Source of the DNA: Torpedo marmorata
Lineage: Eukaryota
Reading direction: 5' to 3'
Length of the DNA: 64,000 nt
Assembly (NCBI GenBank): GCA_977017645.1
Contig: OZ360222.1
Location: forward strand, 107,322,001 to 107,386,000
Shown here: positions 1-64,000 of the stretch, piece after piece
Layout: each line of letters opens with the position of its first letter
How positions within the stretch are numbered: the stretch's first letter is position 1
Position numbers and translations under genes: made by a program
The notes under the pieces: generated by a model
What the model saw: only the letters and a program-made list of their open reading frames with translations
Database searches by the model: none
Told to the model about the DNA's origin: nothing

Positions 1-955
1 AGTCTCCTCCTCACTGATTATCAACACAGGCGCACCCCAAGGATGTGTGCTTAGTCCACTGCTCTACTCGTTATACACCCATGACTGTGTGGCCAGACAC
101 AATTCCAATGCCATCTACAAGTTTGCCGATGACACCACAGTTGTCAGCAGAATCACAAACGGCAATGAGGAAGCGTACAGGAGGGAGATAGATCAGCTCA
201 TTGACTGGTGTAACGACAACAACCTTGCACTCAACGTCAGCAAAACCAAGGAAATGATTGTGGACTTCAGGAGGAAGTCAGGGGAACACGACCCAGTCCT
301 CATCGAGGGCTCAGTAGTGGAGAGGGTCAAGAACTTCAAATTCCTGGGTGTCAATATCTCCGAGGATCTGTCCTGGAGCCTCCATGTTGATGCAATCACA
401 AAGAAGGTTTGCCAGCAGCTATACTTTGTGAGGTGTCTGAGGAGATTCGGTATGTCACCGAAGACTCTCGTAAACTTCTACAGGTGTACTGTGGAGAACA
501 TTCTGGCTGGTTGCACCACTGCCTGGTATGGAGGCGCCAACTCTCAGGACAAGAATAAACTCCAGAGGGTTGTTAACTCGGCCTGTGACATCACAGGCAC
601 CAGACTTCACTCCATTGAGGACATCTACTTGAGGCGGTGTCTTAAAAAAGCTGCCTCTATCCTCAAAGACCCCCACCACCCAGGCCATGCCCTCTTCACT
701 TTGTTACCATCGGAAAAAAGGTACAGGAGCCTAAAGACGAGCACTCAACGGCACAAGGACAGCTTCTTCCCCGCTGCCAACAGATTCCTGAATAATCAAT
801 GAACCAAAGACACTACCTTACTTTTCCTGCACTATTATTTATATATTTTTTATAGTAATGTCGTAAGGTGGTTATAATATGAATGTTTGCACTATGATGC
901 TGCCGCAAAACACCGAATTTCATGACTTGTTCATGACAATAAATTCTGATTCTGA
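1..955 (+). mobile_element. Rex1/Babar-like non-LTR retrotransposon, 3' part (RT C-terminal ORF 47..802, 3'UTR, tandem-repeat tail)
   Basis: The translation contains (GAPQGCV)LSPLLYSLYTHD, YKFADDTTVV, LNVSKTKEMIVDFRR and FKFLGVNI RT motifs, plus a C-terminal HPGHALFTLLPS. The element ends ATGACAATAAATTCTGATTCTGA (933-955) and runs off the left edge of the window. Confidence 0.9.
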
Positions 956-1794
956 AGAAGTCATAACTGCATCCTATTTATCTAGCATTGACCTTTTGCA
1001 TGGGAATACCTGCAATCAATTCCAGATTCAGGCAGTGAAATCCTTTATGGTGTCCACAAATCACTGTCAAAGTAATGGGTGTAATGATAGGCATCTTGTG
1101 TCATAAACCTGCCTACAACCCTTGCACATTCCTTGCTTCACACTGGTGCTGCCCTGCATCTTTGTTGCAAATGGAACATTACACCAGGGGATATCGGAAA
1201 CATCAGAGTGGAGAAGATCCGCATGGACAGGTGCAAATAGAGCATGGAATAGAAAAGGAGAATTAGTCATAATTTTGAATGAGCTCAAGCCAATGATCAG
1301 TGAGGAAAGGGAGGATGACCAGAAATATCATAAAGTAAGATTCATGCACACTGAAGTAACAATGCAATATGCACAACAAGCTGCCTTCAACATTGCATCG
1401 AATTTGTTCATTATTCTGAGTGCACGGAAAGAACTTTGATGCTCGCACAATGGAATGGTTCCAATGCAGATAATTCATACACTTAACCATTCCAGATACT
1501 AATATATTTACTTCAAGGGGTGTTCCCGAGTGACATATTGAATCGTGCCACACTGCATGTGAACCAGAGCTTGAAAAGTGAGATTTGCAGAGGAAACAAC
1601 ATCAAAATGAGTAACATAAAGGGGCAAATTTTCCACCCAGGCACCTGCATTTCTACTGGACTTACCCACAATTCTCCACTGAAGTCCCAGATTCTACTAC
1701 TGGTGTAGAGGTAAGCCACACACCTTGTGACACCAGCTGACCCTGCACTTCGCTGCTGGGCTTTTCATGGAGTCTAACAGGGCGGCTCAAAGTT

Positions 1795-2040
1795 GTTTTT
1801 AGATATACAGCATGGTAACAGGCCCTTTCGGCCCACGAGCCTGTGCCGCCCAATTACACCCAATTGACCTTACAATCCCCAGTTTTGAAAGGTGGGAGGA
1901 AACCAGAGCGCCCGGAGGAAACCCACGCAAACACGGGGAGAACGTACAAACTCCTTACAGACAGCGCGGGATTCAAGCCCCGGTCCCGATCGCTGGCGCT
2001 GTAACACCGTTGTGCTAAACGCTACACTAACTGTGCCAGA
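1795..2040 (-). mobile_element. tRNA-derived V-SINE/HE1-like SINE
   Basis: Reverse complement shows a tRNA-like head with B box (GGCTTGAATCC), the central TGCGTGGGTTTCCTCCGGG domain and a CR1-type tail GGGCCGAAAGGGCCTGTTACCATGCTGTAT. Confidence 0.85.
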
Positions 2041-2770
2041 CTTCTCAGCTCTCTGGCTGGTGTACCTGCTCGCCCAGGCTGTGGCAGGTTAAATCAATAA
2101 GAAATTACTACTGGGAGAAGAGCAATTGGAATGTTTTACTTCAGTTAATGTGTCGTTAATTGTTTTAAACTATATATAAGTGTTCACATTTGGACTTCTA
2201 ATTCTTTTTTTTTAAATATAATTTTTATTTTTTAATAATTTCCAAGTGATTTGGGATAAAATTTAGCCTGAAGTTTCCGAACTACTGCCATTGATATCCG
2301 AAAGGCACAGAACATGAGTACGGGATATCCAAAGAATTTAACTTTTATAAATTTCAAATATAGTAAGCTGAGTAAGCGAGACATTATGAAGCATGATTTG
2401 AGGATATGGGTTTCTGGGCTGTTTCGTATTAAGGAAGATATCATTTCACACGTACCAGACTGTTTAGACTCTAAAGATGTACTATCTCTTCAGACTAAAC
2501 GATAATGTTTAACAGTAGATGGCCATGGATATTTTGCTTTGTTTTAATGCATAGATTTTTTTTTCAAAATTACATCCCACATTTTTTTTTGCCATCATTT
2601 ACAGGAACTAATTAGCTTTATTAGAAATTGTGGGTCATATCCCATGCCTACCTGTGACCTGACACAGTAATTATTATTGATTTGTTTCCAAAGAAAATAT
2701 TTGAATTTAATAAATAGTGTTGTGAAAGAAAACAAGTAAACACCTTCTATAAAGTCAGTGTTCTACAATT

Positions 2771-3450
2771 TAAGATTCAAGATTCAAGATTCAATTTATT
2801 GTCATAGTAATAAGATAGTGTCATATTCCATGAAATTTCTTTTTGCCTGCTGCAAGGCAGACAGTTTCACCACCGGCAGAAATTGCCTAAGCGCCTCTAA
2901 CATTCCAGAGTCAGAGAAAGAGAAGCAAAAGAGAGTCCCCCCAGAGTCACCGAGTGTCCATAGATTCGCCTCCAGCGCTTCTGCAGCCTCCGCAGCCACA
3001 CAGAGTCCAGTCCAAACCATCGGCATCCCGAGCTCCAGATCCGAACCTCCAACACGGTCAGGTCGCCCTTGGCACCCCCTCGCATCCCGGTTCCGATACC
3101 TGGTACTCCTCCAGCCAGTTCGAGCCAGCCTCCAGCAGTCCGCAGCCCGGCGTGAGTCCCCCGACAGCAGTCTCCAGCAGCCCACAGCCTCCGCGGGTTC
3201 CTCGCCACGAGTCGCCAGCAGCCCGCCGCATGCACTGGTCCTTCAGCCTCAGAGCCCCTCACTGGTCCACCGCCGTGGTCACCGTCCCGTGGGTCGTCTC
3301 CTCCGCTTCTCCTTCTCAGACGGGGGGGCGATCTTCCCGTCCTCTGGTGCCCTGCTCCAGTCCTCCACCTCCCCAGAGTCTGCAGCCCCTCGTGGCTGCT
3401 GCCGGTTAAAAGGCGCTGCCATCTTGGGGGCAGACCCCGTGGTCGATCTC
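2771..3450 (-). mobile_element. GC-rich non-autonomous retroelement with Rex1-type 3' end
   Basis: The minus strand begins near CAAGATGGCAGC (3414-3426) and ends ATGACAATAAAT(TGAATCT)3. The same ATGACAATAAAT 12-mer closes the Rex1 copy at 933-944. No RT-like ORF inside. Confidence 0.65.
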
Positions 3451-3794
3451 AACATTTTGACTCTCATCCCTTTTTATGGCCATCTTTTTTTTATATTTTA
3501 TTTTTCATTTTCAGAAATTTTTACAAAACATTAATAAACAATCACAAAATATATACTTTTTTTGGCCATCTTGTTGCTTGATGTTCATGAAAACCCAATG
3601 ATTAAGTGCCTCCAATAAAGCTACAAATCTACCTTTTGCCCACTCACTTAATTTGTCTTTGTCCTCGTCTAGACACTTATCACTTGCTCATAACTCACCT
3701 TCCCATCTATCTTTGCTTCGCCAGCAAACATTAATACATGGTAAATAGCCAACCCCTGAGGCTTCCAACTAGTTATGGCTTTCTAACATATTAA

Positions 3795-4365
3795 TCCAAT
3801 TTTTTGCTTTCTGTCTGTTAACCAAACCACATTCATAGAAGCAAGTTACCCTCAATCCCATAAATCCTTTTGTGTCGCATCTTTTTGAATGCCTTTTGGA
3901 AAACCAAGTACACTACATTCACTGGTTTGCCTTCATTCAGCTGGCAAAGACCATCAATTACTTCAAAATGACACAAATAATGAGATATTAGGGGTTAATT
4001 TATCCTACCCAGTCAAAAAACCCCAGAGAGACAGGTAATTAAAGTGTCCTGAGTTATTCCACTTTCATAAGATTATATTGACTTTGTCTAATCATGTTGT
4101 GCTTCTCTGGGTGGTCTGTTATCAATTCTTTACTGGATTTCAGCAATTACCTGACAATTTACATCAGATTAGCCTGCCTGTTATTTCCTGTTTTCCTTTC
4201 CTCTCCTTTCATGAATAACTGCTGTTTCTCAATCCACTATAACCTTTCCACAACATGAGGAAGTTTACAAGATGTCAAACAATGCATGTACTATCTCTGC
4301 AGCCATTTCTTTTGCAGTCCTAAGATCTAGGGCATCAGGTCAAGAGGATTTGTCAGACCTTGTGA
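3795..4365 (-). mobile_element. Degraded CR1/HER1-like LINE fragment
   Basis: The minus strand near 3860-3925 encodes a decayed V(N)VVYL(V)FQKAF, matching the CR1 RT VDVVYLDFQKAF motif. Many stops and indels. Confidence 0.7.
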
Positions 4366-5317
4366 TATTACTGATGCCTGCAGATGAACAAACAGAAATT
4401 CATCCAAAAAGATCTGGTTAAAATCAGACACCACAAATCCTAAATAACCTGGGACCCTTTAACTATCTGTCTCTGTGGCTGGGTAGGATAAAGTAACCCC
4501 TAATGTCTCATTATTTGTCTATGAAGGAGAACAATCCCAATTCTATTACAAACTGCTCCTGGCAGTGGGGGTGTGGGGTAGTGGGAGGGGAAAAGGGATT
4601 TATAAAATGTGCATTGACAAAAAGTGTACAACAAATGAAGCACATTTCTATTCATTCTTTCCTTGTCTTACAAGATGCTGCAGCCACATGAAGAAAATCT
4701 TGCAATTGATATCTACTTTTAAGCAGCTTGGAACCAACTTTGGAATCCGTTTTGGCATGAAGTGTGTGGTGGCAGACATTATGAATTGTACGCATGTACT
4801 GAGATTTGCCTGAAGAGACCACTGTTAATTTTTCTTGCTACATGAAATTTCCAAAATTATCTAAGGTGGGGGGAAGCAGAGTGGTTGGAAGCTGCAAAAG
4901 GAAAACGTAAGAAGCCTCAAAAGGAACATTTCAGTGTTAAGTAAATGGTTTTATAATTCGCTCCATCATTTTCCAGTCCTTGCACCTATAGAGCATGGAT
5001 CACACTGTGATTCTACGGCAAGGAGAGGTAAAATAAAGTCATCTTAAGGATTTGGTGAGAAGACTTGTTCAGAAATTCTAAGGATACTAAAACTGATTTT
5101 CCTCATTTATTTGTTGGTTGGTTTTCACTGCAAGCAGAGCCAGCAGCAAGAGGGGGTAGAAGAAGCTGCAGGGTAGAGAGGTAAATGCATTTGTTGGACC
5201 AGCAGCAATAGCCCAAGTTGAAGAGGTACTTACTCGCTGGTGTAAAATTCACCCATCTTAAAAACCCATCTCCAGAAGCTGGTTCAGCTATTGGCTTCCT
5301 CTCTTATTATTCATCTT

Positions 5318-7514
5318 TTTTTAAAAAATATTTTATTTAAATTTTTAAATCACACAATACATAATTCAAAATATATAGTTTCCAAAATACAGTGATATAA
5401 ATTTCCTCCCCCCACACCCTCCCACCCCTCCCCAACCCCCCCAACCCCACTACTCTAAAAATAGAAAAAGAAAAAAGAGAAAAAGAAAAAAGAGATTAAT
5501 AGTGAGGAGAGAACCATCTAAAAACTAATTTTAATCTGGAGGTTAAACTCGCCAATAGACCTGATTTCTAGAAATTTCAAATCCTTAAACCCATAACTCT
5601 CATATATGGGCTCCAAATTTTTAAAAAAGAATGATATTTATTACGTAAATTATAAGTAATTTTTTCCAAAGGAATACATGAACGAAGTTCTGCATGCCAT
5701 CTATCCAAATTTAAATCTAAATCTGATTTCCAAGTAATAGCAATACATTTTTTTGAAACAGCTAAAGCAATTCGTAAAAATTCTACCTGATACATATTCA
5801 ATCTATTCCTAATACTAAATTTTCTAATATCTCCAAATAGAAACAACATAGGATCCATTGGAAACCTAACATTAAAAACTCTCTCTAAAAAATTCTTAAC
5901 TTTAAGCCAAAAATCTTGAATCTTTGAACATAACCATGTAGAATGAACAAAAGAGCCTACTTCATTCTTACATCTAAAACACAAATCCGACAATGTCGGA
6001 TTAAATTTCTTTAATTTTTTCGGCGTTAAATATAATTGATGAAAGAAATTATATTGTACTAATCTGTACCTAACATTAATAACTTTAGTCATACTTAACT
6101 TACATAAATCTTCCCAATGTTTTTGAGCTATATTAATATTTAAATCTAATTCCCATTTTAATCTTGATTTATGTAATCCTACTTTAGGCATTTTTCTCTG
6201 AAATAATTTATACATTTGAGAAATAAACTTATTAACATTTGCTTTAGTAATTAATAATTCTAACTCATTATACCTTGGAGCAATCAAATTTTCTCCTAAT
6301 TTCTCAACCAAAAAAGCTTTAACCTGATAATAAGCTAACCATGTATTATCTAATATATCAAATTTTTCTTTCAATCTTTGAAACGTAACAAATCTTCCAG
6401 CTTCAAAACAATCTTTAAAATTTTTAATACCTATTTGAAACCATGTTTTCAATAACTGATTATTCATAGTAAATAATAAAAGTGGATTTTGATATAATGG
6501 CATATTTAAAGAAATTGTTCCTTTCCCGCCTATTTCTTTATCTACCTGTGTCCATACTTCCAATAAATGCTTAATAATCGGTAAATTTTTCTTTTTAACT
6601 AATAATAATTTAGAATTCCACTTGTAAATAATATCCTCTTTATAATTTTCTCCTATATTATTTAATTCTATATTAATCCAAGCAGAAGTTTTAGCTAAAT
6701 CAAAAAATTTATTAACACATTTTAATTGAGCTGCTTTATAATAATATTGAAAATTAGGGAGTTGCATTCCTCCCATCTCATAATTCCATGTTAACTTCTC
6801 CATACTCACTCTTGCTAACTTCTCTTTCCATAAAAATTTCCTAACTATAAATTTTAAATCTTTAAAAAAAATTTTTGGAATTCCAAAAGGAATTGATTGA
6901 AAAAGATGTTGAATTCTTGGAAAAATATTCATCTTAATACAATTTACTCTCCCCATTAAAGTTATAGGTAAATCTTTCCAATTTTCCAAATCTTTCTTTA
7001 TTTTCGTAAATAAGGGTACATAATTTAATTTATATAAATTTTCTAATTTTGTATCCACTTTTACTCCCAAATATTTAATTCCTTCTTTTGCCCACTTAAA
7101 TTCCGTAACTTCTCTACATCTAGTATAATCACCTTGAGATAAAGCCATTATTTCACTTTTATCCGCATTAATTTTATATCCAGATATTTCGCCATATTCT
7201 GTTAATATAATAGCTAAATGTTGAAGTGATGAAACTGATTTCGTCATGTATATTAATACATCATCTGCAAACAAACTGATCTTATGTTCTTCCATACCGA
7301 CTTTAATCCCTACTATATTAGGATCTGTCCTGATCAATTCAGCTAAAGGTTCTATTGCCAAAACAAATAAAGCTGGTGATAAAGGACAACCCTGTCTTGT
7401 AGAACGCGTTAAAGAAAATTTTGACGATATTTGTCCATTTGTATTTACTTTAGCTGTAGGTTCTTTATATATAGTTTTAATCCAATTTATAAAAGTATTC
7501 CCAAAACCAAATTT
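5318..7514 (-). mobile_element. 5'-truncated L1/Tx1-clade LINE with open ORF2 3' half (5577..7361 and upstream)
   Basis: RQGCPLSP, ISLFADD, IKYLGV and C-terminal CFRC..H..W.C motifs. A-rich tail. 16-bp TSD TCTTATTATTCATCTT at 5302-5317 and 7515-7530. Confidence 0.95.
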
Positions 7515-7777
7515 TCTTATTATTCATCTTATGTATAATTTTTAATTAATTTAGAGATACAGCACGGTAACAGGCCCTCCGGCCCACGAGTCCACGCCAC
7601 CCAAATACACCCATGTGACCAATCAACCTACTAACCACGTACGTCTTTGGACTGTGGGAGGAAACTAGAGCACCCAGAGGAAACCCACGCAGACACGGGA
7701 AAAACGTGCAAACTCCTTAGAGATAGCGCCAGATTCAAACCCAGGTCGCTGGCACTGTAATAGTGTTGTGCTAACCA

Positions 7778-9147
7778 CATAGGCGTATCTAGGGTATGGC
7801 AGCCAGGGCACATGTCCTGGGCTCCACTTGAAGGGGGGGCGCCACTGCCCACCAATCCTCGTAAGAGTTCAAAAACAAGCTCGTATGTGCCGCGTTGAGT
7901 GTAGGCGTTGTTGACACCCTCTGCCGTTCAATGTCGGTTCCCTTGACCCGTCTGTACCTTGGAGGCGCCAGTTCAGCGTCCCCTTCGCTGCCGGTGTCCT
8001 TGCTCACCCACCGAAACCCGTACACATTCTGCTGTGGGCTTCCTATTAAACCCAGCACTGAGCATTCTCCGAGGGGCGTGGGCTCCAGCACCAATCCTCC
8101 TTTAACGATGATGTAAAAAAATAAATTCTACGCAGTGTGCGCAGCGAGCTCGGCAAGCAAGCAGCTGAATGTTGGCAATTTGTGGCGCGCACACACCGGC
8201 AGAGCCTGGAAATTATTCACCCCCCCCACCCCCGCCCCAAGCCCAACTCCCCCAACATCCCTTGTCTGACTTATTTCAAACAGAATACCTTTCAGACCAG
8301 CGAGAGAATAATTGGCGTTAGTACTTTTACTATAACCGCCGAGGGGAGGGTTTGGAGTCAGGCGTTGGGAGCTCCGATCCAAACCCTCCTCTCAGCCTAC
8401 ACCGGAGCTCCCGACACCTGACTCCGATCCATCCCCTCAGCCTACAGCACACGCACACCGGACTCCGGTGTGCGTGTGCGGTAGTAGGCCGAGGGGAGGG
8501 TTCGGAGTCGGCGTCGGGAGCTCAGGTGTGCGCCTGTAGGCCGACTGCCGAGGGGAGGGTTCGGAGTCGGGTGTCGGGAGCTCTGGTCACCGGAACTCCC
8601 GACTCCGAACCCTCCCCTCGGCCTACACCGAAGCTCACGACGTCTGACTCCAAACCCTCCCCTGTCCCCTGTTGGAGCCAGGGCTGAGGAGGGTGTGCGC
8701 TGAAAGATGAGTTTGAACGTGGGCTTCGGCATCTTCCTGCTTCTCTCCCACCGGATGCTTGGCGCTGAGAGTCACCTTTCACTGAAGGTAAGAGAAGGCC
8801 ACTCCACCTTTACCTTAGGCCGCTCCACTCTGGCCCGGGGAATACCGCTCGCTACTTTCATTCAGCGAATGCTGGCCTTTGAAGTAGGCAGAGAGTTTTT
8901 TTAAATTGAAACGACTGTCGTGTTTTTTAAGGTGCAGATTATTTTCCAATATCTCAATATATCCAACACAACGTTGGATATGACTATTTTAGGGTTCTAC
9001 AGCGGCGAGGACAGGTAGGGAAGGTGAAGTGGATGGTGTGGCGGCGGCGAGGGATGGTTGCGGGGTGAAGGGTTGAAGTAAGTTTTAACAGGGGGGGTGC
9101 AATTTCAGTGCTTGCCATAGGTGCTATTTTCCCTAGATATGCCACTG
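7778..9147. mobile_element. Non-autonomous hAT-superfamily DNA transposon (1370 bp)
   Basis: Imperfect 17-bp TIRs CATAGGCGTATCTAGGG / CCCTAGATATGCCACTG. Perfect 8-bp TSD GCTAACCA (7770-7777, 9148-9155). No transposase ORF. Confidence 0.9.
8338..8664. repeat. Cluster of direct and inverted ~37-bp GC-rich repeats inside the hAT element
   Basis: GCCGAGGGGAGGGTTYGGAGTCRG at 8338, 8488 and 8547. Reverse-complement copies at ~8379-8430, ~8598-8622 and ~8645-8664. Confidence 0.85.
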
Positions 9148-9576
9148 GCTAACCAATATACTAACCATGTGTTAGCCTCTTACTTGGAGTGACCAATGGA
9201 TTCCCAAAAGAGAATTCCAGCATCACAGGAAGAAATAACCCGTGCAAGTGAAATTAGGGCCACCTTTGTGGCCATATGTCAGCACTCACACATACATATT
9301 TGCTGATAAAAGAGTTAAACATTGACTTTTGCATCAGACAATCCCATTACCAAGAGATTTTGATGGAGGAGAATGGGGACACAGGTTTGTGAATGTTTGT
9401 CTCAGTGCAATGCTGCCCCATAATCTTAGTATGCCATGCCAGTAAAGAAGTGGAGTGGTCACATCTCATTGGAACCCAATTGGCTGTACCTACCAACCAA
9501 TGACCAACCAGATCCACAGATATTATTAGAAAAGCAATGGAAGGAGACCAAAAGATTAGCACAAGATCGATTAGAG

Positions 9577-9753
9577 CAGGGGTGGCCAACCTTTTAATTT
9601 TTAATTTAGACATACAGCACGGTCACAGGCCATTTCGGCCCACGAGTCCGTGCCGCCCAATTAACCTACACCCCCGGTACGTTCTCGTGGGCCGAAATGG
9701 CCTGTTACCGTGCTGTATGTCTAAATTAAAAATTAAAAGGTTGGCCACCCCTG
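9577..9753. mobile_element. Hairpin MITE with hAT (Charlie-like) termini and SINE-derived arms, copy 1
   Basis: ~70-bp near-perfect inverted arms starting CAGGGGTGGCCAACCTTTT. Perfect 8-bp TSD GATTAGAG (9569-9576, 9754-9761). Arms and loop match the SINE 3' end. Confidence 0.92.
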
Positions 9754-12700
9754 GATTAGAGTGATATGCTGACTGATATAAGTTGTTCAAAATGATTCAG
9801 GAAAAGGGAATTGTCCATAAACAAAAGCAGTGAGGTGCTGCCTGCCTGGATCCTGTGGAAAGATGGTGGACAGCAACCATTTGACATTGCTTTCAAAATA
9901 AAATCTTAAACCTCCAAAATCTGGCAACTTTAAGTCGTGTTCATGAAGCCGTGGGAAACCGTTTCATGAATTTTAAAGCTTCATATACCACTCAACATTA
10001 ATAATCAAATTTACAGGCCTGTACTCTCTGAGAAAGGGGCTGTGAAAAGATCGGTTCCTGATTATCATGGGGAGTCCTGGTCTAATGACTGGTGAAGTAC
10101 CCTTACAAAGTTGCTCCAACTTTGAAATGTCCATGCCTACAAAACAAAAAAAAAACAGATTTAATCCCAGACTTAATGGCGTTGAGCATACATGGACTAT
10201 TGGAGAAGATGAACAAATAGAGTAACATTTCCCATTCTTCTTCAGGTAAGACTGATTGACTCATACCTGCAAACAAGATGAGGCAGCCAATATTCAAACA
10301 GATTCTTTACCAAACAAAGGAAAGGGTGAGTCATGGATATTTACAATTTAAAATTCCAATAACAATATTTCTTAAGCAAAATCAATGAGCAAAATTCAAA
10401 GGTTAGCTTAGTTCCAAAATTCAAAAGATCAAAACTTGTCACGAAAAAATTAGTTGGGGATTTTTAGAATGAAAGCAAGAGCAATCTACGAACTCCACAA
10501 GGATTTAGTCACATGACTACCAACTTTTTCAAATGTGCTGTTCTAAAAGTAATCCCTTTGAGTTAAAGTGAAGTCAGAACCATGCCATTTATCGTGCATT
10601 GAATAAAACAGTACTGGACATGGACTGTATTTACCACTTACTAGAAAAATCTCGTCTTCGGGAAATCATTTGTCAATAATATACTATTCAAAAATACGGC
10701 GGTCTCATTGAATTGGCATCCTAGATGGTGCAAATCCCAAAAGGGACTTCTTACACTGACCAAAAAGCAATTTAACCACTTTACCTTAAAAGTTGCTCTG
10801 AAATTTGTTCACCTGCATAATTCTCAATGACCCCATTTTGAGCAAGTTTAGTGACACAGGAACACAACAGAAATCTCCTGCTTCCAAAAGAAAGAAATCT
10901 ACTATTTTATCAAATGTTACAAATTTTAAGTCCTATTACAAATTTAGCTCAGACTTCAAGGAAATAACAATAGAAAGGTATTATCGAACCACCACAACAG
11001 AAGAATGCAAATTGGAACTCTCTAAGCAGAAAACAGCAGGAAGGAAGTGAATGAATCGGAAGAGAAGATTTCCAACATGATTCCTGGACACTATGCATCA
11101 CCTGCTATTAAAAATACCGGTATGTAACTGGGCTGAAAATATCCATTCCAATGAAAGAGTGGATCTACCCCCACAAACTCAATTTTAGTATTGTGGCAAT
11201 GGTCTCTTCTCAATGTTATTTCATAAAAAGTCTTATTATCTCCAGACCAAGTAGGCTTGGAGACCTGATCAAGACGTACAGCAATTTCATTGCCATCTCT
11301 TGTTTGTAGAGGTCCCATATGGGTAAAAGCACTGTAAATTGATTGCATGTATGTGGGGGAAATCTCTTAACATTCAACGCATTTTTTCTGAACTTGGGTG
11401 TTTCTGTCAAACCAGCAAATTTTCCTTTGTTTCAGCAGCAAATTCTATTTTTATTTGACCCATAATAGATAAAACTCCACACTGAGCTAGAACTAGGATT
11501 TTGATACTGAGGTTCCCCCACCCTCCAGAGGTAAGATCAAAAGCTGATCAACTCACTATCTGAGACAAGGTAAAGTAGTTCAACCCAAACTGCATTAATT
11601 TCCACTGAGCAATGCATAATATTGAATTGAAGTCACAAATTTAAGAATGTCACAACAAGGCCTTTCTACTGAAAGTATCAATATACATGTGTATCAACTT
11701 AATCTGATAACATTGGTTTTGGATAAGTAAATACACAAGTCACTATTAAAATACTTGAAGATATTGATAAAATGCATATAATTAGAAAAATTAAGTAATT
11801 ATGTCTGTTTCCATTTCCAATAAATGAAACCTGGTGTGATTCTGCCCTTAAAGTCCTCACATTTCATAAAATACGAGAGGTTAATCATTTGAGGGAGAAA
11901 AGGTCAGATTGCTTGTGAAAAATAAATATCGTTCAATTCATGGTATTTTTTTGTTTCTTGTTTTGCAGAAAATGCACTAAGGACAAATAGGTATCAGAAC
12001 TTATTCAAGCAATCAAGAGCCCAAGGCTGACTTCACAAGGTAGTAAAAGTTAATTGCCATTCATTTGTTTTCTACCTAGGACTTGATACCATCTCCATTA
12101 GAGAGAGAACGTGGCGCATAGACCATAGACGTCAAAATTAAATGACCCTGGGTGGTAGCAGTGTTGTATTTTAGAATCTAATCTTTTTTTTGCTTTCTAA
12201 GCAAATAAATTTGTTAACCAAAATATAAACTGATCAGATGCTTATTACAAATCAATCTTTTCATTTTGATGCATGAAACCAGAATTGATTTGCATAGCCA
12301 ATATCAAGGAGACACGCTCCCAATCCTTGAGGTAACACCCTGCTGTCATTTGCAAGTCCATGGGGTTTTTGATTCAATACAATTTGGAACCTGGAAAATG
12401 GATTCTTTCCAAAAAGAACATGGGGATTTTAATACTGACATTCAAATAAAGTTGACTGAAGCTGATACACAACGGAAATTATTCTCACAAAGAGATTTCA
12501 GCAAATAATACACTTTCCTTTCTGGTATAAAAAATCTTGTAACTGGAGCAATATAAAAATATCTTCCACCAATCATGATAGAACATGAAATTCCTGATTT
12601 CTGTTTATTGAAAAATCAACTATCAATAGAGATGGAACACATTCACTGCACTGTGACCACAGTGACAACACAAATCTTTTGTGATGATGTTATGTATTAT

Positions 12701-12879
12701 GCAATATTCCCTAAGCATTTCATCATATCTGTGATGATGTTAACCAATTAAAATGTGAAATTGCTAATCTTATTCATCACTCTGTGAATTGACTATCGTA
12801 TAGGAGATGAGAGGATCTCCTCTTCTTTCCCTCATGCCTTGCTTCTCCACCCCCACCCACTCCATCTCACCAAATATAC

Positions 12880-13298
12880 CAGCAGATAAATACAACTTGT
12901 GGCACAGCATTTAGGTAAGTAAAATCCTAGGATCAAATCTTTTTTCTATGCTGAATGAGTGGCTTTCAACAATGGTTAGAATTGGGCCTCTGCAAGTGGT
13001 CTAAGCATACCAGGCTAGGTAAGAGGAGAGAAACTCGCCCAGGACTTCTACTCCTGATTGCTAGCCAGGACCCTGCCTGCAACGATGGTACAAGCAATGG
13101 CTGGAAGAGGACACGATCAGGCTAGGCTGTGATGTTCTCACTGTCAAACAGCCTACCAGCATTGATTGTCTAGGTTTACACATGAAGAATGGCCACACAG
13201 ACGAGGTAGTGCAGGGTTGCCGACATTCATTGATCCGTATCCACTGTGAGTCACTGCCTCCCGGAGATGAAGGGAAAGAAGAGAAAAATTGAAAGAAG
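12880..13298 (+). mobile_element. Ancient AmnSINE2-like SINE relic
   Basis: Colinear blocks CTCCTGATTGCTAGCCAG, GATCAGGCTAGGCTGTGATG, TGTCTAGGTTTACACATGAAGAATGGCCAC and a purine-rich tail resemble the AmnSINE2 consensus as I recall it. Not aligned computationally. Confidence 0.65.
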
Positions 13299-14169
13299 AG
13301 GTTAAAAAGACACCAAGTAACGTGAATAGTTTTAAAAATCAACACAAACATTGAGCAGCAAAGGAAGACAAGGTAGAATGGTAAGGAAACAAAAACACCA
13401 TTTGTACTTGGAAATCATCAAGGCTTTGGACTAAGAATTAGCAACAGGAATAAATAAAAAAATTATGTGCTTTTAGAATCTCAATCTCACCCCATCCCAC
13501 AACAATTTTACACTTTTAACGTATAAAGTACCCAGGATAGGCCAGCAGCACTTCATCACCAAACTCAATTTGTCAGGGAACAAATGAGATTATATTGTGT
13601 AATTAAGCACCAACTTGTATGTCATTTGAACATTCTATCAAATAAAAGGGAAATTTGCTGAGTTTTATGTCATAAAAGCAAAAAAATTACAATTTTTAAA
13701 AAAACATGAAACAAAATTTCAAAATTAACATCTTTTATAAATACCATGCAACAATTTCTTCCTTGTGTAAAAATTCACTCTTTGTAGAGCAAATGCATAA
13801 TGGAAGCTCTATTTAAATTTATAACCATGCCATTCTCTAGTGCAGTATTAATGCCATCACAGCATTGACGTGAAGGAAAAGAAGCACAGTATTGTATAGC
13901 AAACAACATATTGAAAATAGTTATTTCAAACATGCCATTGAGTAAGGAAAGGTTTGTTGTTCAACAAAGTTCTCTAAATTTATCTAGGTCATATAAACAA
14001 TGGAATTATTGTATGGAACATATGGATGAGTTGAAGATAACCACTTTTCTCTGTCTCGCTTGTAATAATATACGGTACATATAATTTAGCTCATTTTTTT
14101 TAAAGTAAATGTTTGCAATGCAAGATGTATTTTTCCTCATGAAATGACATTTACAATTTTGCTACAGAG

Positions 14170-15165
14170 TAGATGAAATGTTTGGATTGGCAACCAGTAA
14201 CTGATAGGTTCCACAGGGATGAATGAATGAGGCCCCAACATTCATTCATATTATGAATGAAATCTCATTTTATTTAATCTATACTGATGACTTGGATGAA
14301 GGGACTGGAGTCAAATTTGCAGGTGGGTTAGCAATTTTGTGAGGAGGGACACAAATAGGTTGGGACTGGGCAAGAAGCTGACAGATGGAATATAATCTGG
14401 GAAAATGTGACCTTACCCACTTTGCAAGGAAGACTGTAAAAGCAAATTATTATTTAAATGGAGTGAGACCACAAGATTTTGCAATGCACGGGGAACTGGG
14501 GACCCCGGTACATGAAACACAAAGGGTTGACGTGCAGGTACAGCAAATATTTGGGAAGGCTAATGGAACATTGGGCTTTATTGCAAGGGATATGGAGTGT
14601 AAAAGTAGGTAAAATTTGATACAACTTTGCAGGGTGGGGATGAGACCCCACCTGGAGTACTGTACACAGCTTTGATTTCCATATTTATGAAAGGATGTAC
14701 AGTACTCATAATGGAGGCAGTGCAGAACATGTTCATTAGGTTGATTCCTGGCATGAAGGGGGTTGAAGATAGTATGGCATCCTATGGCATAGGTGCTCTG
14801 TGGTTAGTAAGGGATTACTTAAGGCGGTATGTGAGTGGGGAAAAAAGGTTGAGAACCACTGCCCTAGTGGGTGTGCCTGGAACAAGGTGCACAGTCTCTG
14901 AATAAGTGGTTGCACGATGTAAGTGGGAGGCGAGGTGGAATTTCTTCTCACAGAAGGTCATGAATCTTTGTAAATCTCTACCTTTGAAAAGAGTGGATAT
15001 GGAGTCATTAAGTACGTTCACAGCCAAGACTGACACTTTAAACCAGTAGGTCAAGGATGATGAGGAGAGAGTGGGGAAAGTGGCATTAAGGCCAGGAGTG
15101 AATGAGCCATGTCCTTGGCAGGAAAAGGTTCTGGGTGCCAACTAACTTACTCCTATTTCTGATGG
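14170..15165 (+). mobile_element. Degraded CR1/HER1-like LINE 3' region
   Basis: Decayed ORF2 C-terminal motifs (W.MEYNLGKC, KANGTLGFIAR, RPHLEYC, FFSQKVMNL) and a CR1-type 3' end with TACTCCTATTTCT. Confidence 0.8.
14770..14862. mobile_element. Right end of a hAT/Charlie-like MITE within the CR1
   Basis: Terminus AAAGGTTGAGAACCACTG (reverse complement CAGTGGTTCTCAACC) followed by CCCTAG. The left TIR is not visible. Confidence 0.6.
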
Positions 15166-17544
15166 AATTCTATACTTTTGCATGGCTCACAATTAAAGGA
15201 AAATGTTTTGCAAAGTAATCAATAAGGCAACATATTTTGATTTTCTGAAAGGGAAATGAATTATTTTTCAATAAAATCTTGAAATAAATTTCAGATATGT
15301 GCTGTAACAGGTGATCATTTACCTGATTACAATATTTTTTTTCTCTCCAACAGATCTTCTAACATTTGGATGAGGTAGGTTGAAATGATCAGATGGCTAG
15401 TGGCACAATTTCTAGGTGCCCCATCAAAATACTGCAGGGTGTAGAACAGGGAGCCCCAATGTTGACTGAGAAGCCAGCACTGACACACATTTGAGATCTA
15501 GGGCGTTACCCCAGATGGAAAAAATAATGCATAGACAACTCACCACAGACCATTTGTTCACGGCACTAATAGGCATCTAAAGAACAGCGTTGGGTTAAAC
15601 CTGTCAGCCATCTACCTGCGTGGAAGTGAATGATGCATGTCCTTGGAAGACAAAAAGGGAGCCCAAGCCAAAAAAAATTACAAATTAGATAATTCATGTG
15701 AACACACTTGTGATTCTTCTTGCCAAAATAAATTTTAATGTGAAGAATAATTTTGACTTGATTCCCTTTGGAATTTTAATTGATTTAGTTGATTTTCTGT
15801 ATTGGAAAAGGAAAAAAAGAATCACAATGTCTCTAAAAATTAATAGGGGAAAATTAGCCTGATTTCCTCCTGTAAACACGAATGCAAATGCTGGCCACTG
15901 GTTATGTTCATTTCCAAATATTCAGCTTCCCAATGAAATTGAACAAGTGCCAGCGAGTTCAACTGGTGACCAAAATGCTCTCATGTGTTCAGAGCTGGTG
16001 ACCATAAATTAATTCCTTCCCACTATTTGTCATTTACTACTGAATGTTGAATAATAGTGCAATAAAGTTTTCTGCCACATTGCTTGAAACACCCAGGATA
16101 TGTTGCCAAAATGCATGAAACATAATTTTGTGAAGGTCAAATAGTTAGCCCAATAAATATATTTTTCTATTGAAGTTAAACAGATCATTTCTATTTTACA
16201 CTACATCAAGTCTCCAAATAAATGCTTCATTAATTACTAATGAAAAGTAGTTTAGACCAAGTGTCATTAAAAGGAAATATCAAGCTTCAAACAGTTTCTA
16301 TTTAATACACAGATCATTATCCATTACCTACTTCCCAGCAGTGAATTATTTTCATCATTTTATTTACATAGTGAAAGGAAGTTCCAGTTTGAAGATCCTT
16401 CATTCATGGCACAGCAGTCATTAACTGCTTTGAAGAGATTAACAGATTTTTGCCACCAGGAAGCTGAAATATTTGCCTTTTCTAATTTTAGTAAAGAGAA
16501 AAAAAATGACAGGAATAAAAAGTGTTATTCTACTTTTTAGTTAATATTAGGATCTCAGCCCTGACGAAATGGAAGTTTTCACAACAACTATCTAAAATCT
16601 ATGTAACGATTAGAGAGGAAGCCTTTTAAGGAATGCTGGAACAGTGGTTGACCATCCTGTGCCTCAACATTTCATTTAATTAGATCAAATCTGAATGCTA
16701 CCTCAACTCCATTCATCAGAGCACTCCTTTATGCCCTTGTCCATCAGAAACTCACCAATCTTGCCACTGAAATGTTCAACTGACCTCTTCTCAATGGATT
16801 TTTATTTTGAGTGGAGGAGAGTGTGGAGGTGGGAAGAGACAGCAGTGGTACACTGGAATTTTAGTTCCAGATTCCAAGCCCTTGGTGAAGGGAAAGTGAT
16901 TCTTAACATTTCCTTTGAGTCACCTCGTTCACAGAAAATATTGGCTCTACATTTAATCATTTAACTCTTTCAGTTCAGTTAAATCACTTCCATATTCAAA
17001 GGATATAGCACTGGTCTCTGGAATCTTGACTCTTAATTCCTCCCATAACTATACTGTTGTATCTGAAGTGTGAAGTGCCGAGAAGTTAGCAAAGTACTAG
17101 ATGAGGTCTATCCTGGGCTTTATGTCACTGTAATTCCATCTCTTTCTATTTCAGTCTTTTAGGGATAAGGCCAATTACATCCTGTTTTGGTAAAAGGTCA
17201 TTAACCTAAAATGTCCACTGCTTCTTTCTCTCTCCGCTGTTGTCTGAACCACCGAGCATTTCTTGTTTTATTTTAAACTCCATTAACCTTTTGAATTATT
17301 TTTTGTACCTATTCACAATGTTGTATTAATTACAAAATATGGATTGCTAAAACTTTGTTCCTATTGTTTCTCGTGTTCAATTTAAAGATTGCACTGACCT
17401 ATATTTCAAGAGAACAAGCTGGGAAAACCACACTGAATGCAGCTTTCTGCAGTTTTGGTGTCTTGTTGAACTTTAGTGCCCTGGTCCAGTCCTTCTCTCA
17501 CCTACACATTCTGCTCACTAAACATGAAGATCCAGTTGTAAAAC

Positions 17545-18606
17545 ACGAAAATCTGTAGACACCATGGTTGAAGTAAAAAACACAAATGCTGGAGAAAGTC
17601 AGCAGGTCAAACAGTGTCTTTTATGTAGCAAAGGTAGAAATACATAACTGACGTTTCGGGCTTGAGCCCTTCATCAAAGTATGAGAAAATGCCGGCAGGC
17701 GTCCGAACAAAAGAGTGAGGGGGGAAGGGGGGGTGGCAAAGGCAGGAGATGATAGGTGGAGAAAGGAGGGAGGGGACAGCAGCAAAGAGGGGGAGGAGGG
17801 ATGGCTGGGTAGGTGGAGAAAAGCAGGAAGGACAGGTGAGGGGGGAGGGGAAGGGAACGACAAGCAGGTTTAGTGGAAAGCAGAAAAGTCAATGTTAATG
17901 CCATCTGGCTGGAGAGTGCCAAGACGGAAAATGAGATGTTGTTCCTCCAATTTGCGGGTAGTCTGGGTGGGATAGTACATGAGGCCATGGACAGACATGT
18001 GAGTGTGGGAGTGTGACCCGGAATTGAAATGGTTGGCTACTGGGAGGTCGCTGTTGTTGCGGACGGAGAGGAGGTGCTCAGCAAAGCGGTCTCCCAATCT
18101 ACGACCGGTCTCTCCGATGTAGAGAAAGCCACAAAGGGAGCACCGGATGCAGTAAATAAGTTCTCTGGATGTACAAGTGAAGTGTAGTTTCACTTGGAAG
18201 GCCTGTTTGGGGACCTGGACCGTGGTGAGGGGGGAGGTGTGGGCGCAGGTGTTGCACCTCCTGCGGGCACAGGGGAAGGTGCCGGGGGTGCGATGGGTGG
18301 GGAGGGATGAGTGCACGAGTGAATCGCGGAGGGAGCGGTCCCTACGGAAGGCCGAGAGGGGAGGAGAAGGAAAAATGTGTCTGGTGGTGGGATCCTGTAG
18401 TAAGTGCCGGAAATTCCGGCGGATAATGTGTTGGATGCGGAGGCTGGTGGGGTGGTAGGTGAGGATGAGGGGGATTCTATGTTTGTTGCGTCTGGGGGCA
18501 GAGGGGGCCAGGGCAGATGAGCGGGAAATGGAGGAGATGCGGGTGAGGGCTGAGTTGATGGTGGTGGAGGGGAGGCCACGTTTGTGGAAGAAGGCAGACA
18601 TTTCAG
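17545..18606 (-). mobile_element. 5'-truncated Penelope-like element: GIY-YIG endonuclease ORF (17870..18601) plus pLTR
   Basis: LIYCIRC...LYIGETGRRLGDRFAEH...EQHLI...GIN is a GIY-YIG endonuclease preceded by a C..C..C linker, typical of Penelope/Poseidon elements. The 3' region recurs at 55315-55510 and 34170-34300. Confidence 0.92.
17643..17683 (-). ncRNA. Minimal type-I hammerhead ribozyme motif in the Penelope pLTR
   Basis: Minus strand CAUACU-UUGAUGA-A-GGGC(UCAA)GCCC-GAAAC-GUC^AGUUAUG. It has both core boxes, stem II, a palindromic ACGU in place of stem III, and a 6-bp bulged stem I. Confidence 0.75.
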
Positions 18607-18692
18607 AAGATCTTCATTCATCCAGTTCTTCATTCAGGTTTAATGAAATAGTGAAAAGCAGAGTTCTCAGTACATGTCCATCACTAGAGATG

Positions 18693-18870
18693 TTGGCCAC
18701 TGTAAATTGACCCCAGTGTATAGAATAGTAGACTATGCAGAACAATGATGGGAATGTGGGGAGAATAAAATGAAATTAATGTATGACTAGTATAAATAAG
18801 TGCTTGATGGTTAGCACAGATTTGGTGGGCCAAAGGGCCTGCTACTATGCTGTACGTCACGAATCTATAA
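18693..18870 (+). mobile_element. Older V-SINE-like 3' half
   Basis: GGCCACTGTAAATTG...GGTGGGCCAAAGGGCCTGCTACTATGCTGTA, a CR1-type tail. Confidence 0.7.
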
Positions 18871-20451
18871 TGTCTTTCCATCTGGACTAAATGGTCATTT
18901 TCCCCACTGTTAACACGGGTGTAGAGGTGATTTTTTTTTTTAAATCGACAGTATTTTGCTACAATTAGCTATTGAGGGAAGAAATGAAGCATTCAAAACA
19001 AAAATACTGAAAACCAAGATTTCCATATTAATATATTTAGAAAATACTGAGATCTGGGAGCACCTGGAATTCATGACCACCAGTTAGGTAAATAAAGGAA
19101 GTCATACTTAAATTGTTTTGCTGTACTGTATTGGATCTAACATTAAATTAACTTTCTATGGTCCAAAAACAAAGGCTACACCTAAGTAAAACAGTACTGA
19201 AGCTAAAAATACACAAGAAAAATCTGTTCTCATCCACTATTTTTTATATTCACATTAAACTCTCCACAAAAATCACCAAGTTTTGATACGTTGCTGATCC
19301 CATATTTTATAGTCAATAATATGGTAACATGCATGATAAGCTACAAATGCTCCAGGAATACAAACCACTTCTTAAATAGGACTGGTAAATGACACCTACA
19401 CCATGCATCTATGCCAATGACACCTTGGATTAGTATCTGCATTATTGCTGTACATCCTTATTTGACATTAATAGTGACAATGAATGCTAGCCACTGCAGG
19501 AAATTAATTTATACAAGACTTAAAGATAGTTGTGCGTATCTTAAAATGGAATTCCTGTGTGTATCTGGAGCTGCAGTAAATGCCTTTTAATCAGAGGTTT
19601 AAAGCCTCTGATTCAAGGCATTATTTAATACTTATTCTCGGAACAAACTGAACAACATAAAAAATACTAGAGGTCAGTGATTATGTACATCTATACACTG
19701 ACTCAGCTACAAAAAAACATTAATAAACCAGATGAATGATACCGAGCATCATTACACAAGTCTCGCTGGGAAACCATGATCAACTTGAAACATTTTTAGA
19801 TTTCATTTCCTGGAAGTCACACTACTTTGCAGGTGCTGTATTCGCTAAATAAAACTTCTCAAAGCTACTGTTGCTGCCTTCACTAAATCACATTAATCCA
19901 ACATTTTATTCCCATTGCATTTAAAGTTAATAAAAACTTAAAAGAAATTCAACAAGGATGTTACAAGCATGTAGGATTAATTTGCCAAGGCTTGTTTTCA
20001 GTTTAACAAAGGGCATCCGATAGACTTTGCCAATCTGAACCAAGTGATATCAAAAAAGGGTCACACACATAGGCAAAGATTCAATGGGTGCTTTATAAAT
20101 GTAGAGAAGGGACAGAATTTTATGTGTGGGAGAAGATTGTGGCTGAGTAATTTGGTCAGTGTAGCGCCTTTCAGGATACAACTGGAGCAAAAGTACAAAA
20201 TGAGCCGGCCAGCACCATCCTATTCACACCATGGGATTTCACACCATTCTAATGTTACCAGTAATAGTAGTTAGTTTAATTTGCAAAATGTAACTTTATA
20301 AACATTTAGACAACAGTGTTGCTTATAAACAGATTTTGCAACTCCAAAACACGATTTTCTGGGTTTTTTTCCAAAGAATTCCGAAGCCCTAATCAATGAA
20401 AGAGACCAAAAAGCAGTTGAATTGTCAGGAAAGAAATGCTTCTAATCCACC

Positions 20452-20920
20452 TAGCAACTTGCATTTATATAGTGCCTTTAATGAAGCAAGACACCCCATG
20501 ACAGCATTATCAAGCAACATTTCACAATAGAACAAACAACGGTAATCAGGGAATCACAAATCACCACAATTGTGGAAGATTGTAGGGATGGAAAAGGACG
20601 TAGATAAAGAGCCAGATAAGGTTATAGATTTGAACCTGTGTAGATCGTTCTTATCTGCCTTGTATTAAGGCTGAACAAGTCACTCATGGGCAATCAGAGA
20701 TAGGCAACAAATACAAGTGTTGCTAGCGGCACCACATCTCCAAAACTTATTTTTTAAAGCATAATCAGATTGAAATGCAGCAAATTATCTGTAAACACAA
20801 GGCAGGCATTCTCCATGCAGCAAGATCCCATGAAAAGCAATGAGATGGAATGGATTAGTTAATCTGTTTCAAATGTATTGGCTGAGGGAGGAATATTAGT
20901 TGAGAACTTTTTGATCCTTA
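20452..20920 (-). mobile_element. Relics of Deu-domain SINE (SacSINE1/AmnSINE1-like) and L2-type tail
   Basis: TTGCATTTATATAGTGCCTTT (reverse tail, ~20459) and GCAAGATCCCA..AGCAATGAGAT..AATCTGTTT..TTGGCTGAGGGA (20820-20890) resemble the Deu domain from memory. Confidence 0.5.
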
Positions 20921-22809
20921 GGTGGAAATTAAAAGTTAAAATGGTGAGGCTCAGAATTTATATTTTAATAAGGATATATTTCTTGAATCATACATAACTT
21001 TACATCACTGTGCCCATAGAGCCTATCCCCTCTAGGATAGAAAACATTATTTTTCTTTCTTCCCTTTATTTTTCTGTTGTTACTTTGTTTGTTAGTTATG
21101 AATTCTTACATTTCTAGTGGAATTTCAAGGATCTGTGAAACTAATTATTTTTTAATGTGACATATAAAGTGAAACAATGCATACCTTTAAAAATATAAAC
21201 ATATGCAAATCACAAAGAATCAGTCAAAAATAAAACATCCTAAAAACAGACCTACAATTTTCAACTCTTAAGAAGGGAACACTCTACTTAATGACAACTT
21301 TGCAAATGTCTGCAGCTTTCAAAGGCTGACCGTTATAAAATGGTGGCATTTGGATTTGTTAAACCATTCTTATCGATAAAATGTAACTGAATAACAGCAT
21401 CAGCAAAACAAAGTGTTGCATCAGTCACAACTTTGAGATCTTGGTATGGCAGGGGGAGGGTTTAAAATGCTTTGTGAATCAGCAACACAGAGCTTTACAG
21501 GTGTGTCTCCCTTATTACCCACCCTCTCCATTTACAAAAGCAAAAACTATCTGTTTCTTTAAAAATGTACATAAGTATTTAAAATGTGACATCGTTGTTT
21601 TAACAATTCAACCTATGTAAAAACAAAGGAAGTAAACATATCCAAAATTTATGAGAACATGGGGTCACACTTGTATATGGTTTTACGGTGGTGCCTTACA
21701 TGTTATGCTTGTCACATAAATCTGCTCATGAAATTCTCATAAACGCACAAAGGGCTTACAGGTTCACGATTTTATAATGCAATTAATGTGTAACAGTATG
21801 GGAAAGCCACCATTTCAATTTGCCACTTTGCTTGTAGTGTTTGAGCTACATGGTACATGCACCTATGATTTGTTTGATGTATGATTTTTGGCAAAGAGAT
21901 GTCAATAGCAGCACACTAAGATTTAAAGCTAGTCTTCTCCAGTTGGCAAGACTAAATCTGGAGCAACTGCAACAACAATGTTAAATTTAAAACAATTATA
22001 AATTAATTTGACAGTTTAAAACTCACACTGAAAGAAAAAAGCCTTACTGGAAATTTGAAAAATATACTCAGAAAATTAGCATTTGAAAGGTCAAAATAAT
22101 ATTTTAGGTTACTTTCTAGATTCTGTTATGTATTTTCAATATTTGGTGCTTTATAACCTACATTTTTCATAAATAGTTTAAATTTTGATGAAAATAGTAT
22201 TATAATTGTATCCTTTTGTGCTCAAACCATATGAGGACTCTCAAACAGGATTTTTCTGGACAAGAATATGTAGAAACTCAGTTATTTCATAATATCTTCC
22301 CAAAAGTCTATTTTTTTTTTTGGTTCGGCACAGGTCATGTATACAAATAATTCCAACATTTTTGACAAAACACTCAATCCCCTTCTAAATAAGTGAGACA
22401 AGTAAAGCAAAAGGAAGTGTGCACTAATATAAATCTGCTTTCATTGAACTGAAAAAGACAGAAATAAATGATTCCCTAGTTACTCTACAGATTTAAAAGG
22501 TTCATCTATAACCTGGACATCCAAATCAGATACCAAAATATTTAGCTAGTGCAGTAAAAGATCATTTTAAAAAAAAGCTACAAGATACTCCAAGTGATAT
22601 TAGCAGAAAAGCATTTCGGACATTTCTATGCCACATAATTCCTGAAATAATTATATACAGAGGAATTACATGTAAATATAATTACATGGCTTGCTAATAT
22701 TGTCACGGGTAATTTCTAGCATGGATTTGTTTAGTTAAAAGTAAGAAAAAAAATCTAACATTGAGCCTCAACATAAATTTTAACATTTATGATAGGATCA
22801 AATTTACTG

Positions 22810-23240
22810 CCTTCCCTAATGGGTCAGTGGGTTAAGCCACTGTGGCAAAATTGGTCTTTACCAGTGATGCAAAACATATTCAAAGCAAATCAGCAGGCTG
22901 CTTTATACTGTATTTGATTTTCCATTCCACTGAAATCAATTGCTTGCACTGCAAAACAGGCTGCCAAACTGAAAGCTCATTTTTCTGTGAGTGGCAAAAT
23001 CCAATTTTACTCCCATTGCATAGCTGACCCAAATAGTATGAAGATCCCAGCTGCGGTTGCAAGCTTGTGCCAAGTCAGTAGATGCCAACCAAAGGAAGAA
23101 GGAATAATCCTAAAATTAACCTCAGTGCACTCGGGAGCAGGGAAACATTAGCCAGCCAGGATCCCAGCTCACTCCAGTTACTCTTGCTGCACAAGGGCAA
23201 GACAGAAGCAGTCACACTGCAATGCCTTTTATAATCAAGA
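22810..23240 (+). mobile_element. Possible second AmnSINE2-like relic (head ~22810-22845, body ~23113-23240)
   Basis: TTCCCTAATGGGTCAGTGGGTTAA head and AATTAACCTCAGTGC..AGCCAGGATCCCAGCTC body, heavily diverged. Confidence 0.4.
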
Positions 23241-24606
23241 GGTCTGTGGCATTCAATGTCTCAATGCAATTCTGAAGAATATCATGGTGGGGAAGGTATA
23301 TGGCTTCAGCAGAAACAAGAATATGGCCAACAATATAATTTACATACCGTAATTTTAAAATATTAACTAAAATATACATTTGTACATTTCCTCATATTAC
23401 ACCCTTGTATGAAAAGCATGAAACTATGAGCAATCCCTATAAACAAATCAATTAAAAGGAAATTCAAATCAGCGTCTCAGATGCTCAATAAGTAAATTCA
23501 CTGCCCACTGCCATACTGAGTCATGCAAACCAAATTCAATCTACATCCTACACCAAAGTGGTTGATGTAGATGATGGAGACAAGAACAAATGAAGTCAGC
23601 ATCCGAAATAGGACAAAGAATAAAATCATCCCTGTATTCTGTACTATCCTGTACATAAGTACATTACTCAAGATCGAATTGGATTCTCCACATCTTCAAA
23701 GCCACACATCATTATATCATTGCATTAAAATAAAGAACCAAAACTGAAAAATATGTTTGAAAGCACATTTGTGTCCTGAAGAGAATTTGTAGGGCTGTAA
23801 TTTCTCAAGTTTCCTATGAAAGAGATGACCCCAAGTTGTGCAAGTTAAATTTCCCTGCACCTGGTTGAGGCACTGCAATTCCACCAAACAAGTTTATGTG
23901 TTATTTTTCCAAGTCAGGACATCAACTCTCAAAGAAAGTACTTTTTGAGTAAAAGGTGCAATGTTGGCAGTACCATTAGAACAACTAAAAAAAATGCTGA
24001 CTCACCTCATGGTAGGTCCAAATATTTGGACCTAACAATTAATTGATCTGTTGCAATTTATTTAAAGAGGTAGTGCTTGTATTTTCAACTCCCACCTGAT
24101 CAACATTTAACTCTAAATGTGCACAAGTATGAAGATTAATCATGCACTTTTAGTCAGGAGGAATTGTGGAAGAGAAATTGGTATCGATTAATCGATTAAT
24201 CTTTTTTTAGACATTGTTAGTTACAAAGAATTTATTGTATGCTTCATTCATTTTTTTTCAAGTATTATCACATTTTTTTGGATAGCCAATAATCTACTCA
24301 ATCCAGCTATATAGCCATTAACCCCTCACCCATGCAGGAAACAAACCTGCACATGGCACACAGTGAATTTCCTGGTTGTCTGATATGTTAAACCCTTTCT
24401 TCGGGTAGGAAATTTTCTGCAGCATGCTACCAAACTCTATATGGGTCAGAGAAAGGGGTCATTGCAGAAATAAACTCAGCTGGAGCAAAAGCTATGTACT
24501 TTAATTTTGCCATACAAAAACAAAGAACTAAATAAATTTAAAAACTAAAATAATGAGGAAAGCAATAAATAAGCACACACAAGGTTCACCAATTAGCTTT
24601 AAATTT

Positions 24607-24612
24607 TTTATT
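24607..24612 (-). terminator. Candidate polyadenylation signal AATAAA of BCL11A
   Basis: AATAAA at the end of the conserved UTR block, with GT/T-rich sequence downstream on the minus strand (TGTGTGTGCTTATTTATTG). Confidence 0.65.
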
Positions 24613-25312
24613 ATTTTTTTCATAAAGGGACAAAATGGGCATGTGAACAGGATAATGCAGACAACTGCCAAAACACAGACAGTGGTTTCCAAAAGACTCC
24701 TGAACTTAACAAAGACCAGAAACAAATACAATAAAAGCCAGGTTGTAATGACCTTTGGTCATCTAAACAAAACAAAATAAAAAATAAAATGAAAAAAAGA
24801 TCAATTTAGTGCATCTGTTTTAAACAGCGCACATAAGCAATAATAAATAGTGAATCCCATAGTAAAAGATAAATGTCAAGTTACAACAACAGCTTTTATT
24901 ACAGGAATAGAAAAGGCCGATAACAAAATATTCTGCATTGCCATTTACAAAAAAGTATTGACTCAAGCGGCTTTAATATGCTTTGCATATGAAATTTTCC
25001 CAATCTAAATATAAAGCACCATTTCGTTTTTGGCAATGAAAAAACTGCAAACATTTAATTTACTGCATATGAAGTTAGATGCTGGAATGTAGTAGGTGAG
25101 AGGTTAGGAGACAGAAGCACACTACAGAACAAACATTAGCTTGCAGTACTGTATACAGTATGGCAGCAGGAAGGGAAAGATATGTACAACCATCCACTTT
25201 TGACCATTGGCGCGACGTTCTAATGTTTCCCCAAGCAGCCGTTATACGACCTCTTATCTGTACAATGTCACGGGTGTATTCTTTTTTTGTTTATTTTTTT
25301 GTTGAAACATAC

Positions 25313-25469
25313 NNNNNNNNNNNNNNNNNNNNNNNNNNNNNNNNNNNNNNNNNNNNNNNNNNNNNNNNNNNNNNNNNNNNNNNNNNNNNNNNNNNNNNNN
25401 NNNNNNNNNNNNNNNNNNNNNNNNNNNNNNNNNNNNNNNNNNNNNNNNNNNNNNNNNNNNNNNNNNNNN
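25313..25469. other. Assembly gap (157 N)
   Basis: Run of N characters. Confidence 1.
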
Positions 25470-25567
25470 GAACATTTATTTCAAATAACCATTCTAGAAA
25501 TACAGAAAAGTAGAGACCATAAATGTGTTTAGCATAGGAATCAACATGTGTGCATTTTTCTATAGTT

Positions 25568-25573
<6 letters not shown>

Positions 25574-25648
<75 letters not shown>
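25574..25648. repeat. Compound (TA)n(TG)n(TA)n microsatellite in the 3'UTR
   Basis: Directly visible. Confidence 0.98.
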
Positions 25649-25650
<2 letters not shown>

Positions 25651-27197
25651 AGTATATATAAAATCTTAAACCTTTCCCCAATGCAAGTTTATACAACCTG
25701 AAGAGCTGTGTACCCAAGGCAGAGTATCCACTAACTGTATAACATGTATAAGTCTTGACATCCACCAAGACACTGAAACCCTAAAATATACTTCTCCCTA
25801 ACTTAATGCAGTGTTTTTTTTTTAAAAAAACTTACCACTTATACTTAAAAAATTTGTACAAAAATTCTTGCACTGTAATAGAGAGATTATTTATTCTAAT
25901 TGACGGCAGTCCCATTATCATCCAGAGGAGACATGCTGTTAAATCATGTTGCTTTACATTTAATATTCTTTTTTAAATTTAGCCAGGTGCACCATTCTAG
26001 TCAATGACTGGCAAATTGACACTAAACAAATCCACTCATTTTTCTTTCCTTAGTATTTTAGGATTTTTTTCCCCTTTATTATATGTGTGTAAACTGGGAA
26101 AATTGTACAGTGCACTTAATTGTTCTATTCAAGCTGTCTTTTATCCTTTTGTCTTTTTGCTCAGCCTCCGTACCCCTGATTAAAAAAAGGGCATAGAAGT
26201 CACAAGCGGAGTCTAGTGCGATTAAAATATAAGATAAGGGTGGCTGGAGGGGCTGATAGGAGTATTGATGTATCATCTTTATGTTTATACAACGAGTGTG
26301 TGGTGTATGAACCAAGCATGACAACAAACCATAAGTGGGTGCTATGTGATTAATGGAATTGTCAAGATATTTTCCTCCTTTGTTCCTACTATTTTGTTTC
26401 TATCATTTTATTTATATATTGAGTATTGGTTAACTCACTGGTAGCCAAAACTATCAAGTGCATGACGTAGAAGCATCACATGGGTCAACACAAACCCAAG
26501 GCTACTCCTCCAGGACTTAACTGAAAGAAAACCAATACAGTTCCAAAAGATCCAAGGCACTCAGATTATTCTTTTTTCCTTTAACCAAACAATGGCATTC
26601 ATCCAATTATCATCGCCATTTTTGTCTCTTTTGCCAAAAATCAAGGTCAGCAATTGTTCTTATGTTCTAATTTAATATAGTAACAGATTTTCCTTTAGAA
26701 AATAAAGACGGCTTTAACAGTGCGAATTCCAGCCTGTCCATAGAGGGTTAAATAAAGGAATATATTTGGGAGGGGGGGGGTGGGCAGGAGGGTAGAAAAT
26801 CCCCCATTTTGTCTTCCCTCTCTGTGTTACAACCAAAACTATACATGATGTGAGTTACAGGACACTATGCAGCATGGTAGTCTTCTTTTTAAAAACCAAA
26901 GAAAGGACAAAGGGTGGTTACTCAGCACTAACCGAGGACAGAATTAAATTGCCGAACATACCATACATGCTGTCTAAAAGAAATTAAAACATACACAACA
27001 CGTAAATTATTGCACAAGAGAAAGGCTCGAGTTTGCGTAAATGCAATAGTATTGCCCCGATACAAATCATGCAATCATCAGTGACATTAAACCAGTTTTA
27101 CTGGCATCAAGCACATGTTCCTTACGTCCTCAGCTTCCACTTGGTTTTGATCACAAGAGAATAGAAAAAGCTATAGGGAACTTGAGCATCAATACAC

Positions 27198-29212
27198 CTA
27201 ATCAGTTTTTATATCATTATTTAACAAGCGCTCACTGTGCCATTTTTTCATGTGTTTCTCGAGGGTACTATACACGCTAAAAGGCATCTGACAAATTTCA
27301 CATTTGTAAACGTCTTTCCCCACCTGACCGTGCGTTTTCATGTGTCGTGTAAGCTTGCTACTCTGGGCACAGGCGTAGTTGCACAGGTCACATTTGTATG
27401 GTCTCTCGCCCGTGTGGCTTCTCCGGTGGACTGTGAGATTGCTGCAGTTCTTGAAGATTTTACCGCAAAATTCACACGTGTCACTTCGCTTGCCCTCCTT
27501 GGAGCTAGGCCGCCCTGGACCAGGTCCAGTGATGTGTGGAGTGCTGCCGCCACTTCCTGTGCCGCTCCGACCTGAGATCCCACCGTCCATCTCACCTGGG
27601 GGAGTGGAAAAGCGTAAACTTCCATTTTCTGAAGAGTGCTCGGATGAAGTTGCAAAAGGCGATTGTCTGGAGTCTCCAAAGCTGAGGAACGGGTCTTTCA
27701 TCTGCCGTGAGGCAGCGTAACCAGCAAGCCACTGTGAATAAACATTATCTGTGGGAGCCAAAGGTGCTGAGGGCAGGTCAAAGTCTTTTTCAAGCTTAAT
27801 GCGTTTGGAAAAAGGGCTGAGAGATGTCGGGCTAACCAATATAGGCTTTTTTGATATGCCCCCAGAAGCCGATTCACCTGGTGAGGAACCTCTTCCATTG
27901 ACTGTACCATCATCTGTGCGATCAGATTCACCAGCAACTGAGTCCTCATCATAAGTGTCTCTGTGAACTTCTGCTTCAGAAGAGTGATGAGTCCGCTTGT
28001 GTTTATCCACCAAGACTTGATGGAAGGCCTCACCGTAATGCTGCATGGTGTTCATAGTAATGTTGTGCATTACTTCAGGGAGAGAGCTCTTCTCCTCCAC
28101 AGGCCGTGAGCTGTTCTCATGATGACGCCCGCCCTCAAGACTGACGCCAAAGGCAAATTCAGACCTATTTTCATTCTCGGGTTCCTCCTCTTCCTCCTCT
28201 TCTTCCTCCTCTTCTTCTTCCTCTTCCTCCTCTTCCTCTTCCTCCTCCCCATTTTCTGGAATCATGTTGGCATCAGTTTCGCTCTTGTACTTGGCTACCA
28301 CTGACTTGAGAGCACTGCTGGCACTGCCAACAAGGTCACTTGTCCCAGGTTCGGGAGAGCTTGCAGTGGAGAGTCCATCATCTGACTTGACTGTCATGGG
28401 CGATGACTTGTGCAGATGTGTTTTCATGTGCCTCTTTAATTTGCTGGCCTGAGTGCAGGCGTGATCACAGAGGTGGCACTTGTACGGTTTCTCACCAGTG
28501 TGGCTTCGGCGGTGCACAATCAAGTTGCTCTGAAACTTAAAGGTTTTCCCACAGAATTCACAGGACTTGGACTTGAGAACACTCTGTGCAGGAGGGGCTG
28601 TGGACTGGAGGGGTGGGAGGGGCGGTGTGCTGAGAAATGGAGATTTGTTACTTGATTGGAATGGTTGCAATAGCCTTTGCATGGGACTTGGCCGGTTTGG
28701 TGACAATGGAGGAGTGGAGGTATTGCCAGCTAATTCCCTAAGTCTTCTGGAGAAATCCATTGATGGCGGCTCAATCGGTATGGAGTTAAGACGCAGTACC
28801 CTGTCAAAGGCACTGTTATGATGTGCTGCTGCCATAGCCATCTCCTCAACACTCAGACGATCCATTCGATGAGGGTCCAGGTGATGCCGGGGCGGAGGGC
28901 TAAACAAGGGAGGTGTAGGGGGAAAGCGGCCTTCTACAAGCCCTGGTGTTTCCCGAGAGACAGGCCCAGACATTCTCAGTAGGTTGAAAGGACTATTATC
29001 TGCCACGTGAAGTCCATGAAGGGGGGGTTGAGGGCCACAATCTGCCCCAAGTCCCGAAGGAATCCCAACCCGTGGCGTCAAGGGACTTCCATGCTCAGTC
29101 TCCAAATAAATTCGGAATCCATGGGTGTTCTGGGCATGTTGGAGGAGAAACCATGCGCTGTTGAATGGCTGTTTGCAAGTTGTGCAAGTGTAACTGCTCG
29201 GCTCATCCTTCC
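27198..29212 (-). CDS. BCL11A: BCL11A (CTIP1/EVI9) large terminal coding exon, six C2H2 zinc fingers, XL-type C-terminus
   Basis: Acceptor TTTTCTCTTGCAG|GG (phase 1) before [18 protein letters not shown]1, ZF2-3 (KSCEFCGK...), a 22-Glu acidic run, then ZF4-6. The end [10 protein letters not shown] fits BCL11A (RVLNNDIKTE) and not BCL11B. Upstream exons are not recognised in the window. Confidence 0.97.
28182..28247 (-). repeat. (GAR)22 poly-glutamate coding repeat
   Basis: 22 consecutive GAA/GAG codons counted from the sequence. Confidence 0.97.
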
Positions 29213-30069
29213 CTGCAAGAGAAAACAAATAATGCCAACATGAAGACCTCTGCAAACCACACTCTGCCACTATCTTGCCACTTAAAACACCTATTTTAAA
29301 AGAAAAGGTTTTAAAGAAACTTGCACCCCAAATTTAATGGAAACTGTAAAGGTGCCAGGAGGCAACTTGAATGACTGAGTCAATTTCTCTTCATTCTAAG
29401 TGACCTAATTGATAAGAGATCTACAGCCTCACAAACCCTGTTGCAATGGTCAGTTAGGACACATGTGCATGTTTACTTACATTGTTTCCAAGATTCTTTT
29501 AGGTGTGTCTCTGTGAATCAGCAAAACAAAGCAGGATGTAAAGTACACTTCATCCTGAATTTTATATCATTACTTTAACTAGGAGTTGATTTCTCTTGGT
29601 AACAAATTTAAAGTACTCTTATAATTAAAGAGGAATCAATACATGAACATTTCCCATTAATCTGGTCAAACCACACAGGCATTGCTCACCTACTTAAAAA
29701 CCTTGCTTGCAATGGTAATTTTTCTTCTGTTTGGTAAATAAAGTCACTCTTGACCACACATTTCTCTATCAAACCTTCTTGGCAGTTTGCTACCAATCTT
29801 TTTTTTTAAATTGAGCTAAGTCCTAAAACGTGAATCAGACAGTAAAAAAAAAGATTTTTTCCATTAAGACAAGGTGGAGACGCCAGTTAAAAAGGCTTTC
29901 AACGGGGACAAGCATATTCACAAATGCAAATCCTCAACTTAATTCCCTACATTATCAATGCAAACCCACCCTGCTCTGCCCAGTTTGAGAATGGTCAACA
30001 GATGAGATGACATAACTATTTATCCTTGGTTTCCTCCACTTCAAATTTATGGTTAAGAATTGGTTCAAG

Positions 30070-32203
30070 ACAACAAGACAAGGATGTCCATTGTCACCTG
30101 CTTTATTTGTATTGGCAATAGAACCGTTGGCGGAAATGATTAGGAAAGATATTAATATAAATGGGATAAAAGTAGGTGTAGAAGAGCATAAAATTAGTTT
30201 GTTTGCAGATGATGTATTAATATATATGACAAAGTCTATTAAATCACTTCAACAATTAGATAAAATATTGAGGGATTATGGTGAAATATCTGGATATAAA
30301 ATTAATTCGGATAAAAGTGAGATAATGGCTTTATCTCAAGGAGACTATACTAAATGTAAAGAAGTTACAAAATTTAAATGGGCTAAAGAAGCTATTAAAT
30401 ATTTGGGAGTTAAAGTGGATACAAAGTTAGAAAATTTATATAAATTAAATTACATACCTTTATTTCAGAAAATAAAGAAGGATTTGGATAATTGGAAAGA
30501 TTTACCCATAACTTTAATGGGAAGAGTGAATTGTATTAAAATGAATATTTTTCCAAAAGTTCAATATCTTTTTCAATCTATACCTTTTGGTATTCCTCAA
30601 AAATTTTTTAAAGATTTAAAAATTATTATTAGAAAGTTTTTATGGAAAGGAAAATTGGCAAGAGTAAGTATGGATAAATTAACTTGGGAATACGAAATGG
30701 GTGGATTACAACTCCCTAATTTTCAATATTATTATAAGGCAGCACAATTAAAATTTATAAATGAACTATTTGATTTAACTAAAAATACGGCTTGGATTAA
30801 TATAGAATTGAGTAATATAGGAGAAAGAAATAAGGAAGATATTATTTATAAATGGAATTCTAAATTATTATTGATTAAAAAGAAAAAGTCACCGATTATT
30901 AAACATCTATTGGAAATTTGGAATCAATTAGATAATGAAATAGGACGAAAAGGATCAATTTCTTTAAACATGCCATTATATCAGAATTTATTATTACCAT
31001 TTTCTATTGATAATCAATTTTTAAAATTATGGTATCAAAAAGGAATTAAGAAGATTAAAGATTGTTTTGAGGCAGGAAGATTTGTTACTTTTTCTAGATT
31101 GAAAGAAAAATTTGGAATAATGGACAATACAGTTTTGGCTTATTATCAAGTTAAAGGATTTTTAGTTGAGAAATTAGGGAATCAATTAATATCCCCTAGA
31201 CAAGATGGGTTAGAGTTATTAATTACTAATGGAAATGTTAACAAATTTATATCGCAAATGTATAAATTACTTCAGAAAAAAATGTTTAAAGTAGGACTAC
31301 ATAAATCTAGATTAAATTGGGAATCAGATCTAAACACTAGTATAGATGAACAACACTGGAAAGAACTATGTAAACTGAGTATGACTAAGATTATTAATGT
31401 TAGATATAGATTAGTACAATATAATTTTTTTCATCAATTATATATAACACCTAAAAAATTAAAGAAATTCAATTCGGCATTGTCAGATATGTGTTTTAGA
31501 TGTAAAGATGAAATAGGTTCTTTTGTACATTGTACATGGTTGTGTTTGAAAATTAAAAGTTTTTGGTCTAAAGTCAAGGAATTTTTAGATAGAATTCTTA
31601 ATATTACGATTCCAATGGACCCTATGATATTTCTGTTTGGAGATATTAAAAAAATTAGTATTAGAAATAGATTGAATATGTACCAAATAGAATTTTTACG
31701 AATTGTGTTAGCAATTTCAAAAAAATGTATTGCTATTACTTGGAAATCAGATTTAGATTTAAATTTGGATAGATTACATGCAGAGTTACGCTCGTGTATA
31801 CCATTGGAAAAAATTACGTATAATTTACGAGACAAATATCATTTCTTTCTGAAAATTTGGAGCCCATACATGAGAATTATGGGTATGAATTAATTCTCTA
31901 GAAGTTAGTACCGCTGACAAAGTAACCTCCAATATACAAGTAGAGTTAGCTTGAAATAGTTTTTCTCCTCATACTAACACTAACTTTCTTAACTTTATTA
32001 TTCAATCTTTTTCTTTTCTTTTAATTAACATTTTTATACTCTATTTTTTTCTTTTTATTAGATAGCGTGGGAGGGTTGGGGAGGGGAGGGTGGGAAGGGG
32101 GGGTGGTAATATATCACATGTATTTTCAATAATATACTATTTTTTTGATATATGTATTTTGTGATTTTAAAAAAAATTAAATAAAATTATTAAAAAAAAA
32201 AAA
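30070..32203 (+). mobile_element. 5'-truncated L1/Tx1-clade LINE, same family as 5318-7514, antisense in the BCL11A intron
   Basis: Uninterrupted ORF2 3' half to 31893 (RQGCPLSP, LFADD, CFRC..H..W.C), AATAAA and poly(A). 15-bp TSD AAGAATTGGTTCAAG at 30055-30069 and 32204-32218. TT/AAGA target site. Confidence 0.96.
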
Positions 32204-34169
32204 AAGAATTGGTTCAAGGTTATTTTTTTTCTTCTTCATCTCTGCTCCATCATTCCATTCAATGCTTGTCTGAGTAGGTTGAAGTGGGGTGCTAAATAAT
32301 AGTCAGAGGAGTAATTGACTTACAAGCCCTGGCATTTCCCTTGAGACAGGCCCAGATGAAATCTGTGAAATGAAGATCTCATCCAGGTGTTGGTCACCCT
32401 GAACATCCCATGCTTGTGTCAATCCTTTTAAAGGAGTCCAGGCAGTAATTACTGCCAAGTACTCTTGATGTACTTTTATTTCCCTTAAACCGATGTGTCC
32501 TGATGCTCAGCCGAAATCAGAAAACATTGCACAGGTCAAATACTGAAGTGACAACCTGCTCATCTGTAAGGGTCAGTTGCAGGTCTTTAACAACTGGGGG
32601 TATCAGGAGCAAAGTCTCTAATTCTTATTAATGGGAATTTCATGAATATCACACAAAATAACCATTCCTGCAGCCTTAATCTGAAGAGGAGAAAACAGAG
32701 TGAACTCATTAATACGTTTCGGTGGAGATCTAATGGAAATTTGATGGGGATTTTCAAAATAACTGCAGGATTAGATTCATGGTTTGGCTTGGTAGGTTTT
32801 GCAGCACCAGGGACACATACATTTGGGTCCTCATGAACAACATCAACTATTAGGAAGTCCAGCTCTTGCAGAGTCATCAACCTTTAAAACAGGGTAATCG
32901 TACCTGCAGATATAGATTTGCTGCAGGCATTAATGGAAGTGACCCCAATTCCCAATTGGGGCCCCATAACATCACACAAAAGGAATACAACTCTGGTGAA
33001 TGGCTCCACGGATCACTGTACTCTCATGGGATTTATTTAATTTCTTTCAGGTCCTTTCCAGAGAGATTCCCCTTAAATTTAGCCCAAAATTCTTTTCCTC
33101 TTTTGGTCCTTCCTTGGGGGGATTTCATGGCAACAAGGTTAAAGGTTGGGAGAATGTCAGAAGGTCTGTGATTGTCCTTTTCAGACATCAGTAAAATAAT
33201 GAAGTGTCTGCTGATTCCCACAGTGCGATTTCATGCCTGAAAGTTCTCCTTAAAAAGATGCTGGCTCCCAATATGACTTTAAACTGCAGCAGTTCTTGGA
33301 ACAATCAGCATCATTATAAATAATAATTTAAGCCCCATCTGATTATCTAGATATTACTTTAGTGAATTCCTCAAATTATTTCATCTCTTTTGCTCAAAAA
33401 TAATATTAAAAAAACAAACTGGGTTCAAGCCTCCATAATTGGACCCCAGCTCCCTCAACTAATTGTTGGCAGAGACATGTGCAAATAGTATTGAATAGGA
33501 GTCTCTTTTTTAAAGCTTCCAGGTGTAAAGTGAATACTTTGCACAAGTGTACTAATGAACAAACATACATTTGACATTCACTCTGCATTCTTATAGCTCA
33601 CAAATTGCCTACAAATATAGAGAGTTTATTTACTATTATTTGCAGTAAACTCTTCAGTCATCTTTGCTTCCTCTCAAAACATTCCTTTTTCACTTCTTGC
33701 TACCTTTAAACACCATCACAAAGCCCATCTCCCATCAGCCTTTTGGATCTCCACCATGTGGAGTTCTATACAATGAGCTGGCCTACATTCAGAACTATTT
33801 AAATCTGCATTGGACTATTTTCAGAAATGTACGGTTTCACAGAGGAACAAAGGAATAAAACTATAAATGGAGTTGGCAACAATCATGGACAGCATCACAA
33901 CTACTGAGTTCAACTGTCCAACCCAAGCAAATACATTGTGTGTAACTGCGCCACCAAATAGGTGGGCTGGGTGGCTCATAAGCATTGTTGTTTTCTGCTT
34001 GTTCAACATGGAGGAGTGGTGGAGAATACTGGGCCAGACAAAATTTAAAAGCAAGCTTGCTTCTCTTCTGGGGTTGTAGACTTTGGCTGCAAGAGTGTTT
34101 AAAATAACTTTGTCATGGAAAGCAGGAGTCCCATGCTTCCCAGATGTGGCATCAGATCTCTCAGTGGGA

Positions 34170-34305
34170 GAACACAGTGCTGGGGAAACTCAGCTGGTCA
34201 AACAGCGTACTTTATATAGCAAAGACAAAGATACATAACCAACATTTCGGGATTGAGCCCTTAATCATGGTATGAGCAAAATGTCAGCAGACACCGGAAT
34301 AGGGG
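34170..34305 (-). mobile_element. Penelope pLTR fragment with degenerate hammerhead motif
   Basis: Aligns by eye to 17580-17706. The core has mutated to ATGATTA...GAAATGTT. Confidence 0.8.
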
Positions 34306-34867
34306 GAGGAGCCGTGTGTGCGTGCGTGATATCAAGACCTGTGAATGAATGCTAGGCCAAAATACTGTATAATTACATTTCTATTCCATGAAAATCTATA
34401 TTGTATTCATCGTTTTTAAACATTTGAAAATTATAGCATACAGTATTCATCAGTCAGCACTTTGGTACATCAGTAACAAAGGACTACATTAACAATACTT
34501 GCACAATATTATGGATCTTTCCAGGTGAAATGCACAAAGTATTTCAGTACTTTATTGCCAAGAGGTGCAAGCCTGGTCTTCAGTCCTCTCAGCACAATCG
34601 GATCACTGCGCCAATATACAGTATCTTCCTAATTACCACACACATATTTGCAAATAAAACTTTTACCACATTTTGTTCTCCAGTAAATTTCAGAAACAAC
34701 AGAAAAGGGCATCTGATGACCCACAATTTGAAACACAATGAAGACATAATCTCATTATGTTCACATGGCTCCTTGAGAGACATATAAGGCACAAACAGGA
34801 ATTCAATCTTAAACAAATCAGTGGGGGGGGGGAGGAGGGTTGAAAATGATACAGCTACGGAAAGGTC

Positions 34868-35405
34868 TTATTTATTTATATTTTCTTCTATTGGAATATC
34901 TTTAACATTTGACATTTTGGCCATGATGCTCATTCCAAAAGTAGAGATAAAGCCAATCCTTACATCCCTATTAGCTAAGCGCCTAATCTTGTTACACTGG
35001 AAGTCTGATAGGGGTCCCTCTATTACACAATGGATTAAGGATATCAGTTTCTTTATTAAACTGGAGAAAATCAAATACACATTAAGAGGGTCCACCGGAA
35101 AATTTGTCCATAAATGGCAACACTTTATGCGTTATTTCCCTGAATTACAAGTGCTTACGGAGTAAAAGATTAACTGTGAGACGGTTGTACCAGTACAATC
35201 GGTAATATACCGAAGATACTGTCAGCAAAGGTGCCAAGGTGGTTAGGGAGTGAGGGGTCCGGCCGTGTATCTGAGGGTGTATGTGAACATTTGCGTATAT
35301 GTGTGTTGGTTTTTCTGTCAAAAAAAAAGAAAACAGGAGCAAAATGTACATTTGTATAATGTGTACAAAGTTGCTTTTGATGCTCAATAAATATATTTTG
35401 GGAGA
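34868..35405 (+). mobile_element. L1-clade 3' fragment (second family)
   Basis: LLAKRLILLHWKS...W..DI...LEKIKY..RG...F..KW is an L1 ORF2 C-terminus. AATAAA at 35386. Confidence 0.8.
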
Positions 35406-36564
35406 AAAGGCCAATCCTCAGCAGTTTATTGAAACAAATATCATTTTTAAACGCTCCATGTACAAAATGCATGAAAAAACATCCAGTGGCAATAGCAATG
35501 TGAGGAATTGATCAGTAATGCTTCCGAATGGCATCATCTGCCCACATTTACTATTTCCAGCCAGGAATCAACTGTTCCCAATTGTCAGCTCCATGGACAA
35601 ATTAAACAGGCCACCTCAGGTCCTGATTTTGTCATGTTCAAGTCTTTCCACTAGATACTGCTAGTGAGCTCCATACATACTCTGGTGACCTCCAGTGGCT
35701 GAAAGCAGAGCACTGCAACTACATGGGGCTGACACCTTGGGATGATCTGAGACCCCATCTCCACAAAACAATTTGTTTCAAGACAAACAAATGCTGCAAT
35801 ATCAGCCTCCCAGATTTCGTTCTTTCCAAGTAATGTCTGCTTCCTGGAAGAGGAAACAATTGAGTTGGAGATTTGATTTTGATGACACTTGGTGTCATTG
35901 CTTTGCTGGTAACAGTGTTTCGGGGTTTGTGTCCCAGAAGCTTTGTGGTCCAGGATGTTGTTCCACCAAACAAACATGATGAATGAATAACTCCCCTCAT
36001 TACTCTCAAGATTCCAAAGGGAAAGGAAAACAGATCTTTGGGTACTGGGATTCCCAACCTGTTTTTAGAGTAAATGGTATATCTGAGCACATAATTCACA
36101 TGGTAGGAATGGAAAGAAAAAACAAAAGTAACTTAAGTTTTTTTTTAACATTGATAGCTTCTGTGGTCTCGCTACGCCGTGCTGCAATAATGTACAAACA
36201 CGTGTTCTATGACACAATTTCCTGCTCTTCCTCCCTTGGACAGCCCCCTTTTAGTGATGTCAAGATCAGGCGTGCAAAACCTTTCCAAAGGGAATAAGTT
36301 GTACAGTAAACTATTTCAATGGAGCAGATTCCTCTTGGCGAAATATGAGTGGCAGCAGAGGAAACCCGAGACAAGATTCTTGAAACCTCCCACCATCCAG
36401 CAGTTTCAGTGCATGGCAAGGGAGGACAAAATGCAAGCTGGAAAAATATTCCTGTACATTTTCATGAAGAGATCCAACAGGTAAAGATGAATTCCAAGTT
36501 TTCTCCACCCTCACCTTTAACCTTTCCTTTGATCTTCCCTCTTTACTCTATGACCAAGAACTGG

Positions 36565-36835
36565 GAAGGAAATCCACTTGGAACAGAGATGCGTATGAAT
36601 TTCTTCAGCCCCAGGGTGGTAAATCTGTAGAATTTGTTGTCACAGGTAGTTGTGTCGGCCAGGTCATTGGGTGTATTTAAGACAGAGGTTCTTGATTAGC
36701 CAGGGCATCAAAGGTTATGGGGAAAAGGCCGGGCAGTGGGACTGAGTGGAAAAATGGATCAGCACATGATTAAAAGATGGGACAGACTCGATGGGCTGAA
36801 TAACCTATTTCTGCTCCATGTCTTATGGTCTTAAC
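36565..36835 (+). mobile_element. CR1/HER1-like LINE 3' end
   Basis: NFFSPRVVNL motif and tail GATGGGCTGAATAACCTATTTCTGCTCCATGTCTTATGGTCTT. Confidence 0.85.
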
Positions 36836-38985
36836 CTGTGAGGCAATACTCAAAAATACTGGATTTCAAGAGGTAGTACCAATGGGAACCTAAAGATATC
36901 CATCTGGTAAACCAACAAGTCAACCTTGCACCCATGATGTAGTTTATGGCTACACACTGGCTGGATATTCAACAAGAAATAAGCCTAGTGACCAAAATAA
37001 TTACGATATTAGTAACCGATGAGATTTTCTGTGAATATATTTGTTGCCGCCCGAGTGCTTCTGTGCAGCTATAACAATGATGCCATTTGGCATCTCTATA
37101 GGTTCAGGACTGAGAGTAGTAGGTAGATAATTGTTGCCTTTAACAGTGAGAAATATGAAATGGTCCAAATTTAAATGGTAATATTTTCTGCCTTTCTACA
37201 CAAAAACACATTGTAAAATTTAATCTGGTAGAGATAGCTACATCCATGAATAAAAATATACACTATCCAGAATATCCTGCAATTAAGTGGCATATTTTAC
37301 AAGACAAAGGAAAGGATCAAAGTAGCTTACAGAGCTTCAGATAAATATTAGTGATAGGCATTGATGAACAATGTGATTAAGTGTGACTGTCTGTATTTAA
37401 ATGGCAAAAAGGCTTAATATATAATCATCCAATTGACAAATTCACATGGGCAGCATGAATTTTATCTGCATGAATTTGACTGAATTGAGAAGCTAGTGAG
37501 CTTATAAACACTGAATGTGACCTTCTCCTTTCTCCCTGTCTTATTTGTTGAGGTTAGATCAAGACAACAGTAGCGCCTTTTTCATGCAAAAGCAGGGCAT
37601 AAAAATATGCGCAAATTGTATAGTCATAAATTTGTAAAAATCAGATCAGAGAATTAACTGAAACATTGCAGTGGTGAAGAAACACAAAGAAACTAATAAT
37701 TATTATTAGTAAGCTGGAGTTCTAGGCTTCTTAATCATCACAATGTATTTATTTCATGTCAGACACGTTAAGTAGCATTTTGCTTTCAGTTCAGTGACTG
37801 CACTAAATAATATTTTGGCTCTGCGAAAACATTCATCTTAGGCTTTTAAAATGTGCTGCCATGTAGCATAGAGGCCCCATATAAACCTTCTATATCAGCC
37901 ACAAGTTAAACTTCAAAATTTGGTTTACTATTAATCCCATATTTGTACTTAAGTGTGTCCAGCCAGAAGCAGGCTAATTTGGATTTACCACTGGGCTTTT
38001 TTTCTTCTTTCAGGAGGGTGAGGCAGACTAGGCCACAGACCCCCCTCTATTAATGTGCCAATGTAAATGCTGTGATTGACCTACAGAGGGGGAAAAGGGT
38101 GATTTACTTCAAAGCAATCTGACATTACACTTCTAAGCCAGTTTAAAGACACAATTATATTTGAGCTTGGCCTCCAGGAGAGTGGTGCCTGAGCAAAGAG
38201 CTGCAATGTGTTTCCAACTCAATTCAAGGCCATTTCATCAGTTAATGAGGCAAACATTTTAAGTGCTGTATCATTGGGAACCTTTGGATATTCCTCATGT
38301 CAATCTAACAATTCCCAACTATCCATATGGTTAATGGCTACTCACTGGCAGTGTATTCAACAAGAAATAAAACAACACCAAAGGTATTGTACATTTCCAT
38401 TCTAACAGGTTATTTTCTGCCAAAGTACTATATTACCTATAATGTTGCAATATTAATGCTTTATACAGCTACGTACGATGCTGGAATGTGTAAAATGATG
38501 CTTTCCCATTTTTAGTGCCTTTATGTGGTTTCTGGTTCAGTGGGAGAGCCTATAGAAAGTAATGCATGTTTTTAAAGTCTCTGATCTTCATCCATGAAAG
38601 TTGGCCTCTGGGCAAAACTGAGGTATAGAGGCAACCTGCTTCACATTACAGTTTTCCAGTACCAGCAAAGACTACCAGATTTTTGTTGCCAATGGCACAC
38701 CAGCAGTACAAAACCCCACAGAAATAATATTTATCCTACACATAGTTCTCCCTTTGTCTATTATAGCAAAAAAAATCTGCCCAGCATTAATTGTGGAGCA
38801 CACTGCCTCAATGGTCATCAGCCTAAGTTCCACCATCAATGTATACATACTAAGATCGGTAGAAATAAGATGATGCCTGTATTCAACCTCATAAGAGTTT
38901 CATATTACATCAAATTCACAAAACGAGGAGACTTCCATTTCCATTTTATAATGTTCCAATTTCATGCCTTGAGACTTCCAAAGAA

Positions 38986-39063
38986 ATCTCTCTCTCTCCT
39001 CCCTCTCTTCCTCCCCCTCTCCCCTCTCCCCCTCTCTCCCCTCCCCCTCTCTCCTCTCTCCCA
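38986..39063. repeat. Pure polypyrimidine (CT-rich) tract
   Basis: About 78 nt containing only C and T. Confidence 0.95.
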
Positions 39064-39624
39064 CATACTACTGTATATTCCAATTTTACTCAGGGGCTCG
39101 TGCATCATCTGTTAATACACTCCTTGCCAGATCCCATCTGCATTTCATTCACCAAACCAACAGCAGGAAAGACAAATGTTTCAAAATACGTTTTAATAGA
39201 AAAATAATCGCTAAGAATCTGCCAGTGACACGGAACTCTGGGTAGTATAGATTTGTCATTTCTTTTTGCTGCTGCATTGTGTTGTCTTAGCAGTTAGAAA
39301 CTCTCATTTCTTTCTTATGGATGGAAACCTTGAAAGATGTCTTTCAAATGCTGTGATACAGTTCTTTTTTTGCACCATTTTTGTTTGCTCCTCCCCCTCA
39401 CTCAACTATTTGTTTAAATCCACAGTGAGAAAATAAAGACTAGCATTGCTTGACTCTGTTCCAGATGCACTCCTAATCTTATGGACACTGCCCACAAAGT
39501 CTCAGTGGGAGACTCCCATGGGAGTAGTTTTTATCTCACATTGCAGTTATATCATGTTGACTTTCATCTGTCCTCGGCCTACAGTGTCCACGTTAGCCAT
39601 CAGGTATCTATCAATACTAAGCAA

Positions 39625-39770
39625 ACAATGAACTGCTAGAGGAACTCAGCAGGTCAGACAGCGTCCATGGGTAAAAATGGTCAGCCAACATTCAGATCGC
39701 GACCCTTCATCAAGTCTTGATTGATCATTGTTTACTCAAGATTCCAGCATCTGTAGTCTTTATGTTTCCC
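39625..39770 (-). mobile_element. Old Penelope pLTR remnant
   Basis: AACTCAGCAGGTCAGACAGC...GACCCTTCATCAAG is similar to the other pLTR copies. Confidence 0.6.
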
Positions 39771-39920
39771 TAAATACCTATCGTTACTAACACCATATAC
39801 CATCTTTTGGCCCACAGCCTTCTACGTTGTAGCATGTCAGGTGCTCGCATTCAGAATGTTTGCGAGAGAACCCCTCAGAGAGTATCCCTCAATCTCAACT
39901 GCTATTACAAAAATCTAGCC

Positions 39921-40205
39921 TCTCCTGTCTCCACCATCCTCTCCTGTCTCCACCATCCTCTCCTGTCTCCACCATCCTCTCCTGTTTCCACCATCCTCTC
40001 CTGTCTCCACCATCCTCTCCTGTCTCCACCATCCTCTCCTGTCTCCACCATCCTCTCCTGTCTCCACCATCCTCTCCTGTCTCCACCATCCTCTCCTGTT
40101 TCCACCATCCTCTCCTGTCTCCACCATCCTCTCCTGTCTCCACCATCCTCTCCTGTCTCCACCATCCTCTCCTGTCTCCACCATCCTCTCCTGTCTCCAC
40201 CATCC
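39921..40205. repeat. 19-bp minisatellite (TCTCCTGTCTCCACCATCC)x15
   Basis: 285 bp equals 15 units. Units 4 and 10 carry the same C>T variant. Confidence 0.97.
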
Positions 40206-41609
40206 TCTCTGGCAGCCTGTTCCAGATTTCAACCACTCTTTGAATGCAAAAAAATTCTTCCTCAAATCTCCTCCAAATGTCTTAAACACAAGTTCTCTGG
40301 CTATCGACACTACTGCAAACAGAAAATATTTCTCAATATTTATGCTATCTATACCCTTCTTAATTTTGTTGACCTCACTCAAATTATCTCTCAATTTCCT
40401 CTGCTATAAAAAAAATCTAGCCTCTCCAGTTTCTCCTCATTGCTGAAATGCTATCCAGGCAACATCCTGGGGAATCCTCTCTGCAGCCACTCCAAAGCAG
40501 TCATGTCCTTCCGATAGGGCAGCAAGTAGAACTGGACACAGTACTCCACCTGGGACCAACTACTATTTAATACAAGTTGTCCCACAACTTCCTTGATCTT
40601 ATATACCAGGTTCTATCTAATAATGGCAAATATCCTGTATGCTTTTTTTTCACCACCTTATCTATTTGTGCTGCTGCCTTTAGATGTCCATGGACGTACA
40701 CCAAGGTTGATCAGTTCCTCATTACTTCCCAGGGACTTACCACTCAAGTCTCTACACAAGTCCTGTTGCTCTTCCCAAAATGAAGGACTAAATTCCACCT
40801 GCCATTGCTTTGCACCTCTTATGAACTCATCAATATAACTCAATAGACACAGAATGTTACTGTACACAAGAAACAGAAAGAGACCCAGCACCATTCCCTG
40901 TGACTGGTTACAGGCTTCCAATCACAAAACAAACTTCTACCTCTTATCACCAAGCCAATTTCAGATCCAATTGGTCGTTTTCCTGGATCCCATGGGCCCT
41001 TGCATTTTGGACGTTTTCCATGTAGGACCTTGTCAAAGGCCTTACTGAAATCCATGTAAACTATATCAACTGCCTTACCCTCACTGACACACTTATTCAC
41101 CTCCCTGAAAAATTCAGTCAAGCTCGTCAAATAGGGTTTCCCCTTAACAATTCCGCATTTCCAAGTCCATATTTATCCTGTCCCTCAGATTTTATTTTCA
41201 ATGGTTTCCCTACCACTGACATAAAATTCACAGACCTATAATTACCTTGCTTATCTTCTTGAGTAAAGATGCCACATTTGCTGTCCTCTTGTCATCTGGC
41301 ACTTCAGGTATCATCAGAAAAGATTTGAACATTTCTGTCAGGAGCCCAGTAATCACCACCCTTGTCTCCCATTGCCATCTGAGATACATTTCATCAAGCC
41401 CTGCTAGCTTATTCATCTTTAAGTCTGCTATGACATCAAATAGCTCTTCCTTTTTTTAATGCTAACTTGTTTTAAAATTTCACTGTTCTCATTCCTGAAT
41501 TCGCCAAACATCACATCATGTCCATTTCCCAGGTGAATATGCTGAGAACTATTCATTTAGGACCTCACCTGTGTCCTATGGCTCCTCAGATTGGTTCTTT
41601 GGTCCTTCC

Positions 41610-41790
41610 TTAATTTAGGCATACAGCACGGTAACAGGCCCTTCTGGCCCACACGTCCGTGCCGCTCAAATACAGCAATTAACCAACAATCGCCGTACAT
41701 TTTTTTGAGATTGGAAAAACCCACACAGGTCATGGGGAGAATGTACAAACTCCTTTCAGACTGCGCTGGATTTGAACCCGGCTAACTGGT
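41610..41790 (-). mobile_element. V-SINE/HE1-like SINE, partial
   Basis: Reverse tail ATACAGCACGGTAACAGGCC and B box (GGATTTGAACCC on plus). Confidence 0.8.
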
Positions 41791-42130
41791 TGTTTCCTTG
41801 CGCTTAATAAAACACTTTTCGGGATTTTCCTGAATCTTGGCCACCAATACTACTCTGTGACCTCTTATTTTCCTCCGAATTGCTTTTGTTTTTAAAGTTT
41901 CACACAATATATTCTGTTCTCCTGCATCTTTTATTGATCCAATCCTCAATATCCCCTGACCTCCTTGGTTCCTTGAACTTGTTGGCTTACCTTTCACCCT
42001 TCCAGGAACATATTGGCCCTGAATTTTCACAACGTCACTTTTGATTTCTTCCAATTAGTTGCATATGGACTTAGCTGAAAGTTGCTGGTCACAACCCACT
42101 TTAATCAGCTCCTGTGCTATCTCATTAGGA

Positions 42131-42238
42131 CACGTACCAGGGGTGTAGGTTAATTGGGTGCAAATTGGGCGGCACGGACTCGTGGGCCGAAATAGCCTGT
42201 TACCGTGCTGTATGTCTAAATTTTTTTTAAAATTAAAA
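42131..42238 (+). mobile_element. 5'-truncated SINE (3' part only)
   Basis: CGTACCAGGGGTGTAGGTTAATTGGG...GGGCCGAAATAGCCTGTTACCGTGCTGTATGTCTAAA. Confidence 0.85.
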
Positions 42239-42538
42239 TCAGCCTTCTCCTAAATCAGGACCTTAATTTCCATTCTATCTTGTCCTGCCCCATAACCACC
42301 TGAAAACCTGCAAGATTCTGGTCACTATCAAGTCAACATCCTTTCCATTTACTTGGCTACATTCCCAAAGATTAGATCAAGTACTGTCCCTTCTCTAGTA
42401 GGACTAACCAATATTGACTCAAAGCTTTCCAGATGCACTTTAAATATTTCACCTCCTGTAAGCCTTTCACACCAAAGTGTTCCCAGAAGTTAAAATGTCC
42501 TACCACTGTTCTCCTATTGTTTTTGCACTTTAGATTAA

Positions 42539-42771
42539 CAGGGGTGGCCAACCTTTTAATTTTTAATTTAGACATACAGCACGGTAACAGGCCATTTAGA
42601 CATACAGCACGGTAACAGGCCATTTCGGCCCACGAGTACGTACCGGGGGTGTAGGTTAATTGGGCGGCACAGACTCGTGGGCCGAAATGGCCTGTTACCG
42701 TGCTGTATGTCTAAATGGCCTGTTACCGTGCTGTATGTCTAAATTAAAAATTAAAAGGTTGGCCACCCCTG
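42539..42771. mobile_element. Hairpin MITE with hAT termini and SINE-derived arms, copy 2
   Basis: Same termini as 9577-9753 with the loop in the opposite orientation. A 28-bp tandem duplication is present in both arms. Flanks GATTAA(CA) / GATTAGCA form an imperfect TSD. Confidence 0.9.
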
Positions 42772-43698
42772 GATTAGCATATATTTTATAATAATCCATA
42801 AAGGTTCCAAGAAGGCTCTCAGCAACCACTTTCCTCATGAGGCCAATGCAAAACACAATCCAGTCAATAATCTCAAGCAAGAGGGATCATAATAAGTCTC
42901 CTTACCAACTATTCCATTAAATATGATTCTGCCTCCATTTCCTTATATCTATATACTGCCAATGTACATCAATCTTCTGCACTTCTATCTCTTGGAACTT
43001 ACTGCTATGAACAGATTTTGTAACTAGATTTTGGAAAACCCACCTCACTGCTAAACTCTGCCCTAAAAGGAAAATAATTCCTGAAAATTAGATGCCCTGG
43101 CAGCAAGTAGATTTTGCTATAATCCCTACCAGTGAAAGTACCTTTGGTAAACCATCTTACTTACTTATTGCAATACTGGAGGAGGGCATTCAGCCCAATG
43201 GGTCAATGCTGTCTCCCAGAAGAACAAACCAATCAGTCCCATTCTCCCTTTCTTACTTCACTGTACACCTGTAAATTATCTCCTCTCATACGTCCATCCA
43301 CTTCCCCTTTGATTATTTTACCACTTACTGGGGTAATTTACAGGTGGATATTTTTTAAATTATTCATCCAAGGGATGTGGACTTCACAGGCTGAGCTAAC
43401 ATTTAATTGCCCACCCCTATTTGCCCTTGAGAAGGTGGTGGTGAGCTTCCTTCTTGTACCACTGCAGTCCTTGAGCTGTGCAGTTTGGGAGAGAGGTTCC
43501 AGGATTTAGACTCAGCAATGGTGAAGACACAGCCATATATTTCTCAGTCAGGGTGGTGTACAACTTGGAGAGCAACTTCCAGATGGTGGTGTTCTCATTT
43601 ATTTTTGCCGCTCTTGTCCTTCTAGCTGGCAGAGGTTGTGGGATTGGAAGGTGTTACCTAAGCAGTCTTGGTGAGTTGCTGCACTGTATCCTGTAGAT

Positions 43699-44795
43699 CA
43701 GGGTTTCCCAAACTGGGTTCCGTGGAAAAGAGTAAGGGTTCCGTGGAAGAGTGACAGGGAGTAATAATGTGATACCTGTTTTTCTTTAATTTACTTATTT
43801 CTTCTGTCCTTAATTCAATTTGTTTCTGGGACGGCAGCAAACTGTACACTCCACCCAAAAAAAAAGGCGTCATGAGGCCTGACGTCAGCAGTGCAGACGT
43901 CAGGCCTGCGCATCATTTTTAACCAATGAGAATCCGAATTCTTCTGGCGCGAAGCCGGCGAAGGAGCTGACCATATTGTGCCCAACATTAAGAAGATCTG
44001 TGACGGCAACAAATAATTTCAACTTGGAGAATGGTAAGTTTATTTATTTTCTTACTATACTTTTTTATATACCAGGTATTGCAATAGTGGCGCACTTCTT
44101 TTTAATTATTTTTAATGGGGCGGCATGGTTGGCGTAGTGGCTAGCGCAACGCCTTTACAGCACCAGCAATCGGGACCGGGGTTCGAATCCCGCGCTGTCT
44201 GTAAGGAGTTCTCCCCCTGTCTGCGTGGGTTTTCCCCGGGGGCTCCAGTTTCCTCCCACTGTTCGAAATGTACCGGGGGTGTAGGTTAATTGGGTGTAAA
44301 TTGGGCGGCATGGACTCGTGGGCCGAAATGGCCTGTTACCGTGCTGTATGTGCAAATTTTTTAAAATGTAATCATACTTACCTCAAAAAATCTGAAAGAA
44401 TCATCAGAAAATTATCGAATATTACAATTTCTTAGTAATACAGAATTATTAAGGGATAAATAAAAACTAAACTTAATTTCTTTGAGAATAAATAAATACA
44501 CGTAAGTATAAAAAAGGATTCCACTTTTTCATCACTTTGTATATTTACACATGCATTATTTAAATTTAAAAGTGAAAAGATTAAATCCCAAATCAACCGT
44601 TTCAACCTTTGTTTGAACACAAGGTAAATTATTTTATTTATCTCTTATTATTATCATTACTTGCGGGGGTGTTTCTCATTATTGTAATAACGAGGGAGCA
44701 CTGTACTTCCGCAAACTGTACATGAAGATTAGGGTTCCGCCATTTCGAAGTGCTCCCTAAAAGGGTTTCATGAGCTAAAAGTTTGGGAAACCCTG
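43699..44795. mobile_element. Non-autonomous hAT (Charlie-like) element containing a SINE
   Basis: Perfect 16-bp TIR CAGGGTTTCCCAAACT. Perfect 8-bp TSD CTGTAGAT (43691-43698, 44796-44803). Confidence 0.93.
44117..44365 (+). mobile_element. Full-length young V-SINE/HE1-like SINE
   Basis: A box TGGCGTAGTGG, B box GGTTCGAATCC, V-like central domain and CR1-type tail. Confidence 0.92.
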
Positions 44796-45884
44796 CTGTA
44801 GATGGTACAAACGGCTGCCTTGGTAGCAGAGTGAGTGAATGGTTGTGGATGAGATGCCTATCAAGCAGGTTGCTATGACCTGCATGGTGTCAAATTTCCT
44901 GAGAGCTGCTGAAGCTGCACTAATCTAGGCAAGTGGAGAGTGACTTGACTTGAGCTTGTGGATGGTGGATAGGGTTTGGGCAGTTAGAAAATGAATTACA
45001 AGCCTCAGGATTCCAAGCCTTTGCCCTGCTCTCGTAGCCACGTTGTATAGATGGCTACTCTAGTTCAGTTTCTGGTCATTCAGTGATGGTAATGCCATTG
45101 AATTTCAGTGGTGATTTATTTTTGTTGGATATCGTCATTGTTTGGCCCATGTGATGTAAATATTACTCGCCCAGCATTAACCTACCAGAACATCTTTGGG
45201 ATGCACGAGGTACCAAAGCACCCAGTGGAAATCTACATGGTCATGTGAAGACCCTACAAAGTCCATACAGACTCCCAAGGTCAGGTCTGAACCCAGATTC
45301 TTGATACTGTGAGACAGCAGCACTAACTATGCAGCCTTTCTCTTAAGCTTGGCTGTAATAAAGAATAACGACGAGAGGGGCCTCCCCATTTTTTTCCATC
45401 TCCATTCTTTCTCCACATTCCTCTTTCATTTCTTTTAAGACTATAAGCTTCCACTCCTAGCCCACACCTAAGAAACCTTCTTCTCTGTCATACTAGAGAA
45501 AGTGAGGGAAGCATCACAGCCTTCCAATGTCCTGATCCAACGCTTAGACAAAGATTCCCTTACCAGTAGAAGTAATGAGCAGAAATAGTGACCAAGTTTT
45601 CCCCAACCCAGCCCAATACCATGATCAATTGCAGCATGTTCTTCTACAACCCACTGACAAACATCATCCAGTTTGAAGCACTTTTACTTGGTTCTTTAAT
45701 ACGTGTAAAAGCCACATGCAAACTATGCTTGATCTCCGATTAAGAGTTTGCCATGATTTGGAATTTGATAGCAAAGCAGAATTTTTTCTTTTAATTTTAG
45801 CAAGGTAAGTAATACAAGATTCATAGCAGGCCACTTGCCCCAGCAAGTTGGCAGTAACCATCAACCAACAACTTCACCCAGATT

Positions 45885-45975
45885 CTGCCACTCACAAGGT
45901 GCAATTTACAATAATCAATTAACCTACGAACCCACGCATCACTGGGATGTGGGAGGAAAACGGAGTACCCGAGGT
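45885..45975 (-). mobile_element. Old SINE central-domain fragment
   Basis: CAATTAACCTAC...GGGATGTGGGAGGAAAACGGAGTACCCG. Confidence 0.65.
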
Positions 45976-46824
45976 TCTGGAGTTTACAATATATTGGGAT
46001 TGATTAATTAAGGAAATTGGCCTGAGATTGCCAAACCAGAGTTAAAGACTTTCAAACACAAGTTAAATTCATTGCAAACCTTTTGTGCTGGCCTAAAAAA
46101 TATAACACTGCAAACTGGCTCTGGCCCCAGAACTGCCCTTTTGAAGTCTTTGGAGAAAGTTTTAAAATTATTATTTTTTTGTTCAAAGAAACTTTCTGCA
46201 CATTTCAAAAGATTTTATATATTTATTAAAAATGATTTTGTGCTCTCTTGTAAATAGAAAATCAGTCCAAATAGCATTTTACTTATTTTCAGTACATTAA
46301 AGATCTCAACAAAACCATTAGAAGTCCTTAATTTATTCTGATAAACATAGATAAACCTGGCTACCACTCTTAAATATGACAGGGATTTTTTAAAAATTCA
46401 AAATGGTAAAAATAATCATGTTCTAAAGCTTTGCCTGATTATGCAGTTTCATAGATGCTTTTACATTTGTGACAATGCCAATGAATTTGAGTGGAAACCT
46501 GAACTAGAACTATGGAAAACCAGCAGAATTCTTTTGTGCCCAGCTTGCCAGCAAAATAGTCCAATTTCCTTTCTTAGAACTGTAAAGAAAAGCAAAGGTG
46601 GGGGGATAATCAGAGTCTGAAATTCCCCTTGTGTGTGTTGGTGCACTTTGTGCTTTCTGCAAAGCCAAGATGTTTCCTGTTCAAGACCAAAGTTGTTGGT
46701 TATGACAATTTGATTGAGAATCATATTTAACTTACTTGAATTACCATTCTTTCAAAATGAAAATAACACAATTCAATATGGAGAGAACTCTAGATGGCTC
46801 TGCCCTAATGATGTCATCAAATGG

Positions 46825-48095
46825 CCTCAGCACCCTCTTCCCTCTAACTGGATCCATGACTTCCTGTCTAACAGATCGCAATCAGTGAAGATGGGTAACA
46901 ACATCTCCTCCATGATCACACTCAGCACTGGCGCTCCTCAAGGATGAACTTAGTCTCCTCCTACAAGCCCTCTATACCCATGACTGTACAGCTAAATACT
47001 GTTCCATCTCGATCTTCAAATTTGCTGACAACACCACAGAAGGGGGCCGGGTATCAAATAACGATGAGATGGAATCCTGGAAAGAGACTGAAAGTCTGGT
47101 GCCAAGATAACAACTTCTCTTTCAACCTCAGTTAAATGAAGGAAATGATCATTGACTTCAGAAGCGAAGACAGAATATACAAACCTGTCCATAATAATGG
47201 CAGCTAAGTGGAAGGAGCAGATAGCTTCAAGTTCTCAGAAATAAGGCAGCACGGTTAACGCAACGCTGTTACAGCGGCAGCGATCAGGACCAGGGTTCGA
47301 ATCCCGCGCTGTCTGTAAGGAGTTTGTACGTCCTCCCCGTGTCTGCGTGGGTTTTCCCCGGAGGCTCCGGTTTCCTCCCACCCTCCAAAACGTACCGGGG
47401 GTTGCAGGTCAATTGGGTGTGATTGGGCGGCACGGGCTCGTGGGCCGAAATGGCCTGTTACCGTGCTGTATGTCTAAATTTAAAAATAACCTGACATGGG
47501 ACAAAAACACTGCCACGACAGTCAAGAAAGCACACCAACGCCTCTATTTTCATGGAAGACAAAGGAAGTTCGGCATGTCTCCCTTGTCCTTCAACAACTT
47601 CTTCAGGAGCACCATTGAAAGCATACTTACTGGATGCATCACAGCGTGGTATGGGAGCTGCTCGGCTCAAGATTGGAAAACTCTTCAGATGGTGGTGATT
47701 GAAGCTCAGAACATAGCACAAACTTCCCTCCCCTCCATGGACTGCATCTACATCTCCCGCTGCCTAGGAAAGGCAGCCAACATATTGAAAGACCCATCAC
47801 ATCGTGGACACACACTGTTCTCCTTGCTCTCATCACAGAGAGTGTGAAAGCAAACACCAACAGATTTAAAGGCAGTTTCATCCCCGCAGCCATCAGGTCC
47901 TGAATGAACCCCGTAAATGTCCTATCATGCTGTCCTTGTTGGTACTAATTTATCATTCTTTCATTGCAGTCCTATGCTCTGTAAATTGTGCTCATTACGC
48001 GATTGTATAAATGTTGGAGATAATTTGTTAGTCTGCTCACAGAAAAACCCTTCTCACTGTACTAGGTACAACGTGACAGATAAACTTAAATATTG
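46825..48095 (+). mobile_element. Degraded Rex1/Babar-like LINE 3' half
   Basis: [64 protein letters not shown]. Frameshifted and paralogous to 1-955. Confidence 0.88.
47245..47483 (+). mobile_element. Young V-SINE/HE1-like SINE inserted in Rex1
   Basis: B box GGTTCGAATCC, central domain and tail. Possible short TSD AAATAA. Confidence 0.9.
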
Positions 48096-49604
48096 ATGGT
48101 TCAAACACCTTGACACTATGACATTTACTTTCTTTCCTCCCTCCATTCTTTTTAAACACACTGGTTAATAGCTTTGCACTAAAACCATGTCTGTGCTATT
48201 TTAATCAGTTATCTGAAATAAATATACCGGTATTAAAAATAATGATAAAAGAAAAGCATGTTGCAAAGATAGCTGGGAAAACAAAAAAATTAAATGGAGA
48301 ATTTTGTACTTGTGATCACTCTTCCGGTTATACCAGTTTAAGCAATTGCATGAATTGCACTGCCCACATAACACAAAATGAGATTCAGTAAAAACATTTC
48401 TGCTTTCTTAGAGCTGCTTTGGAAAATTTGGGCTTATCCAAAAGTAATTCAATATTTCTAGTAGACAGTGAGAATCATTAAATTGAACAAAAGGCCATCA
48501 AACCCTTATCAGAGAATGGCAGACATTCACTGTTTTATTTTAAAAGAGCAGTATCAGATGTCTTTTAGAGCACACTGAATCTCCCCTCTTTACCAGCACA
48601 TAGACCTAAACATCCCACATTATTGTTCACTTCAATTCACTATTTTAAAAAATTCATCTACCAAACTAGCTTGACAAAAAGAAACTAATCAAGTCTCAGT
48701 TTGCTCCTCCCCTCATTGGTATTGACATTATTCCTGTAACATTCTGGACTGGCATGTACTAACCTGCTGATTATCATCTGAACTCCATGATGCTTGATTC
48801 AAAATCACATTTTTGACATTTTTTTTCATTAAATAAGATGGCAGTATAAAACCTGATCAGGCAACTTTTTCCATACAAGACAACTGCAGCAAGATGAAAG
48901 TAATGAATTGTTTCTACATTATGCCGGACCTTCACTGTTCATGAACTTAGAAGACTTGGATCAAGTCTTTATGTTTTTAATATCGTAGACTGCAAAAATC
49001 ACACAAGATATTGAAAACCAAACCAATTAGTAAAATTTGTCTCAGGAAAGGCATTTTCTCCAGAACTTTTCAACTGGCTAATACTTCATTAAAGGGAATT
49101 CAAAGAACACCCTTATCGAGAGTAATGATAATAAGCACTGTAGAACCAACTCACCATTTCTGGCAGAGGAAGGATTTTGCAATTCATGTCATATCTTTTT
49201 TTTGGAATTGCTCTTTATTTTAATGCAACATAGCTAACAGCCTAATAAAACGTTTTGACCCGAGAAGCTATTTTGTTTTCTTTGTAAAACTGGACTTTGC
49301 AAGAGTGGCGATAATGGCTAGTAATCATTTTACCAGCAGCACACAATTAAAACCAAATTATTTCTATTAAGTCTAAACAAAGATGAATTATGCAGAAATT
49401 GAATTAGCCAAGCAGAAAATATATCTAAATTTAAAGTTTTCCAGTCAGACATTAAACATCAAGGCAATAGGGCCCAAGGAAGCAATGAAATAGAAGTTAA
49501 AAGTAATTTTAAACATGACTTCACTTAAAGGTTGATAATAAAATATGGAAAACACTGGACTTACATTTAATGCAGTCAATTTGATGACCCAACTTTAATA
49601 ATGT

Positions 49605-49730
49605 TAGAACATAAAACATTACAACACAGTACAGGCCCTTCGGCCCACGATGTTGTGCCGACCTATATATACCTAACAATAAACTAAACCCTCCCGACCT
49701 CATAACCCTCTATTTTTCTTTCATCCATGT
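49605..49730 (-). mobile_element. CR1-like 3' end fragment
   Basis: AGAACATAAAACATTACAACACAGTACAGGCCCTTCGGCCCACGA, the reverse of a CR1 tail. Confidence 0.75.
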
Positions 49731-49751
49731 GATGTTGTCCAAACTTTTCTT

Positions 49752-52700
49752 TTTTTTTGTTGAATATTTTATTTTTTCATTTTTCACAAAAAGATTAACA
49801 ATTTATACATAATCGTACAATTTCCAATTGTATACATTATTTTAAAATTTCCCTTCCCTCCTCCCCAACTAAAGAGGAAAAAACAAAACCTAAAAAACAG
49901 AAATTACAAATAAAAGAAAAGAAAACTAAACGTTCCGTTAGTGCTTACATTGCTTTTCCCATCTTTTTGGAGACGTCACACCATTAATTTGTTATACATT
50001 ACATTTTGCTGTACCTTGGAGTTTGAGTTATAACTGGGCCCCAATGTACTCCAGGTATGGTTGCCACACCTTAACAAATGTATCGTATTATTCCTGATAC
50101 TGTATGTAATTTTCTCCATGGGAATACAGCTGTGCATTTCTGTTGACCATCGAATGATAAGAAGGGGGGAGTCGGACTTCCAAGTTATTGCTATACATTT
50201 CTTTGTCACGGACAAAGCTACCTTTACAAATTGAATTTGAAATTTAGATAATTTATAGCTGATGTCCATTAAATTTCCGAAAAGATACAACTCCGGGTCC
50301 AGCAGAAAGTTTACCCCCGTAATTCTGGTTAGTGTATTAGATATGTCATGCCAAAAGGGGCGTACCTTTACACAGGACTAAGTGGAGTGCAGAAAAGTTC
50401 CAGTTTCTACACCACATCTAAAACACATCTCTGATATTTCAGGTTTAGACTTGTGTAGTTTTTGCGGTGTAAGATATAATTGGTGTAAGAAATTATACTG
50501 GATCAGTCTGTATCTGGCAATAATAACCGCTGTCATACTATGCCTACACCAGTCTGACCAGAAACGTTCGAGAATTGTTGTACCCAGGTCCGACTCCCAC
50601 CTCTCCCTCAATCTATCTATACCTGGTTTAGGGCTTTCACTCTGTAAAACAAAGTACATTCTGGATTAAATTTGAGTGAGTTTCCCAGCCAAAGTATCTG
50701 CTCCACCTCGTTGCTAATAGGTGGGGTCATTGTAGAGCCCCACCTTTCTCGCAAAAAGGATCTTAATTGGAGAAAACAGTAAAAGGTTCTATTAGACAAA
50801 TCATATTTATCTCTAAGTTATTCGAAGGACATGAGTTTTTCATTGTGATAGCAATCCTCAATATAACGAATCCCCTTTTGGTACCAATTATCCCATATTT
50901 TGTTGCCCAGATTCATGGGTATAAGTTCATTTTGAAACAGGTGTATTGGGAGATATTCCAACTTTTTCTCCAATAGTCGTTAAGTTCTTGCCAAATTTTA
51001 ACTATATGCTTCAAAATGGGATTATCCGTTATTTTGGATATTAGCTTAGTATTCCATTTGTAAACAAAATCTTTAGCTATTTTATCCCCTGTAGCATTCA
51101 GTCCAATTTGGACCCATGGAGGGGTATCACCCTCCTCAAAAAAAGTTAGAAGAAACCGCAACTGGGCTGCTAAATAGTATTTCTTAAAATCCGGTAATCG
51201 TAAACCCCCCAGTTTATAATCCCACGTCAGCTTTTCCATGGAGATTCTAGAAACTTTGCCATTCCAAATAGACTGTCTTACACATCCATTGAGTGTTTTA
51301 AAAAAGGTTTGTGGCAAAGGTATAGGTAAAGATTGAAAGAGATATTGGAGTTTCGGCATCACCATCATTTTGATACAGTTTACCCTACCCACTAATGTGA
51401 TGGGCAGGCTTCTCCATCTAAGTAAATCATCCTCAATCTTTCCAAGCATCGGGAGGTAATTAAGTTTGTACAAATTCTGTAAATTATTGTCAATCATAAT
51501 CCCTAGATATTTCATACCTTCTAGTTGCCATTTAAAGCAACTCCCCTGTTGATATTTCCTATGGTCAAATTTCTTAAGTGGCATAATTTCACTTTTGTCT
51601 ATGTTTATTTTGTATCCTGAAATCATTCCATATTCCTCCAGTGTAGTCTGCAATTTGGTTAAAGACTCAGCCGGTTCTGTTAGATTAACAGTATGTCGTC
51701 TGAAAATTTGTGCTCCACCTGATCCACCTTGAAACCCTTTATTTCTGGATCCCTCCTGATAGTTTCCGCCAAAGGTTCGATTGCTGGCACAAAAAGCCCT
51801 GGAGACAGTGGACACCCTGCCTGCTAGATCTACTCAATGAAAATGTCGACGATATTTGCCCATTTGTTATAATTTTGGCCCGAGGTTTATGATAAAGTGT
51901 TTTTACCCATTGAACAAATGATTGTCCAAGTCCAAACTTTTCGAGTACTTTAAATAAAAAAGGCCATTCCAACCTATCGAAAGCTTTTTCCACGTCTAAA
52001 GACACGGCTATGCTTGGGTCTATTTTGGATTGTGCCAAATGTATTATACTAAGTAGTCTACCCAAGTTATTGGCAGAGTGTCTCCTCTTCACAAACCCAA
52101 CTTGGTCTGAATTTATCAATTTTGGTAAATATTGACCTAGTCTGTTAGCCAATGTTTTGGCTATTATCTTATAATCAGCATTTAGTAATGAAATAGGTCT
52201 ATATGAGGACGGCTTTAGTGGGTCTCTATTTTTCTTAGGCATAACCGTAATGATAGCTGTTGAAAAGGATTCTGGGAGAGTCTGTGTCTCTGCTGCCCGA
52301 TCGACCACATCCATAATAAGAGGCATCAACAAATCTTTGAATTCTTTGTAGAATTCGGGCGGGAAACCATCCTCCCCCGATGATTTATTAGTTTGTAATG
52401 TACTCAAGGCTTTTTCGATCTCCTCACTAGAGAAAGGGGAATTCAATTTCGCCTGGTCATCTTAGTCCAATCTGGGCAAATAGACCTTGGACAAAAAATC
52501 ATCTATCTTAGATAAATCTTGAGGTAACTCTCATTTGTATAATTCTGTGTAGAACTGCTTAAATGTGTCATTTATCTCTCTTGGGTTATGTGTTATTTTA
52601 TCTGGCCCTGATTCAATTGCAATAATTATCCTGGATGTCTCTTCTGCTTTCAATTGCCAAGCCAGGACCTTATGGGCTCTTTCGCCCAGTTCATAATACT

Positions 52701-53136
52701 TTTGCTTGGTTCTCAAAATGGTTTTCTCCACCTGATACGTCTGCAAAGTATTGTATTTAAGTTTTTTGTTTACCAGAGTTTGGTATTTTCCCTTTGAGCC
52801 GGATTGTTGATATTCATTTTCCAATTCCAGAATTTCTCGTTCTAGATCATTTACTTCCGCCAAATATTTCTTTTTAACATTTTTGGTGTACGAAATTATT
52901 TGCCCCCTCAAATAAGCCTTCAAAGTATCCCATATTAAGAAACTGTTATTAGTGGAGGGGCAATTTGTCTCACAGAACAAATTTATCTGACCCCTTATAA
53001 AGTTACAAAAGTCTGTCCTTTTCAACAGCGTAGGATTAAGGCGCCATCTATATACATTTGCCTGTTTTTCTGGCATTACTATAGATAAGATCAAAGGTAA
53101 TAGTCTAGCTAGGTATTCCGATTCGATCACTCTGCC
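49752..53136 (-). mobile_element. 5'-truncated, frameshifted L1/Tx1-clade LINE (third family)
   Basis: ORF pieces 52531..53205, 51739..52446 (KSSGEDGFPPEFYK, YRPISLLNADYKI, SLDVEKAFDR), 50913..51815, 50378..50659 and 49976..50290. 16-bp TSD with one mismatch, TGTCC(A/C)AACTTTTCTT, at 49736-49751 and 53137-53152. Confidence 0.93.
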
Positions 53137-55314
53137 TGTCCCAACTTTTCTTAGGCCTTTAGGATAATCAATAGCTGACAATAAGATACAAAGCACAAGG
53201 CTCAATCGAGCTGTTCTGTTGCAAATCTAAAGCTCAGCCCATCAAATGTCACTCACTCTGACTGCCAATCACTCATTTAGATTTAAAATTGTGACCTATT
53301 TTGATGTCAGCCTTAAAAATAAACACAGCTCCATACGGTTAAATGGGTTTGCAAGCCATGTCACTCTTACCGTTCATAAATGCCACTCTAAACATTTCCC
53401 TTCGCGTTGACAGCCCTGAGCATCAGCAAAATTGTGAGTCTGAATTATTACCCTGTATCTCACTGTCAGATATTTGTCATTCTCTCTCATGTTTACTTGA
53501 GGCAACATAATATAGGTGGAAGGGTGATAAAAGAGGATGGTGATGGAAGAGCGGACACACATGACTGTGCAAAGATACCTTTGGCTCCCACATCACACAA
53601 TTGTCACATGGGGTATAAAACTGGTTGGATGACATCACTTTTCATGATTTCCCCATGAGCTGAATTTCCACTCTATGCCATGCCAGCATGGAGTAATTGA
53701 ACAGAGATAATATCTGCCCGTTCAGGAGGTACATGGAGAAGAAAAAATCATAGCCAGTCTTTCTTACAGCATGTGATCTGGGGAAAGCCTGGAATTGGGT
53801 CAAAAGCTCTTCCTTTCAGCTGAGTACACTGGAAGAAAGATGTGAAAAAAATAAAAGTTGTTATGAAATATATTCTAAAGTCTAGCAGCGAAACCAACAT
53901 TCCCAGTCAATGTATGGGCTATGTCTGTGATAGATCATGGATTTGACCTTATTGCTACATAGTTAAATTGACGATGTCTCAGGGAGCTGTCAAACGACTA
54001 GAGCAGGTCCTACTTTCTGCAGGGATTCATGAAGTTGCAATATCAATAAATGTGTGCTTCTACAAATTTGGGTAATCCTAAAACCAACGGGAAAACCAAG
54101 TTCCCTAAAGCAAATATAACCCTTCCTACATTCACAAAGCTAGTCGAGTCGATTTTCCTAAGTCTTCACAAGCTCCTCATTGCAAGCTTGACTGTGAGAC
54201 CCAACTCTACAGCAGCATTCTCCTGTCTCCAAAATGCAAGGTTCTCTTTTGGATGATATTTAAAACATTCATCTAGACTAAATATTGCACAAAATATCAG
54301 TAGCCTTGTCAGAACAATAAACAATTACTAATCGAGTGCTTCAGCTTATCCACATAAATACATTAAAATATATATTTTTTTAAAACCACTGCTTTTTAAA
54401 GTCTGATAGTAGCACCTTCCTAACAAAAATAATTGTGCAAACCACAGAAATGTACCAATATGCAGTGTTTTTTAAATATTACTGAAATAATATTCATACT
54501 TAAATAACTGCAAACCTATGCTTTTTACAGATATAGCAAACAAAAAATAAATCAGCCTTCCCTACTTAATATTAATTATATTTATCACTTTTATTTCCCC
54601 TTCCAGTAATACCTCACCCAACTTTCCATGTTACAACTATGGGATCAGAGTGAGTGGAGGCAGGCCTGTTCTTGTCCTTACTCTCCACATTCAGTTTCTT
54701 CCAGCAGAAATATGTGAATCAATATCTTGCCTGTCATAAAGGTGGATTCCATGGTTTCGAGGGGAGACCCTGGAGCCCACCCTCATGCTTAGCAAGATCA
54801 GCCAACATGGCAAATGACTGGGAGCCTTCCTTGACGTGGCTATTCAGAGGTGCAGAAACTGCCTGGATAATCAAACTAAACTACAAACTACAAACTAAAC
54901 TAAAAAAATATACAAACTTCACTATTTTGTCACAAATACTACAAGCTTAGGTAAGCTAGATGAGAGGTTTTAAGATTTAAAAAAAGCTTCATGTAAATAG
55001 CATGACTTTGCTCCCATTTGTAGCTCGTTTCTCTTTGACAGTTACGGACCACCATTGGCACTATGCTCTTGCATTGAGCATTCACAGGAAGTAGGCCATT
55101 GAAGTCAAAGCAGCACCATTAACTGCGACTACGGAACAACTCTGCGAGCCAGACTACGTCATCCAGAGCAAGGATAGCAAGAACAAAGGTAGGTTTACCT
55201 TGATAAAAATCTCTCCAAAAATAAATACCAAATTATTCCACACCAAATAGCAATGGAAATTAATAAAAACCAGCAGATGCTGTAAATCTACTCAGCAGGT
55301 CAGACTGATTCAAT

Positions 55315-55510
55315 TAAAGTAAAAAACACAAATGCTGGAGAAACTCAGCAGGTCAAACAGTGTATTTTATGTAGCAAAGGTATAAATACATAACCGACGT
55401 TTCGGGCTTGAGCCCTTCATCAAAGTATGAGTAAATGTCGGCAGGCGTCCGAACAAAAGAGTGAGGGGGGAAGGGGGGTGGCAAAGGCAGGAGATGATAG
55501 GTGGAGAAAG
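55315..55510 (-). mobile_element. Young Penelope pLTR fragment, near-identical to 17570-17765
   Basis: Direct sequence match including the hammerhead region. Flanked by the arms of an older PLE-type hairpin (55266-55306 and 55508-55581). Confidence 0.88.
55389..55429 (-). ncRNA. Minimal hammerhead ribozyme motif, copy 2
   Basis: CAUACU-UUGAUGA-A-GGGCUCAAGCCC-GAAAC-GUC^GGUUAUG. Confidence 0.72.
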
Positions 55511-57840
55511 TGTCTTCGACCTGAAACATTAATCCCGTTTCTTTTTCACAAGTGCTGCCTGGCTTGCTGAGTGTTTCCAGCCACTTTACCCTAAAGAGTT
55601 ATGAATTGGATTTAATATGATGCGTTGCTCCATATCTACAAAAACCAATCGAAATATCCACCAGAAAAGGTAGTTTTTAGAATTACCTGATTGTATTTGA
55701 TTCATCATTTAAGGCAAAACTTGTAAGAATTAATGCAATTTCAAAACAAATTTACTATCTCCAGCATAAAGGAGCATCAGAACAATCTGGATTAATCCTA
55801 GTTAATGCTATACAGTACTGCATTCCCTGCTATTGTTGATCCATGATCCCTTTACATCTTAAATAAAGATTATAGTCTTATAAACAGTTGAAAACAAAAC
55901 TGCAGATTAACAGCATCCCACTTAGAACTGGCCCAATATGGTCAAACTGTAGTTGGTAGCATTTGTTTTACCCACAGGATGATATTTTTATTGTTGGATT
56001 AAACGGCATCAGGGGCCAACTCAGGAGATACAATTGGCTACATTTCATTTATTTCACATTGTGCTCCCTTAAAGTTTATCTGGTCTTCAAGAGGCTGCTG
56101 AAGGTGGAGTTTGTTGGATGTAATGATTAGCTGCAGCTCGACACTGAGCATTGGAAGTGAATGGCAGTACAGCTCAGCTTCAATTTGCAGATCCTCAATT
56201 AATTAGAAAACCCTTGGATTCACGCAGATGTGGGTCACTATTGACAGTTCTATCTTTGATGCTTCCTGTGTGACTGTTGTTAAGTTGACCTTCCCTAAGA
56301 ATTCATTTACTTCTGCCTTCTCCAACAGGAAACCACTGGCAAATTTACCCAACCGTGCAGTTCCCATCTTAACAAATACTGATAACATCTGTACAGTATT
56401 GCCCTCATACTAAAAATGGTCACTGCAAAAGTTCCAAGAAATTATGAAAAAAATGTGTGTGTGTGTGTGGTGAAATAATTTCCTTTGAGGACAGTATCTT
56501 TCTGTTTCATCTTGTGGTTTGTTTACAATTGCTGTGAACCGCTCAATACAGCACAACAGACATTATAAAATGCCCGGTTAGTGTACCATAATATCACATT
56601 ACCTCAACAGCCTATAATCAGGACAGCTGGCTTATAGTGACCATACATGTCACATTAAAACACTTGCACCGTTTCAGGGAATCGATTTTCGGATTCCATT
56701 TGGTTTTAATTACAGTTGGTGGTTTAAGGTGACTGGATAAATTTAATTTTGCTTCTCTTGCATGGTTCAGAATTTTTATTTGGGGTTTTGAAAATTATAT
56801 TCTGGCCTTTTATGCCATAAAACACAAAAGCTCTGTTATCTTTTAATGCAAGCGGGTAAAAATATCAGAGGATGCGACTGATACATGATACCACATTTTG
56901 ATATCACATTCTTAATTCATCACCAAAATCATGCCAGTAATTTTCAAGTTGCACAAGAAAAAAAATCACAGATCAAAGAAACACATCAGTTTGCAAGCAA
57001 GAATTTATTTTTATCAAAGATTCACCATCTGGTGTGCAGTACAAACAGTAACACCAAGATAAACCTACAAATGCATTTAAATCAATAATATAATTAAGAG
57101 GGTTCTGTTGCTCATTACAAACGGAGCTTTGAAGGAATGAGGTGGAGTGGAGGAAGAAGCTAATCCCTGATATTACGTGCACTTTGCCAAAGCTTCTGGG
57201 CATGAGGACATCTGGCAACAAGTATATACTGCTGCCACCTCCTGAAGGAGACACAATAAACTGGCTGAAGTAAGAGGGGGCAAACAAAGTGGGAAAGAAT
57301 AGAGTTCATCCATGACATGTAAATTAATAAATCTTCAAGAAGAATAGACAGTTCAAGCTACACCACAGCTTCTTAATGGCACTGGAATCTCTGGATTGGA
57401 CCGACCTTATGTTTAAGGGCAGTCGCCTATTCTTGCAGCTCTACTTCCCTATCGAAAGGAATGGAGAGTGTAAGTGGCTCACTTTTGAAGGCCAGGGTCA
57501 GAGTATCTTTTCCTCTGGGATCGAAGTTCAATGCCAGTGCAAACTGCAGGAATGCAAGTAGACAAGCTCCCCACTCTGTATAACTTGAGTGAGCTTCTTG
57601 TGGGAATAAAAACACAATTTTGAAAATCTTATTGCAATGCAAATTCATCAATAATCTGGCTGCATCCAGAATGATTGATATGAACATTTCATTTAACACA
57701 CAAATCCACAGAATATATTTGATGTAAAGGCAAAAGCAAAAACAAAATGCTGTGGACTTGACTTAGAAAGTCACTGTACTCATTATATTCTAACTGGTAA
57801 ATACAAATTTCAGAACCCAAACGCTATCATTCCATTTTAA

Positions 57841-58024
57841 CCGTTTGGACTCCATGTCCCCGTTTTACAGGACTACCAACAAGCGCATATACTCCGTGCC
57901 TCGGTTGTCCGGGACTGGTTTTATACCCAATCACGTACTGTACTTTCATACTGTAAAGGTTTACCCATGGACCCAGTCCCGAGTGTATATGATGAAAGGT
58001 TAAAAATGGCCGGATTCCAAAGGG
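57841..58024. mobile_element. piggyBac-like MITE (184 bp)
   Basis: TTAA on both sides (57837-57840, 58025-58028). 13-bp TIRs CCGTTTGGACTCC / GGATTCCAAAGGG match at 11 of 13 positions. Confidence 0.8.
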
Positions 58025-59049
58025 TTAAAAACTAAGCATGTTTATTTGGAATTGCTTGTTTGAAAACTACTTTTGTGCGTTTGTTCATAAATGCAAAATC
58101 AAACCTACGACATCAAAGCATCTCTTTGTCTCCACATCCATCACCATAGGATTTATTTTTCAGATTTTTATTATGTAAGTGTCAATGTCAGCCCATTTAT
58201 TTTGAATGGGAGAATAGCAAGCATGAAAATAATGTCAAAGGAAAACCTGAGTTTTGGAGTTTTGCAACCAATGTCAAAAATATTTCTGGATTATGAAAAA
58301 TACTGCTGGTTTGTACAACTGAAGGGGTGCACTATATAAATTAACAATCATCTGGGGTGAGATACTGAATGAAAGGGAATGGGTCAAATCTATACAACTT
58401 TCTATTTTCTAATTTAAATTACCTCAACACTAAATTATTTTTTGTGCCTAATCAATTGAAAAGATTGCCCATTTTTTTTGAATGGATATGTCATCAAGTC
58501 TGATGCCTTCAACACTTGCACATTCCTTAAAAAACTGATCACCACTGTAAACTGCACTTCCATGCAATAAAATAAATTGAATGTTAGGTCTCTTTGCAGC
58601 TTAAATAACGACAAGTCTCTTTTACAATACAATTTCAGTCTAACAGATCATGAATTCTATATCCAGGCTAGTTGTTTGAATTTTAAGCTTCTTAAGAGAC
58701 TCTGATCAAAATTTTAAAACTTATTTATGAGGTTTAGTTGGTTTCTTACATTGCGTATATTCCTCATTTTAAAAAACAATTAATTTTACAAGATATATAT
58801 TCAAAATATCTGGCAGAGGAAAGAGTCCTGCAAAAAATGTACACATTTGAAACTCAACAATTTAGAATAACGATGTCTTGTTTGTTTAGTCTTCTATCCA
58901 AGCATTCTGTACAATTTTTGTCTTAAATGTGGATAACTATATACTTTTGATAAGCACTCACTGTAACGGAGACTACAAAAGATATTAATTTGCTGCAACT
59001 TGGTTGCAAAGTTCTTTGGGATGTCCTGAAGTCATGAAAGATGCCACAT

Positions 59050-59770
59050 TCATAGATTCATAGAAACCTACAACACAGAAACGGGCCCATTGGCCCACCT
59101 CATCCATGACGATTGTGATGCCTATCTACACTAATCCCATTTGCCCACATGAGGTCTACATCTCTCTGCAACTTTCCTATCCAAGTACATGTGCAATGCC
59201 TTTGAAAAATTGAAACAATAATCACCTCCACTTCCTGCTCTAGCAACTCACTCCAAATATTGACCACCCTCTTACGAGAAACGTACCCCTCAGATCTCCT
59301 TTAAATTTCTCCATTCTTACCTTAAAACTGCATCCTCTAGCATTAGACACTCCAAACCTGCGAAAACGATACTGACTGTCTATGTCTCTATGCCCTCATA
59401 ATTTTGTAAACCTCTATAAGGTGATCGTTCTGCCTCCTATGTTTTAGTGAGTAAACTCAGCCTATCCAATCTCTCCTTATAACTATAGCCCTCCATTAAA
59501 GTTAACATCCTGCTAAATATTACTTTTTCAGTCAGTTTGTTTACATTTCTTTATTTGTTTACATGTGCATGTTGAGTCAGGTTTTTTTTGCACAACTAAT
59601 AAGTGGTAATTCTGCCTCACCTGCCGGAAAAAGAATCTCAGGGCTGTATGTGATGTCATGTATGTACAATGACAATAAATCTGAAATCTGAATCTCTTCT
59701 GCAATCTTTCTATTGCTACTATGCCCTTCCTTTAGTGTGGCAATCAGAAATGTACATGAAATTTGTGAAT
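59050..59770 (-). mobile_element. CR1/HER1-like 3' region, interrupted by a Rex1-type tail fragment (+ strand, ~59530-59695)
   Basis: Reverse CR1 tail CATAGAAACCTACAACACAGAAACGGGCCCATTGGCCCA. The insert ends ATGACAATAAATCTGAAATCTGAATCT. Confidence 0.75.
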
Positions 59771-59811
59771 CTTTTCTGGACCCAAGAGAGGCTGGGACTT
59801 TTATTTTCCAC

Positions 59812-60190
59812 CAAGAGGACAGGAGACTTGTAGAGGTACATAAAATCATGAGGGGCATAGATAATTTGTCAGTCTATTTCAAAGGATAGGGAAATCAAAT
59901 GAAAGGCATAGTTTTAAAGTGAGAGGGAAAGATTTAAAACGGACCAGAGGGGCATCTATTTCACACAAAGGGTGGTAGGCTGTCAGACGAGCTGCCAGAG
60001 GAAGTAGTAGAGGCAGCTACTATTACAATGTTTAAAAGACATTTAGATAGGTATGTGGATAAAAAAAACATCTAGAGGAATATGGGCCACGTGCATCAAA
60101 TAGGATTAACTGAGATAAGAAACTTGGTCAGCATGGATAAGTCAGGCCAAGGGATCTGTTTCCATGTTGTAAAACCATGACTCTATAGAC
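59812..60190 (+). mobile_element. CR1/HER1-like 3' end
   Basis: GDLVEVHKIMRGID..., FTQRVV and tail GGCCAAGGGATCTGTTTCCATGTTGTA..CCATGACTCTAT. Confidence 0.85.
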
Positions 60191-60336
60191 AACCTACTTT
60201 ACTTGTCTTAGGTCTCGTCTAATAAACCAGATTCCCCAAAAAAGAGCAGTTGCCAGGTTAGGTTTTCCTAACATAGATGTGGGGTAGAAAGCAACCAATA
60301 TCAAAAGTTCCCATGAAGCAGGAATGCTCTTTCCAG

Positions 60337-61197
60337 TGTTACAAAATCAAACCAGCAACGACAGAAGACGCAATGCAAAAGGGGTAAAATTGAAATTTAT
60401 ATTTATTAAACACAATTAAACATATAATTTCACAACAATTAACCCCACTATAAACATCTATAAACACTATTCTTATCTAAAAGATGTGTGTGTGTGTGTG
60501 TGTGTGTGTGTATAAAGCCCAGACCATTACAGTCTGTGCCCAACCCTTATGTAAATATGGAAAAACTTTCCCAAAAAAAAACCCAGGTCAGTCAAAAAAA
60601 AGAATAATACAGTCCACAAAATTCACTCTCTAAGTTCAGGTTTCAAATTCAGCTCTGTGTCTGGTAGAAGTACTTCTAAATGAACGTTGGAGAGAGACAA
60701 TGACTGTTTATGCTTACAAATACTTGTTTTTCTTCTCTGATGACGTTCCCTTCTTGTGTTTTCATAAGGATTGCGAGTTCAGATCAGTATACCACTGATT
60801 AAGGCGTGTGCTTGGATCTCACAGCTAGTCTCGCTGATCTCACGCCTGTTCTCCACAGAAGTTGCTTTACCTCAGAATTTCTCTGAGACAGGAGGCCATG
60901 TGCTATCCTGCCAGTCTTTTCTATGGGATGCACAAGCCTGGATTTGGCTGTGTTCTCTAGCCTTTGCAACTCCCAACTGTCTGCTTTTTGCAGAGGTCTG
61001 CACCTGCTTTTGCAAAAGTGCAACAATGATTTTTTTCCACAGTCTGTCTCTCTCTGCTCTCTCTCTCTCTCTCTCTGGGTACACCAAGTCCTGGGCAAGT
61101 TAACTCTTTCAGTACCTGGCCCCAGTGTATACTCCAAAATACTTCATCCTTCCTGCTGACCGTCCGCAGTCCAAATGGTCAGTCATGGTCCATAACA
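60337..61197 (-). repeat. 3' LTR (861 bp) of a Gypsy/Gmr1 element
   Basis: TGTTA...TAACA inverted termini. Polypurine tract GGGTGGGAGG immediately upstream on the minus strand (~61200-61208). AATAAA near 60402. Internal (CA)n and (GA)n tracts. Confidence 0.85.
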
Positions 61198-64000
61198 CCT
61201 CCCACCCACAAAGAAAATTTTGGTCTGCAAGAACAAAATTTTGGAAAGTAATTGAGGTGTCACAATATAAACAAAATCTACAATGTTCATCCACAAATAC
61301 AAAATATGAACTATTTTCATTGATAAAGTTTAACATTTAGAAAGACAATCAGCAATTACATTATCTTTCCCTTTTATATGTGTGATTACCAAATTATATA
61401 CTTGCAAAATTAGTCTCCAATTCAACAACCGTCGATTCTTATTTTTCATTTTACAAAGAAAAACCAATGGATTATGGTCAGTATACACTATGAGTGGTTT
61501 TTGAGCTGTACAGGTATACACATCAAAGTGTTGTAGAGCCAACACAAGAGCCAACAACTCTTTTTCTATGGTTGAATAATTCCTTTGATGATCATTGAAC
61601 TTCTTCGAGAAGTAGGATACCGGATGGTCAATGTCCTCTTCGTTCTTCTTCTGTAACAGCACCGCACCCACAGCTTCATCGCTGGCATCCACGGCTAAAG
61701 AAAACGACTGTTCTAAATTAGGTGACTTAAGCACAGGTTGGTGGCATAACGTGGCTTTCAATTTGACAAATGCTTCCTGACAACCTGTTGACATACAAAT
61801 TTTTCTTTCTTTCTAAGCAAATTTGTGAGATGGAGCGCAAGATCAGCAAAGTTTTTACTGAACTTGCGGTAGTAGCCAATCATTCCCAGGAACCTCCTCA
61901 GAGTTTTCTTACTAGTTGGAACAGGGAACTCGGAAATAGTCACAACCTTTGCCTCTACTGGCGCCAACTTCCCCTGTCCTACTACATAACTCAGAGAATT
62001 AACAGTCCCATGACCCTCTCTGAAACTGGTTTTATCTGTCTCCTCCTTACCCCTGTCAATAACCAGCATCTCTGGTAAATGTTCAGTCCCTTTTTGAGGC
62101 ACCTGTTCAAAATACGGCTTAATCATATTCACATGACAGACCTGTGTGTCTCGTCTGCGATTAGGTGTTTCTATGACATAGGTGACATCATTAATTTTTG
62201 ACTTAACTCTATCGGGTCCTGAAAATCTATTTGAATGGATGGGAAACAGAACTAATACGTTCTCACCAGGTTTAAAAGTTCTCATCTTCGCCTTTCGATC
62301 ATACCAAACCTTCATTCTCCGTTGAGTGGCCTTTAAATTCTCCTTTGCCATCTCACAAGCCCTATGCAATCGATCCTTAAATTTGGAAACATAATCTAAC
62401 AGATTTAAATGCACATCACGATTAATCCACTGTTCTTTTAATAATCTTAAAAGACCTCTCACCTCATGTCCGAAAACTAACTCAAATGGACTAAAACCAA
62501 GTGAGTCTTGGACAGACTCCCTCGCTGCAAATAACAACAAATGAACCCCCTCATCCCAATCCTTTTCCTTTTCACAACAATAAGTTCTAATCATGTTCTT
62601 CAAAGTCGAATGGAACCTCTCCAAGGCCCCTTGACTTTCTGGATGGTATGCAGAGGATACAATCTGTTTAACTCCCAGTCCATCAACCACTTGCTGGAAA
62701 ACGCCTGACATGAAATTACTGCCCTGATCTGATTGAATTTCCCTTGGCAAACCTACCAAGGTGAAAAACTTTACCATAGCCTTTACAAATGTCTTTGCTT
62801 TAATGTTTCTCAGAGGAATGGCCTCTGGAAATCTGGTGGCTGCACACATAATTGTTAACAAATACTCATTCCCCGCTTTGGTTTTGGGCAATGGGCCAAC
62901 AGAGTCCACAATTACTCTCGAGAAAGGCTCACTGAAAGCAGGGATAGGTTGCAAGGGTGCCACCGGGGGACCCTGATTACGTTTACCCACCACCTGACAA
63001 GAGTGACAGGCCCGGCAAAAGCTTACAACCTCTCTTCTCAAACTGGGCCAATAAAATTGTTTCATTATCTTCCTTATAGTTTTCTTCACCCCAAGATGAC
63101 CACCTAAGGGTGTACTATGAGCCAAAGTTATTATTGCATCCCTATATACTTTAGGGAACACAACCTGCTGCACTACTGCCCATTCTTCATTGGCAGGAAC
63201 ATCACATGGTCTCCACTTTCTCATCAACACCCCATCTTTTTCATAATAACCTACTGGAACCTTCTTAATCTCCTCTTCAGAGAGAACCTTATCCCTCACC
63301 TCAGCAAGATCAGGATCGTCCTTTTGCCTTGCTATTAACTCCTGTCGGGATAGTGACAAATCTGTGCCTTTAGGTGTCTTATCAGTGGATGGGTGTAACA
63401 TAGGAGATTGCTCAACCTTTTCCAGGTTTTCTTGATTTTATCACTGTCTTTTTCTTTCACCATGTTATTTTCCTCTGCCTTTTCTACAGTGACATTTTTC
63501 TTAGACATGGCCCTGGTTATGGCACATGCCGGATAAATATCAGAGTCTTTCTCTGACTTATCAATGACTGGCTTAGTGGTCATTCGCACTGCAGGAACTA
63601 CTTTACCCTTGGCCAAGTCATTGCCTAACAACAGTGAGACTCCTTCTACTGGCAACTCTGATCTCACTCCTATTATAACTGGTCCTTCCACCAAGTCTGA
63701 GTCCAATTCTATTTTGTGCAAAGGAATGGACTCAACTTCACCACCAATTCCTTTAACTAAATTTATGTCACCGGTGTCAGTAGCTTCACAAATTTCCAAG
63801 ACACTATCTAACACAAGTGACTGAGCAGCTCCAGTATCTCGCAAGATTTTCACTGGAACTTGTTTTGATCCTGCCTTAACTGAAACAAAACCATCAGTCA
63901 CAAAAGGTTTAAATACATCTTTAACTTTGTCAGTAAATTTATCTCCTTCCTGGGTGTTATGCATCTCCTCACTCTGAATACAAGCATTAGGTGTTGCATC
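60337..64000 (-). mobile_element. Gmr1-like Ty3/Gypsy LTR retrotransposon, internally deleted, continues beyond the window
   Basis: Protease ILRDTGA (63335..63964). Integrase H..GGHLG..C..C and IVDSVGP/SDQG/GALER (61758..63401). RT C-terminal FLGMIGYYRKF. Gypsy-type RNase H VDASD..GAVL/YSTIEKELLA/YTDHNPL (61330..61794). Frameshifts between the pieces. Confidence 0.93.

Follow-up and report, generated by a model that had tools for sequence, protein, structure and literature searches.

Two copies of a palindromic element with Buster-type hAT ends and SINE-derived arms in a 64-kb window of the Torpedo marmorata genome

Two palindromic copies and their insertion sites

In the present study a window of 64,000 nucleotides of Torpedo marmorata (the whole stretch of contig OZ360222.1 that was analyzed) was found to contain two copies of a small non-coding element, E1 with 177 bp and E2 with 233 bp, which lie 33 kb apart (Table 1). 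E1 is composed of two inverted arms (9577-9646 and 9684-9753) around a centre of 37 nt, and these arms are complementary at 69 of 70 positions, i.e., with a single mismatch. Arms account for 140 of the 177 bp in E1 and for 198 of the 233 bp in E2, and apart from (TA)n runs no close inverted repeats in the window exceed the two copies in length. The RNA fold computed for E1 amounted to -144.1 kcal/mol (z -23), a stability reached by none of 200 shuffled sequences. The single open frame, which runs through E1 from end to end on the plus strand (9540-9764; 59 codons, 58 aa), showed no Pfam match and is taken as incidental.

E1 is flanked on both sides by GATTAGAG, a perfect 8-bp target-site duplication (TSD) with a chance of 2.3e-5 by composition; repeated 8-mers at the spacing of this duplication were present at 6 of 63,807 window positions. 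When the complete window was screened for terminal inverted repeat (TIR) pairs bordered by 8-bp duplications, four candidates emerged, namely E1, two further elements resembling hATs and a pair that probably arose by chance; E2 was not recovered. The original prediction for this locus had given coordinates, sequence, arms of about 70 bp and the perfect 8-bp TSD of E1 correctly, and had likewise described a second copy at 42539-42771 with a flipped loop and different flanks.

The flanks of this second copy resemble those of E1 no more than random pairs do, with local scores from 17 to 24 in all eight comparisons, against a random median of 19 and a 95th percentile of 24. A segmental duplication was rejected since the flanks are unrelated, and for the same reason at least one move has to be assumed. 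Aligned with E1 in reverse, E2 shows three substitutions in 177 columns (divergence below 2%) and two insertions of 28 bp, and the orientation of its loop is opposite to that of E1. Two traits of E2 go beyond the original prediction: the insertions represent one 28-bp tandem duplication, mirrored in both arms, and the target duplication of E2 is damaged, displaying GATTAA on the left and GATTAGCA on the right with 2 bp missing. The left flank is most simply regarded as an 8-mer that lost 2 bp; a clean hAT duplication is present in one of the two copies (E1). The first six bases are common to the target sites of E1 and E2 though their loops are oppositely oriented, a coincidence with a chance of about 0.5% per orientation given the TA, which plain random targeting does not explain. 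The 8-mer GATTAGCA recurs at 9554-9561, 15 bp upstream of the left duplication of E1, and has three occurrences in the window when both strands are counted.

Table 1. Features of the two element copies and of young SINE copies in the window.
Feature	Position	Strand	Remarks
E1 left TSD, 8 bp	9569..9576	+	GATTAGAG; nnnTAnnn
E1, fold-back MITE, 177 bp	9577..9753		SINE sense = minus strand
E1 left Buster-type TIR, 16 bp	9577..9592	+	identical to Buster2_NA1/NA2_NH TIR
SINE 3' segment, sense	9596..9683	-	end of V-type body, tail stem-loop, AT-rich end
Imperfect 7-bp stem	9649..9681	+	9649-9655 with 9675-9681; 19-nt loop; in register with arms
Second arm	9684..9734	+	inverted copy of last ~51 nt of SINE
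E1 right TIR, 16 bp	9738..9753	-	
E1 right TSD, 8 bp	9754..9761	+	GATTAGAG; same 8-mer as left
5'-truncated young SINE	42131..42238	+	starts few bases from fold-back point of element; 11 bp retained
E2 left flank, 6 bp	42533..42538	+	GATTAA; presumed TSD minus 2 bp
E2, 233 bp	42539..42771		arms 99/99 complementary; SINE sense on plus strand
E2 left arm, two tandem 28-bp units	42566..42621	+	slippage between ATTT repeats
E2 right arm, mirror-image tandem copies of 28-bp unit	42685..42740	+	
E2 right TSD	42772..42779	+	GATTAGCA; nnnTAnnn
Full-length young donor-type SINE	44117..44362	+	A and B boxes; inside hAT 43699-44795
Young donor-type SINE	47245..47492	+	V domain agrees with that of MER6 at 63/72 positions (hand count)

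Terminal repeats and the donor SINE

The first 16 bp of the element are identical at 16 of 16 positions to the TIR of the Buster2 elements Buster2_NA1/NA2_NH (PMC4298943), the only source in which the TIR 15-mer was found in literature text, and a TIR of this type is present at all four tips of E1 and E2. Both target sites carry TA at positions 4-5 and hence conform to nnnTAnnn, the target consensus reported for Buster (PMC3517528; bioRxiv 10.1101/2022.09.16.508221). Together with the 8-bp duplication, the TIR match bore out the hAT-type ends that had been proposed for the element. Similarity to the Buster2 consensus sequences stops after base 16, and of the Buster2 subterminal repeat TGCGGCTC the element contains no exact copy, the best match of 6/8 being about as good as chance. 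Membership of Buster2 proper was rejected on both grounds, as was, owing to the poor match, a mimicry of these repeats by the SINE tail; identity of the TIR does not show descent from Buster2 itself.

The hAT share was set at 16-19 bp per end (32-38 of 177 bp) because the AT-rich tract next to the TIR is similar to the 3' termini of free-standing SINEs, a further point not contained in the original prediction; three T at 9593-9595, following the left TIR of E1, can be read either as hAT or as SINE A-tract. In Tol2, Tag1 and Ac, 100-200 bp of end DNA are needed, and hATs in general usually require 100-200 bp of ends with subterminal repeats (PMC3517528; bioRxiv 10.1101/2022.09.16.508221), so that recognition by a transposase of an element with ends of 16-19 bp is unexplained by known hAT end requirements. 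Within the 64-kb window neither a transposase with the TIR of the element nor, outside E1 and E2, a further exact copy of this TIR was seen, and the two other hATs do not qualify as autonomous partners, their longest stop-free stretches comprising 84 and 121 aa.

About 80% of the element is SINE. A 61-nt core of arms and loop matched the SINEs at 47245, 42131 and 44117 at 58, 58 and 56 positions, respectively, and three older SINE copies at 52-55 positions. Judged by this similarity, the body of the element represents the 3' part of a SINE of the youngest V-type tRNA subfamily, in agreement with the SINE origin previously claimed for arms and loop. The element itself does not qualify as a SINE, as a tRNA-derived head with A and B boxes is lacking; Pol III A/B boxes were found on neither strand of E1 and E2, and a B box was present in all four SINE copies tested. 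Neither Rfam matches nor, by ARAGORN, tRNAs were detected in the window. The 11 bp between two AATTGGG repeats, kept in some form in all six SINE copies, are missing from both E1 (SINE segment 9596-9683) and E2, and the second arm of E1 (9684-9734) is devoid of the 5' strand of the tail's lower stem. Since E1 and E2 share the TIR-SINE junction as well as this deletion, which is absent from the six SINE copies, a single origin of both is concluded. The truncated SINE at 42131-42238 is located 300 bp from E2; that it starts near the fold-back point of the element may be due to chance or may mark a stall site of reverse transcription.

Matches resembling the SINE tail occur at three non-SINE loci in the window (E 2.6e-6, 7.9e-6 and 0.051), which is consistent with a LINE origin of the tail. 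One of them follows a decayed frame similar to a further LINE-like piece, a resemblance equalled by 1 of 300 controls; three other LINE-like pairs in this comparison were not significant, one of them at 14 of 300 controls. When the LINE-like stretch preceding the tail at 59053 was searched against a protein database for CR1 identity, no match was obtained. The partner LINE of the donor SINE tail is presumably CR1, and the HER1 LINE probably belongs to the CR1 clade. From sharks and rays the V-SINE HE1 and the LINE HER1 have been reported (PMC3747384; PMC4824008), besides other shark SINEs (PMC5499810), and on the level of description the donor SINE is similar to HE1 in its tRNA-type head, V domain and LINE-like tail.

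Proposed origin and mode of spread

The element is probably a young non-autonomous fold-back MITE of Buster type (hAT) with a passive SINE body. Its emergence could have begun when a young V-type SINE became linked by its 3' end to a Buster end, 16-19 bp into the latter and at a T/A tract common to both. Retrotransposition of the SINE into this end would be the simplest route; a local parallel is given by the full SINE inside the TSD-flanked hAT at 43699-44795. Slippage would subsequently have removed the 11 bp, a trait which both copies share and which is here presumed to come second, and would have left two imperfect 7-mers 19 nt apart. A nascent strand extending from the TIR into antisense SINE might then have folded back on the 7-bp stem, and 70 nt would have been copied back through the TIR, resulting in a palindrome with two identical ends.

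The stem in question (Table 1) consists of six Watson-Crick pairs and one G-T and stands in register with the arms. When the loop was shuffled, 381 of 200,000 sequences attained its quality (6/7 pairs, in register), and arbitrary axes placed on three real SINE copies equalled it in 45 of 8486, 70 of 8568 and 47 of 8486 cases (0.5-0.8%). The stem is weak, is surpassed at two of the 77 possible 3' ends and came to attention in hindsight; it supports fold-back priming at this place without proving it. With the 11-bp deletion its energy is -3.0 kcal/mol, in contrast to -0.04 in the 42131 copy, and because the stem is negligible with the 11 bp present, the deletion probably preceded the fold-back. 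Fold-back or template-switch origins have been proposed for long-armed MITEs (PMC3814204) and for Angel (PMC5172404).

A different birth of the same element is possible, albeit doubtful: the SINE piece could be filler, acquired by a template switch from the T-tract of the TIR during gap repair, or the fold-back could have taken place on SINE cDNA during insertion, the inverted duplication being trimmed to the TIRs by transposase later on. A T/A overlap of 4 bp at the TIR-SINE junction would fit the capture of filler by template switching, as described in PMC3814204 and PMC5172404, and the free SINE at 42131 stops near the fold-back point as if cDNA synthesis stalled there. However, the natural 3' end of the SINE abuts the TIR, as predicted by retrotransposition, nesting of a SINE in a hAT is seen in the window, and the negligible stem with the 11 bp present places the deletion probably first.

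Once formed, the fold-back MITE would have been moved as a unit by cut and paste through a Buster transposase supplied in trans. Transposition is indicated because the copies occupy two unrelated loci and an 8-bp nnnTAnnn duplication is present. The undamaged TIR tips of both copies, the 8-bp duplication and the lacking Pol III promoter suggest that this transposition was of the mode just described. In the lineage of E2 the arms would have been copied onto each other again, mirroring the 28-bp duplication; unless the arms were collapsed in the assembly, such a duplication presupposes that copying between the arms took place twice. The earlier view of the element was partly supported: hAT-type ends, a SINE origin of arms and loop, a single origin and at least one move were borne out, and its putative spread as a family refers to two copies in 64 kb.

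With regard to copy number, a single additional copy within 64 kb would translate into a density of 0.4-87 per Mb, provided that placement is random; a local hop voids this estimate. The 58-aa frame of the element had no match among proteins of 31-102 aa, and three candidates, none of them significant, among proteins of 103-2000 aa, both collections apparently being devoid of such DNA. Against 1.84 billion representatives two weak matches with 32% and 37% identity over several stretches were obtained, which were rejected as copies of the element since their identity is too low for a family 98% identical. A pattern search in prokaryotic genomes, in which none of 600 matches was confirmed, is uninformative, as the collection is prokaryotic.

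hATs are prone to local hopping, which would agree with a merely local curiosity, i.e., a palindrome born by faulty gap repair at the site of E1 or E2, where the TSD of the parent hAT was kept, followed by one hop of 33 kb. This course of events is considered unlikely. Just two copies are known, 33 kb apart, a bare TIR without subterminal repeats should transpose poorly, and the translated-frame searches yielded no more copies; yet the private differences in each copy and the mirrored duplication of E2 suggest a history of copying, and the empty searches say little, given that the protein collection was also empty for the LINE-like stretch.

A LINE-recognition tail on both strands, as formerly attributed to the element, turned out to be overstated. 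For the free SINE tail a stem-loop of two parts is predicted (1 of 200 and 10 of 200 shuffles as stable in the two copies considered), but its lower stem requires a 5' strand that is situated in the centre of the element, and the whole stem-loop is therefore found on one strand only. The 70-nt arm alone was not superior in folding to shuffled sequences, 167 of 200 of which were as good, and in the predicted fold of the full transcript both tails are locked in a duplex of 70-99 bp. It is highly improbable that the tail lets a LINE reverse transcriptase copy the element as a second mode of multiplication, or that it explains its shape: each strand does end in a sense SINE tail, the free tail forms a stem-loop, and SINE tails recruit LINE enzymes (PMC3747384), but the second arm lacks the lower-stem 5' strand and is unfolded, the long hairpin masks both tails, the element has no Pol III promoter, and both copies terminate exactly at the TIR tips. 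From the modelled folds, LINE-driven copying does not appear plausible. In the Buster-moved MITE preferred here the LINE-type tail would have no role in mobility and a read-through transcript would form a hairpin of 70-99 bp; because both tails are locked in this duplex, double-stranded RNA from the element would be plausible if its sites are transcribed.

An assembly or library artefact, be it a fold-back chimera or arms collapsed by the assembler, is barely conceivable for the element, since the arms of E1 differ at one site and were hence resolved, and an artefact would supply neither the published TIR and the 8-bp duplication nor the same junction at two loci, although the window is scaffolded (157-N gap) and collapsed arms could mirror the 28-bp duplication of E2, for whose mirror symmetry alone an artefact is rather unlikely.

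Little is documented on how long-armed fold-back MITEs arise. In the present element arm donor, junction microhomology, priming stem and second arm copying are all readable, so that the fold-back model can be tested on it cleanly, and the combination of about 80% SINE with a bare TIR renders both this model and the minimal hAT end testable. Should the family be large, 16-19 bp of its own end would be enough for a Buster transposase to mobilise DNA, although subterminal repeats are usually required, and the element would supply double-stranded RNA that matches an abundant SINE; should few copies exist, the element is a tidy curiosity. Quite improbable is a widely and recently amplified Buster-mobilised family with a bare 16-bp TIR, in which the SINE tail replaces the subterminal repeats and which seeds hairpins of 70-99 bp against the tail needed by the active SINE and its partner LINE, that is, a DNA transposon spreading an anti-retrotransposon silencing trigger.

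Related systems and further elements of the window

A V-SINE piece that entered a non-autonomous DNA transposon by retrotransposition is also known from MER6/MER6A, a Tc1/Mariner MITE which carries the piece without its head and was spread by transposase (PMC6887750), and the V domain of MER6 is close to that of the donor SINE (Table 1). As described there, MER6 is an old Mariner element of 865 bp with transposon ends of 56-57 and 101-104 bp and with the SINE as one-directional cargo, whereas the present element is a hAT with about 80% SINE in both inverted arms, 16-19 bp of transposon per end and copies differing by less than 2%. The non-autonomous hATs hobo-N1 to N15 of Anolis amplify fragments of SINE, CR1 and Penelope (PMC3014272); unlike the present element they are long, possess their own hobo ends and, according to the available text, in which the string 'palindrom' has no occurrence, bear non-palindromic cargo. 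Buster2 non-autonomous elements of bat and insects (nhAT-5a/2a_Nhu; PMC4298943) share the first 16 bp and the Buster insertion bias with our element, and an autonomous partner is likewise missing from the account available; they differ by TGCGGCTC subterminal repeats, asymmetric ends and, in that account, the absence of a SINE.

Elements that form a hairpin over their entire length, with arms far longer than the TIR of the parent, have been described as Hairpin, PALTA, Cele and Angel, along with an origin model for Goblin (PMC3814204; PMC5172404). Their arms consist of the transposon's own subterminal DNA or are of an origin not stated in the accessible parts of these sources, whereas in the present element the donor of the arms can be identified as a retroelement and the stem at the junction can still be recognized. 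A description of the element family or of SINE-derived arms was not found in the literature covered, most subscription papers and Dfam/Repbase lying outside this coverage. Novelty of the concept was not supported, MER6 (PMC6887750), hobo-N (PMC3014272) and fold-back MITEs (PMC3814204) being precedents. Each ingredient has a precedent; SINE-built arms together with a bare TIR and no subterminal repeats are unusual.

Further elements were recorded in the window. The non-autonomous hAT at 43699-44795 (1,097 bp), which contains the full young SINE at 44117, is bounded by identical TIRs of 16 bp and by a perfect 8-bp duplication of the form nnnTAnnn, and GGGTTCCG motifs are repeated in its subterminal parts. 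A hAT-like element of 1,370 bp at 7778-9147, with a perfect 8-bp duplication and GC-rich internal inverted repeats at 8447-8626, is inserted in the head of a SINE (7540-7780). At 14791-14861 a LINE-like fragment harbours an orphan end of hAT type, in which the TIR precedes a run of T and the flank conforms to nnnTAnnn; the opposite end was not found in the window. An array of 19-bp tandem repeats at 39862-40266 has grown from a LINE-like 3' coding fragment. Reverse-transcriptase fragments and an LTR-element RNase H/integrase region were located at 5577-7523, 30016-31893, 50913-53226 and 61330-63437, with RVT_1 in all three reverse-transcriptase frames scanned; the first two of these regions are 84% alike in inverted orientation. 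A frame of 247 codons without Pfam match (17870-18613), which we take to be a Penelope-like endonuclease, adjoins a repeat with more copies at 34159 and 55314. On the minus strand an open frame of 711 codons with C2H2-type zinc-finger motifs (27198-29333) was found, presumably BCL11A-like; E2 is situated 13 kb upstream of this long exon and may be intronic relative to it.

Follow-up and report, generated by a model that had tools for sequence, protein, structure and literature searches.

A 28-nt duplication mirrored in both arms of a SINE-derived, hAT-type hairpin MITE in an assembled vertebrate genome

In the 64-kb stretch of DNA analysed here (the window), one copy of a short palindromic transposon carries the same 28-nt tandem duplication in both of its arms. 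This mirrored duplication is real in the assembly and probably real in the genome too. We consider it likely that a single duplication became fixed in the two arms at a time when they were paired with each other within one molecule. The element, copy 2, is laid out as follows:

42533–42538, plus strand: left target-site copy of copy 2, GATTAA, 2 nt shorter than the right one
42539–42771, no strand assigned: copy 2, palindromic non-autonomous hAT-type MITE; 233 nt, that is, 177 + 2 x 28
42539–42557, plus strand: left terminus, a hAT/Charlie-like TIR with a T4 run at its end
42558–42565, minus strand: A/T-rich SINE 3′ tail remnant in the left arm, aligned with free SINE tails
42566–42593, plus strand: first 28-nt unit of the left arm
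42594–42621, plus strand: second 28-nt unit of the left arm, followed by the 4-nt ATTT microhomology (42622–42625)
42622–42637, plus strand: inner left arm, up to the limit of perfect symmetry
42638–42672, plus strand: asymmetric centre, 35 nt, a 5′-truncated SINE body
42639–42671, minus strand: 7-bp stem (42639–42645 pairs with 42665–42671) with a 19-nt loop; putative fold-back priming site
42673–42688, minus strand: inner right arm
42689–42716, minus strand: inner 28-nt unit of the right arm, the SINE 3′ tail at its original position
42717–42744, minus strand: outer 28-nt unit of the right arm
42745–42771, minus strand: SINE A-rich tail and right TIR (42753–42771)
42772–42779, plus strand: putative 8-bp right TSD of copy 2, GATTAGCA, assigned by analogy with copy 1

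The left and right arms of copy 2 are identical at 99 of 99 nucleotides counted from each end. On the plus strand, copies of the 28-nt unit begin at 42566 and 42594, and exact reverse complements of it at 42689 and 42717. TRF returns two period-28 runs with a 100% match, 42566–42625 and 42685–42744, each comprising 32 identical positions, namely, the 28 of the unit plus the 4-nt ATTT microhomology. Folded as a DNA hairpin, copy 2 reaches −133.5 kcal/mol (z = −25), and none of 200 shuffles was equally good. Throughout the 64-kb window, the only isolated exact two-copy tandems with a unit of 15 to 79 nt are the two of copy 2; the other 10 of the 12 rows printed all belong to one 19-nt array.

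A sibling with a single unit in each arm lies elsewhere in the window:

9569–9576, plus strand: left TSD of copy 1, identical to 9754–9761, GATTAGAG
9577–9753, no strand assigned: copy 1; 177 nt with a single unit in each arm and its centre oriented opposite to that of copy 2

The sequence-only reading had claimed both the mirrored duplication and this single-unit copy; the first is exact at the level of the assembly and lies where it was claimed to lie, and the second is borne out at 9577–9753. Once both extra units are removed from copy 2, the two copies differ at 3 of 177 positions, and an 11-nt deletion relative to the SINE is common to them, so they form one family. The arms of copy 1 differ from each other by two unmirrored substitutions, at 9624 and 9683, which argues that arm copying is episodic rather than continuous. 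The two full copies analysed thus offer one mirrored indel and two unmirrored substitutions, and the identity of 99 of 99 in copy 2 is weak evidence, its single substitution falling in the centre by chance with p = 0.20. At 9683, the last base of the arm, copy 1 has the letter of the free SINE, while the letter of copy 2 adds one pair to the palindrome. Copy 1 may here keep the older state, giving a second trace of arm correction. Seven public sequencing runs matched the element (contigs only; best share, 0.41), of which four, X1, X7, X2, and X6, were examined; the 9683 variant was not listed at 3% in any of these four.

All of the sequence inside the termini aligns with the 3′ portion of a SINE, free copies of which, near full-length ones among them, occur elsewhere in the window:

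47253–47490, plus strand: free donor SINE, near full-length, V-type
about 44139–44359, plus strand: further free SINE copy
about 1798–2021, minus strand: further free SINE copy
about 7538–7776, minus strand: further free SINE copy
about 41612–41779, minus strand: further free SINE copy
42132–42238, plus strand: free SINE with a 5′ truncation; its first base coincides with that of the element's SINE core (reference position 156)

The donor presumably resembles the HE1 SINE of cartilaginous fish, and a SINE of this type would suggest that the DNA comes from such a fish. ARAGORN predicted no gene and the Rfam tRNA model had no match in 41500–48000 when a tRNA-derived head with pol III boxes was sought, a search that a decayed head would escape. 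The V domain of the SINE was matched, by eye only, to MER6/Ac1 in the supplement of PMC6887750, and two motifs of the window occur 6 and 22 times in that MER6/V-SINE supplement; the available part of PMC5499810 does not cover the donor SINE. The centre of copy 2 is without 11 nt that the three closest free SINE copies possess in that region, the deletion falling after about 42661, between 7-nt direct repeats. At 42671, copy 2 has a private CpG transition; the other letter is dominant in run X1 and listed in all four runs. The truncated SINE at 42132–42238 lies 300 nt from copy 2 and is cut at the foot of the 7-bp stem, yet it keeps the 11 nt that the element lacks. Reverse transcription may tend to halt at this stem.

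Judged by these sequences, the 177-nt single-unit form is ancestral and the duplication derived. The eight unit-like matches found elsewhere in the window, in free SINE tails and in copy 1, are all single, but four of them, besides the arms of copy 1, have diverged at or near the microhomology, so that not all eight are fair controls. The 233-nt form was rejected as the ancestor because free SINE tails carry one unit. In the public data, among the 32 of 129,508 contig pieces listed, 31 lie within the element and 13 reach a junction; eight of these 13 have at least 6 further letters and stop at the junction, and none crosses it. These listed pieces are diverged copies from other loci, and none among them spans copy 2 or a duplication junction. 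Likewise, a 28-nt skip was seen in none of the 15 joints listed of 108. The listing favours the longest pieces (at least 66 nt within the element), so junction-only contigs could be missing from it. Such a contig would measure about 56 to 60 nt if the graph uses 31-mers. Because junction-only contigs are shorter than the pieces listed, the unspanned junctions are not evidence of absence.

How often would the same duplication arise twice? The background in the window is about one such duplication per 32 to 64 kb, which puts a second one in a given 71-nt arm at 0.1 to 0.2%, and one arm offers eight possible duplication events with at least 4 nt of microhomology. An independent mirror is thus estimated at about 1e-4, a value that a hotspot would raise. 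The sequence-only reading had called two independent identical duplications unlikely, in agreement with this estimate, and had proposed an arm-to-arm copy within a hairpin or cruciform; of that proposal, the part that calls for one event instead of two stands, while the intra-strand route is not singled out against copying from the sister chromatid or from another copy.

Three routes could have given both arms of copy 2 their identical 28-nt duplication at a microhomology, the state seen in the assembly. First, slippage could have been followed by fold-back copying on the nascent strand. Second, a looped-out unit in the stem could have been repaired with the longer arm as template. Third, a staggered break and fill-in inside the stem would duplicate both arms at once. 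All three fit the data equally, at the locus of copy 2 or in a parent copy alike. Pairing of the arms is the common core of these mechanisms; the arms were probably paired when the change was fixed, and the exact mirror, the shared breakpoints, and the strong hairpin speak for it. Staggered breaks are known to produce small tandem duplications in ordinary duplex DNA (PMC8355091), a route that we would extend to the hairpin stem, and template switching is reported both to make stems and to correct their pairing (PMC8794818). Against this reading stand the junctions left unspanned among the listed contigs, the unmirrored substitutions of copy 1, and the number of full copies, two. Moreover, the TIRs of one Galileo copy are often unequal in their internal repeat number (PMC3573991), so mirroring is no rule. 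A reciprocal out-of-register inversion was rejected by reasoning, because one arm would gain a duplication and the opposite arm suffer a deletion.

A bolder version, in which new copies pass through a self-paired hairpin intermediate and one arm is regenerated from the other during amplification, seems to us very unlikely. It would make variants mirrored at birth and unmirrored later, as in copies 2 and 1, respectively. If true, it would lend direct support to the hairpin model of MITE amplification alongside hAT transposase.

The main alternative is an artefact of assembly, which we regard as unlikely. In that case, only one arm of the true allele would have the duplication, which would have been written into the other by a graph walk with small k, as in gap filling, or by polishing with reads mapping to both arms. 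Up to k = 45, all k-mers of the assembled locus do occur in such a one-arm allele, none of the contig pieces listed spans a junction, and the window contains a gap of non-round length:

25313–25469: assembly gap, 157 N

This gap may point to a scaffolded short-read assembly. In contrast, the mirrored path is unsupported from k = 46 onward, and above k = 6 it is unreachable from a duplication-free allele, so that at least one junction must be present in the reads. Unique flanking sequence lies just 55 nt away from each junction. The assembly also preserves the arm asymmetry of copy 1, but that substitution is nearer the centre, where a smaller k suffices.

Alternatively, the second arm may have been rewritten between molecules: a break in one arm could be mended with the opposite arm of the sister chromatid as template, or a copy that already had the duplication could have converted both arms or given rise to copy 2, with no hairpin needed at the locus. 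TIR-to-TIR conversion by recombination is documented for the 23-bp TIRs of insertion sequences (PMC3004938), and conversion has been proposed for Mutator (PMC10401008) and Galileo (PMC3573991). The family also provides many templates, and the damaged left target site of copy 2 could be a trace of repair. Yet even with a 233-nt subfamily, the mirrored state had to originate once. No piece of such a subfamily is among those listed, although this is a weak objection, junction-only contigs being shorter than the listed pieces. Overall, we hold an intermolecular origin to be quite unlikely.

Highly improbable, in our judgement, is a single inter-strand template switch that leaves after the left unit, copies the opposite strand over the centre, and returns, with both switches out of register at ATTT, so that the units are duplicated and the centre is inverted. 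This one four-point event would produce exactly the observed layout, and loop inversion by such switching has been described (PMC8794818). However, at both switches a 4-nt match would have to prevail although more than 40 nt matched in register. Finally, two independent slippage duplications at one sequence-determined hotspot would use the same ATTT microhomology pair in both arms but are scarcely credible, as none of the eight other unit-like copies in the window (not all of them fair controls) and none of the eight informative contig pieces is duplicated, counts that alone bound the rate only to 17% per arm, while the window background gives the order of 1e-4.

Just inside the perfect arms of copy 1, past one mismatch, the centre offers 7 further pairs around a 19-nt loop; on the SINE-antisense strand of the copy 1 version, these are six Watson-Crick pairs and one G-T pair, and a stem as good arises in 0.19% of 200,000 shuffles (p = 0.0019). 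Both sides of the stem are SINE sequence, and it is already present in the free SINE: of three free copies tested, the one at 47390 adopts it as its minimum-energy fold, the loop being 30 nt, and in the other two, substitutions weaken it. In yeast foldback inversions, priming stems start from 4 bp, with a median loop of 36 nt (PMC7467729). Since a stem of this kind is the scar expected when a 3′ end primes on its own strand, the palindrome probably arose by fold-back priming. The earlier suggestion that the same kind of process turned a single SINE tail into a palindrome thereby gains independent evidence, in the form of a stem that pre-existed in the free SINE.

The best-pairing strand is the SINE-antisense one, which would be the strand that copies terminus and tail first and also the one that reverse transcription would produce if it started at the T run on the inner side of the TIR. 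The entire 177-nt layout would follow if this strand folded back while a SINE was inserting at a hAT end, or afterwards. In the scenario that we propose, a V-type SINE would first have inserted tail-first at the T run of the inner end of a hAT terminus. The SINE-antisense strand would then have folded back on the 7-bp SINE stem and, with itself as template, been lengthened across the tail and the terminus. The product would be the 177-nt element, which hAT transposase would have spread, leaving the 8-bp TSD that is observed. The only strongly truncated free SINE among the six found (42132–42238) starts at the first base of the element's core, a shared truncation base that hints at the same fold-back origin.

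By its TSD and terminus, the family is a non-autonomous hAT (Charlie-like) MITE, and the element would be a young transposon turned near-perfect hairpin. Its arms combine a V-type SINE tail with a terminus of 15 to 19 nt. The 19-nt terminus occurs at four places in the window, all of them ends of copies 1 and 2, and in none of 100 shuffles. Both copies start with CAGGG, in keeping with the hAT terminal motif YARNG, and by eye the terminus is similar to the Charlie-related hAT TIRs in Table 1 of PMC3014272. A perfect 8-bp TSD flanks one of the two copies; copy 2 fits only given a loss of 2 nt on the left, and its short left target site is presumably a 2-nt deletion. Compared with the consensus NYYTARRN / NTCTAGAN, both copies (n = 2) have the central TAG, and the departures from NYYTARRN are at position 2 in both and at position 7 in copy 2. 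The target sites of the two copies share their first 6 letters on the plus strand, though the centres are oppositely oriented, and the target 8-mer of copy 2 also occurs about 15 nt to the left of the TSD of copy 1. These shared letters reflect target preference or chance. The features of a MITE are all found: the element is short (177 or 233 nt) and non-coding, has TIRs and a TSD, and related sequence is abundant in public sequencing runs from several organisms.

The element-specific centre junction was recovered in 40 to 78 contigs per listed variant in runs X1, X7, and X2 and in 4 to 9 in X6; its coverage is good in organisms A, D, and B and thin in C. Summed-depth ratios are about 500 to 16,000 in X1 and 200 to 6,700 in X7, to be read as orders of magnitude, since the tool itself warns that summed depth is unsafe as a copy number. 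As a rough estimate, this suggests hundreds to thousands of copies in organisms A and D. Depth at the ends relative to the centre is 0.7 to 0.8 in A and D and 3.3 and 6.6 in B and C (runs X2 and X6), a hint that in the latter the same end is joined to other interiors; precursor or sister elements sharing that end may be commoner there. A 199-nt contig of run X1 (42772–42970; depth, 7; 2 differences) stops exactly at the first base outside copy 2. Since a graph branches in this way for a filled/empty heterozygote, the insertion is perhaps polymorphic, a weak hint from one contig. At the gathering threshold, no RNA family of Rfam matched the element, the best being mir-4529 with 49.2 bits against 88; a microRNA or other known RNA family was rejected on that subthreshold score. 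Collections of viral, metagenome, and prokaryote genomes held no further copies, collections that are uninformative for a vertebrate repeat.

The window contains a BCL11-type zinc-finger exon at 27198–29333 on the minus strand, which identifies the DNA as vertebrate. Its frame stays open for 711 codons and includes a long run of glutamates; the PDB entry matching it best is BCL11A (E = 2e-67). LINE and LTR fragments lie in the rest of the window. Copy 2 is located 13 kb away on the upstream side of this exon and is perhaps intronic, in which case its transcript would form a perfect double strand of 99 bp. The degraded sequence around it looks like a CR1 LINE. At about 43699 (43699–44090), there is a second hAT-like left end with a CAGGG start, a diverged 21-nt tandem (43715–43756), and an internal 16-nt palindrome (43875–43907); a matching right end was not found in 43600–44200. 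Two LINE copies of one family, at 5577–7523 (minus strand) and 30016–31893 (plus strand), are 5′-truncated and 84% identical over 1.8 kb; both have reverse-transcriptase frames open for more than 600 codons, and the start of the copy at 30016 lies about 700 nt upstream of the zinc-finger exon. A 19-nt minisatellite of 15.3 copies, 98% identical, occupies 39919–40209, and fragments of an LTR-retrotransposon pol with integrase domains lie at 61330–63824 on the minus strand.

How palindromic MITEs originate and why their arms are alike has so far been argued mostly from models. This family, a retroposon tail turned DNA transposon, could serve as a test system: its known donor gives the ancestral states, its asymmetric centre makes the arms distinguishable, its priming stem is visible, and its copies probably number in the hundreds to thousands. 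If mirrored and unmirrored variants were counted over these copies, the extent of arm-to-arm copying in the germline of a vertebrate would be measured, and copying at transposition could be told from later repair. The arm-to-arm process is known in kind, and a lone mirrored duplication is one more instance of it. As far as the literature searched goes, a hAT MITE made of a folded-back SINE tail whose priming scar can still be read is new. That search turned up neither a description of the family nor a short MITE with an indel mirrored in its arms; its scope did not extend to Repbase, Dfam, or the majority of subscription papers, and the family may already be in a catalogue.

Among known systems, Galileo and Tetris are alike in having tandem repeats within long TIRs, which grow by recruiting internal sequence (PMC3573991, PMC4079207), and one Galileo copy has two repeats in each TIR (PMC3573991). 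Their repeats, however, are about 210 to 220 bp, family-wide, and often unequal between TIRs, whereas here a first step of 28 nt is seen. Membership of the Foldback family was rejected, the tandem unit being present in one of two copies and in none of the eight informative contig pieces. Mutator homomorphs, in which one terminus is rewritten from the other and TIR symmetry is periodically regenerated (PMC10401008), and the TIR-to-TIR conversion of the insertion sequence ISWpi1, in which a terminus is rewritten from its partner (PMC3004938), are likewise similar. Those cases rest on sequence identity or on one base, whereas ours rests on a 28-nt indel that both 71-nt arms of a vertebrate element carry in mirror image. 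Template-switch mutations of hairpins resemble our case in that a stem is made in one event and pairing is restored (PMC8794818), but they concern RNA genes under selection, which here is neither needed nor shown.

With regard to the family as a whole, the Anolis elements hAT-HT1N1, hAT-HT2N, hAT-N1, and hAT-N5 share the 8-bp TSD with a central TAG, the YARNG motif, a similar TIR of 15 to 16 nt, and the lack of coding capacity; hAT-N1_AC is 135 bp long with TIRs of 57 bp, and hobo-N families contain captured SINE fragments (PMC3014272). Unlike in the Anolis hATs, the interior between the TIRs is here nearly all SINE tail, present twice and inverted. MER6/MER6A is also a DNA-transposon MITE with V-SINE sequence, but it is a Tc1/Mariner element of 865 bp with a TA TSD, a 24-bp TIR, and the V domain once (PMC6887750), whereas ours is of hAT type, has only the distal end of the V domain plus the tail, and forms a hairpin. 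MER53 is a single stem-loop of about 200 bp, although it is mariner-related with a TA TSD (PMC2996404), and for Angel an origin by fold-back of the nascent strand has been proposed in the model of Izsvak et al. (as summarised in PMC5172404). Compared with MER53 and Angel, the donor is known here; thus, both the priming stem and the ancestral states of the arms can be read.
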